This document shows, one piece after another, positions 1 through 64,000 of a stretch of 64,000 nt of DNA (positions are counted from its first letter, which is position 1; the number at the start of each line of letters is the position of its first letter). Source of the DNA: Solirubrobacterales bacterium (GTDB lineage Bacteria > Pseudomonadota > Alphaproteobacteria > Rhodospirillales > Magnetospirillaceae). The notes under the pieces were generated by a model, which had not been told where the DNA came from, made no database searches, and was given only the letters and a program-made list of their open reading frames with translations. Made by a program: the position numbers and the translations under genes. The stretch covers positions 18,198 to 82,197 of the forward strand of contig JBLNCP010000041.1 in NCBI GenBank assembly GCA_050260775.1, given 5' to 3'.

Positions 1-1
1 T

Positions 2-580
2 TTCGTTCCGGCCCCGTCATCCGCCTCGGGCGCGGCCGCCGAAATGGTCAAGACCGCCGTCGATCGTCCCGCCGAGCGTGAGGCGGCGCTCACCCGCGTT
101 GCCAACGCGGCCCCCGCCAACGCCCCCAACCCGGCCAGCGGCTTCGTCATCCTCGATTCCGAGGGGGGAGCGGTGACGTGCGGCGTCAGCACCCATGGCC
201 TGTTCGGCAACGGTCACGTCATTCCCGGGACCGGCGTCGTGGCCGCGGCGGCCCCCGGCATCAACGGTGCCCCGGCCGCCGTGGCGCCGGTGCTGGTTGT
301 CAATCCCAACGTCCACGAGGTGCGCTTCGGCGGCGTGGCGGCCGGCGGCGCCAGGGCCCCGTCGGCGGTGGCCGCGACCCTGCTCGCGGTGATGCGCGAC
401 GGAACCAAACTCGACGCGGCGATGCCGCGCCCCGCCGCGGGGGCCTCGCCCCTGCAGGCGCTGTCGCCGACCCGGGTCAACGCCTTCGCTTGCGGCAGCG
501 GCAAAGCCTCGTTCGCCAGTTGCAGCGTGGTCACCGATCCGGACGGCTACGGCATGACCGCCACGGTGGGCAAGGACTAG
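2..580 (+). CDS. gamma-glutamyltransferase-family protein, C-terminal part (5' end outside the window)
   Basis: The frame is open from the window edge to TAG at 578-580. The segment GFVILDSEGGAVTC...FGNGHVIPGTGVV aligns by eye with the GGT small-subunit core (E. coli Ggt HYSVVDKDGNAV...FGTGIVAGESGILLNN). Confidence 0.55.
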   Translation, partial: FVPAPSSASGAAAEMVKTAVDRPAEREAALTRVANAAPANAPNPASGFVILDSEGGAVTCGVSTHGLFGNGHVIPGTGVVAAAAPGINGAPAAVAPVLVVNPNVHEVRFGGVAAGGARAPSAVAATLLAVMRDGTKLDAAMPRPAAGASPLQALSPTRVNAFACGSGKASFASCSVVTDPDGYGMTATVGKD

Positions 581-585
581 GGCTC

Positions 586-1734
586 ATGGGGTTCAAGGTT
601 GCGGAACGGGGAGCCATCGCCCCGTTCATCGTGATGGATGTCATGCGGGCGGCGGCCGAACGGCAGGCGGCCGGCGGCGACGTGGTCCACCTCGAGGTCG
701 GCCAGCCCTCGGGACAGGCGCCGGCCCGGGTGCTGGAGGCGGCGCGCCGCGCGCTGTCGGAGCATGCGCTGGGCTATACCGTCGCCCTGGGCCTGCCCGA
801 GCTGCGCGCCCGCATCGCCGACCATTACCGCACCGCCTACGGCGCCGACGTCGACCCCGACACCGTGGCGGTGACCACCGGCTCGTCGGGCGCCTTCCTG
901 CTCGCCTTTCTTGCCGCCTTCGCGCCGGGCGATCGGGTGGCGGTCGCCTCGCCGGGCTATCCGGCTTACCGCAACATCCTCAAGGCGCTCGGCGTCGAGT
1001 GCGTCCCCGTGCCGGTGGGGGCCGCCACCCGCTGGCAATTGACCGTCGAGGCGCTGGAGGGGGTGGGCGGCCCGCTGGACGGCGTGGTGGTGGCCAGTCC
1101 GTCCAATCCTACCGGTTCGATGCTGGACGCCGCCGAGGTGGCGGCGCTGTCGGCGTGGTGCGAGGGCCGCGGCATCCGCTTGGTCTCCGACGAGATCTAC
1201 CACGGAATCACCTATGGGGCGGCCGCGGCGACCGCCGCCGGGCGCGGCGGCCATGCCGTCATCGTCAACAGCTTCTCCAAGTACTACGCCATGACCGGGT
1301 GGCGGCTGGGCTGGATGGTGGTTCCTCCCGACCTGTTGCGTGCCGTCGAATGCCTGCAGCAGAACCTGTTCATCTCGCCGCCGACCCTGTCGCAGATCGC
1401 GGCCACCGCCGTGTTCGACTGTCTCGACGAGCTGGATGCGCGGGTGGACGCCTATCGCGTCAACCGCGACATGCTGCTGAACGACCTGCCGCGGGCGGGG
1501 TTCAGCCGCCTGGCGCCCCCCGACGGCGCCTTCTACCTCTATGCCGACGTTTCCGACCTCACCAACGACGCGCCGGAGTTCTGCCGCCGCATGCTGGCCG
1601 AGACCGGGGTGGCGGCGACCCCGGGGACCGATTTCGATCCGGTGGACGGCCACCGCAGCCTGCGCTTCTCGTATGCCGGGTCGGCCGCCGACATGGCCGA
1701 GGCGATCCGCCGCCTGCAGGCCTGGAAGCGCTGA
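586..1734 (+). CDS. PLP-dependent aminotransferase, class I/II
   Basis: ATG at 586 lies in frame inside ORF 178..1734. Fold-type I motifs are present: SPSNPTG, NSFSKYYAMTGWRLGW (PLP-lysine region) and a C-terminal RFSY. The upstream 136 codons overlap the GGT gene and were rejected. Confidence 0.9.
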   Translation: MGFKVAERGAIAPFIVMDVMRAAAERQAAGGDVVHLEVGQPSGQAPARVLEAARRALSEHALGYTVALGLPELRARIADHYRTAYGADVDPDTVAVTTGSSGAFLLAFLAAFAPGDRVAVASPGYPAYRNILKALGVECVPVPVGAATRWQLTVEALEGVGGPLDGVVVASPSNPTGSMLDAAEVAALSAWCEGRGIRLVSDEIYHGITYGAAAATAAGRGGHAVIVNSFSKYYAMTGWRLGWMVVPPDLLRAVECLQQNLFISPPTLSQIAATAVFDCLDELDARVDAYRVNRDMLLNDLPRAGFSRLAPPDGAFYLYADVSDLTNDAPEFCRRMLAETGVAATPGTDFDPVDGHRSLRFSYAGSAADMAEAIRRLQAWKR

Positions 1735-1805
1735 CCGGGCTAGGGCGGGAACAAAGGGGAAGACCCTGCGTTATCCCTCTGAGCAACAGCCAGAGGAGAT
1801 GAGCG

Positions 1806-2015
1806 ATGGCCAGTGTTCACACCGAATCCCCGACCCGCGAACTCGCCAAGAGCCTTGAGGGGATCGATTTCCCTGCCAACAAGCAGAAGCTGGTGGAATA
1901 CGCCCGCTCGCATGGTGCCAAGCAGGAAATCATCGATCAGTTGGGCGGCATGCCGGACGAGCAGTACACCAGCATGGCCGACGTCTTCAAAGGCTTCGGC
2001 ATGAAGCACGAGTAG
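1806..2015 (+). CDS. DUF2795-like small protein
   Basis: 69-aa ORF with the signature L.GIDFPA.K..L..YA...GA......L..MPD..Y.SMADV, typical of DUF2795. A GAGGAG RBS precedes the ATG. Confidence 0.6.
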   Translation: MASVHTESPTRELAKSLEGIDFPANKQKLVEYARSHGAKQEIIDQLGGMPDEQYTSMADVFKGFGMKHE

Positions 2016-2019
2016 TCCG

Positions 2020-3534
2020 TCAGCCTTCGGGCTCGTCGTCGATCACCAGCTCGAACACCATTTCGGCGTGATCGGCCAGCAGCGAGTCTGCACGGGCCGC
2101 TTCGGCGAGACCGCCGAAGTAGTCGCGCGCGACAAGCATAGGGCCGCCGCGTTCACCGCGATGGACGGTGACGACGATGGCCCGCCCTTCGTCCGGATCG
2201 AACGCCTTGGCCACTTCGGCGAGGTGGGCGGTCCGGGCGCCGGGGCGGGTGGCGTCGAGGACCAGAGCGGCATCGACGTCGGCCGGCAGGCATGCCAGGC
2301 CGGCGGCGAGCGGCCCCTCCGGGGCGTTGCGGACTAGCCTGACCTCGCAGGCCGGCAGCATTTCCTCCACCAGATCGGCGTTGGCCCCGGCGACCACGAC
2401 CAGGGGCTCGAACCCGGCCGAAAGGGCGGCCTCCACCGCGCGCGCGACCATCACCTTGCCGAGCGCGCCGACATCGCCGTCGGCGAGGATCAGGGCGGCG
2501 GCGCGCGGCAGGCCGCTGACGAACCCGGTCTCGACGCTGGCCTGGGCCGGCCGCAGCGCCTGCTCCTTGAGCAATCCCCCGGCCCCCATGCGCATCAAAT
2601 CCTGCGCCCGCAGCGGGATGTCCGCCGCGAGGCGGCGCAGTACCCAGTCGAGCCCGTTGGGCTTGGGCGAGCGGCCGCACCCGGGCAGGTTGACGACCGG
2701 CACGGCGCCGATGCTGGCGAGCAGCAGCAAGTTGCCCGGATCCACCGGCATGCCGAAATGCTCGATGGTGCCGCCGGCCTTCTGGATCGCCGAAGGCACC
2801 ACGTCGCGGCGGTCCACCGTGGCCGTGGCGCCGATCACCAGGATGCTGTCGCATCCGGCCGCCAGGAGTTTGGCGATGGCGCGCTCGATGGCGCCGGTGT
2901 CGTGCGGGCAGCGGATCTCATGGTCGATGGCGCCGCCCAGCGCGGCGACGCGGGCGCGGGTGACGGCGGCGGCCTCCTCGATGACCCGCTCCCGGATGCC
3001 GGGAAGGGTGGTGAGGATGAGGCCGGCCTTCAGCGGCCGGAACGGCTTGACGGTGACCAGGGGGCCACCCTTGGAGGCGAAGGCGGCGCAGGTTTCCACC
3101 ACGCGGGCGTCGACGCCGAAGGGAATGATCTTGACGGTGGCCACCATCTGGCGCGGCCCGACGATCTCGAACGGGGGGACGGTGGCGACGGTGACCGCCT
3201 CGTCCACCAGATTGAGGCGGTCGAGCCGGTCGCGGTCGATGGCAACCACCCCGCGCACGCTGGCGAACAGGGTGCAGCGGCCACCGAAGGCCGGACCGAT
3301 GGCGATGCCGTCGCCGGCGAGGGCGCCGGCCACCATGCGGGCGGCCTCGTTCTCATCCACGTCGCTTGGGTCCAGGCGCGCCCCGGTGACGAAATTGACG
3401 CCGGCCGCCTTGAGGGCGCGGACGTCGTCGGTGGTCAGCACGCGGCCCTTCTTGAGCATGGCCCCGGGCAGACGCAGCGAATGGGCCAGGATCAAGCCTT
3501 CCGCCTCGTCGACGCGGACTTCCCCGAACCTCAT
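2020..3534 (-). CDS. molybdopterin-binding (MoCF/CinA-like) domain protein fused to a MobA-like nucleotidyltransferase domain
   Basis: 504-aa ORF. The central part (GATATVDRRDVVPSAI...GMPVDPGNLLLL) resembles the MoeA/MoCF-binding domain. The C-terminal roughly 160 aa (LILADGD...LVVVAG...) resembles the MobA/MocA NTP-transferase fold. Confidence 0.65.
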   Translation of the reverse strand: MRFGEVRVDEAEGLILAHSLRLPGAMLKKGRVLTTDDVRALKAAGVNFVTGARLDPSDVDENEAARMVAGALAGDGIAIGPAFGGRCTLFASVRGVVAIDRDRLDRLNLVDEAVTVATVPPFEIVGPRQMVATVKIIPFGVDARVVETCAAFASKGGPLVTVKPFRPLKAGLILTTLPGIRERVIEEAAAVTRARVAALGGAIDHEIRCPHDTGAIERAIAKLLAAGCDSILVIGATATVDRRDVVPSAIQKAGGTIEHFGMPVDPGNLLLLASIGAVPVVNLPGCGRSPKPNGLDWVLRRLAADIPLRAQDLMRMGAGGLLKEQALRPAQASVETGFVSGLPRAAALILADGDVGALGKVMVARAVEAALSAGFEPLVVVAGANADLVEEMLPACEVRLVRNAPEGPLAAGLACLPADVDAALVLDATRPGARTAHLAEVAKAFDPDEGRAIVVTVHRGERGGPMLVARDYFGGLAEAARADSLLADHAEMVFELVIDDEPEG

Positions 3535-3686
3535 CGCCCTGTGCCCTCCCGCAATGTCGCGGAAGTGTAGCGGCTGGCGTGCGAAGGTGGCAATTCCGAA
3601 GGAATGGCGGCGTATCCGTCAGGGCGCTATCATTCGCCGGCCGCCCGTTCTAAGGATCAAGCGGGCGGACCGAAAGGAGAGAGACG

Positions 3687-4244
3687 ATGCCGTTCGCGGT
3701 GAGGTCCAGCCTGGATGTGGTCTTCTGGTTGACCGACCGGGCGCTCGACGACAAGGAATACCTGCAGCCCCAGAAGCTGCACCGGCTGATGTATCTGGCG
3801 CAGGCCTACTATTCTGTCGCCTATCCCGGGCGCCGGCTGATGCCGGCGGTGTTCGTCACCGATGCGTTCGGCCCGATCGAGCCGACGGTGTTCCACATGC
3901 TGTCGTACGGCCGGCCCCACATGGTCGAGGCCAATCCGATCGCTGGCGACGTCGCTCATTTCCTCGACAGCATCTGGCGCCGCTTCGGCCAGTACACTGC
4001 CGACCAGCTGACCAAGCGGGTGGTCGAGCACAATCCGGTGGCCGAGGCCATGGCCAAGGGTCCCGGCGAGGAGATCCCCTTCGCCAAGATGGTCGAGTTC
4101 TACGCCAGCGAAGCGGCGGCCCGCAAAGGCGCCGGCGTCGAGACGGTGGTCCGCCCGCGCGTCATGCGCTCGCAGACCGGCAAGCCGGTCAGCGTGATGG
4201 CCTGGACGCCCAAGGCCGCCACCGTCAAGAAGGACGAGGGCTGA
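3687..4244 (+). CDS. Panacea (DUF4065, SocA/GepA-like) domain protein
   Basis: 185 aa. The N-terminus (DVVFWLTDRA...LQPQKLHRLMYLAQAYY....G..L....F.....GP....V) matches the pattern of SocA-like antitoxin / phage-associated GepA proteins. An AGGAGAG RBS lies upstream. Confidence 0.6.
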   Translation: MPFAVRSSLDVVFWLTDRALDDKEYLQPQKLHRLMYLAQAYYSVAYPGRRLMPAVFVTDAFGPIEPTVFHMLSYGRPHMVEANPIAGDVAHFLDSIWRRFGQYTADQLTKRVVEHNPVAEAMAKGPGEEIPFAKMVEFYASEAAARKGAGVETVVRPRVMRSQTGKPVSVMAWTPKAATVKKDEG

Positions 4245-4250
4245 CGCCCG

Positions 4251-5045
4251 TCAGCACCGGGCCACGGATTCGTACCAGTCGCGGGGAAATCCCGCCTCCG
4301 CCCGCGCACCATGATTGAAGGGGGGCTTCAGGCCGGCAGGGAAGCGTTCCGCCATCAGCCGGCGATAGGCGTCGCCGGCGTCGAGGCCGCGCCTGTCCGC
4401 CAGGTGCTTGAACCAGCGGACGCCGGCGGCGACGTGACGGATCTCGTCGTGATAGATGATGTCGAGCGCCGGCGGCGTCAGCTCGTCGCCGTTGCGGGTC
4501 AGTTTCTCCATGGTGGCGGGCGTGGTGTCGCAGCCACGGGCTTCCAGGGTCATCGGCACCACCACCAGGCGGGCCATCAAATCGTCGGCGGTCTTTTCGG
4601 CCGCCTGCCACAGGCCGTCATGGGCCGGCAGCTCGCCGTAGCGCGAGCCCAGCGTCTCCAGCAGCCGCTCCAGCATCTCGAAATGCTCGGCCTCGTCGAG
4701 CGCCACCTGGACCCAATCGTCGAGGAAGCCCTTGGGCATGTGCTCGTGGGGAAAGCGGCAGACGATGTCCCAGGCGAGATCGATGGCATTGAGCTCGATA
4801 TGCGCCAGCGAATGGATCAGCGCCACCCGCCCGCGCTCGCCGCCATAGGCGCGCTTGGGCATGTCCTTGGGCGCCATCAGCCGCGGGTGCTCGGGTCGGG
4901 CCGGCCGCGCCGGTGGCAGCGTCGCTCCCGCCTCGACAATCCGCCCGGCGAACCAGTCGGCGGCATAGGTGCGGGTAAGGCGGCACTTCTCGGAGGGATC
5001 GGCGGTGGTGAGGACCGTGACGGCGCGGTCGGAGAGGGTGGTCAT
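4251..5045 (-). CDS. DUF455 ferritin-like family protein
   Basis: 264 aa with ferritin-like di-iron ligand motifs (HIELNAIDL, DEAEHF, HDEIRH) characteristic of DUF455. Confidence 0.7.
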   Translation of the reverse strand: MTTLSDRAVTVLTTADPSEKCRLTRTYAADWFAGRIVEAGATLPPARPARPEHPRLMAPKDMPKRAYGGERGRVALIHSLAHIELNAIDLAWDIVCRFPHEHMPKGFLDDWVQVALDEAEHFEMLERLLETLGSRYGELPAHDGLWQAAEKTADDLMARLVVVPMTLEARGCDTTPATMEKLTRNGDELTPPALDIIYHDEIRHVAAGVRWFKHLADRRGLDAGDAYRRLMAERFPAGLKPPFNHGARAEAGFPRDWYESVARC

Positions 5046-5187
5046 GGAACTCGCTCGATTGACCTCCCTCCCTCGGCTTGGCCGGGGGAGGGTTGGGGTG
5101 GGGGCTTTTTGCCCGGCGGTGAGGTGCGGCCGACAGGCCCCCCTCCCGACCTCCCCCCCGGCGGAGCCGAGGGGAGGAGGATGCGTG

Positions 5188-5649
5188 TCAGGCGCCCAGC
5201 GCCTTCAGCACCTCGGCCGAGTGTCCGGTCACCTTGACCTTGCGCCAGACGGCGCGCACCACGCCGGCTTCGTCGATCAGGAAGGTGGAGCGTTCGATGC
5301 CCATGTACGTCTTGCCGTACATGGACTTCTCCTTCCACACGTCGAAGGCCGCGCACAGGGTGCCGTCGATGTCGGCGGCCAGCGGGAACGGCAACTCGTG
5401 CTTGGCGCGGAACTTCTTGTGGCTGGCGACGCCGTCCTTGGACACGCCCAGGATCTCGGCGCCGGCCGCCCGGAAGGCGGCGAAATCGTCGCGGAAGGCC
5501 TTGGCCTCGCTGGTGCAGCCCGAGGTGTCGTCCTTGGGGTAGAAGTAGAGCACCAGCCGCTTGCCCCGGTAGTATTCCAGGGTACGCGGTCCCTCGTCGG
5601 TCTCGACGGTGAAGGCGGGGGCGGGCTGACCCGGGGCGATGGCGGTCAT
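5188..5649 (-). CDS. bcp: peroxiredoxin, Bcp type
   Basis: Start at MTAIAPGQPAPAF. The motif YFYPKDDTSGCT carries the peroxidatic Cys. The ATG overlaps the glnE stop (ATGA coupling at 5646-5649). The longer 231-aa ORF was rejected. Confidence 0.9.
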   Translation of the reverse strand: MTAIAPGQPAPAFTVETDEGPRTLEYYRGKRLVLYFYPKDDTSGCTSEAKAFRDDFAAFRAAGAEILGVSKDGVASHKKFRAKHELPFPLAADIDGTLCAAFDVWKEKSMYGKTYMGIERSTFLIDEAGVVRAVWRKVKVTGHSAEVLKALGA

Positions 5650-8600
5650 GGCTGCTCCTGTTGCGCCGGCCTGGCGGCGTTGGCGGGTTGGACGACGGTG
5701 CGTTCGAATACGTCGAGCGCCTCGCGGGCGCAATCCTCCATGCGGTCGACCAAGGTCTTGAAATCGGTGAGGCCGGCGGCGCGGACCAGCACGTCCTTGA
5801 GGCCCTGTGGCGCGGTCTTCTCGTCGAACGCCCCGGCGATGGTCTGGCGCAGGACCAGTTGCACCGCCGACCACAGGCGCCAAGCCTCCAGCAGCGAATC
5901 GAGGTCGGCCCGGGCCAGCACCCCGGCCGCCTCGGCGCCTTCAAGGGCGGTGCGGGTGTTGGTGCGCAGGCAGGCCGGGTGCTCGCGGCCCCAGCGCAGT
6001 TGCAGGTACTGGGCGGTGAACTCGATGTCGACCAGGCCGCCGCGCAGGTGCTTGACGTCCCAATGGCTGTCCGCCTTGTGCTCCTTCGCCATGCGCTCGC
6101 GCATGTCGGCGACGTCGATGGCCAGGGCGCCGGGGTCGCGCGGGCGCGTCAGCACCTCGCGGATGACCTCCCTTACCCGGTCGGACAGTTTGGGGTCGCC
6201 GGTGACCACGCGCGCCCGGGTCAGGGCCATGTGCTCCCAGGTCCACGCCGATTCCCGCTGGTAGCGTTCGAACGCCTCCAGGCTCGAGGCGATGGGGCCC
6301 GAGTTGCCGGACGGCCTCAGGCGCATGTCCACCTCGTAGAGCGACCCTTCGGCGGTCTTGGCAGTGATGGCGTTGACGATGCGCTGGGTCAGCCGCGAGA
6401 ACCACGTCACGGTGGCCAGCGGCTTGGGGCCGTCGGATTCGTCGACCCCTTCCGGGGCCTCGTAGACCAGGATGAGGTCGAGATCCGAGGTGGCGGTCAT
6501 CTCGCGTCCGCCCATCTTGCCCATCGCCAGGATGCACCAGCCGCCGCCGGGAATGCGGCCGTGGGCGCGCGCGAATTCGTCTTCGACCCGTGGCGCCAGG
6601 CGGGACAGCACCGCGTCGGCGACGTCCGAGAAGGCGCGGGCGGCGGCATCGGGGCTCAGCATGTTCCTGAGCGTCTGCACTCCCACCTGGAAGCGGCGGT
6701 CGTTGCTCCAGCGCCGGCAGACATCGAGGATCTCCTGCATGTCGTCCTGAGCCTCGACCAGGGCGCGGTCGAGCTCGACCTGCAGGGCCTCCAGCGCCGG
6801 CGGCGGTTCGAAGAAGGCCGGCGACAGCACGCTGTCGAGCAGGGTGGAGTGGCGAGCCAAATGCTCGGCCAGACGCGGCGCGTTGCCCATGATCTCCGCC
6901 ACCAAGTCGAGCAGCGACGGGTTGGAATAGAACAGCGAGAACACCGGCACGCCGGCGGGCAGCCGGGTCAGGAACTCGTCGAAGCGCATGAACGCATCGT
7001 CGGGGTTGGCGGTGGTGGCGAGCGCCGACAGCAATGCCGGGGTCAACTCGGTCAACAGCTCGCGGGCCCGGGTCGAGCGGGTGGCGCGGATGCGGCCGTG
7101 GTGCCAGCCGCGGATGGTCGAGCACACCGCATCGGCCGAGGCGAAGCCCATCTCGGCGATGGTCTTGACCGTCTCGGGATCGTTCTCGCCGCCGGTGAAC
7201 ACCAAGCTGCCGTGCACGCCGAGCGACGGCGAATCCTCGAACAGCCGCGCGTAGTGCCCCTCGACGGTCTGCAGGCGGGCGGTCAGCGCCGCCGCGAACT
7301 CGTCGGTGTCCGCGTGTCCCATGAACGCCGCGATTTCAGCCAGGCGGTCGGGCGTATCGGGCAGCGTCTGGGTCTGCTTGTCGTCGATCATCTGCAGCCG
7401 GTGCTCCAGCGTGCGGAGGTAGCGGTAGCACTCCTCCAGCTCCGCCGCCGCCTCGGGGGCGACGTGACCGGCCGCCGCCAGGGCATGCAGGGCGTCGAGC
7501 GTGCGCGAGGTGCGCATCGCCGGCTCGCGGCCGCCCCAGATCAGCTGCTGGGTCTGGGCGAAAAACTCGATCTCGCGGATGCCGCCGCGGCCGAGCTTGA
7601 CGTTGTGGCCGGCCACCGCGATGGAGCGGCCGCCCTTGTAAGCGTTGATCTGGCGCTTGATCGAGTGGATGTCCTGGATCGCCGCGAAATCCAGCGACTT
7701 GCGCCAGATGAATGGCCGCAGGAATTTGAGGAAGTAGGTGCCCGCCTCGGAATCGCCGCCCACCTGCCGCGCCTTGATCATGGCGGCGCGCTCCCAGTTC
7801 TGCCCGAAGCCCTCGTAATAACTCTCGGCCGCCACCAGCGAGACGGCGACCGGCATCGCGCCCGGGTCGGGGCGCAGGCGCAGGTCGGTGCGGAAGACGT
7901 AGCCGTCGACCGTGCGCTCGTCGAGGATGCGCACCAGTTCCTTGGTCAGCGCGATCATGCATTCGGGAATGCTGCGGCGGCCGACGTATTTGATGCGCTC
8001 GTGGTCGTAGAGGACGATGAGATCGATGTCGCTGGAGTAATTGAGTTCCCGCGCCCCCAGCTTGCCCATGCCCAGCACCACCAGCCCGGATTCGCGCTCG
8101 GGGTCGTCGGGGTGGGCCAACACCAATTCGCCCTTGGCAGCCTCGCGGCGCAGCAGGTATCGAACGGCATGGCGGATGGAGGCTTCCGCGAAGTCGGCGA
8201 GCGCGCCGGTCACCTTCTCGAGCGGCCATGCCCCGGCGATGTCGGCGAGGGCTGCGAGCAGGGCACAGCGGCGCTTGCCGATGCGCAGCTCCCGCATCAC
8301 CGCCGCCACATCCGTCTCGGTGGCGAGCCGCGCGGCCAGGTCGTCGAGAAGCGAACCCAGGGCGGCGTCCGGTCCCTCGGCGAAAATCTGGCGCAGAAAG
8401 CGGGTTTCGGCGAGCAGGCAGCGGGTGAGGAAGGGGCTGTTGCCGAAGATCGCGGCCAGCAACGGCCTTGCCTCAGAATCGCCTTCAAGTTGATGCATGA
8501 AGGTCGCGAGTTCACTGTCCTCCTGGTCGCCGGCGGCCTCGCGCCAATGCTGGAAACCCAATTCCTGGAGGGCGGCATTGCCGATCCGGGGGAGACTGCG

Positions 8601-8681
8601 GTCCTTGGGAGGAAAGTTCACCTTGTGCGATCCCACATGTTGTGATTGCTTCACACTGGTCAAACGAACGGGAGGGGTCAA
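5646..8681 (-). CDS. glnE: bifunctional glutamine synthetase adenylyltransferase / adenylyl-removing enzyme
   Basis: 1011-aa ORF with two nucleotidyltransferase modules (GKLGARELNYSSDIDLI and GKMGGREMTATSDLDLI). The size and architecture are those of GlnE. The exact start is uncertain; a GTG 45 nt downstream of 8681 is an alternative. Confidence 0.9.
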   Translation of the reverse strand: MTPPVRLTSVKQSQHVGSHKVNFPPKDRSLPRIGNAALQELGFQHWREAAGDQEDSELATFMHQLEGDSEARPLLAAIFGNSPFLTRCLLAETRFLRQIFAEGPDAALGSLLDDLAARLATETDVAAVMRELRIGKRRCALLAALADIAGAWPLEKVTGALADFAEASIRHAVRYLLRREAAKGELVLAHPDDPERESGLVVLGMGKLGARELNYSSDIDLIVLYDHERIKYVGRRSIPECMIALTKELVRILDERTVDGYVFRTDLRLRPDPGAMPVAVSLVAAESYYEGFGQNWERAAMIKARQVGGDSEAGTYFLKFLRPFIWRKSLDFAAIQDIHSIKRQINAYKGGRSIAVAGHNVKLGRGGIREIEFFAQTQQLIWGGREPAMRTSRTLDALHALAAAGHVAPEAAAELEECYRYLRTLEHRLQMIDDKQTQTLPDTPDRLAEIAAFMGHADTDEFAAALTARLQTVEGHYARLFEDSPSLGVHGSLVFTGGENDPETVKTIAEMGFASADAVCSTIRGWHHGRIRATRSTRARELLTELTPALLSALATTANPDDAFMRFDEFLTRLPAGVPVFSLFYSNPSLLDLVAEIMGNAPRLAEHLARHSTLLDSVLSPAFFEPPPALEALQVELDRALVEAQDDMQEILDVCRRWSNDRRFQVGVQTLRNMLSPDAAARAFSDVADAVLSRLAPRVEDEFARAHGRIPGGGWCILAMGKMGGREMTATSDLDLILVYEAPEGVDESDGPKPLATVTWFSRLTQRIVNAITAKTAEGSLYEVDMRLRPSGNSGPIASSLEAFERYQRESAWTWEHMALTRARVVTGDPKLSDRVREVIREVLTRPRDPGALAIDVADMRERMAKEHKADSHWDVKHLRGGLVDIEFTAQYLQLRWGREHPACLRTNTRTALEGAEAAGVLARADLDSLLEAWRLWSAVQLVLRQTIAGAFDEKTAPQGLKDVLVRAAGLTDFKTLVDRMEDCAREALDVFERTVVQPANAARPAQQEQP

Positions 8682-8705
8682 GTCGCAGATGGAGGCCGGT
8701 TTCTA

Positions 8706-11700
8706 GTGGTTCACGGCGCCGTCAGAAAGCTGTTCACGCTTTTCGGAGCCCTCATCGCTGGCCTGTTGATCGCGCTGCCTTTGTTCGCCTGGCGTCTCGC
8801 CAGCGGTCCGATCGAGCTCGATTTCCTCACGCCCTATATCGAGGAGGCTCTGACAGCCAAGGACGGCGCGTTCTCCGTCGACCTGGAAACCACGGTGCTC
8901 GCCCTCGGCGGCGACGACCAGTTGCTGGAAATCCGCGCGGTCGGCGTGCAGGCCTATGCCGGCGGGGAACAGCCGATCGCCGTGATCCCCGAGCTGTCCC
9001 TGACCCTGAACGGCCGCGCCCTGCTGGCCGGCGAGCTGGCCCCCAAGACGGTGCGTCTCTATCGACCCAAGGTCCGCCTGGTGCGCGACGAGACCGGCCG
9101 CCTGCAATGGGGGATCGGCGAGGAGGTCGGTGAGGCGCAGTCCGACGAGGTGGTGCGCCGACTGATCGATGCGCTGATCGGCGAGCCCGACCCCTCGCGG
9201 CCGGGGCGGCACCTGCTGCGCGCCTCGGTCGTCGACGCCGATGTCCAGGTCGAGGATCTCAAGCTCGGCGTATCCTGGCACGCCACCGATGCCGACGTGG
9301 ACCTGAAGCGTACGCCGGCCGGCCTCAGCGGTACCCTCAATCTTGAACTCGACCTGGCAGGCGAGGCCGGTTCGGTTCATTCGGACGTCGCCTACCGCCG
9401 CGACAGCGACGAGGTCGAGGGCAGCCTGCAGATCGCTGGCATCCGGCCGGCGGTCCTGGCCCGGCTCGGCGGTCCGCTCGCCCAACTCGCCGCCATCGAC
9501 ATGCCGCTGGCCGGCTCGATGTGGGCCAAAGGCACTGCGGCGGGTTCGATCTCGGAAATGTCCTTCGACCTCGCCGGCGGTGCCGGCCAGCTTAACCTGC
9601 CGGCCCCGGCCGATTTCCATCACCGCGTCGCCTCGATCCACCTTCGCGGCGGGGCCTCGGACGGCCTGACCCGCGCGCAACTGGACGAGTTGTTCGTCGA
9701 CCTCGAAGGGCCGACCGCGACATTGTCGGCCGTCGCGGACGGCTTGGGCGGGCGAACCACGGTCAAGGCCGACGCGGTCGTTCACAACGTCCCCTTCGAC
9801 GCGCTGCCCCGATTGTGGCCGGAGCCGTTGGCGCGCAATGCCCGGGACTGGGTGGTCAAGAACATGTCGGCCGGCATCGCGCGCGAGGCGCGGGCGACCA
9901 TCTCCGCCGTGTCGGCGTCCGGCCGCTTCGACGATGTGGTGGTCGACCACATCGGCGGGACGGTCGAGGGCTCGGGGGTGACCGTCGACTACCTGTCGCC
10001 CATGCCGGTGGTGAAGAACGCGGCGGCGACGGCCAATTTCGACGCCAAGGACTTCCGCATCAACATCAAGGCCGGCGAGGTCTATGGCCTCAAGGTCAAG
10101 GACGGCCTGATCATCCTGGGCGGGCTCGACCAGGAGGACCAGTTCGCCGACATCGACCTAAACATCGCGGGGCCGGCGGCCGACGCGCTCAAGCTGATCG
10201 ACCACAAGCCGCTGGGCTACGCCAAGGCGCTGGGGATCGACCCGGCGGTGGTCGGCGGCGACGCCACCACCCGCCTGCGCCTCAAATTCCCCCTGCTGCA
10301 CAGCCTCAAGCTGGAGGACGTCGCCATCAAGGCCCACGCCTCGCTGAAGGGGGCCACCATTCCCAAGGTCGCGATGGGCCTGGACCTCAGCAAGGGCGAC
10401 CTCGAACTGGACGTGGATGCCAAGGGGCTCGACGCCAGCGGTCCGGTGGTGCTGGGCTCCATTCCCGCCGATCTGAAGTGGCGCGAGAACTTCTCCAAAG
10501 GCTCGCCCTTCCGCAGCCGCTATATCCTCAAGGCCCCCAAGGTCGACGAGGCCCAGCGGGTCGAGCTGGGATTGGACAGCGTTCCGTTCATCGCCCCCTT
10601 CATGGAGGGGGCCATGGCCGCCGACGTGGTGGCGACCCTGTTCGGCGGCGGCCGCGGCGACATCGAGGCGCGGCTCGACCTGTCGCCCGCCCGCATGCGC
10701 CTGCCGGGACTGGGATGGCGCAAGGAGGAGCGGACCACCGGCGGCGCCGAGGTGCTGGTCCGGCTCGACAAGATGAAGGTGGCGGCGGTGCCGCGCTTCT
10801 CGGTGCAGGCCGGCGACCTCCAGGCGCGGGGCTCGGTGACCTTCGCCGGAGACGGGCAGGTGCGGCGCGTGGATTTCGACCGGCTGTCGTTCGGCCGGAC
10901 CGACATCAACGGCAGCCTGCAGTTCCGTCCCAACCGCGGCGGCATCGATGTCGCGTTCAAGGGCAAGAGCTTCAACGCCGAACCGGTCATCGGCAATGAC
11001 GACGACGGAGCCGGTGGCGAGGCGGCGGCGGCGGCCAAGCACCGCCGCAAGTCGGATCTGCCGCCGATGTCGATCACCGGCAGCGTGGACATGCTGTGGC
11101 TCTCGGCCAAGGGGGGAGTGTCGGGCGCCGCCCTGTCGGTCAGCCGCGACGCCGACGACTGGCGCCATCTGTCGCTGCGGGGCACCGTGGGGGAGGGCAA
11201 GCCGATCATCGCCGAGATGAAGCCTGCTCCCAACAAGCGCCGCGACGTCCGGGTCGTCTCCGACGACGCCGGTGCGGTGGCCCGGGCCTTCGACGTCTAC
11301 GACGATCTGGTCGGCGGCAAGCTGGAGATCACCGGCTATTACGACGACAGCAAGGAGGAGCAGCCGATCACCGGCACGCTGCACGTCAGCGACTACAACG
11401 TCGTCAACGCGCCGGCGCTGGCCCGGCTGCTGACGGTCGCCGCGCTGACCGGCGTCGTCGACCTGCTGAACGGCGAAGGCGTCAGCTTCTCGGGGCTGGA
11501 TGCCCCCTTCACCCTCACCGACGGCCTGCTTCAGGTGCGGGACGCCCGCGCCTACGGACCGGCCCTGGGCATCACCGCCAAGGGCGAGATCGACCTCGAC
11601 AACAGCCGGCTGGCGCTGGAGGGCACGGTGGTGCCGGCCTACGCGCTCAACAGCGTGCTCGGCAAGATCCCGTTGTTCGGCTGGCTGGTGACCGGCGGCG

Positions 11701-11870
11701 AGAAGGGCGGCGGCCTGGTGGCGTTCAACTTCTCCATGAAGGGACCGACGCAGGAGCCGGACGTGGTGGTCAACCCGCTGTCGGCGTTGACCCCCGGCTT
11801 CCTGCGCCATCTCTTCAACATCTTCGACGACGGCACCGAGACCGAGGCGCGCAAGCGCGCCAGGCAATAG
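8706..11870 (+). CDS. AsmA-like / YhdP-like (DUF3971) envelope protein
   Basis: Over 1050 aa with one N-terminal TM helix (LFTLFGALIAGLLIALPLFAW), a long beta-rich body and an AsmA-like C-terminal region (...GEIDLDNSRLALEGTVVPAYALN...). I chose GTG 8706 to avoid overlap with the divergent glnE. The ATG at 8646 is the alternative. Confidence 0.7.
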   Translation: MVHGAVRKLFTLFGALIAGLLIALPLFAWRLASGPIELDFLTPYIEEALTAKDGAFSVDLETTVLALGGDDQLLEIRAVGVQAYAGGEQPIAVIPELSLTLNGRALLAGELAPKTVRLYRPKVRLVRDETGRLQWGIGEEVGEAQSDEVVRRLIDALIGEPDPSRPGRHLLRASVVDADVQVEDLKLGVSWHATDADVDLKRTPAGLSGTLNLELDLAGEAGSVHSDVAYRRDSDEVEGSLQIAGIRPAVLARLGGPLAQLAAIDMPLAGSMWAKGTAAGSISEMSFDLAGGAGQLNLPAPADFHHRVASIHLRGGASDGLTRAQLDELFVDLEGPTATLSAVADGLGGRTTVKADAVVHNVPFDALPRLWPEPLARNARDWVVKNMSAGIAREARATISAVSASGRFDDVVVDHIGGTVEGSGVTVDYLSPMPVVKNAAATANFDAKDFRINIKAGEVYGLKVKDGLIILGGLDQEDQFADIDLNIAGPAADALKLIDHKPLGYAKALGIDPAVVGGDATTRLRLKFPLLHSLKLEDVAIKAHASLKGATIPKVAMGLDLSKGDLELDVDAKGLDASGPVVLGSIPADLKWRENFSKGSPFRSRYILKAPKVDEAQRVELGLDSVPFIAPFMEGAMAADVVATLFGGGRGDIEARLDLSPARMRLPGLGWRKEERTTGGAEVLVRLDKMKVAAVPRFSVQAGDLQARGSVTFAGDGQVRRVDFDRLSFGRTDINGSLQFRPNRGGIDVAFKGKSFNAEPVIGNDDDGAGGEAAAAAKHRRKSDLPPMSITGSVDMLWLSAKGGVSGAALSVSRDADDWRHLSLRGTVGEGKPIIAEMKPAPNKRRDVRVVSDDAGAVARAFDVYDDLVGGKLEITGYYDDSKEEQPITGTLHVSDYNVVNAPALARLLTVAALTGVVDLLNGEGVSFSGLDAPFTLTDGLLQVRDARAYGPALGITAKGEIDLDNSRLALEGTVVPAYALNSVLGKIPLFGWLVTGGEKGGGLVAFNFSMKGPTQEPDVVVNPLSALTPGFLRHLFNIFDDGTETEARKRARQ

Positions 11871-11873
11871 GCC

Positions 11874-12233
11874 TCAGCGCCAGCCGTAGGACGGCGGCGC
11901 GTAGGCCGGCGGGCCATAGGACGGCCGATTGTAGGACGGGGCCGGGGCGCCGTAATACATGCGGTCGGCGCGATCCATGGAGGCGCCCGCCTCAGAGCCA
12001 GCGAAGGCGCCGAGCAGGGTGCCGGCCGCCGTAGCGGCCAGGCGGCCGTTGCCGCGGCCGAACTGCGCGCCCGCCAGGGCGCCCGCGGCGCCACCGAGCA
12101 CCGCGCCGCCCGTCTGCTTGCTGATGCCGTACCCACCCGGGCCGTATCCGCCGCCGCCATAGCCATAGCCGCCGGGCTGGGCGCAGGCGGCGAGCGAGAG
12201 GGTGAGGGCGGCGACAGCGATCAATTTGCGCAT
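11874..12233 (-). CDS. glycine-zipper lipoprotein (17-kDa surface antigen / SlyB-like)
   Basis: Lipobox LSLAAC, a Gly/Tyr-rich linker, then a glycine-zipper segment GGAVLGGAAGALAGAQFGRGNGRLAATAAGTLLGAFAG. Confidence 0.7.
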   Translation of the reverse strand: MRKLIAVAALTLSLAACAQPGGYGYGGGGYGPGGYGISKQTGGAVLGGAAGALAGAQFGRGNGRLAATAAGTLLGAFAGSEAGASMDRADRMYYGAPAPSYNRPSYGPPAYAPPSYGWR

Positions 12234-12303
12234 GGTGTCCTCCTGGGACCTATGCGCAGAAGGTTACCCACTATGCGTGGCGGGATTATGGGGCGATTGG
12301 GGC

Positions 12304-12340
12304 AAAAAGAAGCCCGCCGGTCCTGAGCGAGCCGGCGGGC
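12304..12340 (-). terminator. rho-independent terminator after the 12384..12905 lipoprotein gene
   Basis: Stem GCCCGCCGG (12312-12320) pairs with CCGGCGGGC (12332-12340). On the minus strand it is followed by TTCTTTTTG. Confidence 0.7.
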
Positions 12341-12383
12341 CAAGGTCGGGAGCGGATATGGGTCCGCGCTCCCAGGGGATTCG

Positions 12384-12905
12384 TCAGTTGGTCACCTTCC
12401 AGCTGCCGTCGGGCTGGCGGCAGGCGGTGCCGTAGGATTGCTGCTGCTGGCCGCCGACCGTGACGGTCTGCTGGTATTCGCGGCAGTACTGGCCGGGGGC
12501 CCGCTCATAGGTGCGCGTCGGCGTCACCGTGCCGTAATTGCCGCTGTCGGGATTGTTCCAGGTGATCGACTGGCCGGCCGGGGTGTTCTCGAAGGCGCGC
12601 TGGCCGGCCTGGTTGGCGTAGGCCATGTCGGCGCGGTCGAGCGACTGGCCGACCTCGGAGCCGACGAAGGCGCCGAGCAGGGTGCCGAGCGCCGTGGCGG
12701 CCAACTGCCCCGTGCCCTTGCCGAACTGGGCACCGGCGACCGCGCCGCCGACCCCGCCGAGCACGGCGCCGCCGGTCTGCTTGCTGATGCCGCCCCCACC
12801 GCCGCCATAACCGCCGCCGCCACCATACCCGCCGCCGTAACCGCCAGGCTGGGCGCAGCCCGCCAGCGAAACCACGAGGGCCGCAGCCATAACAACCTTG
12901 CGCAT
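12384..12905 (-). CDS. glycine-zipper surface-antigen lipoprotein with a Cys-containing C-terminal domain
   Basis: Start MRKVVMAAALVVSLAGC (lipobox) preceded by a GGAGGAAGAC RBS. It has the same glycine zipper as the neighbouring gene plus a C-terminal domain (SITWNNPDSGNYGTVTP...YCREY...CRQPDGSW). Confidence 0.75.
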   Translation of the reverse strand: MRKVVMAAALVVSLAGCAQPGGYGGGYGGGGGYGGGGGGISKQTGGAVLGGVGGAVAGAQFGKGTGQLAATALGTLLGAFVGSEVGQSLDRADMAYANQAGQRAFENTPAGQSITWNNPDSGNYGTVTPTRTYERAPGQYCREYQQTVTVGGQQQQSYGTACRQPDGSWKVTN

Positions 12906-13014
12906 GTCTTCCTCCATCGAACCCACGGACCGGGGCCCGTGGCTCCTTCCCATATAGGCTCCGCCCATGGCGTAAGGAGGGTGGGAATGGGGCGAAAATG
13001 CGGAAGGGGAGCCC

Positions 13015-13044
13015 AAAAGAAAAAAGCCCGCCGAAGCGGCGGGC
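13015..13044 (-). terminator. rho-independent terminator after the DUF1013 gene
   Basis: Stem GCCCGCCG (13026-13033) pairs with CGGCGGGC (13037-13044). An A-run at 13015-13025 gives a U-tract on the minus strand. Confidence 0.7.
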
Positions 13045-13071
13045 TTTCATTCATCGGCGGACGGGGCAGCC

Positions 13072-13641
13072 TTAGTCGGCGTGCTCCTCGCTCTCGTAAT
13101 GGGTCTGCGGCGCGACGCTGCCGCGGGGACGGGCGATGGCCACCGCCTTCTCCAGGTCGGCTTCGGTGCACAGGCCGAGGGTGACCGGGTTGCGCGCCTT
13201 GATGTTGGTGGCGTTCCAGTGCGTCTTGTCCTTGACCGACAGGATGGTCGGCTTGGTGGTGCCGATCAGCTTGCAGATCTGCGCGTCCGACAGCTCCGGG
13301 TGGTGCTTGAGGATCCACGCGATGGCATCGGGGCGGTCCTGGCGCTTGGACACCGGGGTGTAGCGGGCCCCCTTGGGCTTGGCGCGCGGCTGCGGATAGT
13401 CGGTGATGTTCAGCTTGAGGCGCGCGTCGGGATCGGCCTCGCAACGCTCGACCTCCTCGCGGGACAACTGGCCGTTGGCCACGGGATCGAGGCCGACGAT
13501 GCCGGACGCCACTTCGCCGTCGGCGATGGCCTGAACCTCAAGCGGATGCAGCCCGCAGAATTCGGCGATCTGCTCGAAGCTGAGCGCGGTGTTCTCGACG
13601 AGCCACACGGCAGTCGCCTTGGGCATGAGCGGCAGGGCCAT
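13072..13641 (-). CDS. DUF1013 family protein (TrcR-like cell-cycle transcriptional regulator)
   Basis: Start MALPLMPKATAVWLVENT with a GGAGGATTT RBS. The sequence is typical of the alphaproteobacteria-restricted DUF1013 family (...ALSFEQIAEFCGLHPLEVQAIADGE...). Confidence 0.75.
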   Translation of the reverse strand: MALPLMPKATAVWLVENTALSFEQIAEFCGLHPLEVQAIADGEVASGIVGLDPVANGQLSREEVERCEADPDARLKLNITDYPQPRAKPKGARYTPVSKRQDRPDAIAWILKHHPELSDAQICKLIGTTKPTILSVKDKTHWNATNIKARNPVTLGLCTEADLEKAVAIARPRGSVAPQTHYESEEHAD

Positions 13642-13787
13642 AAATCCTCCTTCAGGGCTTCGACGGGTGCCATGGCGAGCCATGGGCCGGGCGCCGGCAG
13701 CGCAAACCATTCAAATTGCGCCGGTAGTTATAGGGGACGACCAACCCTTGGTCAAACCGCTAAGGCCGGCCAGTGCAAACTGGTCCC

Positions 13788-14777
13788 TCACAGGGTGAGG
13801 ACGATCTTTCCGATATGGGTGTTGGATTCCATGAGTCCATGCGCCTCGGCCGCCTTCTCCAGGGGATAGGTGGCATGGACGACCGGACGGATGCGGCCGG
13901 CCTCGATCAGCGGCCACACCTTGTCGCGCAGGCTGGCGGCCATGCGGGCCTTGGCCTCGTCGGATTGCGGCCTGAGCGTCGAGCCGGTCAGCGTCAGGCG
14001 CTTGAGCATGACCGACATGAAGTTCAGATCGGCGGTCGAGCCCTTGAGGAAGGCGATGTTGACCAGCCGGCCGTCGGGGGCCAGGGCCTTGATGTTACGG
14101 GGAATGTAATCGCCGCCCACCATGTCGAGGATGACGTTGACGCCGCCCTTGGTCTCGGCCTTGACCACCTCGACGAAATCCTCGGCGGTGTAGTCGATGG
14201 CGCGATCGGCGCCCAGCGTCCGGCAGGCCTCGCACTTCGCCTGGCCGCCCGCGGTGGCGAAGACGGTGGCGCCCAGGCCCTTGGCCATCTGGATCGCGGT
14301 GGTGCCGATGCCCGAGGCGCCGCCGTGGACGAGGAAGCGCTCGCCCGCCTTGAGGCCGCCCCGCTCGAACACGTTGTGCCAGACGGTGAACACCGTCTCG
14401 GGCAGGGCCGCCGCCTGCACCATGTCGAGGCCCTTGGGGACCGGCAGGCAATGGCGGGCGTCGGTGGTGGCGAAGCCGGCGTAGCCGCCGCCGGGAACCA
14501 GGGCGCACACGGCGTCGCCGACCGTCCAGGAGGTCACGCCCTCGCCGAGCGCCGCGATGGTGCCGGCCACCTCGAGCCCGGGCAGGTCCGAGGCGCCGGG
14601 CGGCGCCGGGTAGGCGCCCTGGCGCTGCAGGACGTCGGGCCGGTTGATGCCGGCGGCGGCCACCCGGATCAGCACTTCGCCCTTGCCCGGTCGCGGCGTC
14701 GGTCGCGTCGCCGGCTTGAGGACGTCGGCCGGTCCCGGCTGGGTGATCTCGATGCAGGTCATCGTGTCCGGAACCAT
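13788..14777 (-). CDS. NAD(P)H:quinone oxidoreductase (zeta-crystallin / PIG3 MDR family)
   Basis: 329 aa with medium-chain dehydrogenase motifs (GINRPDVLQRQGAYP, LVHGGASGIGTTAIQ). Confidence 0.85.
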   Translation of the reverse strand: MVPDTMTCIEITQPGPADVLKPATRPTPRPGKGEVLIRVAAAGINRPDVLQRQGAYPAPPGASDLPGLEVAGTIAALGEGVTSWTVGDAVCALVPGGGYAGFATTDARHCLPVPKGLDMVQAAALPETVFTVWHNVFERGGLKAGERFLVHGGASGIGTTAIQMAKGLGATVFATAGGQAKCEACRTLGADRAIDYTAEDFVEVVKAETKGGVNVILDMVGGDYIPRNIKALAPDGRLVNIAFLKGSTADLNFMSVMLKRLTLTGSTLRPQSDEAKARMAASLRDKVWPLIEAGRIRPVVHATYPLEKAAEAHGLMESNTHIGKIVLTL

Positions 14778-14855
14778 GCTTTTCCCTCTTCACCTGTCCG
14801 CTGGGGCGCCAATCTGGTACGTTCGAAGCGGTATGGCAAGTGCGGAGGACGGGCC

Positions 14856-15038
14856 ATGGATTGGGATGAACTCGACCCCAAGAAGAAGCCTGCGACGGTG
14901 AAGAACCTCGAGGTGATGGGGGTTGCGGACCTCAGCGAGTATATCGCCGCGCTGGAGGGCGAGATCGCCAGGGCCCGCGCGATGATTGCCTCGAAGCAGT
15001 CGGTCAAGGCCGGCGCCGAGGCGCTGTTCAAGAAGTAG
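14856..15038 (+). CDS. DUF1192 domain protein
   Basis: 60 aa (LEVMGVADLSEYIAALEGEIARARAMIASKQSVKAGAEALFKK), the typical DUF1192 coiled coil. Only the last 61 codons of ORF 13773..15038 are credible. Confidence 0.6.
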   Translation: MDWDELDPKKKPATVKNLEVMGVADLSEYIAALEGEIARARAMIASKQSVKAGAEALFKK

Positions 15039-15047
15039 GAGCATCTG

Positions 15048-15830
15048 ATGTTGAAGGGAAAAGTGGCGATCGTCACCGGCTCCACCAGCGGCATCGGCCT
15101 GGGGATCGCCCGGTGCCTGGCCGCCGAGGGCTGCGACGTCGTCATCAACGGCTTCGGCGATGCCGGCGAGATCGAGGATCTGCGCGCCGGCCTGGAGAGC
15201 GAGTTCAAGGTCCGCGCCGTCTACAGCGGCGCCGATCTGTCGCGGCCGGATGCCTGCACCGCGCTGGTCACCGGCGCCGAGGAGGCGTTGGGGCGGGTGG
15301 ACATCCTGGTCAACAATGCCGGCATCCAGCACGTGGCGCCGGTGGACGAGTTCCCGCCCGAGCGCTGGGACGCGGTGATCGCCATCAACCTGTCCTCGGC
15401 CTTCCATACCACCCGGGCGGCCCTGCCGGGGATGAAGGTGCGCGGCTGGGGCCGCATCATCAACATCGCCTCGGCGCACGGGCTGGTCGCCTCGGCGAAC
15501 AAGTCGGCCTACGTGGCCGCCAAGCACGGCCTCATCGGCCTGACCAAGGTGGTCGCCCTCGAGACCGCCGAAATCCCGGTGACCTGCAACGCCATCTGCC
15601 CCGGCTGGGTGCTGACGCCCCTGGTGCAGAAGCAGATCGAGGCCCGCGCCACCGCGCTGGGCATCAGCGTCGAGGATGCGGGGCGCGACCTGCTGAGCGA
15701 GAAGCAGCCGTCCAAAGCCTTCACCACCCCCGAGCAGCTCGGCGCCCTGGCGGTGTTCCTCTGCTCGGAGGCGGCGGCCAACCTGACCGGCGCTTCGCTG
15801 CCGGTCGACGGCGGGTGGACGGCGCTATGA
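15048..15830 (+). CDS. bdhA: 3-hydroxybutyrate dehydrogenase (SDR)
   Basis: 260 aa with TGSTSGIG, NNAGIQHVAPV, SAHGLVAS..KSAYVAAKHG and ICPGWVLTPLV. This matches the D-beta-hydroxybutyrate dehydrogenase subfamily. Confidence 0.8.
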   Translation: MLKGKVAIVTGSTSGIGLGIARCLAAEGCDVVINGFGDAGEIEDLRAGLESEFKVRAVYSGADLSRPDACTALVTGAEEALGRVDILVNNAGIQHVAPVDEFPPERWDAVIAINLSSAFHTTRAALPGMKVRGWGRIINIASAHGLVASANKSAYVAAKHGLIGLTKVVALETAEIPVTCNAICPGWVLTPLVQKQIEARATALGISVEDAGRDLLSEKQPSKAFTTPEQLGALAVFLCSEAAANLTGASLPVDGGWTAL

Positions 15831-16279
15831 GTGGCCGGCCCGAGGCGATGCGGCGGCAGGACTTCCGGTTCGCCGTCACCATCCAGACGCGGTGGTCCGA
15901 CAACGACATGTTCGGCCACCTCAACAACGTCGAGTATTACCGGTTCTTCGAACTGGCGGTGGCCGAGTTCCTGGTCGGGCCGTGCGGGCTCGACCTGTTC
16001 AACGCCCCCGTGATGACCTTCGCCGCCGAAAGCCTGTGCCGGTTCCGCCGGCCGCTGTCCTGGCCCGAGAAGGTCACCGCCGGCTTGGCGATCGAGCATG
16101 TCGGCAACACCAGCGTGCGCTATGCCATCGCGCTGTTCCGGGACGGCGAGGAGGAAGCCGCGGCGGACGGCCATTGGGTCCATGTCTTCGTCGACCGCGC
16201 CACCCAGCAGCCGGTGCCGATCCCGGCCGGGGTCCGCGCCGTTTTCGAGGCGCACCGCCTGCCGGGAGCGCGCGCGTAA
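15827..16279 (+). CDS. acyl-CoA thioesterase, hotdog fold (4HBT/YbgC-like)
   Basis: ATGA overlap with the bdhA stop. The motif RWSDNDMFGHLNNVEYYRFFE is the typical 4HBT catalytic region. Confidence 0.75.
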   Translation: MSGRPEAMRRQDFRFAVTIQTRWSDNDMFGHLNNVEYYRFFELAVAEFLVGPCGLDLFNAPVMTFAAESLCRFRRPLSWPEKVTAGLAIEHVGNTSVRYAIALFRDGEEEAAADGHWVHVFVDRATQQPVPIPAGVRAVFEAHRLPGARA

Positions 16280-16515
16280 GGGGAGGGCCTTATCGCCGCT
16301 CGGGAGGGTTGCGGCCGCCCTGCCTGCGCCTTTCCGGCGAGGCCATTTCTCATTGGGAGAGGGCCGGGTCCCTTGGTCCGAGGCCGTTCGGTCGGTTGAA
16401 GGAGGGACCCGCCACCGCCACCTCAGTGACGAAACAATGGCCTGAACCGGGTATCGTGGCGTAAACTGGCAGTGTACCCGATGCTCGGAGGGCCTAGCTG
16501 AGGTTGTGAACCGCA

Positions 16516-16917
16516 ATGCAGTCCCCTCCGTTCATCCGCAGGACCTATGACGAGACCGTCAATCTGATGGTCGAGGCGCGCAACTACATGGCCTACGTGG
16601 AGCGCGGCGAGCGCGAGCGGGTCGAGTTGACCACTGGGCTCAGGATGTCGTGCGAGGCCATGCGCATCACCTCGCGCCTGACGCAGGTGATGGCTTGGCT
16701 GATGATGCAGCGGGCGGTCGAAGAGGGGGAGATCCCCCCGGAACAGGCACTGGCCGAGGAAAACCGCCTATCGGGCAGCGACGTCTGCACCGACGTCACT
16801 TTCGCCGAGGATGAGGCGCTGCCCAACGGCCTGCGCAGCCTGCTGGACCGCAGCCTGCGCCTCTACATGCGGGTGGCCCGCATCGAAGAGCAGATGTTGC
16901 GCCACCGGCTGCACTGA
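16516..16917 (+). CDS. DUF1465 family protein (RcdA-like regulator of CtrA degradation)
   Basis: 133 aa. The N-terminal FIRRTYDETVNLMVEARNYM and central RITSRLTQVMAWLMMQRAV are typical of DUF1465. Confidence 0.65.
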   Translation: MQSPPFIRRTYDETVNLMVEARNYMAYVERGERERVELTTGLRMSCEAMRITSRLTQVMAWLMMQRAVEEGEIPPEQALAEENRLSGSDVCTDVTFAEDEALPNGLRSLLDRSLRLYMRVARIEEQMLRHRLH

Positions 16918-16926
16918 GCCGGGCGC

Positions 16927-18771
16927 TTACCGCCACACCACCTCGAACAGGGCGATGGGATCCTTGAACCCCTTGAGCACCTTCTCGCCCATGGCGCGGA
17001 AGTTGCCGCCCTTGCCGAACGACAGGTCCTTGACCACGCCGGTGCACAGGATCTGATCGGAATTGGTCGCCGCGCAGACGCGGGCGGCGAGCTGGACGGT
17101 GGTGCCGAACAGGTCGTCCTCCTCCTCGATCGGCTCGCCGGCGTTGAGGCCGATGCGAAGGTGCAGTTCGAGGTCGGGGGTGCGCTCGTTGTTGGCGATC
17201 ACCTGGCGCTGAATGCTGACCGTCGCCTCCACCGCGCTGGCGGCCGAGGCGAAGGAGGCCATGATGCCGTCGCCGGTGTGCTTGATCTCCTTGCCGCCGA
17301 ACTGGGCCAGGGCCCCGCGCACGATCGAATTGTGACGGCGCACGATCTCCTGGGCGGCGGCGTCGCCGCGCTCCTGGGTGAGGTCGGTCGAGCCGACCAT
17401 GTCGGTGAACATCACCGTGACGATGGACGCTTTCTTTTCCGCCGGCTTGTTCCAGTCCTTCATCACCGTCTTGATCTTGCCGTGGGCACCGGCCTCGTCG
17501 CCGCCCAGGAAGTCGGTCATGGCGTCGCGCCCGGCCTGGACCACGCCGAGGTAGCGCGGTTCCAGCATGTATTCCTCGATGCGCTCATAGAACTTGCGGC
17601 CAAGGTCGGCCTTGGTGCCGATGGTTTCCAGCGCGCCGGTCAGCAGCTTGACCTTGCCGCCCTGGGCGATGCGCTTGAACTCGCACAGGGTCTCGACGCC
17701 GCCGGCCAGATAGAGGTGAAGGGCGAACTTGTTGTAGGAATCGAGGACCGGTACCGCCGCCTTCACCGCGGCGACCGCACCGGACAGGAAGCGCGCCACC
17801 ATCGGCTGATGGGCGTCGGCCGCCGACAGCGAGCCGGAGCCTTGATCCTCCTCGGCCACGGCCACAGTCGGCTCGGCGGCAGCCGGCTTCGCGTCCTCGG
17901 GGTCCGGGGTGATCTCCGGCAAGGCCTCGTCGGGACCCGGCGCGATCTCGGGAAGGTCGGGTTCCTCGGCCTGGGGCTCGGGCTCGGCCGCCTCGGGGGC
18001 GGGCTCGGGGACGGGCGGAAGCTGCTCCTCGTCCTGGAACCCCAGGCGCTGCTGCTCCGCCATGGCCTTGTCGGCCAGCTTGTCCAGCGAGCGCTGCAGG
18101 GCCTGGTTGGCCTGCAACGGCGTCATGGCGGCGCGCGGATTGCGGTGGAAGGTGGGGATCTCGGTCTGGCGCGGCAGGAAGCGCAGCGCCAGCGGCACCG
18201 CCACCATCAGGAAGGTCAGCACGAAGACCGCGAACAGCACCTGCCCGTAGTTTTCGGGGGTGACATCCAGGTGGAAACCCCAATCCCACAACAGCAGGAT
18301 GGCGCCGGGGGTGATCTTGATGGCCAGGAGGGCGGTGGCCAGCGCCACGCCGGTGATCATCAGCAGGCGGCCCAGCAGCTGGTGGGCCTTGGCGGCCTTC
18401 TTGGGCCGCACCTCTTCGACGGGTTCTTCCGGCTCGGGCCTGGCCTTGGCCGGCTTGGCCTTGGCCTTGCCCGGCGCGGCGGCGGGCTTGCGGGCGGCGG
18501 GACGGGCGGTGGCGACGGGCGGGGCGCGCGACGGGGCCGGGCGCGACGACGCACCGCTCTTGGTCCCGCTGATGTAGACCTCGGCCTCTTCGAACTTATT
18601 GTCGTCGGTATAATAGGTTTCGCGCACGACCTTGACGCGAATGTTCAGGGTCTGCTCGAGTTCCTTGGCTTCATTGATCGCCGTCTCGCGCTCCTGGCGC
18701 GGGAAGCGCGCATGCAGCATCCATCCACGCGATTGCTCGAGGACGTAGACCTCGTAATTGACGATGATCAT
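16927..18771 (-). CDS. membrane-anchored class III adenylate/guanylate cyclase
   Basis: The C-terminal CYCc domain carries VTVMFTDMVGSTDL...GDGIMASF...LRIGLNAGEP. Two predicted TM helices lie mid-protein. The start was chosen at MIIVNYEVYV (cat at 18769-18771). Confidence 0.8.
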   Translation of the reverse strand: MIIVNYEVYVLEQSRGWMLHARFPRQERETAINEAKELEQTLNIRVKVVRETYYTDDNKFEEAEVYISGTKSGASSRPAPSRAPPVATARPAARKPAAAPGKAKAKPAKARPEPEEPVEEVRPKKAAKAHQLLGRLLMITGVALATALLAIKITPGAILLLWDWGFHLDVTPENYGQVLFAVFVLTFLMVAVPLALRFLPRQTEIPTFHRNPRAAMTPLQANQALQRSLDKLADKAMAEQQRLGFQDEEQLPPVPEPAPEAAEPEPQAEEPDLPEIAPGPDEALPEITPDPEDAKPAAAEPTVAVAEEDQGSGSLSAADAHQPMVARFLSGAVAAVKAAVPVLDSYNKFALHLYLAGGVETLCEFKRIAQGGKVKLLTGALETIGTKADLGRKFYERIEEYMLEPRYLGVVQAGRDAMTDFLGGDEAGAHGKIKTVMKDWNKPAEKKASIVTVMFTDMVGSTDLTQERGDAAAQEIVRRHNSIVRGALAQFGGKEIKHTGDGIMASFASAASAVEATVSIQRQVIANNERTPDLELHLRIGLNAGEPIEEEDDLFGTTVQLAARVCAATNSDQILCTGVVKDLSFGKGGNFRAMGEKVLKGFKDPIALFEVVWR

Positions 18772-18860
18772 CGCGTTGGCCCGCTGCCCCGGTTCCTCGG
18801 CCGGTCCCCTCGAAAAGTGTGCTAATCCCTTCAGGAGAGGAAGTCTAGAACAAAAGACCA

Positions 18861-18923
18861 AAAGCCGCCCGAGGGGGCGGCTTTCCTGGGGATGCAAAAA
18901 GCGGCGGCTCAGAGAGCCGCCGC
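18861..18923 (-). terminator. two tandem hairpin terminators downstream of rpmE
   Basis: Hairpin 1: GCGGCGGCTC (18901-18910) pairs with GAGCCGCCGC (18914-18923), then TTTTT on the minus strand. Hairpin 2: AAAGCCGCCC (18861-18870) pairs with GGGCGGCTTT (18875-18884), followed by a T-rich tract. Confidence 0.65.
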
Positions 18924-18934
18924 TTGTCGCAATA

Positions 18935-19159
18935 TCACTTCTTGATGCCGAAGCTAGCGAAGCGCTTGTTGAACTTCGCGATCTGGCCTCCGGTGTCGAC
19001 CATGCGCTGGACGCCGGTCCAGGCCGGATGCGACTTCGGATCGATGTCGAGGCGCAGAGTGTCGCCCGCCTTGCCCATGGTCGAGCGGGTCTTGAACTCG
19101 CTGCCGTCCGTCATCACCACGTTGATCTCGTGGTAATCCGGATGAATGTCGTTCTTCAT
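18935..19159 (-). CDS. rpmE: 50S ribosomal protein L31
   Basis: 74 aa, [22 protein letters not shown]...FNKRF. This is a non-zinc-ribbon variant because the CxxC pairs are absent. Confidence 0.95.
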
Positions 19160-19239
19160 GGCCGTACCTGCTCCGAAAATCGAAGGCGCCTCTATATCGA
19201 AAAGCCGGACCGGGTGCAAGCCTTGGAAGTGAATTATTT

Positions 19240-19587
19240 TCACATCCGCGATACGGACGGTGGCGGCGTCATCTCGAGCGTCGTGCGCACGGCCGACAGT
19301 AGGTCGTCGCGGCGGAACGGCTTGGGCAGGGTGTTGAGGGCGCGCACGTGATAGGGAATGCCCAATCCGTTGGGAAGGGCGAGCATGCGGGTGCCGACGA
19401 AGGCCTGGACCGCCGGTTCCACGTCATCGGTGTCGGCGATCACCAGGTCGGCGGGATGGCTGGAGTGCAGGCGGGCGCCCAAAGCCCCGTCCTCGGCGAG
19501 TTCGACCTCGTATCCGGCGCCTTCGAGGATATTGCGCATCGTGTGGCGCGCTTTGTTCTCGGATTCGATGACCAGGATACGGGTCAT
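19240..19587 (-). CDS. single-domain response regulator (receiver only)
   Basis: 115 aa with a CheY-like fold pattern: ILVIESE, DLVIAD (phospho-acceptor Asp) and LPKPF (conserved Lys). Confidence 0.7.
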
Positions 19588-19782
19588 TGGTGTCTCCTCC
19601 CATGGGGGGGCTGCCGTCTGGGGCTGCCTTTCTTTCCACCACTATCAGCGCGTTCCCCAGCCTGGGCAAACCAAACTTTGGCAGCTCCCACCAACGGTGG
19701 AGAGGGTCGCGACGGAAGGGATAGCCGTCTTGGCGGGGCCGGGCTCTCGGGTTAGGATCGCGCCGACTGCAGGAGGATACCC

Positions 19783-20109
19783 ATGAGCCTTGACGAGAAC
19801 CGCTTCGCCGCCCTGGCCGACCAGATGCTGGAAAGCATCGCCGACGCCATCGACGAGAAGCTGGGCGACGAGATCGACGTCGAGCTGCAGCACGGCATCC
19901 TGACCCTGACCCTGGAGGGCGGCGGCCAGTACGTCATCAACAAGCACGCGCCCAACCGCGAGATCTGGCTGTCGTCGCCGGTCAGCGGCGCCGCCCATTT
20001 CGCCTTTGCCGACGATGGCTGGGTCTCCACCCGCGAGCCCCGTCACCGGCTGGACGCCGTGCTGAAGGCGGAGATGAAGGCCAAATTCGGGGCGGACCTG
20101 GAGTTCTAG
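19783..20109 (+). CDS. cyaY: iron donor protein CyaY (frataxin homologue)
   Basis: 108 aa with the frataxin signature GILTLTL..GGQYVINKHAPNREIWLSSPVSG. Confidence 0.85.
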   Translation: MSLDENRFAALADQMLESIADAIDEKLGDEIDVELQHGILTLTLEGGGQYVINKHAPNREIWLSSPVSGAAHFAFADDGWVSTREPRHRLDAVLKAEMKAKFGADLEF

Positions 20110-20193
20110 GGACGGGTTTTCCAGTCCCAACACGGATCCGTCGTCGCGCGCCGTCACCCCGGTGAGCCGGGGGCCATGGGGCCGTCTGAAAAC

Positions 20194-21444
20194 CTACTCC
20201 GCCTTCACCAGCACGTGGCGCTTCTTGCCGGCGGTCAGCTTGATGACGCCGTCCTTGATCTCGGCCGCGCCGATGGCGGTCGCCGGGTCCTTGACCGGGG
20301 CGTCGTTGACCTTGGCGCCGCCCTGCTGGATCAGCCGGCGGGCCTCGCCGTTGGAGGCGGCCAGGCCGGCCTTGACGAACAGGGCGAAGGCGGGGATGCC
20401 GGCGGCCAACTCGGCGGCGGGCAGGGCGACGGTCGGCAGGGTGTCGGCCAGCGCGCCCTCCTCGAACGTCTTGCGCGCCGTCTCGGCCGCTTCCAGGGCC
20501 GCAGCCTCGCCGCGCGCCAGACGGGTGACTTCGTTGGCCAGGATCTTCTTGGCCTCGTTGATCTCGGCGCCTTCCAGCTTCTCCAGGCGGGCGATTTCGT
20601 CGAGCGGCAATTCGGTGAACAGCTTGAGGAAGCGGCCGACGTCGGCATCCTCGGTGTTGCGCCAGTACTGCCAGAACTCCCAGTTGGACAGCTTGTCCTC
20701 GTTCAGCCAGATGGCGCCGTTGGCGCTCTTGCCCATCTTGGCCCCCGACGAGGTGGTCAGCAGCGGGCTGGTCAGGCCGAACAGCTCGGCCTGGTGCACG
20801 CGGCGGCCGAGCTCGACGCCGTTGACGATGTTGCCCCACTGGTCGGAGCCGCCCATCTGCAGGATCACCTTCTGGCGCGCCCACAGCTCGGCGAAGTCGT
20901 ATCCCTGCAGGATCATGTAGTTGAATTCGAGGAAGGTGAGCGGCTGTTCGCGGTCGAGGCGCAGCTTGACCGAATCGAAGGTCAGCATGCGGTTGACGGT
21001 GAAGTGGCGGCCGTAATCGCGCAGGAAGTCGATGTAGTTGAGGGTGTTCAGCCAGTCGGCGTTGTTGACCATGCTGGCGGCGGTCGGGCCGGCGCCGAAC
21101 TCCAGGTAGCGGTCGAACACCTTCTTGATGCCGTCCATGTTGCGGGCGATGTCCTCGTCGGACAGCAGGCGCCGCGCCTCGTCCTTGCCCGAGGGGTCGC
21201 CGATGCGGCTGGTGCCGCCGCCCATCAGCACGAGCGGGCGGTTGCCGGTCTTCTGCCACCAGCGCAGCAGCATGATCGGCAGCAGCGAGCCGACATGCAG
21301 GGAATCGGCGGTGCAGTCAAAGCCGATATAGCAGGTGGCCGGGCCCTCGGTCAGGCGCTTGTCCAGGCCTTCCAGGTCGGTGCACTGGTGCAGGTAGCCG
21401 CGCTCGGTGACGACGCGCAGGAAATCGGATTTGACGGTGCTCAT
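20194..21444 (-). CDS. tyrS: tyrosine--tRNA ligase
   Basis: 416 aa from MSTVKSDF, with [15 protein letters not shown] (HIGH region), KMGKS (KMSKS) and a C-terminal S4 domain. The 803-aa ORF extension is antisense to anmK and was rejected. Confidence 0.95.
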
Positions 21445-21540
21445 GGCGGGGGCGTTCGGTTGCTTGCGGAAAGGCCGTCCGTTTAGCACAATCCCGCCTT
21501 CGTCACAATTGCCGGGCCCCATTGCGATGAGACCGACGCC

Positions 21541-22620
21541 ATGACCATGCTCGCCCTCGGGCTGATGAGCGGCACTTCGCTGGACGGGGTCGACGCCGCG
21601 TTGGCCGTCACCGACGGCATCGCCGTCGAGCGCCTGGGCCCGGCGCTGACCGTGCCCTACGCGCCGGAGCTGAGGGAACGCCTGCGCGGCGTGTTGGGCG
21701 GCGTCGGCCCGGTGGCCGCGGTCGAGCGCGACATCACCCTGTTCCATGCCGAGGCGGTGCGGAAGCTGCTCGCCGAGAACGGGTTGTCGGCGGCCGAGAT
21801 CGACGTGGTGGGCTTCCACGGCCACACCATCCTGCACCGTCCGGCCGAGCGGCGGACCTGGCAGATCGGCAACGGTCAGTTGCTGGCCGACACCCTGGGG
21901 ATCCCGGTGGTCAACGACTTCCGCACCGCCGACGTGCTGGCAGGCGGGCAGGGGGCGCCGCTGGTGCCGGTGTTCCACCGCGCCCTGGCCGCCGGCCTGC
22001 CGCGCCCGGTGGCGGTGCTCAATCTCGGCGGTGTCGGCAATGTCACCTGGATCGGCGAGGACGACCACATCCTGGCCTTCGACACCGGCCCCGGCAACGC
22101 GCTGATCGACGACTGGGCCCATGCCCATACCGGCCGCCCGGTGGACGAGGGCGGCCGCCTGGCCCGGGCCGGCACCGTCGATGCGCGGGCGGTGGCCGGC
22201 TTCGGCCAGCATGAATTCTTCGACCGCGCCCCGCCGAAATCGCTGGATCGCGACGAGTTCCGCGCCCACGCCAAACGCCTGGTGGAGGGCAAGGGGGCCG
22301 AGGATGGCGCCGCCACGCTCACCGCCTTCACGGCGCGCGCCGTCGGCCTCGCCTGTCCGCACTTGCCCAAGCGGCCGGTGCGCTGGCTGGTGTGCGGCGG
22401 CGGCCGCCACAACCCCATGGTCATGGAGGCTCTGCGGGCCGAGTTGGACGCGCCGGTCGATCCGGTGGAGGCGGTGGGCTGGGACGGCGACGCGCTGGAG
22501 GCGCAGGCCTTCGCCTATCTGGCGGTGCGGTCGCTGCGCGGCCTGCCGCTCACCTTCCCGGAGACCACCGGCGGGCCGAAACCGTGCGGCGGCGGCCGTC
22601 TCCACACCCCGCGTTCGTAA
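21541..22620 (+). CDS. anmK: anhydro-N-acetylmuramic acid kinase
   Basis: 359 aa with [15 protein letters not shown] at the N-terminus and NLGGVGN, the typical AnmK ATPase motifs. Confidence 0.9.
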
Positions 22621-22631
22621 GGAGCCTCAGC

Positions 22632-22958
22632 ATGCGTTCGATCGTTCTCGCCGCCCTCGCCGTGCTGGCGGCCGCCCCCGCCGTTGCCCCCGCCTTGGCC
22701 GACGAGGTCAGTGCCGTCCAGGCCGTGCGCAAGCAGTCGCGGGTGGTGGACACCATGCTCGACAACGGCGGCAACCTCTACGTGGCGGTCAAGCCCACCG
22801 CCGGCGCCTGGGACCAGTTCGGCGCCTACCTGTGCAACGTGGTGCGGCCGCACCACGCGCGGATCTTCCGCATCCGGGTGATCGACCTCACCTCGATGGG
22901 CGCGGGCAAGCCGCCGGCGGCGTGGCGCAAGCTGGCGGAAGCAAATTGCGGGAGGTGA
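22632..22958 (+). CDS. hypothetical secreted protein
   Basis: 108 aa with a signal peptide (MRSIVLAALAVLAAAPAVAPALA/DE) and two Cys. I recognise no family. Confidence 0.45.
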   Translation: MRSIVLAALAVLAAAPAVAPALADEVSAVQAVRKQSRVVDTMLDNGGNLYVAVKPTAGAWDQFGAYLCNVVRPHHARIFRIRVIDLTSMGAGKPPAAWRKLAEANCGR

Positions 22959-22960
22959 GG

Positions 22961-22990
22961 CTCAGGATGACGGCGAACCGTCATCCTGAG
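22961..22990. repeat. REP-like perfect hairpin, CTCAGGATGACGG-CGAA-CCGTCATCCTGAG
   Basis: 13-bp perfect arms with a 4-nt loop in the convergent intergenic region. It shares its core with the element at 31535-31603. Confidence 0.8.
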
Positions 22991-23006
22991 GTTCGGGCGG
23001 GCCGGC

Positions 23007-23693
23007 CTAGGACAGCGCCGCCGCCATGGCGGGCTCGGCTAGCGCCGGGCGCGCTTCGGACAGGTTTTCGTCCAGATAGCCGTCAACCACCTCGGTCATG
23101 GCTTCGAGATGGGTGCCGAAGAAGTGGTTGGCGCCGTCGACCGTGCGGTACTTGACGCGGATGTTACGCTGGGCCGCCAGCTTGTTGGCTAGCTTGGCCA
23201 CCGACAGCTCGGGCACCAGCTCGTCGGCCGAACCGTGGACGATCAAGCCCGAGGACGGGCAGGGCGCCAGGAACGAGAAATCATAGATGTTGGCGGGCGG
23301 TGCCACTGAGACGAAGCCGTCGATCTCGGGCCGGCGCATCAACAGCTGCATACCGACCCAGGCGCCGAAGGAGAAGCCGCCGACCCAGCACAGCTGGGCG
23401 TTGGGATTGTAGGTCTGCATCCAATCGAGCGCGGCGGCGGCGTCGGACAATTCGCCCTGGCCGTTGTCGAACTTGCCCTGGCTTCGCCCGACGCCGCGGA
23501 AGTTGAAGCGCAGCGTCGAGAACCCCTTGCGCACGAACGAATGGTACAAGGCGTAGACCACCTTGTTGTTCATGGTGCCGCCATGCTGGGGATGGGGGTG
23601 CAGCAGAAGCGCGATAGGCGCATTCGGAGACTTGCCATGATGATAGCGGCCCTCGAGCCGGCCATCTGGTCCGTTGAAAATCACTTCAGGCAT
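23007..23693 (-). CDS. alpha/beta hydrolase
   Basis: 228 aa with the nucleophile elbow GFSFGA, a C-terminal HGSADELV and a His near the end (ANHFF). Confidence 0.75.
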   Translation of the reverse strand: MPEVIFNGPDGRLEGRYHHGKSPNAPIALLLHPHPQHGGTMNNKVVYALYHSFVRKGFSTLRFNFRGVGRSQGKFDNGQGELSDAAAALDWMQTYNPNAQLCWVGGFSFGAWVGMQLLMRRPEIDGFVSVAPPANIYDFSFLAPCPSSGLIVHGSADELVPELSVAKLANKLAAQRNIRVKYRTVDGANHFFGTHLEAMTEVVDGYLDENLSEARPALAEPAMAAALS

Positions 23694-23789
23694 TGGTCCA
23701 CCACAGTCTCATTGGGCCGACGCGCGCTCATACCTGACACGCGCTGTCGGGGAATAAATGGCGACAAACTAGGATTGAGCCGGTCAAAC

Positions 23790-23818
23790 TTGACTGGCTT
23801 TGTCGGGCATCCTATATT
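23790..23818 (+). promoter_or_regulatory. near-consensus sigma70-type promoter upstream of cysE
   Basis: TTGACT (23790-23795), a 17-nt spacer, then TATATT (23813-23818), in an unusually AT-rich 210-bp intergenic region. It would give a leader of roughly 80 nt before the cysE start. Confidence 0.55.
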
Positions 23819-23905
23819 CACCTTCGATGCGGTTGCCCCCCGTTGGGCATGCCCCCATACCAAAAGGGCGCCGTAACCATCAAATAGATTAGCATATTGC
23901 CAGCT

Positions 23906-24706
23906 ATGATTTTCAAGACTCTTCAGGAAGATATCGCATCCATCCGCAGTCGGGACCCAGCCGCCCACTCCGGGCTGGAGGTCCTGCTGTGCTATCCGGG
24001 ATTGCATGCCCTGATGGTCTATCGCCTCGCCCATTGGTGCTGGATCCATGGCTTCCGGGTGCTGGGGCGCTTCATTTCGCATATCGCCAAGGTCTTCACC
24101 GGGATCGAGATCCATCCCGGCGCGACGGTGGGCCGGCGCCTGTTCATCGACCACGGCACCGGCGTGGTGATCGGCGAGACCGCGGTGATCGGCGACGACG
24201 TCACCCTCTATCACGGCGTCACCCTGGGCGGCACCTCGCTGCACAAGGGCAAGCGCCACCCGACGCTGGAGGACGGCGTCATCATCGGTTCCGGCGCGCA
24301 GGTGCTGGGGCCGATCACCGTGGGCAAGGGGGCGCGCGTGGGCGCCAACGCGGTGGTGCTGACCGACGTGCCGCCGGGGGTGACCATGGTCGGCATCCCG
24401 GCACGGATGGTCATGCGCCGCGCCAAGCCGTCGGAGCCGGAGTTCTGCGCCTACGGCATGCCGGGCGACGAGCTGCCCGACCCGGTGGCGCGGGCGATCG
24501 ACAGCCTGCGCGGCCAGGTGGCGACGCTGCTGGAGCGCGTCGCCGAACTGGAGGCCGAGCGCGACGGCCCCGGCAAGGATGGTTCGGGCAAGGATGGTTC
24601 GGGCAAGGATGGTTCGGGCAAGGTGGATGGACTGGCCCGGCTGCCCAGGGTGGTGGCGGGCAAGGATGATCAGGTGGATGGGCCGCAGGCCGCCACCCCG
24701 CAGTGA
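23906..24706 (+). CDS. cysE: serine O-acetyltransferase with a repeat-containing C-terminal extension
   Basis: [20 protein letters not shown]... followed by hexapeptide repeats ([44 protein letters not shown]). An upstream TTG at 23897 is an alternative start. Confidence 0.9.
24572..24623 (+). repeat. 15-bp tandem repeat (GGCAAGGATGGTTCG, three exact copies plus a partial) inside the cysE 3' end
   Basis: Exact copies at 24572-24586, 24587-24601 and 24602-24616, encoding (GKDGS)x3, followed by a diverged partial copy. Confidence 0.95.
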
Positions 24707-24762
24707 GAAGTGATCAGTGAGACAAGGGCGGCACGCCGCAGTGATGTACGGGAGTATTTGAC

Positions 24763-25221
24763 GTGAAGCTCAGCACCAAGGGTCGGTACGCGGTCATGGC
24801 GATGGTCGACCTGGCCAGCCATTCCAACGGCAGTCCGGTCGCGCTTGCCGACATCGCCGAGCGGCAGGAGATTTCGCTCTCCTACCTCGAGCAGCTGTTC
24901 GGCAAGCTCAGGAAGGGCGGCCTGGTGAAGAGCGTGCGCGGCCCGGGCGGCGGCTACCTGCTGTCGCGCCAGGCGCAGCAGATGCGCATCTCCGACATCA
25001 TCCTGGCGGTGGACGAGCCGATCCAGACCACGCGCTGCTCGCCCGGTTCGCCGGCCGGCTGCCACAACAACAAGGGCCGGTGCCTGACCCACGATTTGTG
25101 GGAGGAGCTCGGCAACCAGATCTACCTTTATCTCAGCTCGGTCTCGCTGGCCGACGTGTGCGAACGCCGGATCCTCGGCAGTTCGGGAATGTTCCACGGC
25201 GGCACGGTGGCGGCCCAGTAG
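24763..25221 (+). CDS. iscR: Rrf2-family Fe-S cluster assembly transcriptional regulator
   Basis: GTG start, MKLSTKGRYAVMAMVDLA (Rrf2 wHTH). Cluster-ligand cysteines lie in TTRCSPGSPAGCHNNKGRC. The gene sits directly upstream of the isc genes. Confidence 0.85.
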   Translation: MKLSTKGRYAVMAMVDLASHSNGSPVALADIAERQEISLSYLEQLFGKLRKGGLVKSVRGPGGGYLLSRQAQQMRISDIILAVDEPIQTTRCSPGSPAGCHNNKGRCLTHDLWEELGNQIYLYLSSVSLADVCERRILGSSGMFHGGTVAAQ

Positions 25222-25261
25222 AACGCGGTCCACGATCGGTTTGTGCGGAGGTTTTTTCGTC

Positions 25262-26398
25262 GTGACGGGGTCGGCCTACCTCGATTACAACGCCGGCGCG
25301 CCGGCGCGGCCCGAGGTGGTCGCCGCCATGGCCGAGGCCCTGGCGCGCGGCGGCAATCCCTCGTCGGTCCATGCCGCCGGCCGCGCGGCCCGGCGTTGCA
25401 TGGAAGAGGCGCGGGCGCAGGTGGCGGCGCTGGTCGGCGCCCCGGCCTCTGGGGTGGTGTTCACCTCCGGCGGCACCGAGGCCAACCTGCTGGCGCTTCG
25501 CGGCACGGGACGCTCCCGCGTCCTGGTCTCGGCGGTCGAGCATCCGTCGGTGCGCGAAGCGGTCACCGCGGCGGAAACGATCCCGGTCGACGGCAACGGC
25601 GTGGTCGATCTCGCCGCCCTCGAGGCGATGTTGGCGGCGGACGCGCGGCCGGCGCTGGTCTCTCTGATGCTCGCCAACAACGAGACCGGGGTGATCCAGC
25701 CGGTGGCGCAAGCCGCCCGGGTCGCCCGGCGCTTCGGCGCGCTGGTTCATTGCGACGCCGCCCAGGCGGCGGGACGGCTGCCGGTGTCGCTCGCCGAGCT
25801 GGGAATCGACCTGCTGACGCTGTCGGCGCACAAGCTCGGCGGTCCGGCCGGGAACGGCGCGCTGGTGATGGCGGACCCGGACCTGCCGCTGGCGGCGGTC
25901 CAGCCCGGCGGGGGCCAGGAGCGGCGGCGGCGGGGCGGGACGGAGAATCTCGCGGGCATCGTCGGATTCGGCGTGGCGGCGAAATTGGTGGCGGATGACG
26001 CTGGCTCATCCATATTAGAGTGGACTAATTTTAGGGATGCCCTGGAGGCCGAGGCGTTGCGCCGGGTCCCCGGCGCCCAGGTGGTCGGTGCCGCCGCCCG
26101 CCGTCTCGGCAACACGTCGTGCCTGGCCTTGCCGGGGGTGGCGGCCGAGGTCCAGGTGATGGCGCTCGACCTGGGCGGCGTGATGGTCAGCGCCGGCGCC
26201 GCCTGCTCGTCGGGCAAGGTGGCGCAAAGCCACGTGCTGGCGGCCATGGGCCTGCCGGCCGAGGTGGCGGGATGCGCGGTGCGGGTCAGCCTGGGGTGGG
26301 GCAGCCGCGCCGAGGACGTTGCGAAGTTCCTGGACGCGTGGGCCGATCTGGCCCGCCGGAAGGGGTTTGAGGTGAGAATGGCGGCCGAGGCCGCGTGA
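25262..26398 (+). CDS. cysteine desulfurase, NifS-like paralogue
   Basis: Class V aminotransferase: [26 protein letters not shown] (PLP Lys), SAGAACSSG (active-site Cys loop). GTG 25262 has a GGAGG about 10 nt upstream. TTG 25241 is an alternative start. Confidence 0.85.
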
Positions 26399-26414
26399 GC
26401 AAAGGGAAGACAGG

Positions 26415-27653
26415 ATGACTGCCCTCAACGGCAAGAACAGCGTCAAGCGCCCCATCTACCTGGATTACCAGGCGACGACCCCGACCGATCCGCGGGTGGT
26501 CGAGAAGATGCTGCCGTACTTCACCGAGAAATTCGGCAACCCGCACTCCCGCAACCACCTGTACGGCTGGGAGACGGAAGAGGCGGTGGAAGTGGCGCGC
26601 GAGCAGGTGGCCGCCATCATCGGCGCCGACGCCAAGGAGGTGATCTTCACCTCGGGCGCCACCGAGTCCAACAACCTGGCGCTGAAGGGAGTGGCCCACT
26701 TCTACAAGGACAAGCGGGACCACATCGTCACCGTGGTCACCGAGCACAAATGCGTGCTCGACACCTGCCGCCACCTCGAACAGGAAGGCTTCCGCGTCAC
26801 CTATCTGCCGGTCAAGGCCGACGGCCTGATCGACCTGGGCGAACTGGAAGCCGCCATCACCGACAAGACCGCCATCGTGTCGATCATGGGCGCCAACAAC
26901 GAGATCGGCGTGGTCCAGCCGCTGGCCGAGATCGGCAAGCTGTGCCGCAAGAAGGGCGCCTTCTTCCACACCGACTGCGCGCAGGCGGTGGGCAAGATCC
27001 CGCTCGACGTCAACGCCATGAACATCGACCTGATGAGCATCTCCGGGCACAAGATCTACGGGCCCAAGGGCATCGGCGCCCTTTACGTGCGCCGCCGCCC
27101 GCGCGTGCGCCTGGTGCCGCTGATCAACGGCGGCGGCCAGGAGCGCGGCATGCGCTCGGGCACCCTGCCGACCCCGCTGTGCGTCGGCCTGGGCGAGGCC
27201 TGCGCCATCGCCGGCAAGGAGATGGCGGCCGAGGCCGAGCGGCTGCGCGGCCTGCGTGACCGGCTGCTCGACGGCCTCAAGGCCCGCCTGCCCGAGATCT
27301 ACGTCAACGGCGACATGGAGCACCGCATCCCCGGCAACATCAACATCTCCTTCGCCTTCGTCGAGGGCGAGGGCCTGATGATGGGGGTGAAGGACCTGGC
27401 GGTGTCGTCGGGTTCGGCCTGCACCTCGGCCTCGCTGGAACCCTCCTACGTGCTGCGGGCGCTGGGCCTCGACGCCGAGATGGCCCATACCAGCCTGCGC
27501 TTCGGCCTGGGGCGGTTCACCACCGAGGCGGACATCGACTACGCCATCAACCACGTGACCGAGGCGGTGGAGCATTTGCGCGCCATGAGCCCGCTGTGGG
27601 AAATGCACCAGGATGGGATCGACATCAAATCGATCCAGTGGGCCGAGCACTGA
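26415..27653 (+). CDS. iscS: cysteine desulfurase IscS
   Basis: 412 aa with [42 protein letters not shown] and the C-terminal [11 protein letters not shown]. This is the canonical group I IscS. Confidence 0.95.
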
Positions 27654-27717
27654 GCGGCCGCATCACCAGATTCTATTTCAGGTCCGGCGTCGGCGCCGGG
27701 AAGGGTTGGAGGAACAC

Positions 27718-28101
27718 ATGGCTTACAGCGACAAGGTCGTCGAGCACTACGAGAACCCCCGCAATGTCGGGACGTTCGGCAAGGAAGAGAAGGGCGTCGG
27801 CACCGGCCTGGTCGGGGCGCCCGCCTGCGGCGACGTCATGAAGCTGCAGATCAAGGTGAGCCCCGAGGGCATCATCGAGGACGCCAAGTTCAAGACCTTC
27901 GGCTGCGGCTCGGCGATCGCGTCGTCGTCGCTGGTGACCGAGTGGGTCAAGGGCAAGACCCTCGACGAGGCCGCGGCCATCAAGAACACCGACATCGCCC
28001 AGGAACTGGCGCTGCCGCCGGTCAAGATCCACTGTTCGGTCCTGGCCGAGGATGCTATCAAGGCCGCCATCGCCGATTACAAGAAGAAGTCGGAAGACTA
28101 A
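27718..28101 (+). CDS. iscU: Fe-S cluster assembly scaffold IscU
   Basis: MAYSDKVVEHYENPRNVG...GAPACGDVMKL...FGCGSAIASSS...LPPVKIHCS. Confidence 0.95.
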   Translation: MAYSDKVVEHYENPRNVGTFGKEEKGVGTGLVGAPACGDVMKLQIKVSPEGIIEDAKFKTFGCGSAIASSSLVTEWVKGKTLDEAAAIKNTDIAQELALPPVKIHCSVLAEDAIKAAIADYKKKSED

Positions 28102-28114
28102 GAGAGGGTCCGAG

Positions 28115-28453
28115 ATGGAACGCAAGGCGCCCCTGATGATCACCGACGCCGCCGCCGAGCGCGTCAAGGCTCTCCTGGCCAGCCGCGGCAAGCCCGCGGC
28201 CGGCGTGCGCATCGGCGTGCGCGCCAAGGGCTGTTCGGGACTGTCCTACACCCTTGAGTTCGCCGACGAGAAGACTCCCTTCGACGAAGTGGTCGAGGAC
28301 AAGGGCGTCACCGTGCTGATCGACCCCAAGGCGACCATGTTCATCCTGGGCACCGAGATGGACTACGTCGAGGAGAAGATGCAGTCGGGCTTCGTGTTCC
28401 GGAACCCGAATGAGAAGGGCCGCTGCGGTTGCGGCGAATCCTTCCACGTCTGA
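28115..28453 (+). CDS. iscA: iron-sulfur cluster insertion protein (A-type carrier)
   Basis: 112 aa with GCSGLSY and the C-terminal CGCGESF motif. Confidence 0.9.
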   Translation: MERKAPLMITDAAAERVKALLASRGKPAAGVRIGVRAKGCSGLSYTLEFADEKTPFDEVVEDKGVTVLIDPKATMFILGTEMDYVEEKMQSGFVFRNPNEKGRCGCGESFHV

Positions 28454-28492
28454 TGCCGTTGCTGTTGATCCGATGCCAACACTCTTGATCCC

Positions 28493-29119
28493 ATGAACGC
28501 GTCCGCGATCCAGACCGTGTTGCCGTGCTGGTCCTGCAAGGGGCCGGTGGCGGCGCGCGCGCTGTTCTGTTCGGTGTGCGGCGCGGTGCAGGGGCCGGGC
28601 GCGATCGATCATTTCACCCGCCTCGGCCTCAAGCCGACCTTTGACGTCGACCTCGACCAGCTGCAGAGCCAGTATTTCGGCTTCCAGCGGCGGCTGCACC
28701 CCGACCGCTTCGCGGCGAAATCGCCGAAGGAGCGCGCGTTGTCGCAGCAGCAGGCCACCGCGCTCAACGAGGCCTACGAAACGCTGAAGGATCCGCTCAA
28801 GCGCGCCGCCTACCTTCTCGGCCAGCTCGGCCGCGAGGTCGACCTCACCGCCTGCGGCACCATTTCCGATCCGGAACTCCTGATGGAGCAGATGGAAAAG
28901 CGCGAGGCCATCGCCGAAGCGGACACCCTGGGCGAGATCACCAGGCTGTCGGCCCAGGCCGACGCCGACGTGCTCGCCGATGTCTGCCACGTCTCCGCCG
29001 CCTTCAATTCCGGCGATCTGGACGAGGCGTCGCGTCTGACCATCCGCCTGAAATACTTGACCAAACTCGCCGAGGAGGCCCGCGCCAAGAAGGCGCGCGT
29101 GGCGCGGGCGGGAAAATAG
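28493..29119 (+). CDS. hscB: Fe-S protein assembly co-chaperone HscB with an N-terminal CxxC...CxxC extension
   Basis: J-domain (HFTRLGL...LHPDRF). The N-terminus PCWSCKGPVAARALFCSVCG carries four Cys. It lies between iscA and hscA. Confidence 0.85.
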   Translation: MNASAIQTVLPCWSCKGPVAARALFCSVCGAVQGPGAIDHFTRLGLKPTFDVDLDQLQSQYFGFQRRLHPDRFAAKSPKERALSQQQATALNEAYETLKDPLKRAAYLLGQLGREVDLTACGTISDPELLMEQMEKREAIAEADTLGEITRLSAQADADVLADVCHVSAAFNSGDLDEASRLTIRLKYLTKLAEEARAKKARVARAGK

Positions 29120-29186
29120 GCCGTCTTCGACCTGAACGAATTCCCCGGCGGTGCCCGGCGTTGCGGGGGAAGTGAAAGGGGTACCC

Positions 29187-31097
29187 ATGTCCGACCTGAT
29201 CCTGCTGCAGATTCACGAGCCGGGGGAAACGCCGGCCCCGCATGAGTCCGAGCGCGGGCTTGCCGTAGGGATCGACCTGGGAACCACCAATTCGGTGGTG
29301 GCCGTGGCCCGCGACACCAAGGCCGAGGTGCTGCGTGGTGCCGACGGCCACGCCCTGATCCCGTCGGTGGTGCATTACGGCGAGGACGGCTCGGTCACGG
29401 TCGGGAGCAAGGCGCGCGAGCTGATCCTGGAAAGCCCCGACCAGGTGGTGAGCTCGATCAAGCGGCTGATGGGCCGCGGCCTCGAGGACGTCAAAACGGT
29501 GGCGGGCACGCTGCCCTACCAGGTCGAGGTCGCCCCCGAGGGCGGCATGGTCCGCCTGAACGTCGCCGGCAAGGTGATGACCCCGGTCGAGATCTCGGCC
29601 GACATCCTGCGCGCCGTGAAGGCCCGCGCCGAAGAGGCGCAGGGCAAGCCGGTCGACCGCGCCGTGGTCACGGTTCCCGCCTATTTCGACGATGCCGCGC
29701 GCACCGCCACCAAGGACGCCGCCCGCCTGGCCGGGCTGGAGGTGCTGCGCCTGGTCAACGAGCCGACGGCGGCGGCGCTGGCCTATGGCCTCGACAACGC
29801 GGCCGAGGGCCTTTACGCGGTCTACGACCTGGGCGGCGGCACCTTCGACATCTCGATCCTGCGCATGGAAAAGGGCGTGTTCCAGGTCAAGGCCACCGGC
29901 GGCGACGCCGCCCTGGGCGGCGACGACGTCGACCATGCCATCGCCGAGCATTTCCTGGGCGAGCGCACCGCCGGCCTGGGCGAGGCCACCATCACGGCCG
30001 GCGAGGCCAAGCAGGCGCTGATGACCGCCCGCCTTGCCAAGGAATGCCTGACCGACCGCATGGGCGGCGAATGGCTGATGGAGGTGGACGGCAAGCCCTC
30101 GCGCCACTTCCTCGACCGCGAGACCCTGGAGCGGCTGGCCTCGCCCTTCGTCGAGCGCACTGTCGAGATCTGCCGCTCGGTGTGCGACGACGCCGGCATC
30201 GACGTCTCCGAGATCCACGGCGTGGTGCTGGTGGGCGGCTCGACCCGCATGCCGCTGGTGCGCCGCCGCGTCGCCGAATTCTTCGGCACCCAGCCGCTGG
30301 CCGACATCAATCCCGACGAGGTGGTCGCGGTCGGCGCCGCCCTGCAGGCCGAGGCCCTGACGGTGGGGTCCGACACGCTGCTGCTCGACGTCACGCCGCT
30401 GTCGCTCGGTATCGAGACCATGGGCGGCATCGTCGAGAAGGTCATCCCGCGCAACACCCCGATCCCGGTGGCCATGGCGCAGGAATTCACCACCTACCAG
30501 GACGGCCAGTCGGCCATGTCCATCCACGTCGTCCAGGGCGAGCGCGAGATGGTCGACCAGTGCCGGTCGCTGGCGCGCTTCGTCCTCAAGGGCATCCCGC
30601 CGATGACCGCGGGCGCCGCCCGCATCCGCGTCACCTTCCAGGTGGACGCCGACGGCCTGCTGACCGTCTCGGCCGAGGAGACCACCACCGGGGTGGAACA
30701 GCACGTGGCGGTCAAGCCGTCCTACGGCCTCAGCGAAGACGAGATGGCCAACATGCTGCGCGACGCCCTGGAGCACGGCCGCGAGGACATGGCCCAGCGC
30801 CTGCTGGCCGAGTCGGTCGTCGAGGCGCGGCGTTCCGTGCTTGCCGTCCAGTCTGCGCTGAAAGTCGACGCGGACCTCTTGTCGGATGCCGAGCGACAGG
30901 CTATCGATGCGGCAATCGGCGACGTCGACCAGGCGAGCCGCGGGACCGACCGCGATGCGGTGAACGCCGCGGTCGAGCGTCTGGAGGCCGCCACCAAGTC
31001 CTTCGCCGAACGGCGGATGGACCGCGGTATCCGGCAGGCGCTGGCCGGTGTGAGCGTCGATCGTCTCGACGACGCTCTCGGGGGCGACGAAGAATAG
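29187..31097 (+). CDS. hscA: Fe-S protein assembly chaperone HscA (Hsp70 family)
   Basis: GIDLGTTNSVVA, DLGGGTFDISIL, VVLVGGSTRMPLV. 636 aa from ATG 29187. Confidence 0.95.
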   Translation: MSDLILLQIHEPGETPAPHESERGLAVGIDLGTTNSVVAVARDTKAEVLRGADGHALIPSVVHYGEDGSVTVGSKARELILESPDQVVSSIKRLMGRGLEDVKTVAGTLPYQVEVAPEGGMVRLNVAGKVMTPVEISADILRAVKARAEEAQGKPVDRAVVTVPAYFDDAARTATKDAARLAGLEVLRLVNEPTAAALAYGLDNAAEGLYAVYDLGGGTFDISILRMEKGVFQVKATGGDAALGGDDVDHAIAEHFLGERTAGLGEATITAGEAKQALMTARLAKECLTDRMGGEWLMEVDGKPSRHFLDRETLERLASPFVERTVEICRSVCDDAGIDVSEIHGVVLVGGSTRMPLVRRRVAEFFGTQPLADINPDEVVAVGAALQAEALTVGSDTLLLDVTPLSLGIETMGGIVEKVIPRNTPIPVAMAQEFTTYQDGQSAMSIHVVQGEREMVDQCRSLARFVLKGIPPMTAGAARIRVTFQVDADGLLTVSAEETTTGVEQHVAVKPSYGLSEDEMANMLRDALEHGREDMAQRLLAESVVEARRSVLAVQSALKVDADLLSDAERQAIDAAIGDVDQASRGTDRDAVNAAVERLEAATKSFAERRMDRGIRQALAGVSVDRLDDALGGDEE

Positions 31098-31182
31098 TCG
31101 GTTGTTTTGGTGAAGACGCCCTGGGCGCGGCGGGAAGGGAAAAGCCGCGCACGGGGACCAAAGGGATAAGGAAGGCTGCTCA

Positions 31183-31521
31183 ATGCCCAAGATGACGTTC
31201 ATTGCACCGGACGGGACCCGCAAGGAAGTCGAGGCTCCCGAGGGGCTCTCGGTGCTTGAAATCGCCCATCGCAACAAGATCGAGCTGGAAGGCGCCTGCG
31301 AAGGCTCGCTGGCCTGCTCCACCTGCCATGTGGTTGTCGCCGACGAATGGTTCGACAAGCTGTCGGCCGCCTCCGAGGACGAGGAGGACATGCTCGACCT
31401 CGCCTTCGGCCTGACCGGCACCTCGCGCCTGGGCTGCCAGATCATCATGAAGAAGGACCTCGACGGTCTGGTGGTCAGCCTGCCGGCCGCCACCCGCAAC
31501 ATGATGGTCGACAAGAAGTAG
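31183..31521 (+). CDS. fdx: 2Fe-2S ferredoxin, ISC/adrenodoxin type
   Basis: 112 aa with [12 protein letters not shown] ... LGCQ cluster ligands. Confidence 0.9.
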
Positions 31522-31534
31522 CTTCAGCCGCAGG

Positions 31535-31603
31535 AGATCCTTCGGTCGCGACGCTCCCTCAGGATGACGGGTTGACTGTCATCCTGAGCACAGCGAAGGA
31601 TCT
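31535..31603. repeat. nested palindromic REP/MITE-like element between fdx and iscX
   Basis: The outer arms are AGATCCTTCG (31535-31544) and CGAAGGATCT (31594-31603). The inner arms are CTCAGGATGAC (31558-31568) and GTCATCCTGAG (31578-31588). Confidence 0.8.
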
Positions 31604-31625
31604 GGGGGAGTTCGGAGCGAAGATC

Positions 31626-31820
31626 ATGAAATGGACCGATGTTCTCGACATCGCCATCGCGCTCGAAGAGGCGCATCCCGACGCCGACAACGTCAACCTT
31701 CGCTTCACCGACCTGCACCGCTGGGTCTGCGAACTGCCCGATTTTTCCGATGATCCGGCCAAGTCCAACGAGAAGATCCTGGAGGCCATCCAGATGGCCT
31801 GGATCGACGAACGGGACTAG
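31626..31820 (+). CDS. iscX: Fe-S assembly protein IscX
   Basis: 64 aa, MKWTDVLDIAIALEEAHPD...RFTDLHRWV..LP.F.DDP, the typical IscX/YfhJ sequence. Confidence 0.8.
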   Translation: MKWTDVLDIAIALEEAHPDADNVNLRFTDLHRWVCELPDFSDDPAKSNEKILEAIQMAWIDERD

Positions 31821-31892
31821 ACGGTTCCGCTCTCTGGGAGAGCGGGGAACTCCGCTCTGGACTTTGCCGCGACCTCCCGCCTATATCCGCAC

Positions 31893-32963
31893 ATGAGTTC
31901 CAAGGGTCGCATCGTCGTCGCCATGTCGGGCGGAGTGGATTCCTCCGCCACCGCCGCTCTGTTGCTGGAGCAGGGCTGGGACGTGGTGGGAATCACCCTC
32001 CAGCTCTATGACCACGGCGCCGCCACCTGCCGGTCCAACACCTGCTGCGCCGGCAAGGACATCCACGATGCGCGCGCCGTCGCCGACACGCTCGGCATCC
32101 CCCATTACGTCCTCGACATGGAGCAGGCCTTCCGCGCCTCGGTGATCGAGCAGTTCGCCGATACCTACGTGCGGGGCGAGACGCCCATCCCCTGCATCCT
32201 GTGCAACCAGACGGTCAAGTTCCGCGATCTGCTCCAGGTCGCCCGCGATCTCGGTGCCGACGCGCTGGCCACCGGCCATTACATCCGGCGCGAGGACGGG
32301 CCCGTGATGCTGCGCGGTGTCGATCCGGCCCGCGACCAGAGCTATTTCCTGTTCGCCACCACCCGCGAACAGCTCGACTTCCTTCGCTTTCCGCTCGGCG
32401 GCATGATGTCCAAGGACGAGACGCGCGCCATCGCCGCCCGCCATCGCCTGCCGGTCGCCAGCAAACGGGACAGTCAGGACATCTGCTTCGTTCCCGATGG
32501 GGATTACGCCAGCCTGGTCGCCCGGCTGCGGCCGGATGCCGCGCTGCCCGGCGACATCGTCGACCGCGACGGCAAGGTCCTGGGACGCCACCAAGGCCTC
32601 ATCCACTACACCATCGGCCAGCGCAAGGGCCTGGGGCTCGGGGGCGGGCCGCCGCTGTTCGTGGTGCGCCTCGATGCCGAGGCGCGGCGCGTTGTCGTCG
32701 GCCCCCGCGAGGCGCTGGGGCGTACCGCCATCCGCCTGCACGGGGTCAACTGGCTGGGGGACGACGGCGTCGGCGAGATGCGGGTGCAGGTCAAGGTCCG
32801 CTCGACCCGTCCGCCCAAGCCCGCCACCGTGAGCCTGCTGGACGGCGCCGCCGCCGCGGTGGTGCTGGATGAGCCGGAGGAGGGGGTGGCGCCGGGACAG
32901 GCGTGCGTCCTCTACGACGGCGAGCGCGTCCTTGGCGGCGGTTGGATCTCTGGCGGAAATTAG
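31893..32963 (+). CDS. mnmA: tRNA 2-thiouridine(34) synthase
   Basis: [11 protein letters not shown] (PP-loop) and the catalytic Cys regions ([14 protein letters not shown]). Confidence 0.95.
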
Positions 32964-33023
32964 TTCCGGCCTCCTATACTTTTGGGCTAAGATAATACTG
33001 TCTTTAGTAGGACAGGATCGCCC

Positions 33024-34208
33024 ATGGCCGGACTGCCCAAGGCCCTTGCGCTTTGTCTAGTGTTTGTCGGGGTCTGGTTCCCGGCGGCTGCAGAACAACA
33101 GGCCAAACCGATCGTGCTGGGCATCGACGCAGAGTTCGGCCTCAAGAACAGCACCTCGGCCCAATCCATCGAACGCGGCGTCCGCACGGCCGTCGAAGAG
33201 ATCAACCAGGCCGGCGGCGTCCTGGGGCGGCCCCTGGCCGTAGCCATCAAGGACAACCGGTCCCTGCCGGCGCGCGGCATCGACAACATCAAGGATTTCG
33301 CCGCCGACCCCGACGTGGTGGCGGTGTTCGGCGGCCGCTTCAGCCCGGTGGTGTTCGAGGAAGCCCCGGTGGCACAGCAGACCGGCATGATCCTGCTCGA
33401 TCCCTGGGCCTCGGCCGACGGCATCATCGACGACACGCTCAAGCCCAACTGGGTGTTCCGCCTGTCGTTGCGCGATGAATACGCCATGCCGACGATGATG
33501 TCGTACGCCCGCGACCGCGGGCTCCGGCGCGTCGGCCTGCTCCTCGCCAACACGGCCTGGGGGCGCAGCAACCTGGCTTCCGCCGAGCGCCACCTGGCCG
33601 GATCCCCGGACATGGCGATCGTCGGCAGGGCCTGGTTCAACTGGGGTGAGCAAAGCCTGCTGCCCCAATATCGCCAGCTGCTGGCGGCCGGCGCCCAGGC
33701 GGTTGTCTTCGTCACCAATGACGTGGAGGGCGCCCTGCTGATACGGGAAATCGCTGGGTTGCCCCCGGACGAGCGGCGGCCGGTCATCTTCCATTGGGGC
33801 ATCACCGGCGGCACCTTCGTGGAGCAGGCCGGCGACGCCCTTCGCACGGTCGATCACGCGGTGGTCCAGACCTTCAGTTTCCTTTCCGCCCGGCCGGACC
33901 GGGTCAAGAAGGTGTTGGCGACGACCTCGCGGCTGTTCGGGTTGTCGACGGCCGAGCAGGTGGAGGCGCCGGTCGGCTTTGCCCATGCCTACGACCTCAC
34001 GCACATTCTCGCCAAGGCCATCGCGCTGGCCGGCACGGCGGAGCGCGGCGCCGTCCGGGATGCGCTGGAACGGGTGACCAACCACGACGGGCTGGTGCGC
34101 ACCTATGCCCGTCCCTTCGCGCCGGGTCATCACGAGGCGCTGCCACGCGAGCAGGTGTTCATGGCGCGGTATCGCTCGGACGGCGTCCTGGCGCCGGTCG
34201 GACGCTGA
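33024..34208 (+). CDS. periplasmic ligand-binding protein (type I PBP, LivK/Peripla_BP_6-like)
   Basis: A signal peptide is followed by IVLGIDAEFGL...AVEEINQAGGVLGRPL...D....P......I..F..D..VVAVFGG, the typical branched-chain-amino-acid-type PBP pattern. It ends 4 nt before the kinase gene. Confidence 0.8.
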   Translation: MAGLPKALALCLVFVGVWFPAAAEQQAKPIVLGIDAEFGLKNSTSAQSIERGVRTAVEEINQAGGVLGRPLAVAIKDNRSLPARGIDNIKDFAADPDVVAVFGGRFSPVVFEEAPVAQQTGMILLDPWASADGIIDDTLKPNWVFRLSLRDEYAMPTMMSYARDRGLRRVGLLLANTAWGRSNLASAERHLAGSPDMAIVGRAWFNWGEQSLLPQYRQLLAAGAQAVVFVTNDVEGALLIREIAGLPPDERRPVIFHWGITGGTFVEQAGDALRTVDHAVVQTFSFLSARPDRVKKVLATTSRLFGLSTAEQVEAPVGFAHAYDLTHILAKAIALAGTAERGAVRDALERVTNHDGLVRTYARPFAPGHHEALPREQVFMARYRSDGVLAPVGR

Positions 34209-34212
34209 TCCC

Positions 34213-36300
34213 ATGCCGAGCTTCACCCTTCGCGTCGCGGCCGCCGGTGCGGCCGTCGCCATCTCGCTGGTGACGGCGGTGGGCACATCCACCTTCATCG
34301 CCCTGCGCGAGCAGATCCTCGACAATGTCCGAGAGGCGTCGCGTCACACCGCCGAGATCGAGGGGCGTCAGGCGGTGACGGTGGTCAAGGCCATCGTCTC
34401 GCACCAGACCTCCACCGCTGCCAATCCCCTGATCGCCAACGCGCTGACCGATACCATCGGCCGGGACGCCTACGTCGTCCCCTTCCTCAAGGGCGTGCAC
34501 GAAATCAACGGGGTCCCGGTCAGGGTGCGGATGACCGATTTCAAGGGGCGGGTCATCGCCGGCAGCGAAGCGTCCGGCACGGATGTCGGTGAGGTGGCGC
34601 TGCGGGCGGTGGAGAAGGCCGAGCTCGTCGGCTCCGTGAAGAGTGACGGACCCGGGGGGCGGGTGATCTACGCCTCACCGATCATCTACGCCAACACCGG
34701 CACCCCCGAGGGTGCCCTGGTCTATGACATCGACACGTCGGCCCTCGCCCCGGACGAGCGCGCCGATGGTCTGGTCAAGCGCGTCGATGTGGCGATTGCC
34801 GATCCCGGGCAGCCGGTGCCTCCGGTCGATGCGTCGGCGGTGGCGACCTTCGTCGAGCAACTTCCGGCCGGCCTGCGGCTGCTCGTGTCGGTCCATGCCG
34901 ATGAAGCGGCGCTCCGGCAGCCGTTGGAGCGGTTGGCCCGGACCTTCGTCCTCGTCGGGGTGCTTGCGCTTCTGTCGGTCGTCGGGGCGAACCTTGCCCT
35001 GGCGCGGGCGGCGACCCGCCGGCTCAGACGCATGGAGGAAGAGGCCGGCCGCGTCGTGGGCACCGGTTCATTCTCCGAGCGCCTCGCCGTTGCCGAGGGG
35101 GAAGACGAGCTCTCTCGCCTGGCGCGCTCGTTCAACAACGTTCTCGACCGGCTGGAGATCGCCCACCACGACATCGCCGCCCAGGCGGAAGAGCGGCTGC
35201 GCGATTCCGAGGCACGTTACCGCCTGCTGGCCGAGTACGCCTCCGATGGGATCGCCCGGCTGGCTGCCGACGGGACCATCCGTTACGTTTCCCCCGCGGC
35301 GGGGCGTCTGGTGGGCGAGGGCGTCCCTGATCTGGTCGGCCGGCGGGTGGTCGACATGGTCCATCCCGATGACCGCGCCGAATTGGCCGCCCGCCTCGGC
35401 CAAGAGGGTATGGCCGGCGTGCTGTCGTTCCGGGTCAGCAACCCGCAGCGTGGCTGGGTGTGGGTCGAGGCATCGGCGCACCCGGTTCCCGTGGGCCCTG
35501 ACGGAGGGGATTTGGTCGCCATCATGCGCGACATCAGCGACCGCAAGGAGGTCGAGGAGGCGCTTGCCGCCAAGACCCGCGACCTCGAGCGGTCCAACGC
35601 CGAACTGGAGCAGTTCGCCTACGTCGCCTCGCACGACCTGCGCGCCCCATTGCGCATGGTGAGCAACTACCTGCAGCTCATCGGCATGCGGCTCGGCGAC
35701 CGGGTGGACACGGAATTGGCGGAATTCCTCGGCTTTGCCGTGGACGGCGCCAAGCGTATGGACCAGTTGATCCTCGATCTGCTGGAATTCGCCCGCGTCG
35801 GCCGCAACCGTCCGCCGTTCGGGTCGGTGCCGCTGGCCGAGGTGGTGGGCGAGGCCGTGCTGCCGTTTCTTCCCCGCCCCGGGACCCCGGGTGCCGCCAT
35901 CGAGCTCCAACCCGGCCTGCCGGTGGTCATGGGCGACCGCGCCGAGCTGGGGCGGCTGTTCCAGAATCTGGTCGGAAACGCGGTCAAGTACGTTCGGCCG
36001 GGCGACCTTCCGGAGGTGCGGGTCGGCTGGTCCGAAGGCGCGGGCGAGGTGGTGGTGTCGGTCTCCGACAACGGCATCGGCATCGCCCCGGAGCACTACG
36101 ACCGGATCTTCATGATCTTCCAACGCCTGCATCAGCGTAACCGTTACGAGGGCACCGGGGTCGGGCTCGCCATCTGCAAGAAGATCGTCGAACGGCATGG
36201 CGGTCGTATCTGGGTGGAGAGGGGGGAGGGAGGGGGCTCCACGTTCAGGGTGTCCTTTCCCTCTGTCGTTGGTGGTGATGCTCTGGAGGCGCATTCTTAG
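34213..36300 (+). CDS. sensor histidine kinase (periplasmic sensor, HAMP, PAS, HisKA, HATPase_c)
   Basis: H-box FAYVASHDLRAPLR, N-box NLVGNAVKY, G-boxes DNGIGI and GTGVGLAICK. A PAS region lies around RYRLLAEYASDGIARL. No receiver domain is present. Confidence 0.9.
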   Translation: MPSFTLRVAAAGAAVAISLVTAVGTSTFIALREQILDNVREASRHTAEIEGRQAVTVVKAIVSHQTSTAANPLIANALTDTIGRDAYVVPFLKGVHEINGVPVRVRMTDFKGRVIAGSEASGTDVGEVALRAVEKAELVGSVKSDGPGGRVIYASPIIYANTGTPEGALVYDIDTSALAPDERADGLVKRVDVAIADPGQPVPPVDASAVATFVEQLPAGLRLLVSVHADEAALRQPLERLARTFVLVGVLALLSVVGANLALARAATRRLRRMEEEAGRVVGTGSFSERLAVAEGEDELSRLARSFNNVLDRLEIAHHDIAAQAEERLRDSEARYRLLAEYASDGIARLAADGTIRYVSPAAGRLVGEGVPDLVGRRVVDMVHPDDRAELAARLGQEGMAGVLSFRVSNPQRGWVWVEASAHPVPVGPDGGDLVAIMRDISDRKEVEEALAAKTRDLERSNAELEQFAYVASHDLRAPLRMVSNYLQLIGMRLGDRVDTELAEFLGFAVDGAKRMDQLILDLLEFARVGRNRPPFGSVPLAEVVGEAVLPFLPRPGTPGAAIELQPGLPVVMGDRAELGRLFQNLVGNAVKYVRPGDLPEVRVGWSEGAGEVVVSVSDNGIGIAPEHYDRIFMIFQRLHQRNRYEGTGVGLAICKKIVERHGGRIWVERGEGGGSTFRVSFPSVVGGDALEAHS

Positions 36301-36498
36301 ACGCTTTTGAATTCGACCGCGCGGGGCACGCGCTAACTCGAAGGAGAACCCCGTAAGAGCATCGGGAACTCCCCTCCTGAGACCACGCAATTTCGGGGAG
36401 AGGCTGGCATCTATTGGGCAAGGGCAGGAGCGATCGGGGACGGTCGCCATCCACCCGGTGAGGACCTGATCTCCGATCCAGTCATGAGGAAATCCGTC

Positions 36499-36678
36499 AT
36501 GAAGACCATTACCTCCTTCGTCGCTCGCCTGGCCAAGGACGAGAACGGCGCCACCGCGATCGAGTACGGCCTGATCGCCGCGTTGATCAGCGTCGCCGCC
36601 ATCGTCGGCATGAAGGCCATCGGCACGGCGCTCAACACCCAGTTCACCAGCATCGGCAACACCGTCACCAATCCCTGA
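36499..36678 (+). CDS. Flp family type IVb/IVc pilin
   Basis: MKTITSFVARLAKDENG/ATAIEYGLIAALISVAAIV, i.e. the Flp motif G/ATAIEYGLI. An upstream ATG at 36484 is an alternative start. Confidence 0.85.
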   Translation: MKTITSFVARLAKDENGATAIEYGLIAALISVAAIVGMKAIGTALNTQFTSIGNTVTNP

Positions 36679-37014
36679 CGCATATTGCCGAGGATGCCGA
36701 GCCGATCATTCCCGGTCGGTTCGGCTCCGTCCGGCCTGACGGCCGTAAGCGCCCCCTTCGGCGCCTGACTCCCCCCTTCGAAGAAGCATTCCCGACCGAT
36801 CGCGGCATCGGTGGGGATTTTGCGCGTCCGCCCTCCGGCTTCTTCGCCATCCATTTGGAGAACCCATAAGAGCCATGCGGGCACCCCTCCCGAGACGGCG
36901 CAATTTCGGGCTGGGGCTGGCAACTATTGGGGCAAGGGCGGAGCGATCGGGGACGGTCGCCATCCACCCGGTGAGGACCCGATTTTCCCGAACCAGTCAC
37001 GAGGAAGTCCCGTC

Positions 37015-37194
37015 ATGAAGACCATTACCTCCTTCGTTGCCCGCCTGGCCAAGGACGAGAACGGCGCCACCGCCATCGAGTATGGCCTGATCGCCGCTTT
37101 GATCAGCGTCGCTGCCATCGTCGGCATGAAGGCCATCGGCACCGCGCTCAACACCCAGTTCGGCAAGATCGCCACCACGGTCACCAGTCCGTGA
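37015..37194 (+). CDS. Flp family type IVb/IVc pilin (second copy)
   Basis: Identical to the first copy over the first 47 aa. It differs only in the C-terminal tail (FGKIATTVTSP versus FTSIGNTVTNP). Confidence 0.85.
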   Translation: MKTITSFVARLAKDENGATAIEYGLIAALISVAAIVGMKAIGTALNTQFGKIATTVTSP

Positions 37195-37300
37195 TGCGGC
37201 AGGCCCGGGGGACGACCTCCCCCGGGCCTCTACCCCGTTGGGCACGACCGGAACTTCCCCGGCGCGATCTGCGAGAAATTCCCGATTTCAGGAGGTAGCG

Positions 37301-38143
37301 ATGCGTTACCGTGCGTTCGTCATGCTCGGCATCGCGCTGACCCTTGGCCTGGTGTCCGCCTACATGGCCAAGGGGTGGTTGGAAACCCAGCTGTCGACCA
37401 AGGCGACACCGGCGATGGCCGTGACCCGCATCGTGGTCGCGCGCACGCCCTTGGTGTTCGGCAGCCGGATCGGCACCGAGAACCTGACGATGACCGACTG
37501 GCCCGCCAACGCGGTGCCGCAAGGCTCCTTCACCAACATCCAGGAGGTGGTGGGGCCCAACAATGACCGTGTCGCCCTGCGCTCCATCGAGCCCAACGAG
37601 CCGATCCTGGTCGGCAAGGTCTCCGGACTCGGCGGCCGCGCCACCCTGTCGACCATCATTGGCGAAGGCATGCGGGCCCTGACCATTCGCGTCAACGACG
37701 TGAACGGCGTCGCCGGCTTCGTCCTGCCGGGCGACAAGGTCGACATCCTGCTCACCCGTCAGATCGAACGCAACAAGGAGGCCACCACCGACGTCCTGCT
37801 GCAGAACGTCAAGGTGCTGGGCGTCGACCAGGAGGCGAGCGACCGCAAGGAGAAGCCGCTGGTCGCCCGCGCCGTCACCCTGGAGGTGTCGCCCGACCAG
37901 GCCCAGAAGCTCACCCTGGGGGCAGAGGTCGGCACGCTCAGCCTTGCGCTCAGGAACGTCGCCAACGCCGACGAGGCGACCACGCGCACCATCACCCTCG
38001 ACGACCTCAAGGGCATCAAGCCCAAGGCCGAGGTCAAGGAGGACGCCAAGCCGGTCGTCACCCGTGTCCGCGCCTCCGGCGGTCCCGCCATCAACATCCT
38101 GCGCGGCACCGAATTCTCCACCGTTCGCCTCAACCGCGATTGA
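37301..38143 (+). CDS. cpaB: Flp pilus assembly protein CpaB
   Basis: An N-terminal TM helix is followed by a SAF-like region and an RcpC/CpaB region (PGDKVDILLT...VLLQNVKVLGVDQ). CAGGAGG RBS upstream. Confidence 0.85.
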   Translation: MRYRAFVMLGIALTLGLVSAYMAKGWLETQLSTKATPAMAVTRIVVARTPLVFGSRIGTENLTMTDWPANAVPQGSFTNIQEVVGPNNDRVALRSIEPNEPILVGKVSGLGGRATLSTIIGEGMRALTIRVNDVNGVAGFVLPGDKVDILLTRQIERNKEATTDVLLQNVKVLGVDQEASDRKEKPLVARAVTLEVSPDQAQKLTLGAEVGTLSLALRNVANADEATTRTITLDDLKGIKPKAEVKEDAKPVVTRVRASGGPAINILRGTEFSTVRLNRD

Positions 38144-38163
38144 ACTCCCAAGAGGGGTGTCCC

Positions 38164-39603
38164 ATGCCCATCACCGCTTCCCTCAGAAGCGCCTGCCGGC
38201 GTCTGCTGCTGGCCACCGCCACCGTCGCCGCGGTCTCGCTGCCGGCCTGGCCGGTCCTGGCAGCCCAGCCCGCCGCGCAGCGCCCGCAGCAGCCGGCGAC
38301 CGCCAGCTTCCACGCCGGCGACATGTCCGTCCCGGTCAACAAGTCGCAGGTGCTGAACGTCGACCGGCCGTTCTCGGGCCTGTCGGTCGGCAACCCCGAC
38401 ATCGCCGACGTCGTCGCCCTCAGCAATCGCTCGATCTACGTGCTCGGCAAGAAGATGGGCACCACCAACCTGGCCGTCTATGGCGCAGCCAAGGAGCTCA
38501 TCGCGGTCGTGGACATCAACGTCACCCACGACGTCGAGGGGCTGAAGAGCCGTCTGCACGACCTGATGCCGGGCCAGCCCATCGAGGTCCGGGCCGTCAA
38601 CGACGCGGTCGTGCTGTCGGGCGCGGTGTCGAGCCCCGAGATGGCCAACCGGGCGCTGTCGGTGGCGTCGCGCTTCGCTCCCGACAAGGTGACCAACATG
38701 CTGCGGGTGCGGGGCAGCCAGCAGGTCATGCTGTCGGTCCGCGTCGCCGAGGTCACCCGCACCGTGGCCCGCGAACTGGGGCTCAAGCCCAGCTTCTCCA
38801 CCAACGGTGGCGAATTCAGCTACGCCACCATCGACCCCCTCGACCTGTCGCGCTACGCGGCGGCGCTGGTGCGCGCCACCACCGACTGGATGACGCTCGA
38901 TTTCCTGATCGATGCGCTCGAGGAAAAGGGCCTGGTCAAGGTCCTGGCCGAGCCCAACCTTGTCGCCATGTCGGGTGACACCGCCAACTTCCTGGCCGGC
39001 GGCGAATTCCCGATCCCGGTGGCGCAGAACACCACCGGCAACAACAACTTGGCCATCACCGTGGAGTTCAAGCAGTTCGGCGTCAGCCTGGCCTTCACCC
39101 CCACCGTGGTCGACGGCGACGTCATCAACCTGGTGGTCAATCCCGAGGTCAGCCAGATCGACGAGCTGCACTCGGTGGTGCTGTCGGGCTTCCGCATCCC
39201 CGGCCTGTCGACCCGGCGCGCCACCACGACGGTGCAGCTGCGCGACGGCCAAAGCTTCGCCATCGCCGGCCTGCTGCAGAGCGATTTCAACGACACCATC
39301 CGCCAGCTTCCCGGGATCGGCGACGTGCCGGTGGTCGGTGCGCTGTTCCGCTCGAGCGCCTTCCAGCGCCGCGAGACCGAGCTGGTCATCATCGTCACCC
39401 CCCACCTGGTGCAGCCGGTGTCGGCCTCCGCCCTGGTGGCGCCCACGGACGGCTTCATCCCGCCCTCGTCGGTCGACCTGTTCCTCATGGGCCGCGTCGA
39501 AGCGCCGGCGTCCGGCACCGTGGTCCCCACCCAGACGTCGGCGGTGCTCGGCGCCCAGGCCGGCGGCGGCCTCACCGGCCCCTACGGCCACATCATCAAG
39601 TAG
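38164..39603 (+). CDS. cpaC: type II/III secretion-family secretin CpaC/RcpA
   Basis: Signal peptide, BON-like N domain, and a secretin core (EPNLVAMSGDTANFLAGGEFPIP...LRDGQSFAIAGLL...IPGIGDVPVVGALFRS). Confidence 0.9.
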   Translation: MPITASLRSACRRLLLATATVAAVSLPAWPVLAAQPAAQRPQQPATASFHAGDMSVPVNKSQVLNVDRPFSGLSVGNPDIADVVALSNRSIYVLGKKMGTTNLAVYGAAKELIAVVDINVTHDVEGLKSRLHDLMPGQPIEVRAVNDAVVLSGAVSSPEMANRALSVASRFAPDKVTNMLRVRGSQQVMLSVRVAEVTRTVARELGLKPSFSTNGGEFSYATIDPLDLSRYAAALVRATTDWMTLDFLIDALEEKGLVKVLAEPNLVAMSGDTANFLAGGEFPIPVAQNTTGNNNLAITVEFKQFGVSLAFTPTVVDGDVINLVVNPEVSQIDELHSVVLSGFRIPGLSTRRATTTVQLRDGQSFAIAGLLQSDFNDTIRQLPGIGDVPVVGALFRSSAFQRRETELVIIVTPHLVQPVSASALVAPTDGFIPPSSVDLFLMGRVEAPASGTVVPTQTSAVLGAQAGGGLTGPYGHIIK

Positions 39604-39615
39604 CGGAGGCTTGCC

Positions 39616-39891
39616 ATGAAGATGCGTTTCCCGGTCCTGCTCGCCGCCGCCGCCACGCTCGCCCTGGCCGCCTGCGAGGATCCCTACCGGCTGTCGCCGA
39701 CCTTCGGCGACTCGGTGCGCCACAACATGCGGATCCAGATGGTCAACCCCGACCCCATCCCGTCCACGGCGTCCGCCGAGGACCAGACCGACGGCGACCT
39801 GGCGGCCTCGGCCTACGACCGCTACCGCACCGGCAAGGTCAAGGCCCTGAAGCCGACCACCTCGACCGACCTCAAGGGAGCCCGGCCATGA
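39616..39891 (+). CDS. small lipoprotein of the tad locus (family unassigned)
   Basis: 91 aa with lipobox LALAAC. It occupies the position between the secretin gene and the tadG-like gene, overlapping the latter by 4 nt. Confidence 0.5.
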   Translation: MKMRFPVLLAAAATLALAACEDPYRLSPTFGDSVRHNMRIQMVNPDPIPSTASAEDQTDGDLAASAYDRYRTGKVKALKPTTSTDLKGARP

Positions 39892-41297
39892 CCACCCCTC
39901 GGCGGGGCTTCCGCCGGGCCGACGACGGCGGCGTCGCCATTTATTCGGCGCTCGCCATCACCGTGGTCATCGGCGTCGGCGCGTTGTCCCTGGACCTCGG
40001 ACGCTACATGAACCTGCACACCGAGCTCCAGCACGCGGCCGACGCCGCGGCGTTGGCCGGTGCGGCGGAGCTCAACGGCAAGAAGGCCGCGGGCGGCACG
40101 CTGGGGGCCCGGGCCCGCGCCGAGGCGGCGGCCAAGAGCGCGCTGTTCGCCAACCGCCAGTCCTTCGCCACGGACGGCGGCGCGGCCACGGTGCAGGTGA
40201 AATCGGTGGAGTTCTTCTCCGAGCTCAAGGCGCCGTCGTCCGACACCGCCGCGACCAGCGATGCCGATGCCCACTACATCAAGGTCACCGTGGTCGACCG
40301 CTCGCTGGAATCCTCGCTGATCGCCCCGGTGCTGGGGGCAGGGCGGACCTTGTCGACGGCGGCCAGCGCGGTGGCCGGCATGACCGAGGCGGTGTGCAAC
40401 TTCCCGCCCTTCATGATCTGCAATCCCAACGAGGCCTATGGCGCCGGCGCCCCCTTCACCATCGTGCCCGGCCAGATGATCAAGCTCAACTCGCAGGGCG
40501 GCTCCGGCTCCACCTGGGGCCCGGGCATGTTCAGCCTGCTCGATCCCCCCGTCGGCGGCAGCACGCCCAAGGAGGTCACCCATAACCTGGCCACCAGTCA
40601 GCCCAACGGCTGCTACGGCCAGACGGTGTCGGTCCGGCCCGGCCAGGTCGCCTCGGTCCATGACGGCATCAACACCCGTTTCGACATCTACGACGGACCG
40701 TTCATGAAGAACCAGCAGGGCAAGTCCGAGTACCGGCCGGCCCGCAACGTGACCAAGGGGCGGGCCAACACCAGCAAGACCAAGTGCGACGGCGCCATCA
40801 CCATCGGCAAGGCCTTCCCGCTCGACAGCTGCTTCTATACGAGCAGCTGCGACCAGGGGAACCGGTTCGGCAACGCCAATTGGGACCGTGCCGGATACTG
40901 GGCCACCAATCATCCGTCGAGCTCCTGGCCGGCCGGCCTGGCGGCCAACGCCAGCCGCTACGACACCTATCGCTACGAGATCGACAACGGCCTGATCCCC
41001 AACACCTCGCCCAGCGGCGAGAACGGCAATCCGTCCTGCTACAGCGGCTCGACGCCGGTCAGCGACGATCCCGACCGCCGCGTGATGGACGTGGCCATCG
41101 TCAATTGCTCGGGCATCGGCGGCAACAGCTCGGATGTGGAGGTGGTGGCCTACGCCAAGATGTTCCTGGTGCGGCCCATGCTCGACTACGCCGACGACCC
41201 CGCCCACACCGACGGCAACCTCTACGTCGAGATGATCGGCAAGCTCGATTTCGGCGTCGACAAGCCGTTGCGCCAGCTCATCCAGCTCTACAGGTGA
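39888..41297 (+). CDS. TadG-like pilus-associated protein (Tad N-terminal domain)
   Basis: The N-terminus GGVAIYSALAITVVIGVGALSLDLGRYMNLHTELQHAADAAALAGA matches the TadE/G-like N-terminal motif. 469 aa. Confidence 0.7.
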   Translation: MTTPRRGFRRADDGGVAIYSALAITVVIGVGALSLDLGRYMNLHTELQHAADAAALAGAAELNGKKAAGGTLGARARAEAAAKSALFANRQSFATDGGAATVQVKSVEFFSELKAPSSDTAATSDADAHYIKVTVVDRSLESSLIAPVLGAGRTLSTAASAVAGMTEAVCNFPPFMICNPNEAYGAGAPFTIVPGQMIKLNSQGGSGSTWGPGMFSLLDPPVGGSTPKEVTHNLATSQPNGCYGQTVSVRPGQVASVHDGINTRFDIYDGPFMKNQQGKSEYRPARNVTKGRANTSKTKCDGAITIGKAFPLDSCFYTSSCDQGNRFGNANWDRAGYWATNHPSSSWPAGLAANASRYDTYRYEIDNGLIPNTSPSGENGNPSCYSGSTPVSDDPDRRVMDVAIVNCSGIGGNSSDVEVVAYAKMFLVRPMLDYADDPAHTDGNLYVEMIGKLDFGVDKPLRQLIQLYR

Positions 41298-41301
41298 CCT
41301 C

Positions 41302-41760
41302 ATGAAGCGCTTCGACGAAGGCTCCGCGATGGTGGAGACCGCGCTGGTGCTGCCGGTGATGGTCCTGCTGTTCGCCGGCGTCGCGGAACTCGGACTGGCC
41401 GTCTACGACCATCACCAGCTGTCCAAGGCCGTCCGCGATGCGGCGCGGTTCCTCGCCCGCGTGCCCGATCCCACGGCGGCCGAATACCAGGCCATGGCCA
41501 CCAACTACATGCGGACGGGCTCGTTCGCCGGCACCGGCTCGGCCCTGGTCGGCACCGACCCCAGCAAGATCAGCGTCTCGTACACGATCCAGGCCATCGA
41601 CAACACCGCCAAGACCTGGAACGGGCCGGACACGCTATGGAGCGTCCACATGGAGGCGACCTATCCGTTCCGCTCGTACCTGCTCAAGGCGGTCGGGCTG
41701 GCGGGGCCCGATGGACTGCCGCTAAAGGTCGGCCATACCGAACGCCACATCGGGGAATAG
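41302..41760 (+). CDS. TadE-like pseudopilin
   Basis: G/SAMVETALVLPVMVLLFAGVAELG is a TadE-type prepilin-like N-terminus. Confidence 0.75.
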   Translation: MKRFDEGSAMVETALVLPVMVLLFAGVAELGLAVYDHHQLSKAVRDAARFLARVPDPTAAEYQAMATNYMRTGSFAGTGSALVGTDPSKISVSYTIQAIDNTAKTWNGPDTLWSVHMEATYPFRSYLLKAVGLAGPDGLPLKVGHTERHIGE

Positions 41761-41769
41761 GGGGCAGCC

Positions 41770-42369
41770 ATGCCGCACTTCCGCATGCTTCGCGACCAGC
41801 GCGGATCGAACACGGTCGAGATGTCCATCGCCCTGATGGTCCTGATCGTCCTCACCCTCGGGGTCTGCGATCTCGGCGTCGCGCTGTGGCAATGGAACCT
41901 AGCCGAGAAGGCGACCCAGGCGGGGGCGCGGCTGGCCGCGGTCAGCGATCCGGTCGCCCCCTCGATCGTCACCTGGGAAGGTGATCTGACCAAGTACCAG
42001 GGCGGCACCCGCTGCTGGGACGCCGTCGGCCACACCGACATCTGCGCCCCCGCCACCAAGGTCATCACCTGCAACAGTTCGGGCTGCGGGGGGCAGACCG
42101 CCAACGCGGCGGCGTTCAAGGCCATCGTCACCCGCATGCAGACGCTGCTGCCCAAGATCCAGCCCGCCAACGTGGTGGTGGAATACACCTACAACGGCCT
42201 CGGCTTCATCGGCCGGCCGGGGGGGCAGCCGGTGGACGTCACCGTGCGGCTGACCGGCATGACCTTCGATTTCCTGGTGCTCGACCACCTGGTCGGCCTT
42301 CCCGACAAGATCACCATGCCGCCCGCGACCGCCACCCTGACGGGCGAGGACTACAACTCGGCGCTCTAA
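41770..42369 (+). CDS. TadE/TadF-like pseudopilin
   Basis: G/SNTVEMSIALMVLIVLTLGVCDLG is a second TadE-type N-terminus. Confidence 0.7.
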   Translation: MPHFRMLRDQRGSNTVEMSIALMVLIVLTLGVCDLGVALWQWNLAEKATQAGARLAAVSDPVAPSIVTWEGDLTKYQGGTRCWDAVGHTDICAPATKVITCNSSGCGGQTANAAAFKAIVTRMQTLLPKIQPANVVVEYTYNGLGFIGRPGGQPVDVTVRLTGMTFDFLVLDHLVGLPDKITMPPATATLTGEDYNSAL

Positions 42370-42383
42370 ACCGGAGAACCATC

Positions 42384-43580
42384 GTGCAGATCGACAAGCA
42401 AGGTTCCAAGGTCAGGCCGGCGGCCGGGACCTCCATCCTCATCCAGGCCCGGGTGCGCGGAAGCGAGGTCGCCGATGCCGTCACCGCCGCCCTGCGCGGC
42501 AGCGGCGTCGCCCTCGACGTGTCGGTGGGCGATTTGGCCGGCTACACGCCGGTCCAGGAGTGCGACGCGGTGCTCATCGACGTCGATTTCCGGTCGCCCA
42601 AGGAGTTGGCGGCGGCGGAGGCGCTCATCGGCACCCAGCCGCGCCTGTCCTTCGTGGTCACCACCGACCACGCCACCGTCGAAGGGATGCGGCGCCTGCT
42701 GCGCGTCGGCATCTCGGACCTGGTGGCGCAACCGATCCAGCGCCGCGAGTTGATGGACGCGCTTCAGCGTGCGGTGGGCGGGCGCGGCCAGGCCGAGCCG
42801 CCCTCGGACGGTGCCGTCGTCAGCTTCCTGAAGAGCGGCGGCGGCGCGGGGGCCACCGCGCTGGCGGTCCAGTCCGCCTGCGCCCTGCCGAAGGTGCGCA
42901 ATGCCAAGCCGTCGCCGCAGGCCGACATCGCCCTGCTCGATTTCGACATCCAGTTCGGGGCGGTCAACCTCCACCTCGACCTGCCGCAGCAGGCCAGCCT
43001 GATCGATCTCGTCGCCGCCGGCGATCGCCTCGATCCGACCATGCTGCGCGGACTGATGCACCACCATCGCTCCGGCATCGACGTGCTGCCGGCGCCGCGC
43101 ACCCTGCAGCCCTACGACTCGATCACGCCCGAGGACGTGGGACAGGTGGTGGCCATGGCGCGCCGGACCTATCGCTCGGTGCTGGTCGACCTGCCGCAGG
43201 CCTGGACCGGCTGGACCCGCGCGGCCCTGGCCGCCTCCGACCGCGCCGTGCTGGTCCTGCAGCTGACGGTGCCGTCGATCCGTCAGGCGCGGCGACAGAT
43301 CGACACCCTGGCCGAGGAAGGCCTGGGCAGCCTGCCGTTGACCCTGGTCGCCAACGCGGTGGCCAAGGGCTTCTTCGCCCCCGAGTCCGGCATCGGCACC
43401 AAGGAGGCCGAGCGCGCCCTGGGGCGCGCCATCGACCATGTGGTGCAGGCTGACGCCGCCATGCAGCAGGCGGTCAATCTGGGAGTGCCGCTGATGGAGG
43501 TGAAGGGGGGCGACAAGCTGGCCCGCCGTATGGCCGCCGTCGTCGACGCCGTCCTGGCCTCGTGTGTTTCCGTTCGCTGA
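42384..43580 (+). CDS. cpaE: CpaE/TadZ-like pilus assembly protein (receiver-like N domain plus ParA/MinD-type ATPase)
   Basis: GTG start. An N-terminal pseudo-receiver is followed by a deviant Walker A region (VVSFLKSGGGAGATALAVQSA). It sits upstream of cpaF. Confidence 0.8.
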   Translation: MQIDKQGSKVRPAAGTSILIQARVRGSEVADAVTAALRGSGVALDVSVGDLAGYTPVQECDAVLIDVDFRSPKELAAAEALIGTQPRLSFVVTTDHATVEGMRRLLRVGISDLVAQPIQRRELMDALQRAVGGRGQAEPPSDGAVVSFLKSGGGAGATALAVQSACALPKVRNAKPSPQADIALLDFDIQFGAVNLHLDLPQQASLIDLVAAGDRLDPTMLRGLMHHHRSGIDVLPAPRTLQPYDSITPEDVGQVVAMARRTYRSVLVDLPQAWTGWTRAALAASDRAVLVLQLTVPSIRQARRQIDTLAEEGLGSLPLTLVANAVAKGFFAPESGIGTKEAERALGRAIDHVVQADAAMQQAVNLGVPLMEVKGGDKLARRMAAVVDAVLASCVSVR

Positions 43581-43591
43581 AAGGTGTCCGC

Positions 43592-44989
43592 ATGTTCAGC
43601 CGTTTCCAAGCGCAGCCCAAGCAGACCCGGTTCCGGCAGGAGCCCCACATCGAGGCGCCCGCCGCCGCCACGCCGGCCCCCAAGCCGGCGGCGGCGCCCG
43701 CCGAACCGCCCCCGGTCGACCACCGGCTCGAGCTCAAGGTGCGCATTCACCAGCAATTGCTGGAGGTGATGAACCTCGGCGCCATCGAGAAGCTTGAGCC
43801 CGAGCAGTTCCGCAGCGAGGCCGGGCGCCTGGTGGAGGAATTGCTGGCCAGCGAACAGGCCAGCCTGAACGCCCGCGAGAAGCAGCAGTTCGTGTCGGAT
43901 GTGCTCGACGAATTGCTGGGCCTCGGGCCGCTTGAGCCCCTGCTCAAGGACGCGACGGTGAGCGACATCCTGGTCAACACCCACAAGCAGGTGGTCGTGG
44001 AGCGCCGCGGCCGCCTCGAGCTCACCCAGGTCCGCTTCAAGGACGAGCGCCACCTGCTGCGCATCATCAACAAGATCGTGGCGGCGGTCGGCCGTCGCGT
44101 TGACGAATCGCAGCCGCTGGTGGACGCCCGCCTGGCCGACGGCTCGCGCGTCAACGCCGTGGTGCCACCGATCGCGGTGGACGGGTCGCTGCTGTCGATC
44201 CGCAAGTTCTCGCGCACGCCCTACAGCCTGGATCGCCTGGTCGAGATCGGCTCCATGGCGCCGGCGGTGGCCGAGCTGCTGGCGGCGGTCGTGCGCGGCC
44301 GCCTCAACGTGTTGATCTCCGGCGGCACCGGCAGCGGCAAGACCACCATGCTGAATGCCATGTCGGCCGCCATCGACCACCGCGAGCGCATCGTCACCAT
44401 CGAGGACGCGGCGGAACTGCAGCTGCAGCAGCCGCAGGTGGCGCGCCTGGAGACCCGCCCGCCCAACATCGAGGGCCGCGGCGAGATCACCCAGCGCGAC
44501 CTCGTGCGCAACGCCCTGCGCATGCGCCCTGACCGCATCATCCTCGGCGAGTGCCGTTCCGGCGAAGCCTTCGACATGCTGCAGGCGATGAACACCGGCC
44601 ACGACGGCTCGATGTCGACCATCCATGCCAACACCTGCCGCGATGCGATCTCCCGCCTGGAACAGATGATCGGCATGGCCGGCATCGAGATGCCGATGCG
44701 GGCCATCCGGGCGCAGATCGCCTCGGCGCTCGACGTGGTCCTCCAGCTCGAGCGCATGGGCGACGGCCGCCGCCGCCTGGTCAGCGTCTACGAGGTCACC
44801 GGCATGGAGGGCGACGTGGTCACCATGAACGAGATCTTCGCCTTCCGCCGCGAGAACACCGACGCCGAGGGCAACATCCACGGCCATTTCTGGGCCACCG
44901 GCGTCCGCCCGCGCTTCCACGCCGAGCTGGCGGCGCGCGGCATCCACCTGCCCAGCAACCTGTTCTCGCCCGACCAACCGATCGGCTGA
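43592..44989 (+). CDS. cpaF: CpaF/TadA secretion ATPase
   Basis: Walker A GGTGSGKTT, Asp box, Walker B RIILGECR and His box TGHDGSMSTIHAN. Confidence 0.95.
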   Translation: MFSRFQAQPKQTRFRQEPHIEAPAAATPAPKPAAAPAEPPPVDHRLELKVRIHQQLLEVMNLGAIEKLEPEQFRSEAGRLVEELLASEQASLNAREKQQFVSDVLDELLGLGPLEPLLKDATVSDILVNTHKQVVVERRGRLELTQVRFKDERHLLRIINKIVAAVGRRVDESQPLVDARLADGSRVNAVVPPIAVDGSLLSIRKFSRTPYSLDRLVEIGSMAPAVAELLAAVVRGRLNVLISGGTGSGKTTMLNAMSAAIDHRERIVTIEDAAELQLQQPQVARLETRPPNIEGRGEITQRDLVRNALRMRPDRIILGECRSGEAFDMLQAMNTGHDGSMSTIHANTCRDAISRLEQMIGMAGIEMPMRAIRAQIASALDVVLQLERMGDGRRRLVSVYEVTGMEGDVVTMNEIFAFRRENTDAEGNIHGHFWATGVRPRFHAELAARGIHLPSNLFSPDQPIG

Positions 44990-44999
44990 GGAGGCCGCC

Positions 45000-45977
45000 A
45001 TGGATTCGCCCCTGCTCGTGACCGCTGTCATCTTCGTGGCGGTCCTGCTGCTGGTCGAAGGGACCTTCTACCTGGTGGACGACGCCAAGGCCGGACGGGC
45101 CAAGGACGCCATCAACCGCCGCCTGCGGCTGCTGGCGGCCGGCGGTACCGGCGAGGAGGTTCTCGCCAAGCTGCGCCGGCAGGAACTGCCGCAGGATGGC
45201 CTTCTCGCCGCCATCGCCTCGTTCTCGGTGGTTCGCTGGCTGGAGGGTCTGCTCACCCGCGCCGGCCTCACGCTTCCGCTGCAGCGGCTGCTGATGGGAT
45301 CGGCGGCCGGGTTCGTGTTCCTGTCCCTTGCCCTTTACCAGGTCGCCGCCCTGGCCCTCTACCAATCGGTGGTGTTGGCGCTGGTGCTGGCGGTCGGCGG
45401 GCCGATCCTGCTGATCGTCCGCATGGCCCGCAGCCGGCGCAACAAGTTCGCCGCGCAACTGGCCGATGCGGTCGAGATGATCGCCCGCTCGCTGCGCGCC
45501 GGCCATCCCATTCCCACCGCCATCAACCTGGTCTCGCGCGAGATGCCCGATCCCATCGGCACCGAGTTCGGGATCGTGTTCGACGAGATGACCTACGGCC
45601 TCGACCTGCGCGAGGCTCTCGACAACCTGTCGGCCCGCATCGACCTGCCCGACCTGCATTACATGGTCTTGGCGGTGCGCATCCAGTACGGCACCGGCGG
45701 CAATCTCGCCGACGTGCTGGGGGGCTTGGGCAAGCTCATCCGCGAGCGCTTCCGGCTGTTCGCCAAGATCAAGGCGCTCTCGGCCGAGGGGCGGGTGTCC
45801 GCCATCATCCTGTCGGCGCTGCCCTTCGTCGTGGTCGGCATGGTGATGCTGTTCTCGCCCGATTACTACCGGAGCGTCGCCAATCACCCGACCTTCCACA
45901 AGTACGTGGTCGTCGGCATGGGCCTGATCACCACCGGGCTCTTCATCATGCAGCGCCTCGTCAATTTCCGCGTCTGA
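45000..45977 (+). CDS. tadB: type II secretion system F family protein TadB
   Basis: 325-aa polytopic membrane protein with a T2SSF-like core, located directly after cpaF. Confidence 0.85.
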   Translation: MDSPLLVTAVIFVAVLLLVEGTFYLVDDAKAGRAKDAINRRLRLLAAGGTGEEVLAKLRRQELPQDGLLAAIASFSVVRWLEGLLTRAGLTLPLQRLLMGSAAGFVFLSLALYQVAALALYQSVVLALVLAVGGPILLIVRMARSRRNKFAAQLADAVEMIARSLRAGHPIPTAINLVSREMPDPIGTEFGIVFDEMTYGLDLREALDNLSARIDLPDLHYMVLAVRIQYGTGGNLADVLGGLGKLIRERFRLFAKIKALSAEGRVSAIILSALPFVVVGMVMLFSPDYYRSVANHPTFHKYVVVGMGLITTGLFIMQRLVNFRV

Positions 45978-45992
45978 CCGGAGACCGTCACC

Positions 45993-46922
45993 ATGGAACA
46001 GACGTTATTGCTGGCCGCCGTGTTTGCGACGGTGGTGCTCAGCGTGGTCGGGGCCGGCATGCTGCTGCGCGACCGCGGCATCGACCGTCGGCTGGCGGGG
46101 TCGACCACCGGCACGGCGCCCTCGTCCTCGCCCAAACTGGCCTTCAACGCCACCAGCCCCATCGTCCAGCTCGCCTTGAAGGCGGGCGCCGCCAAGGCCG
46201 ACGAGCAGACCCGGGGCAAGCTGCGCCGCCAATTGGCGCAGGCCGGCTATCTCGGTCCCAACGCGCCCTCGATCTACCTGGGCATGCGGGTCCTGCTGTC
46301 CCTGTCCCTGCCGCTGGTCGGTCTGCTGGTCTCGTCGGTGGTCGCCTCGACGATGACGTATGAGGACAGCCTCATGGTGATGGTCGGCCTGGGGCTCCTG
46401 GGCTACCTGCTGCCGTCGCTCTACATCGGCCGGGTGGTCAAGACGCGGCAGCGCCTGGCGCGCGAGGGGTTCCCCGACGCCCTCGACATGCTGGTGGTGT
46501 GCGTCGAGGCGGGGCTGGGCATCGACGCCGCCATCCAGAAGGTCGGCGACGAGATCGTGCGCGGCCATCCGCTGCTGTCCTGGCACTTCCGCCTGATGGG
46601 CCTGGAACTTCGGGCGGGCAAGGGGCGCGAGGATGCCCTTCGGCACTTCGCCGACCGCATCGGCATAGACGAGGTCTCGGCCCTCGTCGGCCTGCTGATC
46701 CAGACGGAACGGCTGGGTACCAGCATGGCACAGGCCTTGAAGGCGTATTCCGACGACATGCGCGCCAGGCGCATGCTGAGGGCCGAAGAGAAGGCGCAGA
46801 AGCTGGGCGTGCTGATGAGCCTGCCGCTCATCGGCTTCATCCTGCCCGCTCTCGTCATTGCCATCCTGTCCCCGGCCTTCATCCGTGCCGCCGAGGAAGT
46901 CCTGCCGATGTTCTTCAACTGA
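45993..46922 (+). CDS. tadC: type II secretion system F family protein TadC
   Basis: 309-aa second T2SSF-family membrane protein (FPDALDMLVVCVEAGLGIDAA...). Confidence 0.85.
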   Translation: MEQTLLLAAVFATVVLSVVGAGMLLRDRGIDRRLAGSTTGTAPSSSPKLAFNATSPIVQLALKAGAAKADEQTRGKLRRQLAQAGYLGPNAPSIYLGMRVLLSLSLPLVGLLVSSVVASTMTYEDSLMVMVGLGLLGYLLPSLYIGRVVKTRQRLAREGFPDALDMLVVCVEAGLGIDAAIQKVGDEIVRGHPLLSWHFRLMGLELRAGKGREDALRHFADRIGIDEVSALVGLLIQTERLGTSMAQALKAYSDDMRARRMLRAEEKAQKLGVLMSLPLIGFILPALVIAILSPAFIRAAEEVLPMFFN

Positions 46923-46933
46923 GGGAGGCCGCC

Positions 46934-47971
46934 ATGAACATCCGTATCCGCCTCGCTCCGCTGGGTCTGGCCGCCCTGGCCGCCTGCAGCACGCCGCCGG
47001 CGCCCGTCGGCACGGCCTACGAGGCCGGCAAGGACCACCTCGCCAACGGCCGTAGCGGCAAGGCCATCGAGGCCTTCCGCGCCGCCCTCCAGGAGGAGAA
47101 CCGCTCGCTGCGCGTGCTCAACGCCCTCGGCGCCTCCTACGATGCCATCGGCCGGCCGGAGCTGGCGGAGCCCTATTACCGCGAGGCGCTGATCGTGGCG
47201 CCCGACGACGTCCAGACCCTCAACAACCTCGGCTATTCGCTGCTGCTGGCCGGGCGGGCCGACGAGGCGGCCGCCTTGCTGGCCAAGGCCTTGGCCGTGG
47301 CCCCCGAGGACAGTGTGATCGCCGCCAACCTGACCATGGCGCGCGAGCGCATGGGCCGGCCCCGGCGTGACGACGCCCCGCGGCGGAGCCGCGAGGCGGC
47401 GGTGACCATGCCGGCCGGGCCCTGGATCGAGCGGACCACCCGCATCGTGCAGACCCTGCGCACCGACCCCTCGGGCATGAAACAGGCCATCGACGCCGGC
47501 GCCGATCCCCGGTTGGCCATCCCGGCGGCACCGCCCGAGGACCTGCGGCCGGCGCCGCGCGCGGCGGTGGAGATGGAGACGCTGATGCCCCTGCCGAAGG
47601 CGCTCGAGGCGCCCATCGTGCCGCCGCCGCCGCCGCGGCCGCGGGCCGACGCGACCACGCCGGCGCGGCTGGCCGGGACCTGCGCCATCGAGGTCTCCAA
47701 CGGCAACGGCCGAGACGGGGCGGCCCAGCGGATGCGGGCCTGGCTGCGCCTCGGCTCCGGTCATCCGATCCGCCTGACCAACGCGGCCACCTTTGCGCAT
47801 CCGGCGACGGTGCTCCACTTCTCGCCGGCCTGCGCCGCCGAGGCCCGAGCGCTCGCCCGCACCCTGCCGGTGGCGGTGGACCTGCGCGCCGACCAGGAGG
47901 CGCGCGGGCTGCGCCTCGTGCTCGGGCGGGACCTGCTTCCCTTCGACAAGACTATCGGACGTGACGCATGA
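46934..47971 (+). CDS. TPR lipoprotein with a C-terminal LytR_C-like domain
   Basis: Lipobox LAALAAC, TPR repeats (AYEAGKDHLANGRSGKAIEAFRAAL...), a Pro-rich linker, then CAIEVSNGNGRDGAAQRMRAWL...ATVLHF...A..LA..L resembling the LytR C-terminal domain. Confidence 0.7.
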   Translation: MNIRIRLAPLGLAALAACSTPPAPVGTAYEAGKDHLANGRSGKAIEAFRAALQEENRSLRVLNALGASYDAIGRPELAEPYYREALIVAPDDVQTLNNLGYSLLLAGRADEAAALLAKALAVAPEDSVIAANLTMARERMGRPRRDDAPRRSREAAVTMPAGPWIERTTRIVQTLRTDPSGMKQAIDAGADPRLAIPAAPPEDLRPAPRAAVEMETLMPLPKALEAPIVPPPPPRPRADATTPARLAGTCAIEVSNGNGRDGAAQRMRAWLRLGSGHPIRLTNAATFAHPATVLHFSPACAAEARALARTLPVAVDLRADQEARGLRLVLGRDLLPFDKTIGRDA

Positions 47972-48849
47972 GGAAGATCATCCTGCCGCTGGTGACGCTC
48001 TCGGTGCTGTCGCTCGGGGCCTGTGCCGGCAACCCGAACACCGAACGGCCCGCCACCAGCCGGACCAAGGTTGAAGTGGAGGCCATGGTGGAGGCGGGCC
48101 ACTCCGCCCTTGCCGACGGCCACCCTGAGGAGGCGTCGCAATACTTCTCGCGGGCGCTGACCGAGGCTCCCGACAATGGCCGGGCCAAACTGGGCCTGGC
48201 CGAACTGAAGCTGCTGCGCGGCGAATATCCCCGTGCCGCCCAGATGTTCAAGGACCTGGAGAGCGACGAGGTCGTTGCGGCCGCTGCCAAGCAGGGCAGG
48301 GGGATCGCCCTGCTGATGGGCGGCAAGTCCGACGCGGCGCAGGCCGAACTCGAAGCGGCGGTCGCCGAGGATGCCAAGCTGTGGCGGGCATGGAATGCCC
48401 TCGGCCACATCCACGACCGCGCCAAGCGCTGGGACGAGGCCACCGCCTGCTACACCGCCGCCATCGAGGCGCTGCCCGGGTCGGCGTATCCGCACAACAA
48501 CCTCGGCTATTCCTACCTGCTGCAGGGCAAGTACCCCGAGGCGGCGCGCGAGTTGTCCGAGGCGCTCAGGCTCAAGCCGGATTTCGAGGTGGCGCGCAAC
48601 AACCTGCGGCTGGCCCTGGCATGGCAGGGCCGCTACGTGGAGGCCCTGGCGGGGGTGCCGCGCGAGAAGATGCCGGCCGCGCTCAACAATGTGGGCTACG
48701 CGGCGCTGGTCCGCGGGGACCTGTCGGCGGCGGAGGCCTACCTGACCCGCGCGGTGGAGGTCAGTCCCAGCTTCTTCGAACCCGCGGCCAAGAACCTGCT
48801 GCAACTGGATGCGGCCAAGGGGACCGACACCAGCCAGGGGGGGCGCTGA
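47968..48849 (+). CDS. TadD-like TPR lipoprotein
   Basis: Lipobox LSLGAC followed by multiple TPR repeats. It overlaps the preceding gene by 4 nt (ATGA). Confidence 0.7.
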   Translation: MRKIILPLVTLSVLSLGACAGNPNTERPATSRTKVEVEAMVEAGHSALADGHPEEASQYFSRALTEAPDNGRAKLGLAELKLLRGEYPRAAQMFKDLESDEVVAAAAKQGRGIALLMGGKSDAAQAELEAAVAEDAKLWRAWNALGHIHDRAKRWDEATACYTAAIEALPGSAYPHNNLGYSYLLQGKYPEAARELSEALRLKPDFEVARNNLRLALAWQGRYVEALAGVPREKMPAALNNVGYAALVRGDLSAAEAYLTRAVEVSPSFFEPAAKNLLQLDAAKGTDTSQGGR

Positions 48850-48851
48850 CC

Positions 48852-49343
48852 ATGGAGACCTTCCATAAGCTGGCGCTCGCCCTCTACCTGGCTCCGTTGA
48901 TCGTCGCGGGCGTGTGGGACCTGCGCAGCTACCGCATCCCCAACGTGGTGCCCGCCGTCCTGGTCGGCGGCTTCGTCGTCGCCGCCGCCACCGCGACGAC
49001 CGAGGTGTTGTGGCTTCATCATGTCCTGGCGTTCGTGATCGCCTTGGCCATGGGGGCGGTCCTGTTCGCGGTCAACGCCCTCGGCGGCGGCGACGTCAAG
49101 CTGATGGCCGCCACCGCCCTGTGGTGCGGGATCGGCAACCTGCTGCCGCTCTTGCTGACCATCGGCCTCGCCGGCGGCGGCCTCGCCCTGCTGCTGCTGG
49201 CGGTGCGCTCGCCCATGGGGCAGGGCCTGCTGGCCGTGCGCATGGCGACCTTCCCCGAGATCTTCAGCCCCGGCGGCCGCGTCCCCTATGGCCTGGCGAT
49301 CATGGCCGGCGGCATCTCGCTTGCCGGCAGCCTGCCGGTGTGA
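48852..49343 (+). CDS. cpaA: A24-family prepilin peptidase CpaA/TadV
   Basis: 163-aa membrane protein with two catalytic Asp contexts (AGVWDLRSYRIPN and GGGDVKLMAA). Confidence 0.8.
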   Translation: METFHKLALALYLAPLIVAGVWDLRSYRIPNVVPAVLVGGFVVAAATATTEVLWLHHVLAFVIALAMGAVLFAVNALGGGDVKLMAATALWCGIGNLLPLLLTIGLAGGGLALLLLAVRSPMGQGLLAVRMATFPEIFSPGGRVPYGLAIMAGGISLAGSLPV

Positions 49344-49350
49344 CGAAAGG

Positions 49351-49623
49351 TCAGTCGCGCCGGCGGTCGAAGCTCAGCTTCATGGCGATCAGCGCGACGA
49401 TCATCGTCCCGGCCAGCGAGTTGGCGAACACCACCGACCAGCCGTCCAGCATCAGGCCGTAGATTATCCACAGGGCCATGGCCACCAGGGCCATGATCAT
49501 CCAGCTGAAGCTGAGATCCTGGGCCGAGCGGGTCACCCAGGTCCGGCGGACCTGCGGCAGCAGCGAGACGGTCGACAGGACGGCGGCGACCATGCCGACC
49601 GCTTCGGCGTTGATGTGGCCCAA
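49351..49623 (-). CDS. SemiSWEET / PQ-loop family transporter
   Basis: Three-TM protein with the PQ motif (LSTVSLLPQVRRTW.TRSAQDLS). A TTG start at 49623 is supported by a GGGAGGG RBS 5 nt upstream. The ATG at 49656 is the alternative. Confidence 0.65.
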   Translation of the reverse strand: MGHINAEAVGMVAAVLSTVSLLPQVRRTWVTRSAQDLSFSWMIMALVAMALWIIYGLMLDGWSVVFANSLAGTMIVALIAMKLSFDRRRD

Positions 49624-49670
49624 GGGACCCTCCCAAAAGTTTCTCGGCGTCCGCACCTTAGTGCCCAGGG

Positions 49671-49688
49671 GGTTACCAGATGGTAACC
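49671..49688. promoter_or_regulatory. perfect 8-2-8 palindrome GGTTACCA-GA-TGGTAACC in the divergent promoter region
   Basis: Read directly from the sequence. It lies between the SemiSWEET gene (-) and the five-gene cassette (+). Confidence 0.5.
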
Positions 49689-49779
49689 ATTTTTGGGTAG
49701 TGCTGGAATCAATCGGGGAAACCCGCCGTCGCGCCGGGTGCCCCGGCCGGGGGCCAGCGGACGTTAGGAGGGGTCAGGG

Positions 49780-50577
49780 ATGAATAGTCGTGAACGCCAG
49801 ATGCTCGAGATCCTCAAGCGGGGCCGGGACGAGTTCGGGTACACCGCCATCAAGGCGGAGTTCGAGGCCGAAGGCACCCGGGTCGAGGAGCTTCTGCGCC
49901 TTATCGAGATCACCCGCAAGGCCGGCCTGAATTTCGGCCTGAAGATCGGCGGCTGCGAGGCCATGCGCGACCTGCTGGAGGCCGTGCAGATCGGCGTCGA
50001 ATACATCATCGCGCCGATGATCGAGAGCCCCTACGCGCTGTCCAAGTTCATCGACGGCAAGAACAAAGTCTACGACAAGGACCAGCAGCAGGACACCGAC
50101 TTCCTGTTCAACCTGGAAACCATCTCGGCGTTCAACTGTCTGTCCGACATGATCGCCATGGCCAAGGCCCCCGGCGGCACCAATGGCGTGGTGTTCGGCC
50201 GCGTCGACTTCTCGCTGTCGTGCGGCTACTCGCGTGACGCCATCAACGACGACAAGGTCACCGACTACGTCGTCGCCACCGCGGCGGCGTGCAAGGAGAA
50301 CGACCTCGACATCGTCGTCGGCGGCGGCGTCTCCATGGACGCGATCCCGGCGCTGCGCCGGATCAAGCAGACCAAGCTCACCCGGTTCGAGACCCGCAAG
50401 ATCATCTTCAAGGGCGAGGCCATCGACACCCCCAACATCGAGAAGGGCCTGCTCAACGCGGTTCATTTCGAGTTGCTGTGGCTGCTGAACAAGCGCGACT
50501 ACTACGGCCTGATCCAGCACGAGGACGACAAGCGCATCGAGATGCTCGAGAAGCGCTGGAAAGTCCTGAACGGCTGA
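49780..50577 (+). CDS. TIM-barrel aldolase / citrate-lyase-like (HpcH/HpaI superfamily) protein, putative
   Basis: 265 aa. The pattern KAEFEAEG...KIGGCEA..D...A...[15 protein letters not shown] resembles PEP/pyruvate-binding TIM-barrel lyases. The assignment is tentative. Confidence 0.45.
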
Positions 50578-50593
50578 TCCGGGGAGCCGTCGG

Positions 50594-51307
50594 ATGGCGG
50601 GGGGAAGCGCCGGCACGCTGCTGCTGTTCGGTGGCACCGGCGTGATCGCCGGCGCCATCCGGGACCTTTTCAAATCCCAGGGCTGGCGGGTGGTTTCGAC
50701 CGCCCGCCGACCGCCCGAGGGGGCCGGCGACGACTGGGTCGCCTTCGACCCCTTCGCCGAGGGGTTCGACCACGCTTGCCTAGACGGGCGGGGACCGTTC
50801 TCGGCGGTGGTGTGGGCGCAGGGCGCCAACCGCAACGACAGCGTCTACGATCTCGATGTCGACGCCCATCTCGACCTCTACCGCGCCAACGTGCTGTTCA
50901 ACCTGGTGAGCCTCAAGCTGATGCTCGACCGGGGGCTGCTGGCTCCGGCCAGCCGCCTGTGCGTGATCAGCTCCATCTGGCAGAACCTGGCGCGCCAGAA
51001 AAAGCTGTCCTACTGCGTCACCAAATCGGCGCTGCAGGGGTTCGTGCTTTCGGCCTCCGCCGATCTTGCCGAGGACGGCCACGTCATCAACGCCATTCTG
51101 CCCGGCGCCCTGGATACTCCGATGACCCGGGCCAACCTGCAGCCGGCGCAGATCGCCGCCATCGCCGGCGCCACCAAATTCGGTCGTCTGCCCCAGCTGG
51201 ACGACGTCGCCAACCTGGCACTGTTCCTGTGCGGTCCCGGCAATACCGGCATCACCGGGCAGTTCATCGCCGCCGATCTGGGATTCAGCCATGTCCGCAT
51301 CGTTTGA
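50594..51307 (+). CDS. short-chain dehydrogenase/reductase
   Basis: FGGTGVIAGAI (Rossmann), then SS...YCVTKSAL (Ser and YxxxK) and PGALDTPMT. Confidence 0.8.
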   Translation: MAGGSAGTLLLFGGTGVIAGAIRDLFKSQGWRVVSTARRPPEGAGDDWVAFDPFAEGFDHACLDGRGPFSAVVWAQGANRNDSVYDLDVDAHLDLYRANVLFNLVSLKLMLDRGLLAPASRLCVISSIWQNLARQKKLSYCVTKSALQGFVLSASADLAEDGHVINAILPGALDTPMTRANLQPAQIAAIAGATKFGRLPQLDDVANLALFLCGPGNTGITGQFIAADLGFSHVRIV

Positions 51308-52364
51308 GGTTTCGTCGAGCACCGGCGCCTACGGCGTCGAGATCGTGCCGGGCTCGTTCGCCGCGCTGGCCAAGGCGACCGGTGACGTGGTGACGGTCTG
51401 CGACGAGCGTTTCGCCAAGGATCTCGGCGGCGGGCGCGTGCTGGCCCTGGCCGCCGACGAATCCACCAAGAGCCTGGAAGCCATGCCGGCCATCATCAGC
51501 CGCCTGCGCGAGCTGGGCGCCACGCGCTCGACCCGGCTGGTCGCCGTGGGCGGCGGCATCGTCCAGGACGTGGCCGCCTTCTGCGCCTCGGTCTACATGC
51601 GCGGGCTGGTGTGGGAATACTGGCCGACCACCCTGCTGGGCATGGTCGATTCCTGCATCGGCGGCAAATCCTCCATCAACGCCGGTGCCTACAAGAACCT
51701 GGTCGGCACCTTCCATCCGCCCGAGACCATCCGCATCGATCCCCGCCTTGCCGCCTCGCTGTCGATCGAGCAGCGCGTCGCCGGCCTGTGCGAGGCGGTC
51801 AAGATCTGCTTCGCCGGGGGCGACGAGCCCTTCGCCGCCTATCTCGCCCGCAATCCCGAGGTGGCCATGGGCGAGGTGGAACTGGAGGGAGTGATCCACT
51901 CCACCCTGCTGACCAAGAAGTGGTTCATCGAGGTCGACGAGTTCGACCGCGCCGAACGCCTGCTGCTCAATTTCGGCCACACCTTTGGCCACGCCATCGA
52001 GGCGGCCTCCGCCTTCGCCATCAGCCACGGGGTGGCGGTCGGCCTCGGCATGCTGTGCGCAGCCGAACTGGGCGCCCGCCGCGGCTTCGATTACGCCAAG
52101 GTCGCCCGGGTGCGCCAGTTGGTGGCGCATACCGAGGCGCTGCTGGCCAAGGTCGCGGGCCTCGCCCAGGCTTTGGGGCGGGTCGATCCGGCGGCGGCCA
52201 CCGAGCGCCTGCTGGCCGACAAGAAGCACGGCGCCGATTTCCTGGCGGTCATCGCCATCGACGCCCAGGGGCATCTGGAGCGGCTCAAGCTGCCGCGCAC
52301 TCCCGAGAGCCTGGACACCATCCGCGGCGTGTTCGCCGCCATCATCGCGAGATACGGGGCATGA
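51291..52364 (+). CDS. 3-dehydroquinate synthase-like sugar-phosphate cyclase family protein
   Basis: GGGIVQDVAAFCAS, DSCIGGKSSINAGAYKNLVGTFHPP and LNFGHTFGHAIE match DHQS-family motifs. It overlaps the SDR gene by 17 nt and is not next to aroK. Confidence 0.8.
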   Translation: MSASFEVSSSTGAYGVEIVPGSFAALAKATGDVVTVCDERFAKDLGGGRVLALAADESTKSLEAMPAIISRLRELGATRSTRLVAVGGGIVQDVAAFCASVYMRGLVWEYWPTTLLGMVDSCIGGKSSINAGAYKNLVGTFHPPETIRIDPRLAASLSIEQRVAGLCEAVKICFAGGDEPFAAYLARNPEVAMGEVELEGVIHSTLLTKKWFIEVDEFDRAERLLLNFGHTFGHAIEAASAFAISHGVAVGLGMLCAAELGARRGFDYAKVARVRQLVAHTEALLAKVAGLAQALGRVDPAAATERLLADKKHGADFLAVIAIDAQGHLERLKLPRTPESLDTIRGVFAAIIARYGA

Positions 52365-54127
52365 AGTACAGCGACGTCCTCGCCGACTGGCTGGTCCAGC
52401 TCGGCTATACCCACTGCTTCTATCTGGCGGGCGGCAACATCATGCACCTGCTGGAAAGCGTCAGCCGGCGCTTCACCGCCATCCCGGTGGTGCACGAGGT
52501 CTGCGGCGGCATCGCCGCCGAGTACTTCACCGAGATCCCCGAAGGCGGCCGCGCCTTCGCGCTGGTCACCGCCGGTCCGGGCCTCACCAACATCGTCACC
52601 GCCATGGCGGGCGCCTTCCTGGAGAGCCGCGAACTTCTGGTGCTGGGCGGCCAGGTTAAGGTCCCCGACCTTGCGCGCGGCCAGTTGCGCCAGCGCGGCA
52701 TCCAGGAGATCGCCGGCGTCGACATCGCCCGCCCGGTCACGGTGCTGTCGCACCTGATGGACGAGGTGCTGGACCGCGAGGCCTTCTGCCGCGTCGCCGA
52801 GTCCGGCAGCTCCGGCCGCAAGGGTCCCGTCTTCATCGAGATCCCGCTCGACATCCAGGCCCGCGACGTCGATGCCGACGCGTTGGGGGCGTCGCCGCTG
52901 GCGGTCCGCCGCGGTACGGCGCCGCAGGGGCCGTCCGCCGCCGAGATGGACAAGGTGGCGGCCATGGTGCGCGCCGCCGAGCGACCGGTGCTGCTGCTGG
53001 GCGGCGGCGTCTCGCGCGCCGCCGCGGCGGCGGCCGATTTCGCCGCCATGGGCGTGCCGGTGCAGACCACCTGGAACGGCGCCGACCGCGTCGCCGCCGA
53101 CCACCCGCTCTATTTCGGCCGCCCCAATACCTGGGGCCAGCGCTACGCCAACCTCGTGCTGCAGCAGGCCGACCTCGTGGTCGCGCTGGGCAGCCGGCTC
53201 GGCCTGCAGCAGACCGGCTTCAATCACCAGGAATTCGCGCCCGTCGCCAAGGTGGTCCAGGTGGATTGCGATCCGGCCGAGTTGGACAAGGGCCATCCCC
53301 GGGTTGACCTGCCTCTGTGCGGCGATGCCGACCGGGTGCTCGCCCACCTGGGCTCCGCCACGCTCGGCGACCACGGCGCCTGGGTCGAGTATTGCCGCGA
53401 GATCAAGGCGTCGGTGCCCCTGATCGAGCCGATCAACACCACCGGCCCCGACTTCATCTCCCCCTACGTGTTCTGCGAGACCCTGTCGCGGCTGTGCGCC
53501 GAGGGCGACGTCGTCATCCCCTGCAGCAGCGGCGGCGCCTTCACGGTGATGATGCAGACCTTTGCCCAGAAGCGGGGCCAGCGCATCGTCACCGACAAGG
53601 GACTGGCGTCCATGGGCTATGGCCTGTCGGGCGCCATCGGCGCGGCGCTGGCCGCCGATGGCAAGCGGACGGTGCTGGTGGAGGGCGACGGCGGCTTCGC
53701 CCAGAACCTGCAGGAAATCGGCACGGTGGCGGCCAATCGCCTGAACCTCAAGATGTTCGTCTTCGACGACAGCGGCTACGCCTCGATCCGCATGACCCAG
53801 CGCAACTACTTCGGCGGGCGCTACGTCGGCTGCGACCTCAACACCGGCCTCGGCCTGCCCGACTGGGACAAGCTGTTCGGGGTGTGGGGTGTCCCCGCCT
53901 ACCGGCTGAAGCCCGGCTTTGCCGATGATGCCGGGTTCCGCGCCCTGTTCGACCAGCCCGGGCCGGTCGGCTTCATCGTGCCGGTCGATCCTGGCCAGAC
54001 CTATCTCCCCAAGATCGCCAGCCGGGTGACCGAGACTGGCGGCATGGTGTCGAACCCGCTGCACCTGATGTCGCCGCCGCTGGACGATGCGGTGATGGCC
54101 CGGGTCGGCCGCTACCTGCCCAAGTGA
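52361..54127 (+). CDS. thiamine-diphosphate-dependent enzyme (acetolactate synthase large-subunit-like)
   Basis: An N-terminal Pyr domain (VHEVCGGIAAEYF..., TAGPGLTNIVTAMA), a central domain, and a C-terminal PP domain with GDGGFAQNLQE...N (ThDP-Mg motif). ATGA overlap with the preceding gene. Confidence 0.85.
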   Translation: MKYSDVLADWLVQLGYTHCFYLAGGNIMHLLESVSRRFTAIPVVHEVCGGIAAEYFTEIPEGGRAFALVTAGPGLTNIVTAMAGAFLESRELLVLGGQVKVPDLARGQLRQRGIQEIAGVDIARPVTVLSHLMDEVLDREAFCRVAESGSSGRKGPVFIEIPLDIQARDVDADALGASPLAVRRGTAPQGPSAAEMDKVAAMVRAAERPVLLLGGGVSRAAAAAADFAAMGVPVQTTWNGADRVAADHPLYFGRPNTWGQRYANLVLQQADLVVALGSRLGLQQTGFNHQEFAPVAKVVQVDCDPAELDKGHPRVDLPLCGDADRVLAHLGSATLGDHGAWVEYCREIKASVPLIEPINTTGPDFISPYVFCETLSRLCAEGDVVIPCSSGGAFTVMMQTFAQKRGQRIVTDKGLASMGYGLSGAIGAALAADGKRTVLVEGDGGFAQNLQEIGTVAANRLNLKMFVFDDSGYASIRMTQRNYFGGRYVGCDLNTGLGLPDWDKLFGVWGVPAYRLKPGFADDAGFRALFDQPGPVGFIVPVDPGQTYLPKIASRVTETGGMVSNPLHLMSPPLDDAVMARVGRYLPK

Positions 54128-55077
54128 TGGGCCGCCTCGCCTTCTCGCCCCATGTGGGCGCCGCCCTGGCGGCCTCCGGGCTGTCGGTGGCGGTGACCGG
54201 CGGGGGAGGATGGATCGGCCAGGGCGCCCTCGAAATGCTGGAGGGCGCCCTGGGCGACGACTTCGCCGCCCGCGTCCGCGTGTTCGGCTCGCGGGCCCGG
54301 TCGCTGGAGCTCCGCTCCGGCCGGCAGGTGGCCTGCGCGCCGCTGGCGCGGATGGCGGAACTGCCGCCCGGGCCCTGGGCCTTCCTTCATTTCGCCTTCC
54401 TCACCCGCGACCGTCTGGGCGGGCAATCGGTGGACAGCTTCATCGCCGGCAACCAGGCGATCACCGACACGGTGGCGGCGGCCGCCGAGCGCGTGCACGT
54501 GCGCGGCATGGTCTCGGTGTCGTCGGGGGCGGTGCATCTGCCGGGCGGGCTGGAAGGCAACGCCTACGGTGCCATGAAGCTGCGCGAGGAGGAGCGGCTG
54601 TCCGAGCTGGCCGGCCGTCTCGGGGCCGCGCTGATGGTGCCGCGGCTGTTCGCGCTGTCAGGCCCCTTCGTCAACAAGCTCGACACCTACGCCCTGGCCT
54701 CGATCCTGGTGGCGGCGCTCAAGGGCGGACCGGTGGTGCTGCGTGCCGGCCATCGGGTCGAGCGCTCGTACATCCACGTGCGCGACGTGGTCGATCTGTG
54801 CGTGGCGGGAATGCTGGCGGGGGATTGTCCCCAGGCGCCCTTTGACGCCTGCGGCTCCGAGGTTGTGGAGATGGGGGAACTGGCGCGTCGGGCCCTGGCG
54901 GTGCTGGGACGGCCCGCCATCGCCATCGAGCGCCCGCCGGTGGATGCCACGCGGGTCGACCGCTACACCGGCGATCCGGCGACGGTGCGGGCGCTGGCCG
55001 CCCGCCACGGCATCCGCTTGCTCGACCTGGACGCCCAGATCGCCAGCACGGCGGAATACCTACACCAGCTTTCCTGA
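54124..55077 (+). CDS. NAD-dependent epimerase/dehydratase family protein
   Basis: VTGGGGWIGQG Rossmann motif, and YGAMK (YxxxK). GTG 54124 or ATG 54127 overlaps the stop of the ThDP enzyme gene. Confidence 0.7.
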   Translation: MMGRLAFSPHVGAALAASGLSVAVTGGGGWIGQGALEMLEGALGDDFAARVRVFGSRARSLELRSGRQVACAPLARMAELPPGPWAFLHFAFLTRDRLGGQSVDSFIAGNQAITDTVAAAAERVHVRGMVSVSSGAVHLPGGLEGNAYGAMKLREEERLSELAGRLGAALMVPRLFALSGPFVNKLDTYALASILVAALKGGPVVLRAGHRVERSYIHVRDVVDLCVAGMLAGDCPQAPFDACGSEVVEMGELARRALAVLGRPAIAIERPPVDATRVDRYTGDPATVRALAARHGIRLLDLDAQIASTAEYLHQLS

Positions 55078-56997
55078 CATCGCCGTCAGTTCGCGGGCCA
55101 TGGCCCGCACCACCGGCTCCCAGTCGTCGACCCGCTCCTGCCGGAACAGCCGCGCGCTGGGATACCACGGGCTGTCCTCGCGGTCGCGCAGCCAGCGCCA
55201 GTCGGCCACCGCCGACAGCATCATCCACAGGGGACGGCCGAGGGCTCCGGCCAGGTGGGCGGGAGCGGTGCACGAACTGATGACCAGATCCAGGCCGGCC
55301 ATGATGGCGGCGGTGTCGTCGAAGCTTTGGATGTCGGCGCCCAGGTCGGTGACGTTGGCGGGCAGGTCGCGGTCGGCGAGGTGCCGGCGGCCGTCTTCCT
55401 TCTGCAGGGCGAAGAAGTGTACGCCCGGAACGTCGAACAGCGGCGCCACGGCGGCCAGGCCCGGCGAGCGCCAATGGTCCTCGGCGAAGGTGGCGCGTCC
55501 CGCCCAGATGATCCCGACCTTGAGGCCCGAGGGCGCCGCCTTGCGCAGGCGCTTGCGCCAGGTGGTCACCAGCTTCTTGTCGGGGCTGAGATAGGGGGCC
55601 TTGCACGGGATGGTGTCCAGCGTGGTGCGCAGCCGCTTGGCCACCCCCATCAGCGGGCAATGGAGGTCGACCTCGGGCAGCGGGGTGCCCGAGCGATGCA
55701 GGGTGCCGACGCCCGCCAGCCGCCCCATGAGGCCAAGGAGCGCCTCGTGCGGGGTGAACACCACGTGGGCGCCCTGGGCGGCCAGCACGGGGACGTAGCG
55801 GGCGAAGAACAAGGTGTCGCCCAGACCCTGTTCGGCATGGACGAGGATGCGGCGGCCGGCCAGATCCTCACCCTGCCACTCGGGCATCGGGAAGGCGCGG
55901 CGATGGGGGGCGAGGTGGGGCGTCTCCCAGCGCGCCTCGTAGCCGTCCCAGCCGCGCACGTCCCCCAGGGTGAGCAGGGCAAGGCCGTGCTCGAGGCGCG
56001 CGTCGACGTTGGCGGGATCGAGTTCCTGCGCCTTGGCGAAGGCGGCGATGGCCTCTTCCAGGTTTCTCGCATACTTGAGCCCGCGTCCCAGGGCGACCCA
56101 CGACGAGGCCTCTGCCGGCTTCAGGTCCAGGGCGCGGCGGTAGGCGGCGATGGCCTCGTCAAAGCGGGCGCCGTCGATGAGGGCGTTGCCGAGATTGCCC
56201 CAGGCGTCGGCCAGGGCGGGATTGAGCGCCAGCGCCCGCGAGATCAGCCTTGCCGCCTCGGCCGGGTTCTTGCCGGCGCGGTGGACGACCCCCAGCAGGT
56301 GCAGGGCGTCGACATTGTCCGGATCGGCGGCCAGCACCGCCTCGTAGCCGGCCCGGGCCTCGTCGTGCCGGCCGGCGCGATGGGCGTCGAACGCGCGCTT
56401 GAGTTGGCTGTCCCGGTCGATTTGCGGGTGATACACAAGGATTGCGCCGTGAGGCTGGCCCAGATAGCCGAGATCGGCCAAACCGGCCTCTACGGCCTTC
56501 AGATCGGGCGCCAGCACCAGGCCGGGGCGGAACCGCTGGATGAGGGCGAGGGCGGCGGCAAGGGTGCCCCCGGAGGCTCCGATCAGGCTGATGCCGTCGA
56601 GGCGGTCGATCAGGCCCTCGGAGGCCAGTCCGTCCACGGTCGAGCCGTCCTCGGGCAGGGCGTAGAGGTTGGTCAGGCGGTTGCCCAGTGCATTGCGGGC
56701 CATCCGCGCCAGGGCGACCGGATCGGTCTCCAGCGCGATGACCCGACCCTCCGGCCCGACGAGGCGGGCGGACAGCAGCGCGAGAAAGCCGATGCCGGCG
56801 CCGAGCTCGACGAACGTTCCCCCGGCGGGAAGGCCGGAGAGAAGGGCGGTCGCCGCCTCCGACTGCGGGAAGGCGCCGGCCTTCAGGCGGGCGAGGACGG
56901 CGGCCTGGGCGGCGATGGCGTCGTCCAAGACCAGGGTCAGGGAGCGGGGCTCCCCGTCCGCCGGGGTGAAGGTGAACGTCAGTTTCTGGAGGGGCAT
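55060..56997 (-). CDS. three-part fusion: SAM-methyltransferase-like N domain, TPR repeats, and a GT9-like (heptosyltransferase-fold) glycosyltransferase domain
   Basis: FVELGAGIGFLAL (SAM motif I). TPR repeats follow (AEAARLISRALALNPALADAWGNLGNAL...). The C-terminal part has ILVHAEQGLGDTLFFARYVP, GIIWAG and DLVISSCTAPAHLAGALGRPLW, typical of GT9. ATG 56997 lies 4 nt after the GT41 stop; GTG 57012 is the alternative. Confidence 0.7.
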   Translation of the reverse strand: MPLQKLTFTFTPADGEPRSLTLVLDDAIAAQAAVLARLKAGAFPQSEAATALLSGLPAGGTFVELGAGIGFLALLSARLVGPEGRVIALETDPVALARMARNALGNRLTNLYALPEDGSTVDGLASEGLIDRLDGISLIGASGGTLAAALALIQRFRPGLVLAPDLKAVEAGLADLGYLGQPHGAILVYHPQIDRDSQLKRAFDAHRAGRHDEARAGYEAVLAADPDNVDALHLLGVVHRAGKNPAEAARLISRALALNPALADAWGNLGNALIDGARFDEAIAAYRRALDLKPAEASSWVALGRGLKYARNLEEAIAAFAKAQELDPANVDARLEHGLALLTLGDVRGWDGYEARWETPHLAPHRRAFPMPEWQGEDLAGRRILVHAEQGLGDTLFFARYVPVLAAQGAHVVFTPHEALLGLMGRLAGVGTLHRSGTPLPEVDLHCPLMGVAKRLRTTLDTIPCKAPYLSPDKKLVTTWRKRLRKAAPSGLKVGIIWAGRATFAEDHWRSPGLAAVAPLFDVPGVHFFALQKEDGRRHLADRDLPANVTDLGADIQSFDDTAAIMAGLDLVISSCTAPAHLAGALGRPLWMMLSAVADWRWLRDREDSPWYPSARLFRQERVDDWEPVVRAMARELTAMSGKLV

Positions 56998-57001
56998 GCC
57001 G

Positions 57002-58861
57002 TCAGAGCGCACTCAGGGCGGTCGGGAAGGGCACGACCCGGCTGGTGGGATCGAGCGACGGCTCGCACCACTGCGCCTTCTCGATGGGGCCCAGGAACAG
57101 CGGGGCGTGCGGCCGCTGCTTCTGGATCTGGTCGTGATTCTGCATGATGTGGTCGATGGCGACCTTGAAGTACTCGACGTCGTGCGGGTCGGACAGGCGC
57201 GAATCGAGGTCGTGGGTGCTGATGCGGTAGGACATGGCGGCCCGGTGGTCCGCGTCGTCGATCAGCCGCACCGCCTTGTCCACGTAGTCGTCGGGGTCGC
57301 GGGCGATCAGTTCCTCCAGGCCGACATGGCTGAGGATCTGGGTGCCGAGGCGGCTGTAGAGGTACTTGCCAGGCAGCACCACGATCGGCTGGCTGTAGTA
57401 GAGCGAATCCAGCACCGAGTTGAAGCCGCCGAACGGATTGGCCTCCAGCGCCATGTCGCCCAGGCTGATGGACTGCATGTAGGCGTCGTTCTGGACGTTC
57501 ATCACCTCGACGACGTCGGCGCCCAGCAGGTTGCCCAGGCTGGTGCGGAACGGCAGCAGGGCGTTGTTCTTGAGGATCGTGTTGAGCGGGAAGAAGCGGT
57601 ACTTGATCGGCGTCGACACCCGGTCGCGGATGCGCCGCAGCAGCTGCAGGTGCTCGGCATTGGTCTTCTGCGCCGTCCACGGACAGTTGATGTAGACGAT
57701 CCCCGGCGGCTTCGGCTCGTAGGTCGGCTTGTAGGTCGACAGGATCGTGCGCGCGCCGATGCCGGGAGTGACCACCAGGCGCTCGCTGAACTCGGTGGTG
57801 TAGTCGTGGGCGTTGAAGGTCATGGTGCCGCCCATGAAGTAGTCGACCTCGCCGCCGAAGGTGGAGACCGGATGGCCGCCCCAGATGATCTGGATGGGGG
57901 CCAGCCGCAGGTTCGAGGTGAAGATGCTCTCCACGCTCATGCCCACGTCCACGAAGATGACGGCGTGGAAGTCGTTCTCCTTCACCGCGTCGAGGTCGAG
58001 CCGTCCGTCGCGCACCACCACGAACTTGACGTCCGAGAACAGCTCGCGGTCGATGTGTTCCTTGATGGTGTAGCCGCTGGTGTAGGCGATCAGGACCAGG
58101 TCGTAGTCCTTGGCCAGCTCCTTCATGTAGTCGTAGTACACGCGATGGACGACATGGCCCTTGTACCAGCGGTCGGTGAACACGCCGATCTTCTTCTTGC
58201 CCTTGCTCTTGGGCTTGTTCTGGATGTCGACCGTGCCGAAGCCGGTGCGGACCAGCTGGTTGATCTTGTGCTTGACCACGGCGTTGAGCGACGGGTCGAT
58301 GTAGGTGACGCCGAAATAGGTGTGGTTGATGGCCGGGGGCACGCCGGTCATGCGCGGGTCCTGGTAGGCCAGGTGCTGGCGCAGGTTGGCGAGGGCATGG
58401 GTGTCGGCGAGGTAGCCGTGGGTCGAGCCGACATAGGCGTAGTACCACATGGTCGCCAGGCCGGCATCGGTGCCGAACAGCAGGCTCCGGTCGACCGCCA
58501 CCGAATTGCGCGGCGAGTAGAGCGCCAGCAGCTTGATGAAGTTGTTGGGCTGGACCAGAAGCTGCTCGATCAGGGAATCGGTGCTGCGGAAGCGCGAGAT
58601 CGAGAAGAGGTTGGCGATGGTCTCGTTGAAGCCGATCACCCGCGAGGCCATGCCGCGGGGAACGACGAAGTCGGCGCGGGTGAACAGGAAGCCCAGCGAC
58701 TGGCAGAACTCGTTGATCTTGGTCTGGACCGTGTCGTCGGCCCGCTGGATGCAGACGGTCGACAGGCGTTCCAGGTATTCGGTGATGACCTCGGTGGCCT
58801 TGGCGTGGTCGCCGTCGAGATAATGGCGCAGGGCGGCCTGGGTATCGAACTGGATGTCCAT
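57002..58861 (-). CDS. HMW1C-like GT41-family glycosyltransferase without TPR repeats, putative protein glycosyltransferase
   Basis: About 620 aa with an all-alpha N-terminal region and no TPR. GT41-like motifs: LAPIQIIWGGHPVSTFGGEVDYFMGG, INCPWTAQKTNAEHLQLLRRI and EANPFGGFNSVLDSLYYSQPIVVLPG. The size is that of H. influenzae HMW1C and A. pleuropneumoniae NGT. ATG 58861 lies 7 nt after the HlyD stop; GTG 58879 is the alternative. Confidence 0.6.
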   Translation of the reverse strand: MDIQFDTQAALRHYLDGDHAKATEVITEYLERLSTVCIQRADDTVQTKINEFCQSLGFLFTRADFVVPRGMASRVIGFNETIANLFSISRFRSTDSLIEQLLVQPNNFIKLLALYSPRNSVAVDRSLLFGTDAGLATMWYYAYVGSTHGYLADTHALANLRQHLAYQDPRMTGVPPAINHTYFGVTYIDPSLNAVVKHKINQLVRTGFGTVDIQNKPKSKGKKKIGVFTDRWYKGHVVHRVYYDYMKELAKDYDLVLIAYTSGYTIKEHIDRELFSDVKFVVVRDGRLDLDAVKENDFHAVIFVDVGMSVESIFTSNLRLAPIQIIWGGHPVSTFGGEVDYFMGGTMTFNAHDYTTEFSERLVVTPGIGARTILSTYKPTYEPKPPGIVYINCPWTAQKTNAEHLQLLRRIRDRVSTPIKYRFFPLNTILKNNALLPFRTSLGNLLGADVVEVMNVQNDAYMQSISLGDMALEANPFGGFNSVLDSLYYSQPIVVLPGKYLYSRLGTQILSHVGLEELIARDPDDYVDKAVRLIDDADHRAAMSYRISTHDLDSRLSDPHDVEYFKVAIDHIMQNHDQIQKQRPHAPLFLGPIEKAQWCEPSLDPTSRVVPFPTALSAL

Positions 58862-58868
58862 GGCAGAC

Positions 58869-60167
58869 TCACTTTTCACGGAAGGCGGTCACGAGGGTCT
58901 TGGAAATCGGATTGAGCAGGTAGGTCAGCACCGTGCGCGGGCGGGTGGGGATGACCACCATCACCGGCATGCCGGGCTGGAGCGACGCGTTGACCGCATG
59001 CACGTCCTCCTGCGAAACCTGGACCTTGGTCATGTAGAAACCGAGGCCGCTGCGGGGATCGACCATGCGGTCGGCGGAGATGGACAGCACCTTGCCGGGC
59101 ACGGTGGGGATCAGCGCCGTCTTGAAGGCGATGAGCTTGACCTGCGCCTCCATGCCGACATGCATCGCCTCGATTTCGTCGGTATGGATCGGCGCCTCGA
59201 TGACCAGGTCGCCGGTGGAGGGCACGATCTCCATCACCTTCTCGCCGGGCGAGATCACGGTGGGGACGCCGTGCACGGTCAGGCCGAGCACGTAGCCGTC
59301 TTCCGGGGCGATCACGGTGGCGCGCGACAGCTGCTCCTTGAGGGCCCTGAGCCGGGGGCCGATCTCGGCCAGGCGGTCCTGCGCCTCCTTGAGCTTGCTG
59401 TTGATCTCTTCCTGCTCCTTGCTGCGGACCAGGGCGATCTCGCGGTCGAGCGTCAGCATGCGCTGGCGCGTCTCGTTGACCCGCGAATCCAGCTCGCCGA
59501 GCGTGCCGGTGAGCCCGGCGAGATCGCGCTCGAGCTCCATCAGCTTGACCCGCGGGGCATAGCCCTTGGTCTGGAGATCGCGCATGCCGTCGACCTGGCT
59601 CTGCAGCGAGTGCACCTGCTTGGACTTGCTGTCGCGCTGGGACTGCAGGCCGACGATGGATTCCTTCAGCTGAACCATCTGCTGGTTGCGCAGCGCGATC
59701 TCGCTGTCCAGCGCGCTGCGGCGCGAGCGCAGCAGCTGCAGCTCCTCGTCGATCTGGTCCTGCCGGACCTTGCTGAGGCCGGCAGGGACCTCAAAGGACG
59801 TCGCCCCGGCGCGCTCGGCCACCAGCCGCGACTCGCGCAGCTTCATGGCGTCGAACTGCGCCTCGGTGATGTCGATGTTGGCCTGGATGTCGGTGACGTC
59901 GAGCACCATCAGCGGCTGGCCCGTGGCCACGTGCTCGCCCTCGCGCACCAGGATCTGGCGGACGATGCCGCCATCGCGGTGCTGGATCGGCTTGCGGTAG
60001 CCCTCGACGGCGACATTGCCCTGGCTGACGACGGCGCCTTCCAGCTCGGCGAAGGCGGCCCAGCCGCCGAACACGCCGAAGAACAGGAAGATGAGCCCCC
60101 CGGCCAGGATGATCAGCTTGCGGGCGCTGTCGTCGATGGCGGCCAGGCGGATGGACGGAGTCGTCAT
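58869..60167 (-). CDS. HlyD-family type I secretion periplasmic adaptor
   Basis: 432 aa with an N-terminal TM helix, a lipoyl-like region (VREGEHVATGQPLMVLD), a long coiled coil, and a C-terminal beta-barrel region, typical of T1SS MFPs. Confidence 0.9.
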   Translation of the reverse strand: MTTPSIRLAAIDDSARKLIILAGGLIFLFFGVFGGWAAFAELEGAVVSQGNVAVEGYRKPIQHRDGGIVRQILVREGEHVATGQPLMVLDVTDIQANIDITEAQFDAMKLRESRLVAERAGATSFEVPAGLSKVRQDQIDEELQLLRSRRSALDSEIALRNQQMVQLKESIVGLQSQRDSKSKQVHSLQSQVDGMRDLQTKGYAPRVKLMELERDLAGLTGTLGELDSRVNETRQRMLTLDREIALVRSKEQEEINSKLKEAQDRLAEIGPRLRALKEQLSRATVIAPEDGYVLGLTVHGVPTVISPGEKVMEIVPSTGDLVIEAPIHTDEIEAMHVGMEAQVKLIAFKTALIPTVPGKVLSISADRMVDPRSGLGFYMTKVQVSQEDVHAVNASLQPGMPVMVVIPTRPRTVLTYLLNPISKTLVTAFREK

Positions 60168-60171
60168 GGCC

Positions 60172-61914
60172 TCACGCCCCCTGCTGCGTCATCGCCGGGG
60201 CCGGCGCGGGGGCCTGCGCCGTGTTGTCGGCGACCTTGACCAGCCGGCGCAGGACCTCGTCGCGGCTGCCGGCCTGCTCGATGACGCCCTCGCGCAGGAC
60301 GATGACGTCCTCGACGATGTTGAGCAGATGCGGCCGATGGGTGATCAGCACCATGGTGGTCCCGTTGGCGCGCATGTGCTGCAGGCAATGGATCAACGAC
60401 TGCTCGCCCTCGAGGTCCAGGTTGGAATTGGGCTCGTCGAGGACCAGGAAGGCCGGCATGCCGTAGACGGCGCGGGCAAGGCCGAGGCGCTGGCGCTGGC
60501 CGGCGGACAACTGCCCGCCGCTGGCCTTGAGCTCGGTGTGATAGCCCTGTGGCAGCCGCATGATCAGTTCGTGGATGCCCGCCAGCTTGGCCGCCTCGAT
60601 CACCTTGGCGTCGTCGCCCTCGGCCAGGCGGGTGATGTTGTCGCGCACGCTGGCGGCGAACAGCTCGATGTCCTGGGGCAGAAAGCCGACATGCTGGCCC
60701 ATTTGGCCCATGTCGATGGTGGCGACGTCGGCGCCGTCGAGGCGGCAATGGCCCGAGGTCGGCTGCAGCGCGCCGACCATCAGGCGGGCCAGCGTGCTCT
60801 TGCCGGCGCCGCTCGGCCCGATCAGGGCCACGGCCGCGCCCGGGCGCATGTCGAAGGTGATGCCCGAGATGATCTGCTTGCCGCTGTCGGGCGGAGAGAA
60901 CACCAGACGCTCCACCGAGATCTGGCCCTTGGGGCGGGGCAGGGCGATGGTGGCTTGGCGCGGCGGTTGCGCCAGCAGCAGGTCGTTCAGGCGCTGGAAG
61001 GCGGCGAACGAGGTGAGGACCGGCCGCCATGAGTTGATCAGCATGTCCACCGGCTGGATGGCGCGGCCGAGCAGCATGGCGATGGCGTACATGCCGCCGA
61101 CGCTCATGCCCATGTCGATGACCAGGAAGGCGCCGATGCCGATGGACAGGATTTGCAGGTATTGGCGCAGGAAGCGCGAGATCGCCGTGAACCAAGCCGA
61201 GCGCTCGCTGGCGATCAACTGCTGCAGCAGCATGTCGTCGCGGCTGACCGACCACTTGCGGGTCAGGCCCTCGAACATGCCCATGGCATGGACCACGTCG
61301 GCGTTGCGGACCGCGGAATCCGTGAACTCGTAATTCTCAAGCCCGCGCGCGTTGGATTGGCGCATCGAGCGGCCGGTGACGATCTCGTTGATCACGCCCA
61401 GCGCGATGAGCAGCACGATGGCGCCGGTGGTGAACAGCCCCGCCACCGGGTGGAGGATGAAGACGACGATGACATTGACCGGGATCCACGGGATGTCGAG
61501 GACGGCCAGCACCGCGGGGCTGGAGAAGAATTGCCGCAGCGTGTCCAGGTCGCGCAACGCCTGCCCGGTCGGCTCGCCCGGCAGCTTGCGGGCGGTGTCG
61601 ATGATGGCGCCGACGGTGCGCTTGGCCAGGCGCCGCTCCACCCGCAAACTGCCGCGGATCAGGATCTCGCTGCGCAGGGCGTCAAGGGCGCCGTTGGTCA
61701 GGGTGGCCAGCGCCGCGATCAGGGTCAGCAGCAGCAGCGAGCTTTCGCTGTGGCTGGTCACCACGCGGTCGTAGACCTGCATCATGTAGATGGGATAGGC
61801 GAGGAACAGCAGGCTGATGGCGAAGCCCAGCGCCCCGGCGACCGACAGATGGACGCCGACGCTGTAAGCCGCGTCGACCAATTCCGTCGCGAAGCGGTTC
61901 TTCAACCGAACCAT
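60172..61914 (-). CDS. type I secretion system permease/ATPase, PrtD-type (no C39 peptidase domain)
   Basis: A six-TM domain is followed by the NBD: Walker A GPSGAGKST, signature LSAGQRQRLGLARA, Walker B FLVLDEPNSNLD. ATG 61914 has a GGAGGGGG RBS. The stop lies 4 nt before the HlyD start. Confidence 0.9.
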   Translation of the reverse strand: MVRLKNRFATELVDAAYSVGVHLSVAGALGFAISLLFLAYPIYMMQVYDRVVTSHSESSLLLLTLIAALATLTNGALDALRSEILIRGSLRVERRLAKRTVGAIIDTARKLPGEPTGQALRDLDTLRQFFSSPAVLAVLDIPWIPVNVIVVFILHPVAGLFTTGAIVLLIALGVINEIVTGRSMRQSNARGLENYEFTDSAVRNADVVHAMGMFEGLTRKWSVSRDDMLLQQLIASERSAWFTAISRFLRQYLQILSIGIGAFLVIDMGMSVGGMYAIAMLLGRAIQPVDMLINSWRPVLTSFAAFQRLNDLLLAQPPRQATIALPRPKGQISVERLVFSPPDSGKQIISGITFDMRPGAAVALIGPSGAGKSTLARLMVGALQPTSGHCRLDGADVATIDMGQMGQHVGFLPQDIELFAASVRDNITRLAEGDDAKVIEAAKLAGIHELIMRLPQGYHTELKASGGQLSAGQRQRLGLARAVYGMPAFLVLDEPNSNLDLEGEQSLIHCLQHMRANGTTMVLITHRPHLLNIVEDVIVLREGVIEQAGSRDEVLRRLVKVADNTAQAPAPAPAMTQQGA

Positions 61915-62076
61915 GATCTGGAAATCCCCCTCCAACCCGGCCAGAGCCCGACGAGAAGCGCCGGGCGCCCCGGGACATGCCCGGACGGACCCTTATCAGT
62001 ATTGGGCTTCGGAAGGTTAATTCTTGGCTAAGCCCGCGCGCGATGGCGTGCGGGGACTCGCCTTTGGGGGAAGGGA

Positions 62077-62106
62077 AGGGGGCGCGGGAAAAATCCGCGC
62101 GCCCCC
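62077..62106 (-). terminator. GC-rich stem-loop between the repeat-protein gene and the ABC exporter gene
   Basis: On the minus strand it reads GGGGGCGCGCGGA-TTTTT-CCCGCGCCCCC followed by TTCCCTTCCCCC. It starts about 14 nt after the stop at 62120. Confidence 0.5.
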
Positions 62107-62119
62107 TCTGTTCCCTGCC

Positions 62120-64000
62120 TTAGACGGTGAAGTCCGCCGCGGTGAGCGAGGTGTTCGACACGCCCAGCAGCACCGAGACCACCGACAGCTCGCCCGACTG
62201 GACGTGGCCGTCGCCGCCGACATTCTCGCGGAACCGCAGGAGCGCTGCGTCGTCGCCCTCGGCGTCGTAGACCACGAACAGCACGTCCTTGGCGTTGCCC
62301 GAGACCGTGAGGCCGGAGAGCATCGTCGCCGCCGAGCTGGTGATCGACGTGGCCGAGCTGCCCGCACTCAGCGAGATGTTCAAGTTGCCGGCGTCGAAGT
62401 CGAACACCAGGTGGCCGCTGTCGGCCGCCAGATTGGCGGTGACCGACACGTTGTTGCTGTACTGGCCGGCGGCGGCGGTGAAGGCCGTCGAGCTGCCGTC
62501 CATGCCCTGGAAGGTCAGGCCGGTGGTGCCATCGCCGAAGCCGATCAGGTCGCTGCCATCGCTGAAGTTGTCGATGACGTCGACGTAGCCCGAGGTACGG
62601 CCCACGTGGGCGAGGTTGTCGTAGCGGACGGTGATGCCGGTGCCCTGGATGTCCAGGGTGTCGGCCCCGTCGCCGCCGATGACGATCCCGCCGTTGGTGG
62701 TGACGTGGATGGTATCGGAACCGGAGTTGCCGACCACGGTGTCCACGTTGGCGACGTAGACCTCGTTGGTGCCGTTGGCGAGCGTCAACCTGTCGGTGCC
62801 CGAACCGCCGTCCATCGTGAAGTCGGTGGTGGTGGTGGTCAGGGTGATCGAGTCGTTGCCGCCGCTGCCGGTCACCGTCTCGATGTTGCTCACCGAGAGG
62901 GTGTTGTCGGCATTGGCGAGGATCAGGTGGTCGCCGCCGGCGCCCAGGTTGATCGAGCCGGTGGTCTGGCCGGCACCCAGGGTGATGTTGTCGTCACCCG
63001 AGCTGCCGACGATGGTCTCGACGTTGGTCACCGTCAGGGTGTGACCGGCGTCGTTCAGGGTCAGCTTGTCGGTGCCGGAGCCGAGATCGATCGTGCCGCC
63101 GACCTGCGAGGTGCTGACGGTGATCGTGTCGTTGCCGGTGCCGCCCATGACCGTCTCGATGCCGGACACGGTGAGGGTGTTGGTGCCATTGGCCAGGTTG
63201 AGGACGTCGGTGCCGGAACCGAAGTCATAGCTTCCGGACGTCTGGGCCACGCTCATCGTCACCGTGTCGGCCCCGGTGCCGCCGAACAGCGTCTCGACGT
63301 TGGCGACCGTCAGGCTGTTGGTGCCGTCGAACAGTTGGACGATGTCCGAGCCGCCCTTGAGGTCGATGGACCCGCTGGTCAGCGCGGTGGCGTAGGTGAT
63401 GGTATCGACGCCCGAGTTGCCGACGACGGTCTCGACGTTGGCCAGGGTCACGGTGTTGGTGCCGGTGGCCAGGTTGAGGATGTCGCTGCCCCCCATCAGG
63501 TCGATGTAGAGGGTGGTTCCGGGCGTGGTCAGCGTCACCGTGTCGACGTTGGCGTTACCGATGATGCTCTCGGTATTGGCCACCGTCAGCGTGTTGACGC
63601 CGTTGGCCAGGACCAGGGTGTCGTCGCCGGCGCCCAGGTTGATGGTACCGGTGGTCTGGGCGGTGCCCAGGGTGATGGTGTCGCCCTGGCTCTTGCCGGT
63701 GATGGTTTCCACGTTGCTGATGGTCAGCGTGTTCCAGTCATCGGCCAGCGTCAGCGAGTCGGTGCCGTTGCCGAGGTCGACCGTGCCGCTGGCGAGGCCC
63801 GCACCCAGGGTGATGGTGTCGGTGCCCTCGTTGCCGACCAGCTTCTCGACGTCGGTCACCGTCAGGGTGTTGGTGCCGTTGGCGAGAACCAGGGTGTCGG
63901 TGCCGTCGTTGAGGTCGATGGTGCCGGTGGTCTGGGCCACGTCCATCGTCACCACGTCGGAGCCGGCGCCGCCGATCACGGTCTCGATGTTGGAGACATG
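62120..64000 (-). CDS. large RTX-like repeat protein with a T1SS C-terminal target region (N-terminus outside the window)
   Basis: The frame is open to the window edge. At least nine 46-aa repeats each carry GGxGxDxUx-like motifs (GGTGNDTIT, GSGGNDSIT, GAGDDTLVL). The C-terminus has GGDGADTLDI...VDVIDNFSDGSDLIGF and ends ...LTAADFTV, typical of T1SS substrates. Confidence 0.8.
   Translation of the reverse strand, partial: HVSNIETVIGGAGSDVVTMDVAQTTGTIDLNDGTDTLVLANGTNTLTVTDVEKLVGNEGTDTITLGAGLASGTVDLGNGTDSLTLADDWNTLTISNVETITGKSQGDTITLGTAQTTGTINLGAGDDTLVLANGVNTLTVANTESIIGNANVDTVTLTTPGTTLYIDLMGGSDILNLATGTNTVTLANVETVVGNSGVDTITYATALTSGSIDLKGGSDIVQLFDGTNSLTVANVETLFGGTGADTVTMSVAQTSGSYDFGSGTDVLNLANGTNTLTVSGIETVMGGTGNDTITVSTSQVGGTIDLGSGTDKLTLNDAGHTLTVTNVETIVGSSGDDNITLGAGQTTGSINLGAGGDHLILANADNTLSVSNIETVTGSGGNDSITLTTTTTDFTMDGGSGTDRLTLANGTNEVYVANVDTVVGNSGSDTIHVTTNGGIVIGGDGADTLDIQGTGITVRYDNLAHVGRTSGYVDVIDNFSDGSDLIGFGDGTTGLTFQGMDGSSTAFTAAAGQYSNNVSVTANLAADSGHLVFDFDAGNLNISLSAGSSATSITSSAATMLSGLTVSGNAKDVLFVVYDAEGDDAALLRFRENVGGDGHVQSGELSVVSVLLGVSNTSLTAADFTV
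62720..64000 (-). repeat. in-frame tandem repeats of about 138 bp (46 aa) inside the RTX-like gene
   Basis: The repeat consensus by eye is G(T/S)IDLG.G.D.L.LANGTNTLTV.NVET..G..G.DTITL......, seen at least nine times. The array continues past position 64000. Confidence 0.85.

Follow-up and report, generated by a model that had tools for sequence, protein, structure and literature searches.

A five-gene cassette with a DHQS-like enzyme as a candidate source of the side chain in a caryophyllose-type pathway to a long-branched deoxy sugar

Introduction

The biosynthesis of the acyl-branched sugars erwiniose, caryophyllose, and gastriose is described by a published scheme in which a hydroxy-2-keto acid is made by an aldolase, used by a YerE-like enzyme, and followed by a reductase (PMC9306805). 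In the pathway to yersiniose A of Yersinia pseudotuberculosis, the ThDP enzyme YerE, a member of the AHAS-like decarboxylase superfamily, introduces the branch at C-4 of CDP-4-keto-3,6-dideoxy-D-glucose and the reductase YerF follows (PMC9306805, PMC12247030). YerE uses pyruvate and installs a two-carbon branch, and its pathway does so without an aldolase, a DHQS-like enzyme, or an extra SDR. In Pectobacterium atrosepticum (ErwE, ErwF, ErwI, and ErwJ), an aldolase-made 4-hydroxy-2-keto acid feeds a YerE-like enzyme that rejects pyruvate (PMC9306805). The erwiniose aldolase, which is of the BphI type, has an acetaldehyde dehydrogenase as its partner; the branch is a four-carbon one, and the pathway contains no phosphate-handling step. 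The LOS locus of Mycobacterium marinum encodes MMAR_2331 of the aldolase/citrate-lyase family, the ThDP enzyme MMAR_2332, and the GT MMAR_2333 (Steitz et al. 2022, PMC9306805); the first two are tied to caryophyllose (PMC9306805, PMC12247030). In the caryophyllose papers, the substrate of the aldolase is taken to be a free deoxy-aldehyde. Structures have been solved for the YerE-like lyases JanthE (8RPH) and PpYerE (5AHK).

Here, we describe a single coupled operon that brings together a putative pyruvate aldolase (G1), a YerE-like enzyme (G4), and SDR reductases (G2 and G5), along with a DHQS-like protein (G3). A sequence-only reading had seen no obvious known pathway in this gene set; the set does fit the published scheme, and its reading as a sugar-building cassette is supported. 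The kind of pathway is therefore already known, while no role for the DHQS-like enzyme or its SDR partner is described in the searchable acyl-branched-sugar literature.

Results

The window, a 64,000-nucleotide stretch of DNA, holds five intact, co-directional open reading frames on the plus strand. A Shine-Dalgarno-like AGGAGG (49766-49771, plus strand) lies 8 nt 5' of the ATG of G1 (49780-50577, 265 aa), and a 16-nt gap with GGGGAG ahead of the ATG separates G1 from G2 (50594-51307, 237 aa). G2 and G3 (51291-52364, 357 aa) overlap by 17 nt (51291-51307), G3 and G4 (52361-54127, 588 aa) share an ATGA overlap, and G4 meets G5 at a GTGATG junction, such that G5 starts at 54124 (GTG) or 54127 (ATG) and ends at 55077 (316-317 aa). 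The 3' end of G5 overlaps, tail to tail and by 18 bp (55060-55077), the stop end of a convergent TPR/GT9-like gene (55060-57012, minus strand) that belongs to a T1SS/GT array. All of these frames and junctions were found in the sequence, in keeping with the translationally coupled cassette proposed earlier, and the domain assignments made at that time agree with Pfam (HpcH_HpaI, adh_short_C2, DHQ_synthase plus DHQS_C, three ThDP domains, and Epimerase).

G1 is predicted to be a pyruvate aldolase of class II (metal-dependent), distantly related to the HpcH/HpaI type. Its match to PF03328 (HpcH_HpaI) is weak, at 24.9 bits just under the gathering cut-off of 25. The AF2 model of G1 is a TIM barrel (pLDDT 94), the best PDB folds to which are HpaI, HpcH, YfaU, and GarL (TM about 0.6, 12% identity), which fits a pyruvate aldolase of class II. 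G1 has more than 7000 homologues, and among the 120 matches listed, which come from several phyla, identity to G1 is 68-78%. What stands next to G1 varies. A DHQS-like gene with its SDR partner is found in 40 loci and a HAD phosphatase in 10; across the 58 G1 loci, the HAD phosphatase and G3 are mutually exclusive. Beside the three closest G1 homologues is an inositol-monophosphatase-family protein. On the G1 tree, one partner type gives way to another at least 5-8 times, and such changes are seen even where two G1s are nearly identical (L042 versus L045). Because these three partners alternate beside the same aldolase, a phosphorylated G1 product is indicated.

G2 is a classical SDR (72 bits to PF13561, adh_short_C2) with the motifs GGTGxIxG and S...YxxxK. 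It accompanies G3 in 40 of the 41 loci carrying either gene, and the 17-nt overlap is kept at its exact length in 38 of 43 loci, which fits the two products forming a stoichiometric pair. We propose that G2 is a ketoreductase, or an enol reductase, that completes the G3 reaction.

G3 matches PF01761 and PF24621 (DHQ_synthase and DHQS_C) and shares the fold of AroB (TIGR01357) and of TIGR04425, an AroB-related putative sugar phosphate phospholyase (cyclizing). It nevertheless falls below both curated cut-offs, with 221.5 bits against 305 for TIGR01357 and 270 bits against 400 for TIGR04425; for two relatives of G3 in other phyla, the score against the latter is 275-280 bits. The idea that G3 might be the only aroB in the genome fails, since a bona fide shikimate-pathway copy is present on contig C23 (138186-139223, 382.9 bits against the cut-off of 305). 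G3 is thus a paralogue rather than the housekeeping AroB, and, unlike AroB, it is always found within a glycan cassette, where an SDR gene overlaps its own. By PDB scores, G3 is nearest to DHQS (140 bits to 1UJN), above DOIS (115), the EEVS ValA (90), and DDGS (75). Of the DHQS active-site positions, which were assigned by motif, G3 retains all 13; 11 of these do not vary in any of the 49 family members and the remaining two have conservative exceptions. We take the conserved positions to be the DHQS residues that bind the carboxylate and phosphate of DAHP and the zinc. In sedoheptulose-7-phosphate cyclases and DOIS, the substrate-binding residues are altered relative to DHQS and the carboxylate-binding Arg and Asn are lost. 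G3 does not fit these enzymes (EEVS, DDGS, EVS, or BtrC), as it keeps R, N, H, and K at such positions. The genome holds a third DHQS-like gene, a paralogue on contig C19, which has Q, D, L, and M at the positions where G3 has R, N, H, and K.

G4 is a three-domain AHAS-like ThDP enzyme (PF02776, PF00205, and PF02775) with the HEV glutamate, and we predict that it is a YerE-like carboligase. Its nearest characterised relative is YerE-like rather than an AHAS: G4 aligns end to end with JanthE (residues 2-578, 282 bits), as compared to 188 bits for the best AHAS, E. coli AHAS I, and 181 bits for PpYerE. The three-domain layout is that of JanthE, whereas the canonical GDG motif of G4 is CDG in JanthE. 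The YerE type that the sequence-only reading had suggested for G4 is supported, and a branched-chain sugar is the most likely product.

G5 is a divergent nucleotide-sugar extended SDR with the motifs GGGGWIG and YGAMK (44 bits to PF01370, Epimerase). A sequence search of the PDB with G5 gave no match. Its AF2 model (pLDDT 94.5) has the fold of NDP-sugar epimerases, decarboxylases, and reductases (TM about 0.7). We propose that, like YerF, G5 reduces the carbonyl of the branch on a CDP-sugar. In related loci, G5 (20) and a second, 353-aa epimerase-like family (31) are mutually exclusive and never occur together. A 360-aa protein that is conserved 3' of G5 elsewhere is absent from the present genome.

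To place the cassette among other genomes, neighbourhoods were counted in 58 full-length G1-related loci, which span four phyla. The trio G1, G2, and G3 is complete in 40 of the 58 (Acidobacteriota, Pseudomonadota, and Actinomycetota), far above chance, and most of these loci have the window's order G1-G2-G3-G4. This co-occurrence and the conserved exact overlap of G2 and G3 establish that the five-gene set is a real and widely shared cassette. G4, or a ThDP paralogue of 35-40% identity, adjoins G1 in 52 of the 58 loci, and four to six loci in Acidobacteriaceae carry G1 without a ThDP gene inside 10 kb. Many of the 58 loci also contain rfbF (43), rfbG (37), or rfbH (44). The nearest alphaproteobacterial loci have the order G1-G2-G3-G4-rfbF-rfbG-rfbH-G5, and an O-antigen locus of Trinickia acidisoli carries all five genes with rfbFGH and Wzm/Wzt. 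In nearly all other genomes the set recurs within nucleotide-sugar or glycan-export contexts (rfbFGH, an ArnC-like GT2, GtrA, and Wzm/Wzt). Occurrence elsewhere solely in non-glycan settings, which would have told against the sequence-only reading, is thus not what is seen. Its adjacency to the T1SS/GT array is not kept in 80 other loci and is unique to the present genome, so that any functional link to these neighbors is context-only.

A profile search of the genome found rfbF (452 bits), rfbG (482 bits), and rfbH (702 bits) on contig C43, all over their curated cut-offs and unlinked to the cassette. These encode a G1P cytidylyltransferase, a CDP-glucose 4,6-dehydratase, and RfbH. The lack of a nucleotidyltransferase in the window had left the activation of any product unclear; this puzzle disappears if the branch joins an already CDP-activated keto-sugar made by the contig C43 enzymes. 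The closest relative of this rfbFGH set (83% for RfbH) is in a genome without G1, and the set may thus serve another sugar. Moreover, rfbH is absent from the two same-family genomes that carry G1, which suggests that the acceptor may differ between variants. An E3 (AscD-type) reductase was found neither beside the cassette nor beside the contig C43 rfbFGH genes, and a dedicated glycosyltransferase for the cassette was not identified in the present genome.

Discussion

Our current hypothesis, which we consider probable but well short of certain, is that the cassette supplies the side chain in a pathway of the caryophyllose type, the end product of which would be a deoxy sugar with a long branch, a rare sugar of the cell surface. 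For the substrates, the order of the steps, and a non-cyclising role of G3, we infer the following. From pyruvate and an aldose phosphate, for which erythrose 4-phosphate is the likeliest candidate, G1 would form a 3-deoxy-2-ulosonate phosphate that resembles DAHP. G3 would then act in DHQS fashion, oxidizing with NAD adjacent to the phosphate end, eliminating phosphate, and re-reducing. Reduction of the resulting 6-keto or enol group by G2, ahead of cyclisation, would yield a methyl-terminated 3,7-dideoxyheptulosonate, such that the role of G3 would be to strip off the terminal phosphate, with a methyl group at that end and no ring closure. G4 would decarboxylate this keto acid and attach the resulting acyl-anion equivalent to the ketone at C-4 of CDP-4-keto-3,6-dideoxyglucose, supplied by RfbF, RfbG, and RfbH, or, stated more broadly, to C-4 of a CDP-4-keto-(3,)6-deoxyhexose. 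Lastly, G5 would reduce the new branch carbonyl, and the completed CDP-sugar would pass to some glycosyltransferase.

The proposal resembles each of the described systems in part. By description, the cassette and the M. marinum caryophyllose genes share an aldolase/citrate-lyase-family aldolase, a ThDP carboligase of the YerE type, a reductase that uses NAD(P)H, and the genes that make the acceptor CDP-4-keto-3,6-dideoxyglucose, which for the cassette are on another contig; the predicted branch, of six carbons and methyl-terminated, is likewise of the caryophyllose type. The cassette differs in lacking a dedicated GT such as MMAR_2333 and in the aldose phosphate that we propose for G1 in place of a free deoxy-aldehyde. 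The G4/G5 pair would follow the sequence of YerE and its reductase, and an aldolase-derived keto-acid donor would be shared with erwiniose.

The main competing explanation is that G3 is a true cyclase. The G1 acid would then be converted to a dehydroquinate-like ring, which G2 reduces, leading to a cyclitol-bearing or bicyclic sugar of the caryose or bradyrhizose kind; in a variant, the ring could be the ketone acceptor of G4. The retention of every DHQS catalytic residue in G3, its higher scores to DHQS than to the other sugar-phosphate cyclases, and the presence of the complete gene set in Trinickia, a genus that yields both caryophyllose and carbocyclic caryose, are in line with such a route, and YerE-like enzymes are known to accept cyclic ketones (PMC12247030). 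However, ring closure would use up the 2-keto group needed in a ThDP donor, and the published long-branched sugars of the acyl-branched scheme are acyclic and methyl-terminated (PMC9306805). In addition, G3 and G2 are replaced by phosphatases (HAD and IMPase-type) beside near-identical G1s, which points to phosphate removal, and not ring building, as the shared job. The carbocyclic product raised by the sequence-only reading thus appears unlikely. G1 could instead act directly on a nucleotide sugar, adding the pyruvate enolate to the C-4 keto group to form a three-carbon branch as in shewanellose, whose C-4 branch derives from pyruvate, with G4, G3, and G2 extending or tailoring it. Class II pyruvate aldolases are able to add to carbonyl acceptors, and a few loci have the order rfbFGH-G1-reductase-GT2-GtrA without a ThDP gene inside 10 kb. 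Yet the G1s of the ThDP-less loci L054 and L081 are near-identical to those of the same-genus full loci L072, L079, and L080, and so these loci look like deletion derivatives. Such chemistry would also place a CH2 beside C-4, unlike in caryophyllose-type sugars, and would leave the phosphatases directly after G1 unexplained, while the conserved carboxylate-binding residues of G3 better suit a free keto-acid phosphate. We therefore regard an aldol addition to the nucleotide sugar as highly unlikely.

We give only the slimmest chance to a non-glycan role in this organism, such as a shunt that starts from pyruvate and leads to acyloin or dehydroquinate/quinate-like compounds, perhaps in connection with the SemiSWEET-like transporter encoded divergently from G1. 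This small transporter gene, the third DHQS-like gene in the genome, and the fact that neither rfbFGH nor a dedicated GT adjoins the cassette here would be consistent with a small-molecule pathway. Against it are the glycan settings of the cassette genes in nearly all other genomes, the nucleotide-sugar SDR fold of the G5 model, and the SemiSWEET-like gene itself, which is not conserved beside the cassette in other loci.

Minor features of the cassette concern coding bias and the region 5' of G1. Third-position GC is 0.83-0.93 in G1, G2, G3, and G5; the G4 frame was not listed by the filter used. The intergenic region between G1 and the SemiSWEET-like gene contains a perfect 18-bp palindrome (49671-49688, GGTTACCAGATGGTAACC) followed by ATTTTT. 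It may belong to the cassette; a consensus scan calls it a stem-loop, and a role as either an operator or a hairpin is possible.

Organization of the cassette

The cassette consists of five plus-strand genes, which encode a class II pyruvate aldolase-like protein (G1, 49780-50577, 265 aa; HpcH_HpaI, 24.9 bits against a cut-off of 25), an SDR (G2, 50594-51307, 237 aa), a DHQS-like protein with DHQ_synthase and DHQS_C domains (G3, 51291-52364, 357 aa), a YerE-like ThDP enzyme with three ThDP domains (G4, 52361-54127, 588 aa), and a member of the NAD-dependent epimerase family (G5, 54124 or 54127 to 55077, 316-317 aa). The junctions described in the sequence-only reading, a 17-nt G2/G3 overlap, an ATGA and a GTGATG, are borne out in the sequence, and the predicted N-termini agree with those of homologues. 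The G+C content of the window is ∼69%.

Upstream of the cassette are a Tad pilus locus and, divergent from G1, a gene for a small SemiSWEET/PQ-loop-like membrane protein (49351-49773, minus strand). A perfect 18-bp palindrome with a T-run was found at 49671-49688, in the intergenic region between the SemiSWEET-like gene and G1. Neither the SemiSWEET-like gene nor the palindrome is conserved beside the cassette in the best 80 other loci. An Rfam scan of 49000-55400 returned sub-threshold chance matches only, and a promoter scan gave nothing convincing. The cassette ends in an 18-bp tail-to-tail overlap with a convergent gene (55060-57012). Downstream, the minus strand carries a TPR/GT9-like gene, a GT41-like gene, HlyD, an ABC exporter, and a repeat protein of >3155 aa. 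The gene for this last protein, an RTX-like T1SS substrate (62120-64000 and beyond; G000:C41:80317-89784 in genome coordinates), is open for >3155 codons and reaches the contig end, so the far boundary of the accessory block is not visible in the assembly.

Relation to a known pathway type

The cassette had been described as having no obvious known pathway. Instead, it matches the parts list of a published "unifying scheme" for acyl-branched sugars, in which an aldolase forms a hydroxylated 2-keto acid that is joined to CDP-4-keto-3,6-dideoxyglucose by a YerE-like ThDP enzyme, and a reductase then finishes the branch (PMC9306805). For caryophyllose, the scheme draws a six-carbon methyl-terminated branch and assigns MMAR_2331 (aldolase/citrate-lyase family) and MMAR_2332 to the pathway (PMC9306805); the likeness to our cassette is one of gene families, by description. 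The published accounts that were consulted take the substrate of the aldolase to be a free deoxy-aldehyde, and a DHQS-like enzyme does not appear in them. Our literature search found no paper linking caryophyllose or LOS with dehydroquinate synthase and no enzyme detail in papers naming MMAR_2329-2332, and the bradyrhizose paper describes an 11-gene cluster with the enzymes not itemized. The cassette is real and ordinary in kind, belonging to a known pathway type. The points that are new in this analysis are the separation of rfbFGH from the cassette, the unique neighborhood, a third, IMPase-type partner of G1, the count of partner switches, and the conservation of the 17-nt G2/G3 overlap.

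Gene neighbors were mapped in the best 80 G1 genome loci by tblastn and ORF clustering, and the 58 loci with enough flank were used for counts. G4 or a 35-40% identical ThDP paralogue lies beside G1 in 52 of the 58 loci. Also found near G1 are an rfbF-like glucose-1-phosphate cytidylyltransferase (43/58), an rfbG-like CDP-glucose 4,6-dehydratase (37/58), an rfbH-like 3-dehydrase (44/58), an ArnC-like GT2 (26/58), and GtrA (25/58). Among alphaproteobacterial loci, the closest (Methylovirgula, Roseomonas, Acidocella, and MAGs) have the gene order G1-G2-G3-G4-rfbF-rfbG-rfbH-G5, and an O-antigen locus of Trinickia acidisoli has all five cassette genes together with rfbFGH, Wzm/Wzt, and GTs.

The lack of a nucleotidyltransferase in the window had made activation of the product seem unclear. 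This puzzle probably falls away, as the branch in the acyl-branched pathway type joins an already CDP-activated sugar and the rfbFGH genes are present on another contig of the genome, C43. There, rfbF, rfbG, and rfbH lie at ∼62.7-65.9 kb, flanked by holA and by a gene for a large NAD-glutamate dehydrogenase, and all pass their curated cut-offs (TIGR02623, 452 bits; TIGR02622, 482 bits; NF011936, 702 bits). Because of this placement, what is usually an operon of eight genes is divided in this genome into sets of five and three. No E3-type reductase adjoins either the cassette or rfbFGH on C43.

Only two of the 36 same-family genomes searched have G1, and neither of the two same-genus genomes does. 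The two same-family carriers have a variant arrangement, rfbF-rfbG-reductase-ThDP paralogue (33% identical)-G1-G2-G3, without rfbH. A phylogenetic profile that set G1 against RfbH in 60 relatives carried little information: RfbH is widespread without G1, and both G1-bearing relatives are without RfbH. Among the best 80 loci, the closest copies of the G1, G4, and G5 of the window are from unrelated Proteobacteria. This rarity in its own family, together with the closest copies being in unrelated Proteobacteria, indicates that the cassette is accessory and was probably laterally acquired. The boundaries of the island could not be set, since the same-genus genomes are too divergent for a synteny comparison (∼72% DNA identity, with a tad locus that is apparently a paralogue) and the gene for the giant substrate is cut off by the end of the contig. 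In four Acidobacteriaceae loci (L039, L054, L077, and L081), the arrangement is rfbFGH-G1-reductase-GT2-GtrA, and SDR, DHQS-like, and ThDP genes are all missing within 10 kb. The G1 proteins of these loci are nearly identical to those of same-genus loci with the full set, so that the four resemble deletion derivatives with an orphaned G1, or they hint at a second G1 role.

Families and folds of G1, G4, and G5

The G1 family is very large and unusually conserved, with >7000 matches and, among the 120 matches listed, 68-78% identity to G1. Genomic copies that are 64-72% identical occur in Acidobacteriota, Actinomycetota, and Alpha-, Beta-, and Gammaproteobacteria. The AF2 model of G1 is a TIM barrel (pLDDT 94), for which the best PDB folds are the class II pyruvate aldolases HpaI, HpcH, YfaU, and GarL (TM ∼0.6, ∼12% identity), followed by pyruvate kinase barrels. 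The full length of G4 can be aligned with PDB 8RPH at 282 bits, as compared to 188 bits for E. coli AHAS I. The 8RPH chain contains the CDG motif that has been described in JanthE, a YerE-like enzyme (PMC12247030). A sequence search of the PDB with G5 gave no match, and the G5 model (pLDDT 94.5) folds like nucleotide-sugar epimerases, decarboxylases, and reductases (TM ∼0.7). Among related loci, G5 (20 loci) and a second, 353-aa epimerase-like family (31 loci) never occur together. We read both as predicted YerF-like branch reductases.

G3 is distinct from the AroB of the genome

G3 is not the aroB of the cell, as contig C23 carries a copy that reaches 382.9 bits for TIGR01357, above the cut-off of 305. 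G3 itself scores 221 bits for this model, below the cut-off. Among NCBIfam models, it matches TIGR04425 (AroB-related putative phospholyase) best, with 270 bits, under the cut-off of 400. Two relatives of G3 from other phyla behave in the same way. The G3 family keeps all of the DHQS active-site positions that could be placed by motif, which are R130, D146, K152, N162, E194, K197, K250, R264, N268, H271, H275, H287, and K356. In 49 of 49 family members, 11 of these positions are invariant; the two variable columns are K197 (Lys in 47, Arg in two) and the one counted for K250 (Lys in 41, Gln in six, Arg in two). The numbering is that of A. nidulans DHQS, and the set includes the residues that bind the carboxylate and phosphate of DAHP in DHQS.

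A third DHQS-like paralogue is encoded on contig C19 (L002, G000:C19:102298-103242, minus strand). This paralogue falls short of the aroB cut-off, with 239 bits, and has Gln, Asp, Leu, and Met at the DHQS substrate-binding positions R264, N268, H275, and K356, a residue pattern reminiscent of sedoheptulose-7-phosphate cyclases. A HAD-like gene lies ∼5 kb from this paralogue.

Proposed role of the G2/G3 pair

G2 and G3 behave as a unit, with both present in 40 of the 58 loci, neither in 17, and one locus discordant, and 38 of 43 loci, spread over several phyla, keep the 17-nt overlap between them. In 10 other loci, a HAD phosphatase directly follows G1, and this gene never occurs with G3 across the 58 loci. 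In the loci with the three closest G1 homologues (L100, L101, and L102; 75-77% identical), the next gene encodes an inositol-monophosphatase-family protein. This IMPase-type gene is followed in the variant cluster by one or two radical SAM enzymes, methyltransferases, epimerases, and a ThDP enzyme, a gene content from which more extensive tailoring of the branch is predicted. At least 14 changes of partner type fall on the G1 tree, with well-supported branches forcing at least five changes for HAD, and near-identical G1 proteins can have different partners (L042/L045 and L040/L060). Since the partner type switches even between near-identical G1 proteins, G1 should make the same product whichever partner follows. 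The simplest account would be that the G1 product carries a phosphate which is hydrolyzed or eliminated depending on the partner. The aldolase product is probably phosphorylated, and the DHQS-like protein with its SDR, the HAD, and the IMPase-type protein are probably three interchangeable phosphate-removing partners.

In the proposed mechanism, G1 would join pyruvate and an aldose phosphate, which in the case of erythrose 4-phosphate would yield a DAHP-like C7 acid. The HAD or IMPase variants would hydrolyze the phosphate to leave a CH2OH end. In the G3 variant, the phosphate would be eliminated by DHQS-type chemistry and the coupled SDR, G2, would trap the 6-keto/enol species before cyclization, leading to a CH3 end. 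The resulting 3,7-dideoxyheptulosonate, once decarboxylated, would provide a six-carbon methyl-terminated branch as in caryophyllose. The choice of partner would then determine the branch end, CH3 or CH2OH. That the DHQS-like/SDR pair is a non-cyclizing "phosphate-out, methyl-in" deoxygenation module acting on the pyruvate and erythrose-4-phosphate aldol product is, in our estimate, about an even call. The alternative is that G3 cyclizes its substrate and the product is carbocyclic. The sequence of G3 is compatible with cyclization, and we therefore retain this reading, which we consider unlikely. Caryophyllose and other long-branched sugars are rare surface components of immunological relevance, and the biosynthesis of their side chains has been worked out only in part. 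If this account of partners and branch ends is correct, sequence could be used to predict branch structures, and a new activity and reaction outcome would be added to the DHQS superfamily.

Possible destination of the predicted branched sugar

No homologues of the GT41, GT9-fusion, HlyD, or RTX proteins were found near the cassette in the best 80 other loci, and the ABC exporter had two weak matches there (∼30% identity, in the ATPase part). The gene that usually comes next after the G5-type reductase, seen in at least 14 loci, encodes a conserved ∼360-aa family (c14; e.g., L020:11807-12910, L004:13565-14596, L019:18819-19739, and L086:18843-19886) with no Pfam or NCBIfam match, which may be a dedicated transferase for the branched sugar. 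As the genome of the window has no c14 homologue, the product has to be used by another transferase. The GT41-like and TPR/GT9-like enzymes next to the cassette, which have no similarity to the c14 profile, are candidates on the basis of position only. The joint proposal, that a non-cyclizing G2/G3 module supplies a 12-carbon CDP-sugar which the adjacent GTs place on the T1SS-exported RTX-like protein rather than on LPS, is quite improbable as a whole. With its cassette apart from rfbFGH and abutting a T1SS with two protein-type GTs, the strain is a candidate for asking whether branched sugars reach secreted proteins.

Two other regions of C43, both outside the window, were noted. At G000:C43:96808-99400, a second glucose-1-phosphate cytidylyltransferase paralogue (57% identical to the RfbF representative) precedes a gene for a 422-aa protein that carries an N-terminal Cys-rich motif, and an RmlC-like gene, which suggests a second CDP-sugar pathway in the genome. 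In a surface-polysaccharide region (G000:C43:78917-83329), a nucleotidyltransferase-like gene is adjacent to genes for a small glutamine amidotransferase/peptidase C26-like protein and a ∼990-aa PEP-utilizing or ATP-grasp-like protein, a trio that presumably resembles the Campylobacter phosphoramidate (MeOPN) genes.

Follow-up and report, generated by a model that had tools for sequence, protein, structure and literature searches.

A type I secretion gene cluster that may carry its own cytoplasmic protein glycosyltransferases

The 3' portion of the window (the whole 64,000-nucleotide stretch of DNA that was analyzed) contains five minus-strand open reading frames (ORFs), all co-directional, which encode an RTX-like presumed cargo protein (partial), an ABC protein, an HlyD adaptor, a GT41 glycosyltransferase, and a methyltransferase-TPR-GT9-like fusion. 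The features of the locus are as follows.

62120..64000, minus strand: presumed cargo gene, 3' part, 626 codons; the ORF is still open at the window edge (64000)
62069..62119, minus strand: GC-rich stem-loop directly 3' of the cargo stop, within a 205-nt spacer
60172..61914, minus strand: PrtD-type ABC permease/ATPase, 580 aa (TIGR01842; Pfam ABC_membrane and ABC_tran)
58869..60167, minus strand: HlyD-family periplasmic adaptor, 432 aa (TIGR01843)
57002..58861, minus strand: HMW1C-like GT41 glycosyltransferase, cytoplasmic, 619 aa, with an all-alpha N-terminal domain and a GT-B domain
55060..56997, minus strand: three-domain fusion, 645 aa, with a class I SAM-methyltransferase-like domain (residues 1-190), TPR repeats (about 195-345), and a GT9-like GT-B domain (about 346-645)
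49780..55077, plus strand: neighboring convergent operon, the 3' end of which overlaps the GT9-like gene by 18 nt

A preliminary description of this DNA had proposed five co-directional genes with gaps of 4 to 7 nt from the ABC gene through the GT9-like gene, lying directly downstream of their likely substrate. The five ORFs were confirmed, each with a coding-type GC3 of 0.90 to 0.95. Read directly from the DNA, the last four genes are joined by TGA, 4 nt, and ATG (ABC/HlyD), TGA, 7 nt, and ATG (HlyD/GT41), and TGA, 4 nt, and ATG (GT41/GT9-like), and independent gene calling on three Logan contigs of this organism placed the gene starts at the same positions. Because the stop-to-start gaps are 4, 7, and 4 nt, there is no room for separate promoters for the HlyD, GT41, and GT9-like genes. 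The tight packing does not extend to the cargo gene, however, the stop codon of which is separated from the ABC gene by the 205-nt spacer with its hairpin. The folding energy of this spacer is -103.9 kcal/mol (z = -2.79 versus shuffles), and the core of the stem-loop (62077-62107) comprises a 13-bp stem, then UUCCCUUCCCCC. A simple terminator scan did not flag the hairpin after the cargo stop, since a U-run is absent; the hairpin may be an attenuator. The products of the convergent operon are a 265-aa unknown protein, an SDR, an AroB-like sugar-phosphate cyclase, an acetolactate-synthase-like ThDP enzyme, and an NAD-dependent epimerase. This operon may supply the sugar donor and is a putative member of the module. 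A Tad pilus locus also lies in the window, 6 kb from the module.

The N terminus of the cargo is beyond the window, and the visible part is the C-terminal 626 aa; the contigs recovered to extend the window were short ones with this same locus. It contains at least nine repeats, with a period of exactly 46 aa nine times over and the consensus NVETVxGxxGxDTITL...IDLGxGxDxLxLAxGxNTLTV. Each repeat has two GxxGxD/GxGxD turns, and the fragment contains about five exact GGxGxD motifs. A Pfam search of the fragment gave zero matches at E ≤ 0.01, PF00353 included, and the sole NCBIfam match was a weak one to the SMc04171 calcium-binding repeat. Homologues of the repeat region are named "Ca2+-binding RTX toxin-like protein" and carry PF00353. 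The repeats are followed by ~200 nonrepeat residues ending in ...SLTAADFTV, and several of the RTX-annotated homologues end in ...[LS][ST]AADF.... With an acidic residue and then hydrophobic residues at its extreme end (...AADFTV), the C terminus fits an uncleaved type I signal and is a predicted secretion signal. No DNA-level tandem repeat with a period of 138 was detected in the cargo gene, which marks the repeats as old and diverged at the DNA level. Two calpain-RTX homologues with the same repeat type (P0120 and P0121) are encoded by orphan genes without transporters or glycosyltransferases.

Both proposed type I secretion components passed curated cutoffs. The ABC protein scored 606.2 bits against the protein-exporter model TIGR01842 (cutoff, 510) over residues 31-565, its scores against glucan and lipid exporter models were far under the cutoffs of those models, and its N terminus has neither a C39 nor a CLD domain. 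The adaptor matched TIGR01843 over its full length with 359.3 bits (cutoff, 208.7). As described previously, no TolC-like gene was visible, here among roughly 50 ORFs scanned in the 64-kb window. The TolC-like outer membrane factor is often unlinked to type I genes, and its absence from the window is thus not decisive.

The identification of the 57002..58861 product as an HMW1C-like GT41 enzyme stood up to profile-HMM searches and structure comparison. The protein scored 51.8 bits against Pfam PF13844 (gathering cutoff, 25), 18.6 bits against HMW1C_N (cutoff, 27), and 107 bits against the NCBIfam NGT equivalog NF049992 (cutoff, 1000; match covering 61-554), and a search of PDB sequences retrieved ApNGT at E = 1e-24. 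The AlphaFold model (pLDDT, 91) combines the all-alpha N-terminal domain with GT-B and has no TPR. By Foldseek, it aligned with 3q3e, 8j30, and 8p0q (ApNGT and AaNGT) across about 620 to 640 columns with TM scores of 0.76 to 0.77, and with OGT and SPY at about 0.5. ApNGT residues His277, Arg281, Gly370-His371, Thr438, Lys441, Tyr501, Asn521, and Asp525, for which UDP-sugar-binding or catalytic roles are described (PMC10507012), are all identical in the window enzyme, and Lys441, His371, and Asp525 are invariant across 44 GT41 family members. The full-length structural match to ApNGT and AaNGT, together with conservation of Lys441, Asn521, Asp525, His277, Arg281, and Gly-His371, makes it probable that the enzyme is active. 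Neither this enzyme nor the GT9-like enzyme has a signal peptide.

TPR domains are protein-binding modules, and those of the fusion protein were matched with E values down to 1e-20. Of the methyltransferase-TPR-GT9 architecture proposed earlier, the TPR and GT-B parts held, while the GT9 and methyltransferase assignments fell just under curated thresholds. The GT-B domain scored 19.1 to 20.8 bits against GT9 (PF01075; gathering cutoff, 22), and 14 of 14 homologues of this C-terminal domain matched GT9 and nothing else (best E, 1.6e-6). A single-sequence PDB search with the GT9-like domain gave no significant match, and a profile search gave a marginal one to WaaC (E = 0.13) on the motif DTAA...AHLAGALG. 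The methyltransferase domain contains a VELGAGIG motif and has weak Pfam and NCBIfam matches (arsenite MTase, CbiT, FkbM, and PCMT; E values of 2e-5 to 4e-3), with a best PDB match at E = 1e-4. In the AlphaFold model, residues 190-645 have pLDDT values of >95, and confidence is low in the methyltransferase domain because the alignment lacks coverage there. Foldseek with the three-domain model could not discriminate GT9 from GT41, since the best PDB matches, SPY and OGT (E = 1e-12), had TM scores of only 0.25 to 0.31. The TPR array lies N-terminal to GT-B, as in the OGT/SPY/FlmG type; OGT, SPY, and the flagellin glycosyltransferase FlmG all combine TPR with GT-B, and the TPR domain of FlmG binds the protein substrate (PMC7591256).

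The synteny of GT41 with type I secretion genes was examined in relatives. A genome scan yielded 80 GT41 family loci, and at none of 83 family loci screened in all was an HlyD match found beside GT41. The full operon was found in this organism only (the window and the three Logan contigs), that is, in a single lineage. The closest GT41 relatives, P0002 and P0004, lie on contigs no longer than 3 kb with no HlyD gene upstream, and no type I secretion genes were found beside GT41 in P0002, P0004, or P0005; the epimerase beside P0002 has only weak homology to the window epimerase. Two metagenome scans gave nothing useful. A plasmid tblastn search with the window GT41 retrieved EtpC-like genes at about 20 to 27% identity, and the best plasmid-borne HlyD/ABC relatives (Haematospirillum and Indioceanicola; 35 to 41% identical) have no adjoining glycosyltransferases. 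By the 83 loci, P0002 and P0004, and the plasmid-borne type I systems, GT41-type I synteny is not conserved.

Linkage to repeat proteins gave a different result. Among the close GT41 relatives, P0005 alone (46% identical to the window GT41) is on a long contig, and 9 kb away from it is a gene for a 3326-aa RTX protein that has the 46-residue repeat of the window cargo (37% identity). The preliminary description had held that orthologues unlinked to type I or RTX genes would speak against the module; the orthologues are largely unlinked to type I genes, but the P0005 locus has an RTX partner. Large N/S/T/G-rich repeat proteins are encoded within 7 kb at 17 of the 83 family loci, some immediately downstream of the GT41-like gene, and the neighbor at a Telmatospirillum locus is a sequon-rich autotransporter-like protein. 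Together, the P0005, Telmatospirillum, and other repeat-protein neighborhoods suggest that the wider GT41 family modifies giant secreted proteins, as HMW1C does.

Given that linkage to type I secretion is not conserved, the two glycosyltransferases could be passengers in the secretion operon that modify another protein (flagellin, Flp pilin, an autotransporter, or cytoplasmic proteins). P0005 sits among FlaF and deoxy/amino-sugar (Pse-like) genes, and its target could be flagellin; relatives of the TPR-GT9-like enzyme adjoin unrelated proteins (a pentapeptide-repeat protein and an autotransporter); and the Tad pilus locus is nearby in the window. Against this, gaps of 4 to 7 nt to the exporter genes argue for co-expression and shared function, the operon has no flagellin, pilin, or autotransporter gene, and the link to a repeat protein recurs at the P0005 locus. 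We consider a target outside the operon fairly unlikely.

The preliminary description had also implied that the GT41 enzyme recognizes Asn sequons in the manner of HMW1C and NGT, and that the cargo repeats carry N-X-S/T at a conserved position. The listed sequons exist, but their number is that expected by chance: 11 occur in the 626 visible residues, whereas composition shuffles predict 12.0 ± 2.8 (z = -0.35). The sequon density of the cargo is seven times that of the other 46 window proteins (17.6 versus 2.45 per 1000 aa), and composition alone (17% Thr, 8.5% Ser, and 7.5% Asn, with Ser plus Thr at 25%) accounts for this excess. The NGT tripeptide is present at the "conserved" position in only four of nine repeats, and the best conserved Asn residues (in NVET and NTLT) lie outside sequons. 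Sequon enrichment was therefore discarded as evidence for cargo glycosylation. In AaNGT, Arg177 and Asp215 are essential and conserved among NGTs, and this pair in the all-alpha domain reads the Ser/Thr at sequon position +2 (PMC10507012). In the clade of the window enzyme, Thr or His (GSTHGY) stands in place of Arg177 and Asn-His (INHTYF) in place of His214-Asp215, in an alignment that rests on about 20% identity there; true HMW1C-like sequences in the same alignment retain both residues. Substitution of the dyad does not by itself exclude sequon recognition, because relatives with such substitutions adjoin proteins with an excess of sequons: the partner of P0086 (NHAYF at the dyad positions) has 72 sequons versus 36 expected, and the partners of Planctomycete members (HH at these positions) have 114 versus 49 and 120 versus 65. 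The RTX partner of P0005 has 2 sequons versus 3.4 expected.

These results bear on whether the GT41 is a true NGT/HMW1C-type N-glycosyltransferase that would place a hexose on Asn of repeat N-X-S/T (e.g., NGT in LANGTNTLTV) before export. The full-length fold and donor site match those of NGTs, and the sequon density of the cargo and the sequon-rich partners of dyad-substituted relatives point the same way. The chance-level sequon count, the poor placement of sequons in the repeats, the replaced dyad, the sequon-poor P0005 partner, and the large shortfall against the NGT equivalog model argue against it, and one report describes a Yersinia pestis HMW1C-like enzyme as an O-GlcNAc transferase (PMC11329713). 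On balance, N-glycosylation of the repeat sequons is unlikely.

Synthesis of a non-protein product by the enzymes (such as a glycolipid, an oligosaccharide, or a polysaccharide), or modification of the secretion machinery instead of the cargo, is very unlikely: the classical targets of GT9 enzymes are LPS cores and a possible sugar-pathway operon is adjacent, but characterized GT41 enzymes are, to our knowledge, all protein glycosyltransferases, TPR domains bind proteins, and the ABC protein passes a protein-exporter model.

With moderate confidence, we interpret the locus as an operon dedicated to type I secretion that also encodes enzymes for glycosylating protein in the cytoplasm. We infer that the cargo is the acceptor and propose the following order of action: (i) the upstream gene would produce a giant calcium-binding RTX-like protein with 46-residue repeats and a C-terminal signal ending in DFTV; (ii) at the hairpin after the cargo stop, part of transcription would continue into the four translationally coupled genes; (iii) the two soluble enzymes would modify the still-unfolded cargo in the cytoplasm, with GT41 placing the first sugar from a UDP-sugar; (iv) the second enzyme would hold the cargo by its TPR domain and use its GT-B and methyltransferase domains to add or methylate a further sugar; and (v) the decorated chain would exit through the ABC-HlyD channel and an outer membrane TolC encoded elsewhere.

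Several known systems resemble parts of this arrangement. The hlyCABD genes form a type I operon in which the cytoplasmic acyltransferase HlyC covalently modifies the RTX cargo before export; unlike the proposed chemistry here, that modification is fatty acylation of Lys, and the enzyme families are unrelated. Glycocins such as sublancin (SunS/SunT) are peptides glycosylated in the cytoplasm, with the glycosyltransferase gene adjoining that for a dedicated ABC exporter, but they are small Gram-positive bacteriocins with a leader peptide, a C39-peptidase ABC protein, a GT2 enzyme, and S- or O-links. Caulobacter FlmG works in the cytoplasm on a protein that is then exported through a narrow channel, with TPR binding the protein substrate and GT-B setting donor specificity (PMC7591256; 10.1101/2022.03.25.485807). 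Residues 195-645 of the fusion share this TPR and GT-B architecture; unlike FlmG, the fusion has a GT-B domain that matches GT9 and a fused methyltransferase, and its context is type I secretion rather than flagellar.

The closest parallels are those with HMW1C-like enzymes. HMW1ABC of Haemophilus influenzae and EtpBAC of ETEC are described as two-partner secretion operons with an HMW1C-like glycosyltransferase that modifies the exoprotein before export (PMC4550697, PMC3012730). The window shares with them a cytoplasmic HMW1C-like GT41 clustered with a dedicated secretion system and a giant repeat exoprotein, and its GT41 has the two-part fold and donor site of HMW1C-type enzymes. It differs in that the exporter is a one-step ABC/HlyD type I system rather than Sec plus TpsB, the GT41 is only about 20 to 24% identical to ApNGT and EtpC-like proteins, Arg177/Asp215 is replaced, the cargo lacks sequon enrichment, and the operon has an additional glycosyltransferase that carries TPR and methyltransferase domains. 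NGT-type enzymes also act on autotransporters: ApNGT of Actinobacillus pleuropneumoniae works with a partner glucosyltransferase, and the NGTs of Kingella kingae and Aggregatibacter aphrophilus pair with Knh and EmaA (PMC5303269, PMC4550697). A soluble NGT-type enzyme modifying secreted adhesins, accompanied in A. pleuropneumoniae by a second glycosyltransferase, recalls the window, but these cargos use type V secretion, the enzymes keep the sequon dyad and reach the NGT equivalog model, and the K. kingae glycosyltransferase gene is unlinked to its substrate gene. The earlier view that such enzymes are known with two-partner and autotransporter adhesins, not with type I substrates, was borne out: full-text searches found no literature linking type I secretion with GT41 or HMW1C. 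The pairing of a type I system and its cargo with two cytoplasmic glycosyltransferases is absent from the literature and the other genomes searched.

Secretion-coupled HMW1C-type cytoplasmic glycosylation is already described for two-partner and autotransporter adhesins, and the module is probably a secretion-coupled HMW1C-type system of this kind, a variant wired to type I secretion in one lineage. More tentatively, it may be the first type I secretion system to have cytoplasmic enzymes of its own for protein glycosylation: a GT41 with a remodeled acceptor pocket would act with the methyltransferase-TPR-GT9 enzyme to decorate, and possibly also methylate, the 46-residue repeats before export. 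This GT41 would then be a branch of a large, uncharacterized HMW1C-like family (Planctomycetes, cyanobacteria, Verrucomicrobia, and Alphaproteobacteria) that serves giant surface proteins via several export routes. If the cargo is glycosylated, unfolded chains bearing sugars can pass through the ABC-HlyD-TolC conduit, a passage that we infer; this would bear on the mechanism of transport and on the engineering of type I systems for glycoprotein secretion, and would offer a route to explaining the origin of glycosylated RTX-type surface proteins. ApNGT is already a glycoengineering tool, and the altered acceptor pocket could give new specificities for such use. The wider family points to a range of HMW1C-like protein glycosylation much broader than the Pasteurellaceae and Enterobacteria in which it has been studied.

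Five co-directional minus-strand genes extend from position 55060 to the edge of the window (GC content, ∼69%). Their frames have coding-type GC3 values (0.90 to 0.95) and the gene junctions could be read directly, confirming the five-gene module of the preliminary description. These genes and the loci beside them are as follows.

62120..64000, minus strand, RTX-like cargo gene (partial)
60172..61914, minus strand, ABC exporter gene
58869..60167, minus strand, HlyD adaptor gene
57002..58861, minus strand, GT41 gene
55060..56997, minus strand, methyltransferase-TPR-GT9-like gene (last gene)
within 49351-55077, minus strand, SemiSWEET transporter gene
within 49351-55077, plus strand, operon encoding an unknown 265-aa protein, an SDR, an AroB-like sugar-phosphate cyclase, an acetolactate-synthase-like ThDP enzyme, and an NAD epimerase
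37130-48849, Tad/Flp pilus locus encoding RcpC/CpaB, a secretin, a TadE/G-like protein, the CpaF ATPase, TadB, TadC, and a TPR TadD-like protein

The cargo frame is open from 62120 through base 64000, and the first gene is therefore truncated at its 5' end. Gaps of 4 nt separate ABC from HlyD (TGA-GGCC-ATG) and GT41 from the last gene (TGA-CGGC-ATG), with 7 nt between HlyD and GT41 (TGA-GTCTGCC-ATG); the same starts were called independently on three short public contigs of this organism. Between the cargo and exporter genes lie 205 nt, in which a 13-bp GC-rich hairpin immediately 3' of the cargo stop codon precedes a pyrimidine tract. Such an arrangement would be consistent with some transcripts ending after a strongly expressed cargo gene while others continue into the exporter genes. 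The plus-strand sugar-gene operon converges on the glycosyltransferase operon with an 18-nt overlap; its AroB-like cyclase scores 270 bits to TIGR04425, and the operon may encode a pathway to an unusual sugar or cyclitol donor.

The protein identical to the window GT41 (P0001) is assigned at NCBI to a "Solirubrobacterales bacterium" MAG (Actinomycetota). Because the window carries TrcR, DUF1465, the Tad pilus locus, and type I secretion genes, and because the best matches of the last gene are in Azospirillaceae, its source is most likely a Rhodospirillales-type alphaproteobacterium, and either the "Solirubrobacterales" bin or its taxonomic assignment is probably incorrect.

The ABC protein scores 606 bits against the PrtD-type type I secretion model (cutoff, 510), and the adaptor scores 359 bits against the type I HlyD model (cutoff, 209); no TolC-like gene was found within the 64-kb window. 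In the cargo fragment, a unit of exactly 46 residues recurs at least nine times; each copy has two Gly/Asp turns, GxxGxDTITL and DLGxGxDxL, and the array is followed by ∼200 nonrepeat residues ending in SLTAADFTV. Database entries related to the fragment carry Ca2+-binding RTX-like annotations, many also with PF00353, and several share the AADF ending, but in a Pfam search the fragment itself did not reach the RTX model; "RTX-like cargo" is thus a fair description for a putative member of the classical nonapeptide family. Many proteins of 750 to 950 aa (P0120-P0138 and P0147) also combine the same 46-residue repeat with calpain-type Peptidase_C2 domains; most of those checked have a distinctive C terminus, PWTFNANSFVQV, that differs from the AADFTV of the window.

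Identification of the 57002..58861 product as an HMW1C-like GT41 enzyme was borne out by several criteria. The Pfam GT41 match was well above threshold, and the nearest solved proteins by sequence were ApNGT and AaNGT (E, about 1e-24); the NCBIfam UDP-glucose:protein N-glucosyltransferase model aligned to residues 61-554, at 107 bits against a cutoff of 1000. An AlphaFold model built from 44 homologues (mean pLDDT, 91) gave ApNGT and AaNGT as top Foldseek matches (TM, 0.76 to 0.77 over about 620 to 640 columns), with OGT and SPINDLY ranking after them at about 0.5. On this basis, the modeled enzyme has a complete HMW1C-type architecture, with an all-alpha N-terminal domain and GT-B and without TPR. 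All donor-site residues, with roles taken from work on AaNGT (PMC10507012), are kept (ApNGT numbering): His277, Arg281, Gly370-His371, Thr438, Lys441, Tyr501, Asn521, and Asp525.

The last gene encodes a three-domain fusion. Its methyltransferase-like domain has a GxGxG motif and weak family matches, and none of the 120 last-gene matches listed carried a precomputed methyltransferase domain; the TPR array matched strongly. For the C-terminal GT-B domain, GT9 was the only Pfam match (19 to 21 bits; threshold, 22), as it was for 14 of 14 homologous C-terminal domains tested, and a PDB profile search returned just one marginal heptosyltransferase match. Confidence in the structural model is high for residues 190-645, and the overall model resembles OGT and SPY. 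This family is very large, with top matches in Azospirillaceae and Magnetospirillum. The closest TPR-GT9-like relatives (L093:8507-11395 and L092:6854-11811) are 52 to 57% identical in the GT domain and lack the methyltransferase domain; one lies 13 nt downstream of a gene for a pentapeptide-repeat protein, and the other adjoins an IalB gene 1.2 kb from an autotransporter. These neighbors hint that repeat or surface proteins are targets of the huge TPR-GT9 family as well.

The genomic context of GT41 relatives was then compared. The query family comprised 119 members, the closest 46 to 51% identical and the rest, mostly from Planctomycetes, cyanobacteria, and Verrucomicrobia, 20 to 40% identical. 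A large N/S/T/G-rich repeat protein was encoded within 7 kb at 17 of 83 family loci, just downstream of the GT41-like gene in L028, L013, L010, and L032; neighbors included DUF5649-repeat proteins and one TPS-domain protein. The Planctomycete loci, with GT41 relatives 34 to 38% identical and neighbors of 700 to >2900 aa, are listed with neighbor sequons (N-X-S/T) observed versus expected from composition.

L028:10001-18516, GT41 relative and large neighbor, 114 versus 49
L013:10001-19464, GT41 relative and large neighbor, 120 versus 65
L010:10001-21834, GT41 relative and large neighbor
L032:8351-12357, GT41 relative and large neighbor, 40 versus 16
L074:2663-11721, GT41 relative and large neighbor, 97 versus 54

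The counts in L028, L013, L032, and L074 are ∼2-fold the composition expectation (z = 7 to 11) and also exceed a reversed-motif control. In a Telmatospirillum MAG (JADCGL010000007.1; L097:9299-18746), the GT41-like gene lies between an IalB gene and an FkbM-type methyltransferase gene, followed by genes for an autotransporter-like 1199-aa protein (72 sequons versus 36 expected) and two TPR proteins. These are the parts of the window module in unfused form, minus the GT9-like domain and with a type V cargo. Methyltransferases are recurrent neighbors of the family; Verrucomicrobial members adjoin one of 520 to 530 aa (L005:574-2142; a cluster of seven loci, e.g., L019:756-2435), and that of L005 is divergent and carries the winged-helix domain of Rickettsia-type protein-lysine methyltransferases. 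From the 17 loci and the sequon excess, the family seems to be a wide-ranging group of HMW1C-type enzymes that modify giant surface proteins, and the Planctomycete loci look like a large uncharacterized HMW1C-like glycosylation family beyond known hosts. Separately, genes matching HMW1C-like proteins on enterobacterial plasmids (PLSDB H1-H85, E. coli/Salmonella, e.g., NC_017724.1 10709-12295), including those of ETEC H10407 and E24377A, are widely annotated "cobalt ABC transporter permease," which appears to be a propagated misannotation.

Synteny of GT41 with type I secretion genes was not conserved in related genomes. None of the 83 loci had an HlyD match adjoining the GT41-like gene, no HlyD gene precedes GT41 in the closest relatives P0002 and P0004, these glycosyltransferases are missing from the nearest type I systems on plasmids, and proteins of the same repeat type elsewhere are encoded by orphan genes. 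This result favors an unrelated protein as the target of the enzymes, a serious alternative, although a less probable one than modification of the cargo. Two observations support a protein-glycosylation role at the level of gene context: the surface-protein neighbors of the wider family and the locus of P0005, which is 46% identical and is the one close relative whose contig is long. P0005 is encoded 9 kb from a 3326-residue protein in which canonical RTX nonapeptides precede the same 46-residue repeat, 37% identical to the window cargo. That association is ambiguous, because FlaF and deoxy/amino-sugar genes also occur at the locus (L004:1-21827; ENA ERZ1793607 NODE_21). GT41 adjoins genes there for a plasmid-type replication protein (RPA/Rep3), FlaF, DegT, a PseB-like dehydratase, an RmlC-like protein, and epimerases, and the locus may be an island for glycosylation of both flagellin and surface proteins.

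Attachment of Asn-linked sugars to cargo sequons is rather doubtful. Sequon density in the cargo is indeed 7 times that of other window proteins, owing to the high Thr, Ser, and Asn content of the cargo, but the count, 11 in 626 residues, is that expected from composition shuffles (12.0 ± 2.8). The repeat-borne sequons noted earlier are similarly limited, with the NGT tripeptide in 4 of 9 repeats and the best conserved Asn residues outside sequons. In AaNGT, Arg177 and Asp215 of the all-alpha domain are both essential and read Thr at +2 of the sequon (PMC10507012). In the window clade (P0001-P0005), this dyad is replaced, with GSTHGY and INHTYF at the sites where Arg and His-Asp are kept in true HMW1C-like sequences, which argues against sequon recognition as in true NGTs. 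Judged from sequence, these substitutions cannot by themselves exclude Asn-linked glycosylation, since family members sharing them adjoin sequon-rich partners. A nonprotein product of the enzymes is unlikely.

The preliminary proposal that GT41 N-glycosylates the cargo in the cytoplasm before export thus stands in its gene identities and not in sequon enrichment, the acceptor dyad, or conserved synteny, and the case for glycosylation-coupled type I secretion is weaker than first implied. In the reading that we favor, held at even confidence, two cytoplasmic enzymes, GT41 and the last-gene product, would act on the unfolded repeat cargo, which would then be exported through ABC-HlyD and an unlinked TolC. 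HMW1C in two-partner secretion and HlyC, paired with hlyA, offer parallels in which an enzyme acts before export. A full-text literature search returned no paper in which a GT41 or HMW1C-like enzyme was paired with type I secretion, and cargo glycosylation is absent from the portion covered of an extensive type I secretion review. Observed in a single lineage, the module thus represents a plausible new variant of cytoplasmic glycosylation coupled to secretion.

Follow-up and report, generated by a model that had tools for sequence, protein, structure and literature searches.

The closest described relatives of the glycosyltransferase considered here are the HMW1C-like N-glycosyltransferases (NGTs), namely H. 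influenzae HMW1C, ApNGT of A. pleuropneumoniae and AaNGT of A. aphrophilus (PDB 3q3e, 8j30 and 8p0q, the last an AaNGT complex with UDP and peptide), which join an all-alpha domain to a GT-B fold, have no TPRs and transfer hexose from UDP-Glc or UDP-Gal to Asn. In A. pleuropneumoniae the ApNGT-Agt operon supplies both an initiating N-glucosyltransferase and an extending glucosyltransferase. Across the literature we surveyed, characterised NGTs come from Haemophilus, Actinobacillus, Aggregatibacter and Kingella, together with the related Yersinia HmwC, and the known natural substrates of these enzymes are adhesins secreted by type V systems. The same fold can also carry O-linking activity with UDP-GlcNAc: the HMW1C-like HmwC of Y. 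pestis, itself a TPR-less GT41 enzyme, has been reported to be an O-GlcNAc transferase acting on unlinked cytoplasmic proteins (PMC11329713). For RTX-like proteins as glycosylation substrates a precedent is given by cyanobacterial SwmA and oscillin, RTX/Ca2+-binding repeat proteins that are reported to be glycosylated, and the portion of the source drawn on here names no enzyme for this (PMC3034196). A literature search returned no pairing of an NGT with type I secretion, no characterised member of the enzyme family described below, and no biochemical evidence for our enzyme or any of its relatives in that family.

We describe a GT41 gene found in a window of 64,000 nucleotides (the whole stretch of DNA that was analysed). 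The metagenome-assembled genome bears the NCBI label Solirubrobacterales, despite a context that looks alphaproteobacterial; the alphaproteobacterial setting proposed in the preliminary description is plausible in view of TrcR, DUF1465, a Tad pilus, a type I secretion system (T1SS) and RTX homologues from Acetobacteraceae. Like the HMW1C/NGT enzymes, the encoded protein combines an all-alpha domain with GT-B and has no TPRs, keeps the nucleotide-sugar residues and the Tyr/His pair at the acceptor Asn, is predicted to be soluble and cytoplasmic, and has a gene that neighbours the one for a large, presumably secreted repeat protein whose modification would have to precede export. In contrast to those enzymes, to which it is only about 20-25% identical, it scores below all curated NGT cutoffs, has His in place of Asp215 and has lost Arg177. 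Its presumed cargo would leave by a type I (ABC/HlyD) rather than a two-partner or autotransporter (type V) route, and shows no sequon enrichment where the NGTs are linked to sequon-rich adhesins. The host, finally, is an environmental alphaproteobacterium and not a host-associated gamma- or betaproteobacterium.

Fold and family of the GT41 protein

The gene lies on the minus strand, where an open reading frame at 57002..58879 encodes 625 aa from an upstream GTG. From the ATG at 58861, the start used in the preliminary description, the product (57002..58861) has 619 aa and equals database protein P0001; the length of roughly 620 aa given there is thereby verified, and both of the GT41-like motifs it named, LAPIQIIWGGHPVSTFGGEVDYF and ANPFGGFNSVLDSL, occur in the translation. 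The sole Pfam domain above cutoff is the C-terminal GT41 domain (PF13844, Glyco_transf_41; residues 472-564, E 5.4e-14, 51.8 bits against a gathering cutoff of 25), and the fold matches all GT41 structures, which places the protein in CAZy family GT41. A Pfam scan detected no TPR family at E <= 0.01. In the AlphaFold (AF2) model (pLDDT 91.5, pTM 0.90) residues from about 13 to 214 are all-helical and are followed by two Rossmann-like halves. The best ten Foldseek matches are all ApNGT or AaNGT (E about 3e-29, TM 0.76-0.79, about 620 aligned columns), whereas the TM to SPINDLY, hOGT and XcOGT is only about 0.5. Searching the PDB with phmmer likewise ranks the NGTs first (ApNGT 4e-24, ApNGT/AaNGT E about 1e-24, versus 4e-12 for SPINDLY), so that ApNGT and AaNGT are the best structural matches by sequence as well as by fold. 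On this model the protein is a soluble cytoplasmic GT41 glycosyltransferase of AAD type, with a predicted NGT-type fold along its full length, as the preliminary description had proposed from a TPR-less architecture with an all-alpha N-terminus.

The likeness to HMW1C/NGT that had been suggested thus holds for the fold, but it does not extend to membership of the curated NGT families. The NCBIfam model NF049992 (NGTferase) matches at E 1e-30, aligning residues 61-554 to model positions 68-585 of 614, but reaches just 107 bits against a cutoff of 1000; Pfam HMW1C_N (PF18071) scores 18.6 bits, below its cutoff of 27, and the Pfam scan found PF18254 to be absent. All three Pfam domains are found in the bona fide HMW1C-like proteins P0111 and P0112, whose identity to our protein is only about 24-25%. 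Our protein falls in a sister family of the canonical NGTs, large and as yet uncharacterised, and not among the canonical HMW1C/NGT enzymes themselves, and a neighbour-joining tree also indicates its family to be the sibling of the HMW1C-like proteins. This sister family spans Planctomycetota, Verrucomicrobiota, Cyanobacteria and Alphaproteobacteria.

A type I secretion operon and its presumed cargo

The GT41 gene sits within a closely packed minus-strand operon that runs from an RTX-like repeat protein through a PrtD-type ABC exporter and an HlyD adaptor to GT41 and a TPR+GT9-like enzyme. The preliminary description did not spell out this T1SS setting. The ABC permease/ATPase (60172..61935, minus strand) matches TIGR01842 (E 5e-182, 606 bits against a cutoff of 510) as well as ABC_tran and ABC_membrane, and the HlyD-family periplasmic adaptor (58869..60167, minus strand) matches TIGR01843 (E 2.9e-107, 359 bits against a cutoff of 208.65) and Pfam HlyD_3. 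Both exporter models are above their curated cutoffs and an RTX-like cargo is adjacent, which together identify the operon as a T1SS. The Pfam scan of the ABC protein gave ABC membrane and ATPase domains only and no N-terminal peptidase domain. Among the window genes annotated there is no TolC-type outer-membrane component; such a component is often encoded elsewhere. The stop codon of the adaptor gene lies 7 nt ahead of the GT41 ATG, and the downstream gene begins 4 nt after the GT41 stop.

The presumed cargo (62120..64000, minus strand) is represented by its C-terminal 626 aa or more, the frame running off the end of the window. Its 46-residue repeat (VETxxGxxGxDTITL...LANGTNTLTVxN) recurs exactly at least 9 times, every copy bearing an RTX-like GGxGxD motif; the protein gives 10 matches to the RTX-like nonapeptide (GGxGxD-type) and ends in ...TAADFTV. 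Its homologues are named Ca2+-binding RTX toxin-like proteins and come from Acetobacteraceae/Rhodospirillales. Ser and Thr make up 25% of the residues, with conserved Thr in V-E-T and D-T-I-T. The proposal that ANGTNTL in these repeats serves as the acceptor fares unevenly: the motif is indeed present in the neighbouring repeat protein, but N-X-S/T is not enriched there (11 observed versus 11.9 +/- 2.9 in shuffles, z = -0.3), and the canonical N-G-T occurs in only 3/9 repeats and is missing in the homologue of this repeat protein at L084, the locus of the closest relative that has genomic context.

The gene downstream (55060..56997, minus strand; the same gene call is made in contig L081) encodes a 645-aa protein that begins with ~190 aa of weak methyltransferase likeness, continues with about five TPRs and closes with a GT9-like GT-B domain (Pfam: TPR families E 1e-20, GT9 8.5e-4, Methyltransf_31 2.5e-3). 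The TPR+PF01075 combination recurs in 1227 homologues. In the AF2 model residues 190-645 have pLDDT above 90 and the N-terminal ~190 aa are of low confidence; Foldseek recovers the generic TPR+GT-B plan of SPINDLY/OGT at low TM, and the GT9-like domain has no solved sequence relative and no NCBIfam match. The protein is a candidate second protein glycosyltransferase. As in the ApNGT-Agt operon, a GT41 enzyme (initiating there, by prediction here) would then be followed by a second glycosyltransferase, in this case one of TPR + GT9-like type with a methyltransferase-like N-terminus and not of Agt type.

Convergent to the operon, on the plus strand at 49780..55077, is a five-gene cluster for an HpcH/HpaI aldolase-like protein, an SDR, an AroB-related sugar-phosphate cyclase, a ThDP enzyme and an NAD epimerase, as assigned from Pfam, NCBIfam TIGR04425 (E 2.4e-80) and acetolactate-synthase-like matches below cutoff. 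This cluster might supply an unusual donor sugar, a link to the operon that is drawn from position only.

Proposed cargo glycosylation and its linkage

We propose that, in the cytoplasm, the GT41 enzyme would bind the RTX-like repeat protein while it is unfolded and move a monosaccharide from a nucleotide sugar onto it ahead of ABC/HlyD export; type I secretion takes its cargo through no periplasmic stage, which leaves the cytoplasm as the only place for glycosylation. The TPR-GT9-like enzyme may then add further sugars or extend the first one. That the enzyme is a protein glycosyltransferase acting on the cargo of its own operon is, in our judgement, an evenly balanced call.

Comparison with the nucleotide-sugar binding residues listed for AaNGT (PMC10507012) finds identical residues at H242 (H276 in AaNGT), R246 (R280), G335-H336 (G369-H370), T402 (T437), K405 (K440), and N487 and D491 (N520 and D524), so by alignment the nucleotide-sugar site is intact. 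In ApNGT the acceptor Asn is flanked by Y222 and H371 (PMC10466321), to which Y193 and H336 correspond here; Y193 is invariant in alignment A4 and found in 78/82 sequences of a larger alignment, and H336 in 80/82. As both flanking residues are conserved, Asn would be the favoured point of attachment, as in NGTs, and we regard an N-linkage to Asn as a possibility somewhat short of even.

The reading of the sequon is another matter. The +2 Ser/Thr is read by D215 of ApNGT (DVYM motif), a residue that all ten active NGTs share (PMC10466321). Its counterpart in our protein is His186 (186-HTYF-189) in two MAFFT alignments that are ungapped there; a gapped phmmer pairwise alignment instead pairs D215 with T187, and the Asp is absent under either. 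Among 82 family sequences this column holds H in 41, D in 21 and E in 6. The second +2 recognition residue, Arg177 in the all-alpha domain of AaNGT, aligns at Thr153/His154; column 154 is R in 58/82 of the wider family and His in our protein, in L084 and in other close relatives. With His at the Asp reader and the Arg lost in the subclade, recognition at +2 has probably changed or become less strict.

Alternatively, the same cargo might be modified by other chemistry, with the enzyme O-glycosylating Ser/Thr of the repeat protein in the manner of OGT or Y. pestis HmwC. That HmwC, a true HMW1C homologue, is a reported O-GlcNAc transferase means that linkage type is not transferable at 20-25% identity; HmwC shares 41% identity with ApNGT and retains the Asp as D217 (PMC11329713), whereas our protein is far more distant and has no such Asp. 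GT41 is otherwise a family of O-transferases, the +2 readers of the NGTs are not kept, and the cargo is very rich in Ser/Thr and not enriched in sequons. The equivalents of ApNGT Y222/H371 are, however, invariant or nearly so in a family that is sister to the NGTs and not to the TPR-OGTs, and several relatives adjoin proteins enriched in N-X-S/T over the reversed motif. We consider O-linkage unlikely.

Some planctomycete and verrucomicrobial members of the family adjoin giant, sequon-dense proteins, and a sequon-enriched giant protein lies within about 4 kb of the GT41 gene in 9/79 loci (z 4.5-10.4, up to 5.2 sequons per 100 aa), with Thr at +2 favoured 2.7-2.9-fold in four loci (L024, L027, L034 and L058). 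Beyond 4.2 kb none of the large ORFs shows enrichment (Fisher p about 0.03). At 1.5 kb the comparison is not significant (p = 0.29); wider distance cut-offs, picked after the data had been seen, give p about 0.02-0.03. The signal is only partly specific to the motif, L004, L059 and L066 being enriched to the same degree in the reversed motif [ST]-X-N, and across the loci outside the window it stems from a few homologous giant-protein families. At the level of the family these densities hint at targeting of Asn sequons.

A further alternative is that the position in the operon is incidental, the enzyme modifying unlinked cytoplasmic or surface proteins (as an OGT-like regulator or a pilin/flagellin glycosyltransferase) or extending glycans and not starting them; HMW1C, for instance, also makes hexose-hexose bonds (PMC11329713). 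When all flanking ORFs were clustered across the wider family no universal neighbour emerged, and most members have no conserved neighbour. When the window's neighbours were searched by tblastn against 80 genome loci, no HlyD and no repeat protein was found, the returns being one TPR-GT9 homologue (L060) and ABC matches that were only weak. Within the window, about 9 kb separate the operon from a Tad pilus cluster. In L084, whose GT41 protein is 46% identical to ours, the gene sits among FlaF and sugar-nucleotide genes, and a 3326-aa repeat protein of the same family as our cargo (37% identity, E 3e-45) is encoded on the opposite strand at a distance of about 9 kb; that locus also has another TPR-GT and genes for rare sugars. 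Against an incidental position stand the 7-nt and 4-nt gaps inside a T1SS operon, the same gene order in independent contigs L081 and L082, and the recurrence of the repeat-protein family with the subclade, at only 46% GT41 identity, and in 0/80 other loci. Usable context within the subclade amounts to two loci, the contigs of P0002-P0004 being 3 kb or shorter, and a metagenome scan for more subclade members gave one match, from an unrelated clade. We judge an incidental position to be rather improbable.

RTX-type ORFs neighbour the GT41 gene in 0/80 wider-family loci, many of them cyanobacterial, and a link of the family to the glycosylated cyanobacterial RTX proteins was set aside on this synteny. 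A TPS-domain protein adjoins one cyanobacterial family member.

Origin of the gene and significance

The product of the gene is, as the preliminary description observed, rich in K, N, Y, F and I in comparison with those of the flanking genes: F+Y+M+I+N+K make up 26.5% of it as against 12-20% for most flanking genes, and the GC of the gene is 0.638 as against 0.67-0.73. The horizontal acquisition that this was taken to hint at does not follow. The lower GC arises at the first and second codon positions and so reflects amino-acid content, whereas GC3 is 0.946, as high as or above that of every neighbour (0.87-0.95), so that codon usage is native. A recent gain of a canonical Pasteurellaceae-type NGT by an alphaproteobacterium is very improbable given this value, the low identity to ApNGT and AaNGT, the shortfall against the NGT equivalog model (107 bits, cutoff 1000) and a homologue list headed by environmental relatives at 46-51% identity and not by Pasteurellaceae, and we reject horizontal transfer of the gene. 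That the enzyme is instead of TPR-type OGT/SPINDLY kind, its TPR region diverged past recognition, fits the all-helical N-terminal domain and the significant C-terminal matches to SPINDLY and OGT but is scarcely credible when Pfam detects no TPR family, TM favours the NGTs over TPR-type GT41s along the full length, the NGT model aligns from residue 61 on and so covers the N-terminal domain, HMW1C_N matches weakly, and 0 of the ~110 closest homologues have TPRs.

With cytoplasmic glycosylation of the cargo as our preferred reading, we speculate, tentatively and with rather more doubt than confidence, that NGT-type cytoplasmic glycosylation reaches beyond the few host-associated gamma- and betaproteobacteria in which it feeds type V secretion; that a phylum-spanning sister family decorates giant surface proteins; that the lineage described here couples this to type I secretion; and that the His-for-Asp change alters which Asn contexts are modified (e.g., N-V-E-T or N-T-L, conserved in the 46-residue repeat). 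Two recombinant proteins would suffice for a direct test of the claim of glycosylation. Non-canonical sequons are already reached with engineered D215 mutants of ApNGT, and should the sister family prove to act on proteins, natural enzymes whose +2 reader differs (His, or Asp/Glu in other members) would become available for NGT glyco-engineering. Such activity would also mean that glycosylation operates upstream of type I secretion, in which cargo passes from the cytoplasm directly to the outside, and that sugar-nucleotide-dependent cytoplasmic protein glycosylation is widespread in environmental bacteria.

The GT41 gene and its operon

We note that the GT41 gene is the fourth of five closely packed minus-strand genes. 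Its open reading frame occupies 57002..58879 (625 residues from a GTG), while an ATG at 58861 gives the 619-residue product that the coordinates of the preliminary description imply; this 619-residue call agrees with the gene call in three independent metagenome contigs and with P0001, a protein of the NCBI metagenome-assembled genome. The operon opens with a repeat protein (62120 to beyond 64000, its frame leaving the window), followed by a PrtD-type ABC exporter (60172..61935; TIGR01842, 606 bits vs a cutoff of 510) and an HlyD adaptor (58869..60167; TIGR01843, 359 bits vs 208.65). The GT41 gene starts 7 nt past the HlyD stop, and 4 nt past its own stop begins a 645-residue TPR and GT9-like protein (55060-56997). 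As the repeat protein carries nine or more exact repeats of 46 residues, all containing an RTX-like GGxGxD motif, ends in TAADFTV, and has homologues annotated as Ca2+-binding RTX toxin-like proteins in Acetobacteraceae and Rhodospirillales, it is likely the cargo of the type I secretion system (T1SS). We propose that the GT41 enzyme would be a cytoplasmic protein glycosyltransferase modifying this cargo prior to its export, a scheme whose chances we put at about even.

The 645-residue protein combines a weakly methyltransferase-like N-terminus, about five TPRs and a GT9-like GT-B domain. Residues 1-190 match methyltransferase families weakly (E ~2e-3), are modelled with pLDDT < 50, and are missing from almost all of 1227 homologues. 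Judged by sequence and model, the protein is laid out overall like a protein-directed glycosyltransferase, and its family is very large and uncharacterised. On the plus strand, five clustered genes converge on the operon (49780..55077), encoding an HpcH/HpaI aldolase-like protein, an SDR, an AroB-related putative sugar-phosphate cyclase (TIGR04425, E 2.4e-80, below cutoff), an acetolactate-synthase-like ThDP enzyme and an NAD epimerase. The cluster looks like a pathway to an unusual carbocyclic or branched sugar, which it might supply to the operon, the link being one of position alone.

The GC content of the GT41 gene (0.638) is lower than that of its neighbours, and this had been taken as a hint of horizontal acquisition. 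The deficit is, however, restricted to codon positions 1 and 2, GC3 (0.946) equals or exceeds that of every neighbour, and the unrelated aldolase-like gene has the same pattern; the low GC is thus a matter of amino-acid composition and no sign of foreign origin. NCBI labels the source genome Solirubrobacterales (Actinomycetota; proteins P0001, P0213, P0474). Given a T1SS, a Tad pilus with secretin, TrcR, DUF1465 and cargo relatives in Acetobacteraceae and Rhodospirillales, we favour the alphaproteobacterial context stated at the outset; the name given to the genome probably reflects an error in binning or labelling.

Elsewhere in the window, a complete-looking Tad/Flp pilus cluster (37238-48849, plus strand) comprises CpaB/RcpC, secretin, TadG-like, two TadE, an unassigned 398-residue ORF, CpaF ATPase, TadB, TadC and a TPR protein, and is followed by a SemiSWEET/PQ-loop gene (49351-49656, minus). 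An iron-sulfur cluster assembly operon (24763-31097, plus) encodes an Rrf2/IscR-type regulator, two class-V aminotransferases (IscS-like), IscU and HscB, and the Hsp70-family gene that follows probably encodes HscA and not DnaK; CyaY (frataxin) is encoded at 19783-20109.

Fold and family placement

Both GT41-like motifs previously quoted occur in the translation. With Pfam, the C-terminal GT41 domain alone exceeded threshold (E 5.4e-14), HMW1C_N matched below threshold and no TPR family was detected. Among solved structures, the N-glycosyltransferases (NGTs) ApNGT and AaNGT were nearest by sequence (E 4e-24 to 1.4e-23), followed by SPINDLY (4e-12), human OGT (1e-8) and XcOGT (1e-6). A confident AlphaFold2 model (pLDDT 91.5, pTM 0.90), built on a 69-sequence alignment, consists of helices only over residues ~13-214 and then two Rossmann-like halves. 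The ten best Foldseek matches in the PDB were ApNGT or AaNGT only (E ~3e-29, TM 0.76-0.79, ~620 columns), as against TM of only ~0.5-0.6 for TPR-type GT41 enzymes. This difference leads us to reject an OGT-like enzyme with diverged TPRs and, together with Pfam and the modelled helices, upholds the TPR-less HMW1C/NGT architecture first proposed.

The enzyme is only ~20-25% identical to ApNGT and AaNGT and fails the NCBIfam NGTferase equivalog (107 bits vs a cutoff of 1000, though residues 61-554 align); by these sequence measures it falls outside the curated NGT family. Some 110 full-length homologues (30-51% identity, all ~600 residues and without TPRs), nearly all lacking a protein name, are spread over Planctomycetota, Verrucomicrobiota, Cyanobacteria, Telmatospirillum and further groups. 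When 1.84 billion cluster representatives were searched with a profile, 2045 matched at E <= 1e-30, the best 150 of which all have E < 1e-129 and nearly all cover almost the whole profile; some representatives are tandem fusions. Either tandem duplicate genes or two- and three-copy fusions in one polypeptide are represented by locus L070 (11776-13590, plus) and proteins P0333 (1736 residues), P0334 and P0335. In a neighbour-joining tree built from GT-B regions, which without bootstrap support is indicative only, the family and the HMW1C-like clade are sisters and the TPR-OGTs branch outside them.

Active site, linkage and sequons

All donor-site residues defined in the AaNGT structure (PMC10507012) are conserved in alignments: H276, R280, G369-H370, T437, K440, N520 and D524 correspond to H242, R246, G335-H336, T402, K405, N487 and D491. 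ApNGT residues were taken from a mechanistic study (PMC10466321), in which Y222 and H371 flank the acceptor Asn; their counterparts, Y193 and H336, are essentially invariant across the family. In contrast, the ApNGT +2 reader motif 215-DVYM-218 is replaced by 186-HTYF-189, the D215/H186 column holding H in 41, D in 21 and E in 6 of 82 family sequences. The other +2 reader, AaNGT R177, aligns at T153/H154; column 154 is Arg in 58 of the 82, and His in the present enzyme and its closest relatives. A pairwise alignment equating D215 with T187 was discarded, since multiple alignments disagree. Because substitutions of ApNGT D215 reduce activity and make the +2 requirement less strict (PMC10466321), the natural His186 would suggest that acceptor reading is altered and not lost.

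The conserved Tyr/His acceptor pair and the sister relationship to NGTs lead us to prefer, tentatively, attachment of the sugar to Asn. Alternatively, the enzyme might O-glycosylate Ser/Thr of the cargo, of which these residues make up 25%; O-GlcNAc transferase activity has been reported for Y. pestis HmwC, 41% identical to ApNGT (PMC11329713). With the Tyr/His pair retained in an NGT-sister family, we consider O-linkage somewhat less likely than attachment to Asn.

As regards the preferred Asn linkage, the window cargo is not sequon-enriched (11 N-X-S/T vs 11.9 +/- 2.9 in shuffles). The N-G-T of LANGTN occurs in three of nine repeats, and the homologue at L084, a locus from the same subclade, has ADGVN or ANAGN there; Asn is conserved in both proteins within N-[TS]-[LV] and N-V-E-T. 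In the wider family, a sequon-enriched giant protein lies within ~4 kb of the GT41 gene at 9 of 79 loci (z 4.5-10.4, up to 5.2 sequons per 100 residues, the giants forming few homologous groups and the background lacking phylum matching), directly downstream on the same strand at L004, L007, L024, L027 and L034, and otherwise at L008, L046, L058 and L066. These planctomycetal and verrucomicrobial giants (1260-2945 residues, 3-5.6 sequons per 100) mostly lack Pfam domains; no large ORF more than 4.2 kb away was enriched (Fisher p ~0.03, with distance cut-offs picked after the data were seen). At L024, L027, L034 and L058 the motif is clearly above its reversal, with Thr favoured 2.7-2.9-fold at +2; at L004, L059 and L066 enrichment is equal for the reversed motif. 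In the GT41s adjoining the motif-specific cases, columns 154 and 186 are always Arg and His, of which the present enzyme shares only the latter. The signal is suggestive, hinting at Asn-X-Ser/Thr targeting, and the giants may be substrates of a cytoplasmic system for N-glycosylation that is widespread.

Among the giants with inspected N-termini, two of planctomycete type, those of L004 and L024, contain an LEPRQ or LEIRR motif there. At L068 (2666-7093, minus), as at five other cyanobacterial loci, a GT41 homologue adjoins a TPS-secretion-domain and CHAT-domain protein (1475 residues at L068), which is of the same secretion class as HMW1 yet without sequon enrichment.

Recurrence and comparison with known systems

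No HlyD homologue, repeat-protein homologue or RTX-type ORF was found near GT41 at 80 wider-family loci, and that family at large does not share the linkage to a T1SS and repeat protein. Such linkage recurs at L084, the only other subclade locus with usable context, the remaining close relatives lying on contigs of <= 3 kb; a metagenome scan yielded no further members. Within 10 kb of its GT41 (46% identical) are a 3326-residue protein of the cargo's repeat family (37% identity, E 3e-45), a classical TPR-GT41, a GT-A-like gene, FlaF and several sugar-nucleotide-modifying genes; DegT, an RmlC-like isomerase and a PseB-like dehydratase are also nearby. Since an RPA/Rep3-type replication gene (8711-9886, plus) lies directly upstream of the GT41, this glycosylation island may sit on a plasmid or chromid.

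Glycosylated RTX-type proteins, SwmA and oscillin, are known from cyanobacteria (PMC3034196); the 80 loci gave no synteny link between such proteins and the present family. Our literature search found neither type I secretion combined with an enzyme of NGT type nor a characterised member of the sister family. What is new here is the pairing of an NGT-fold enzyme, in which the acceptor reader has changed, with a likely T1SS cargo.
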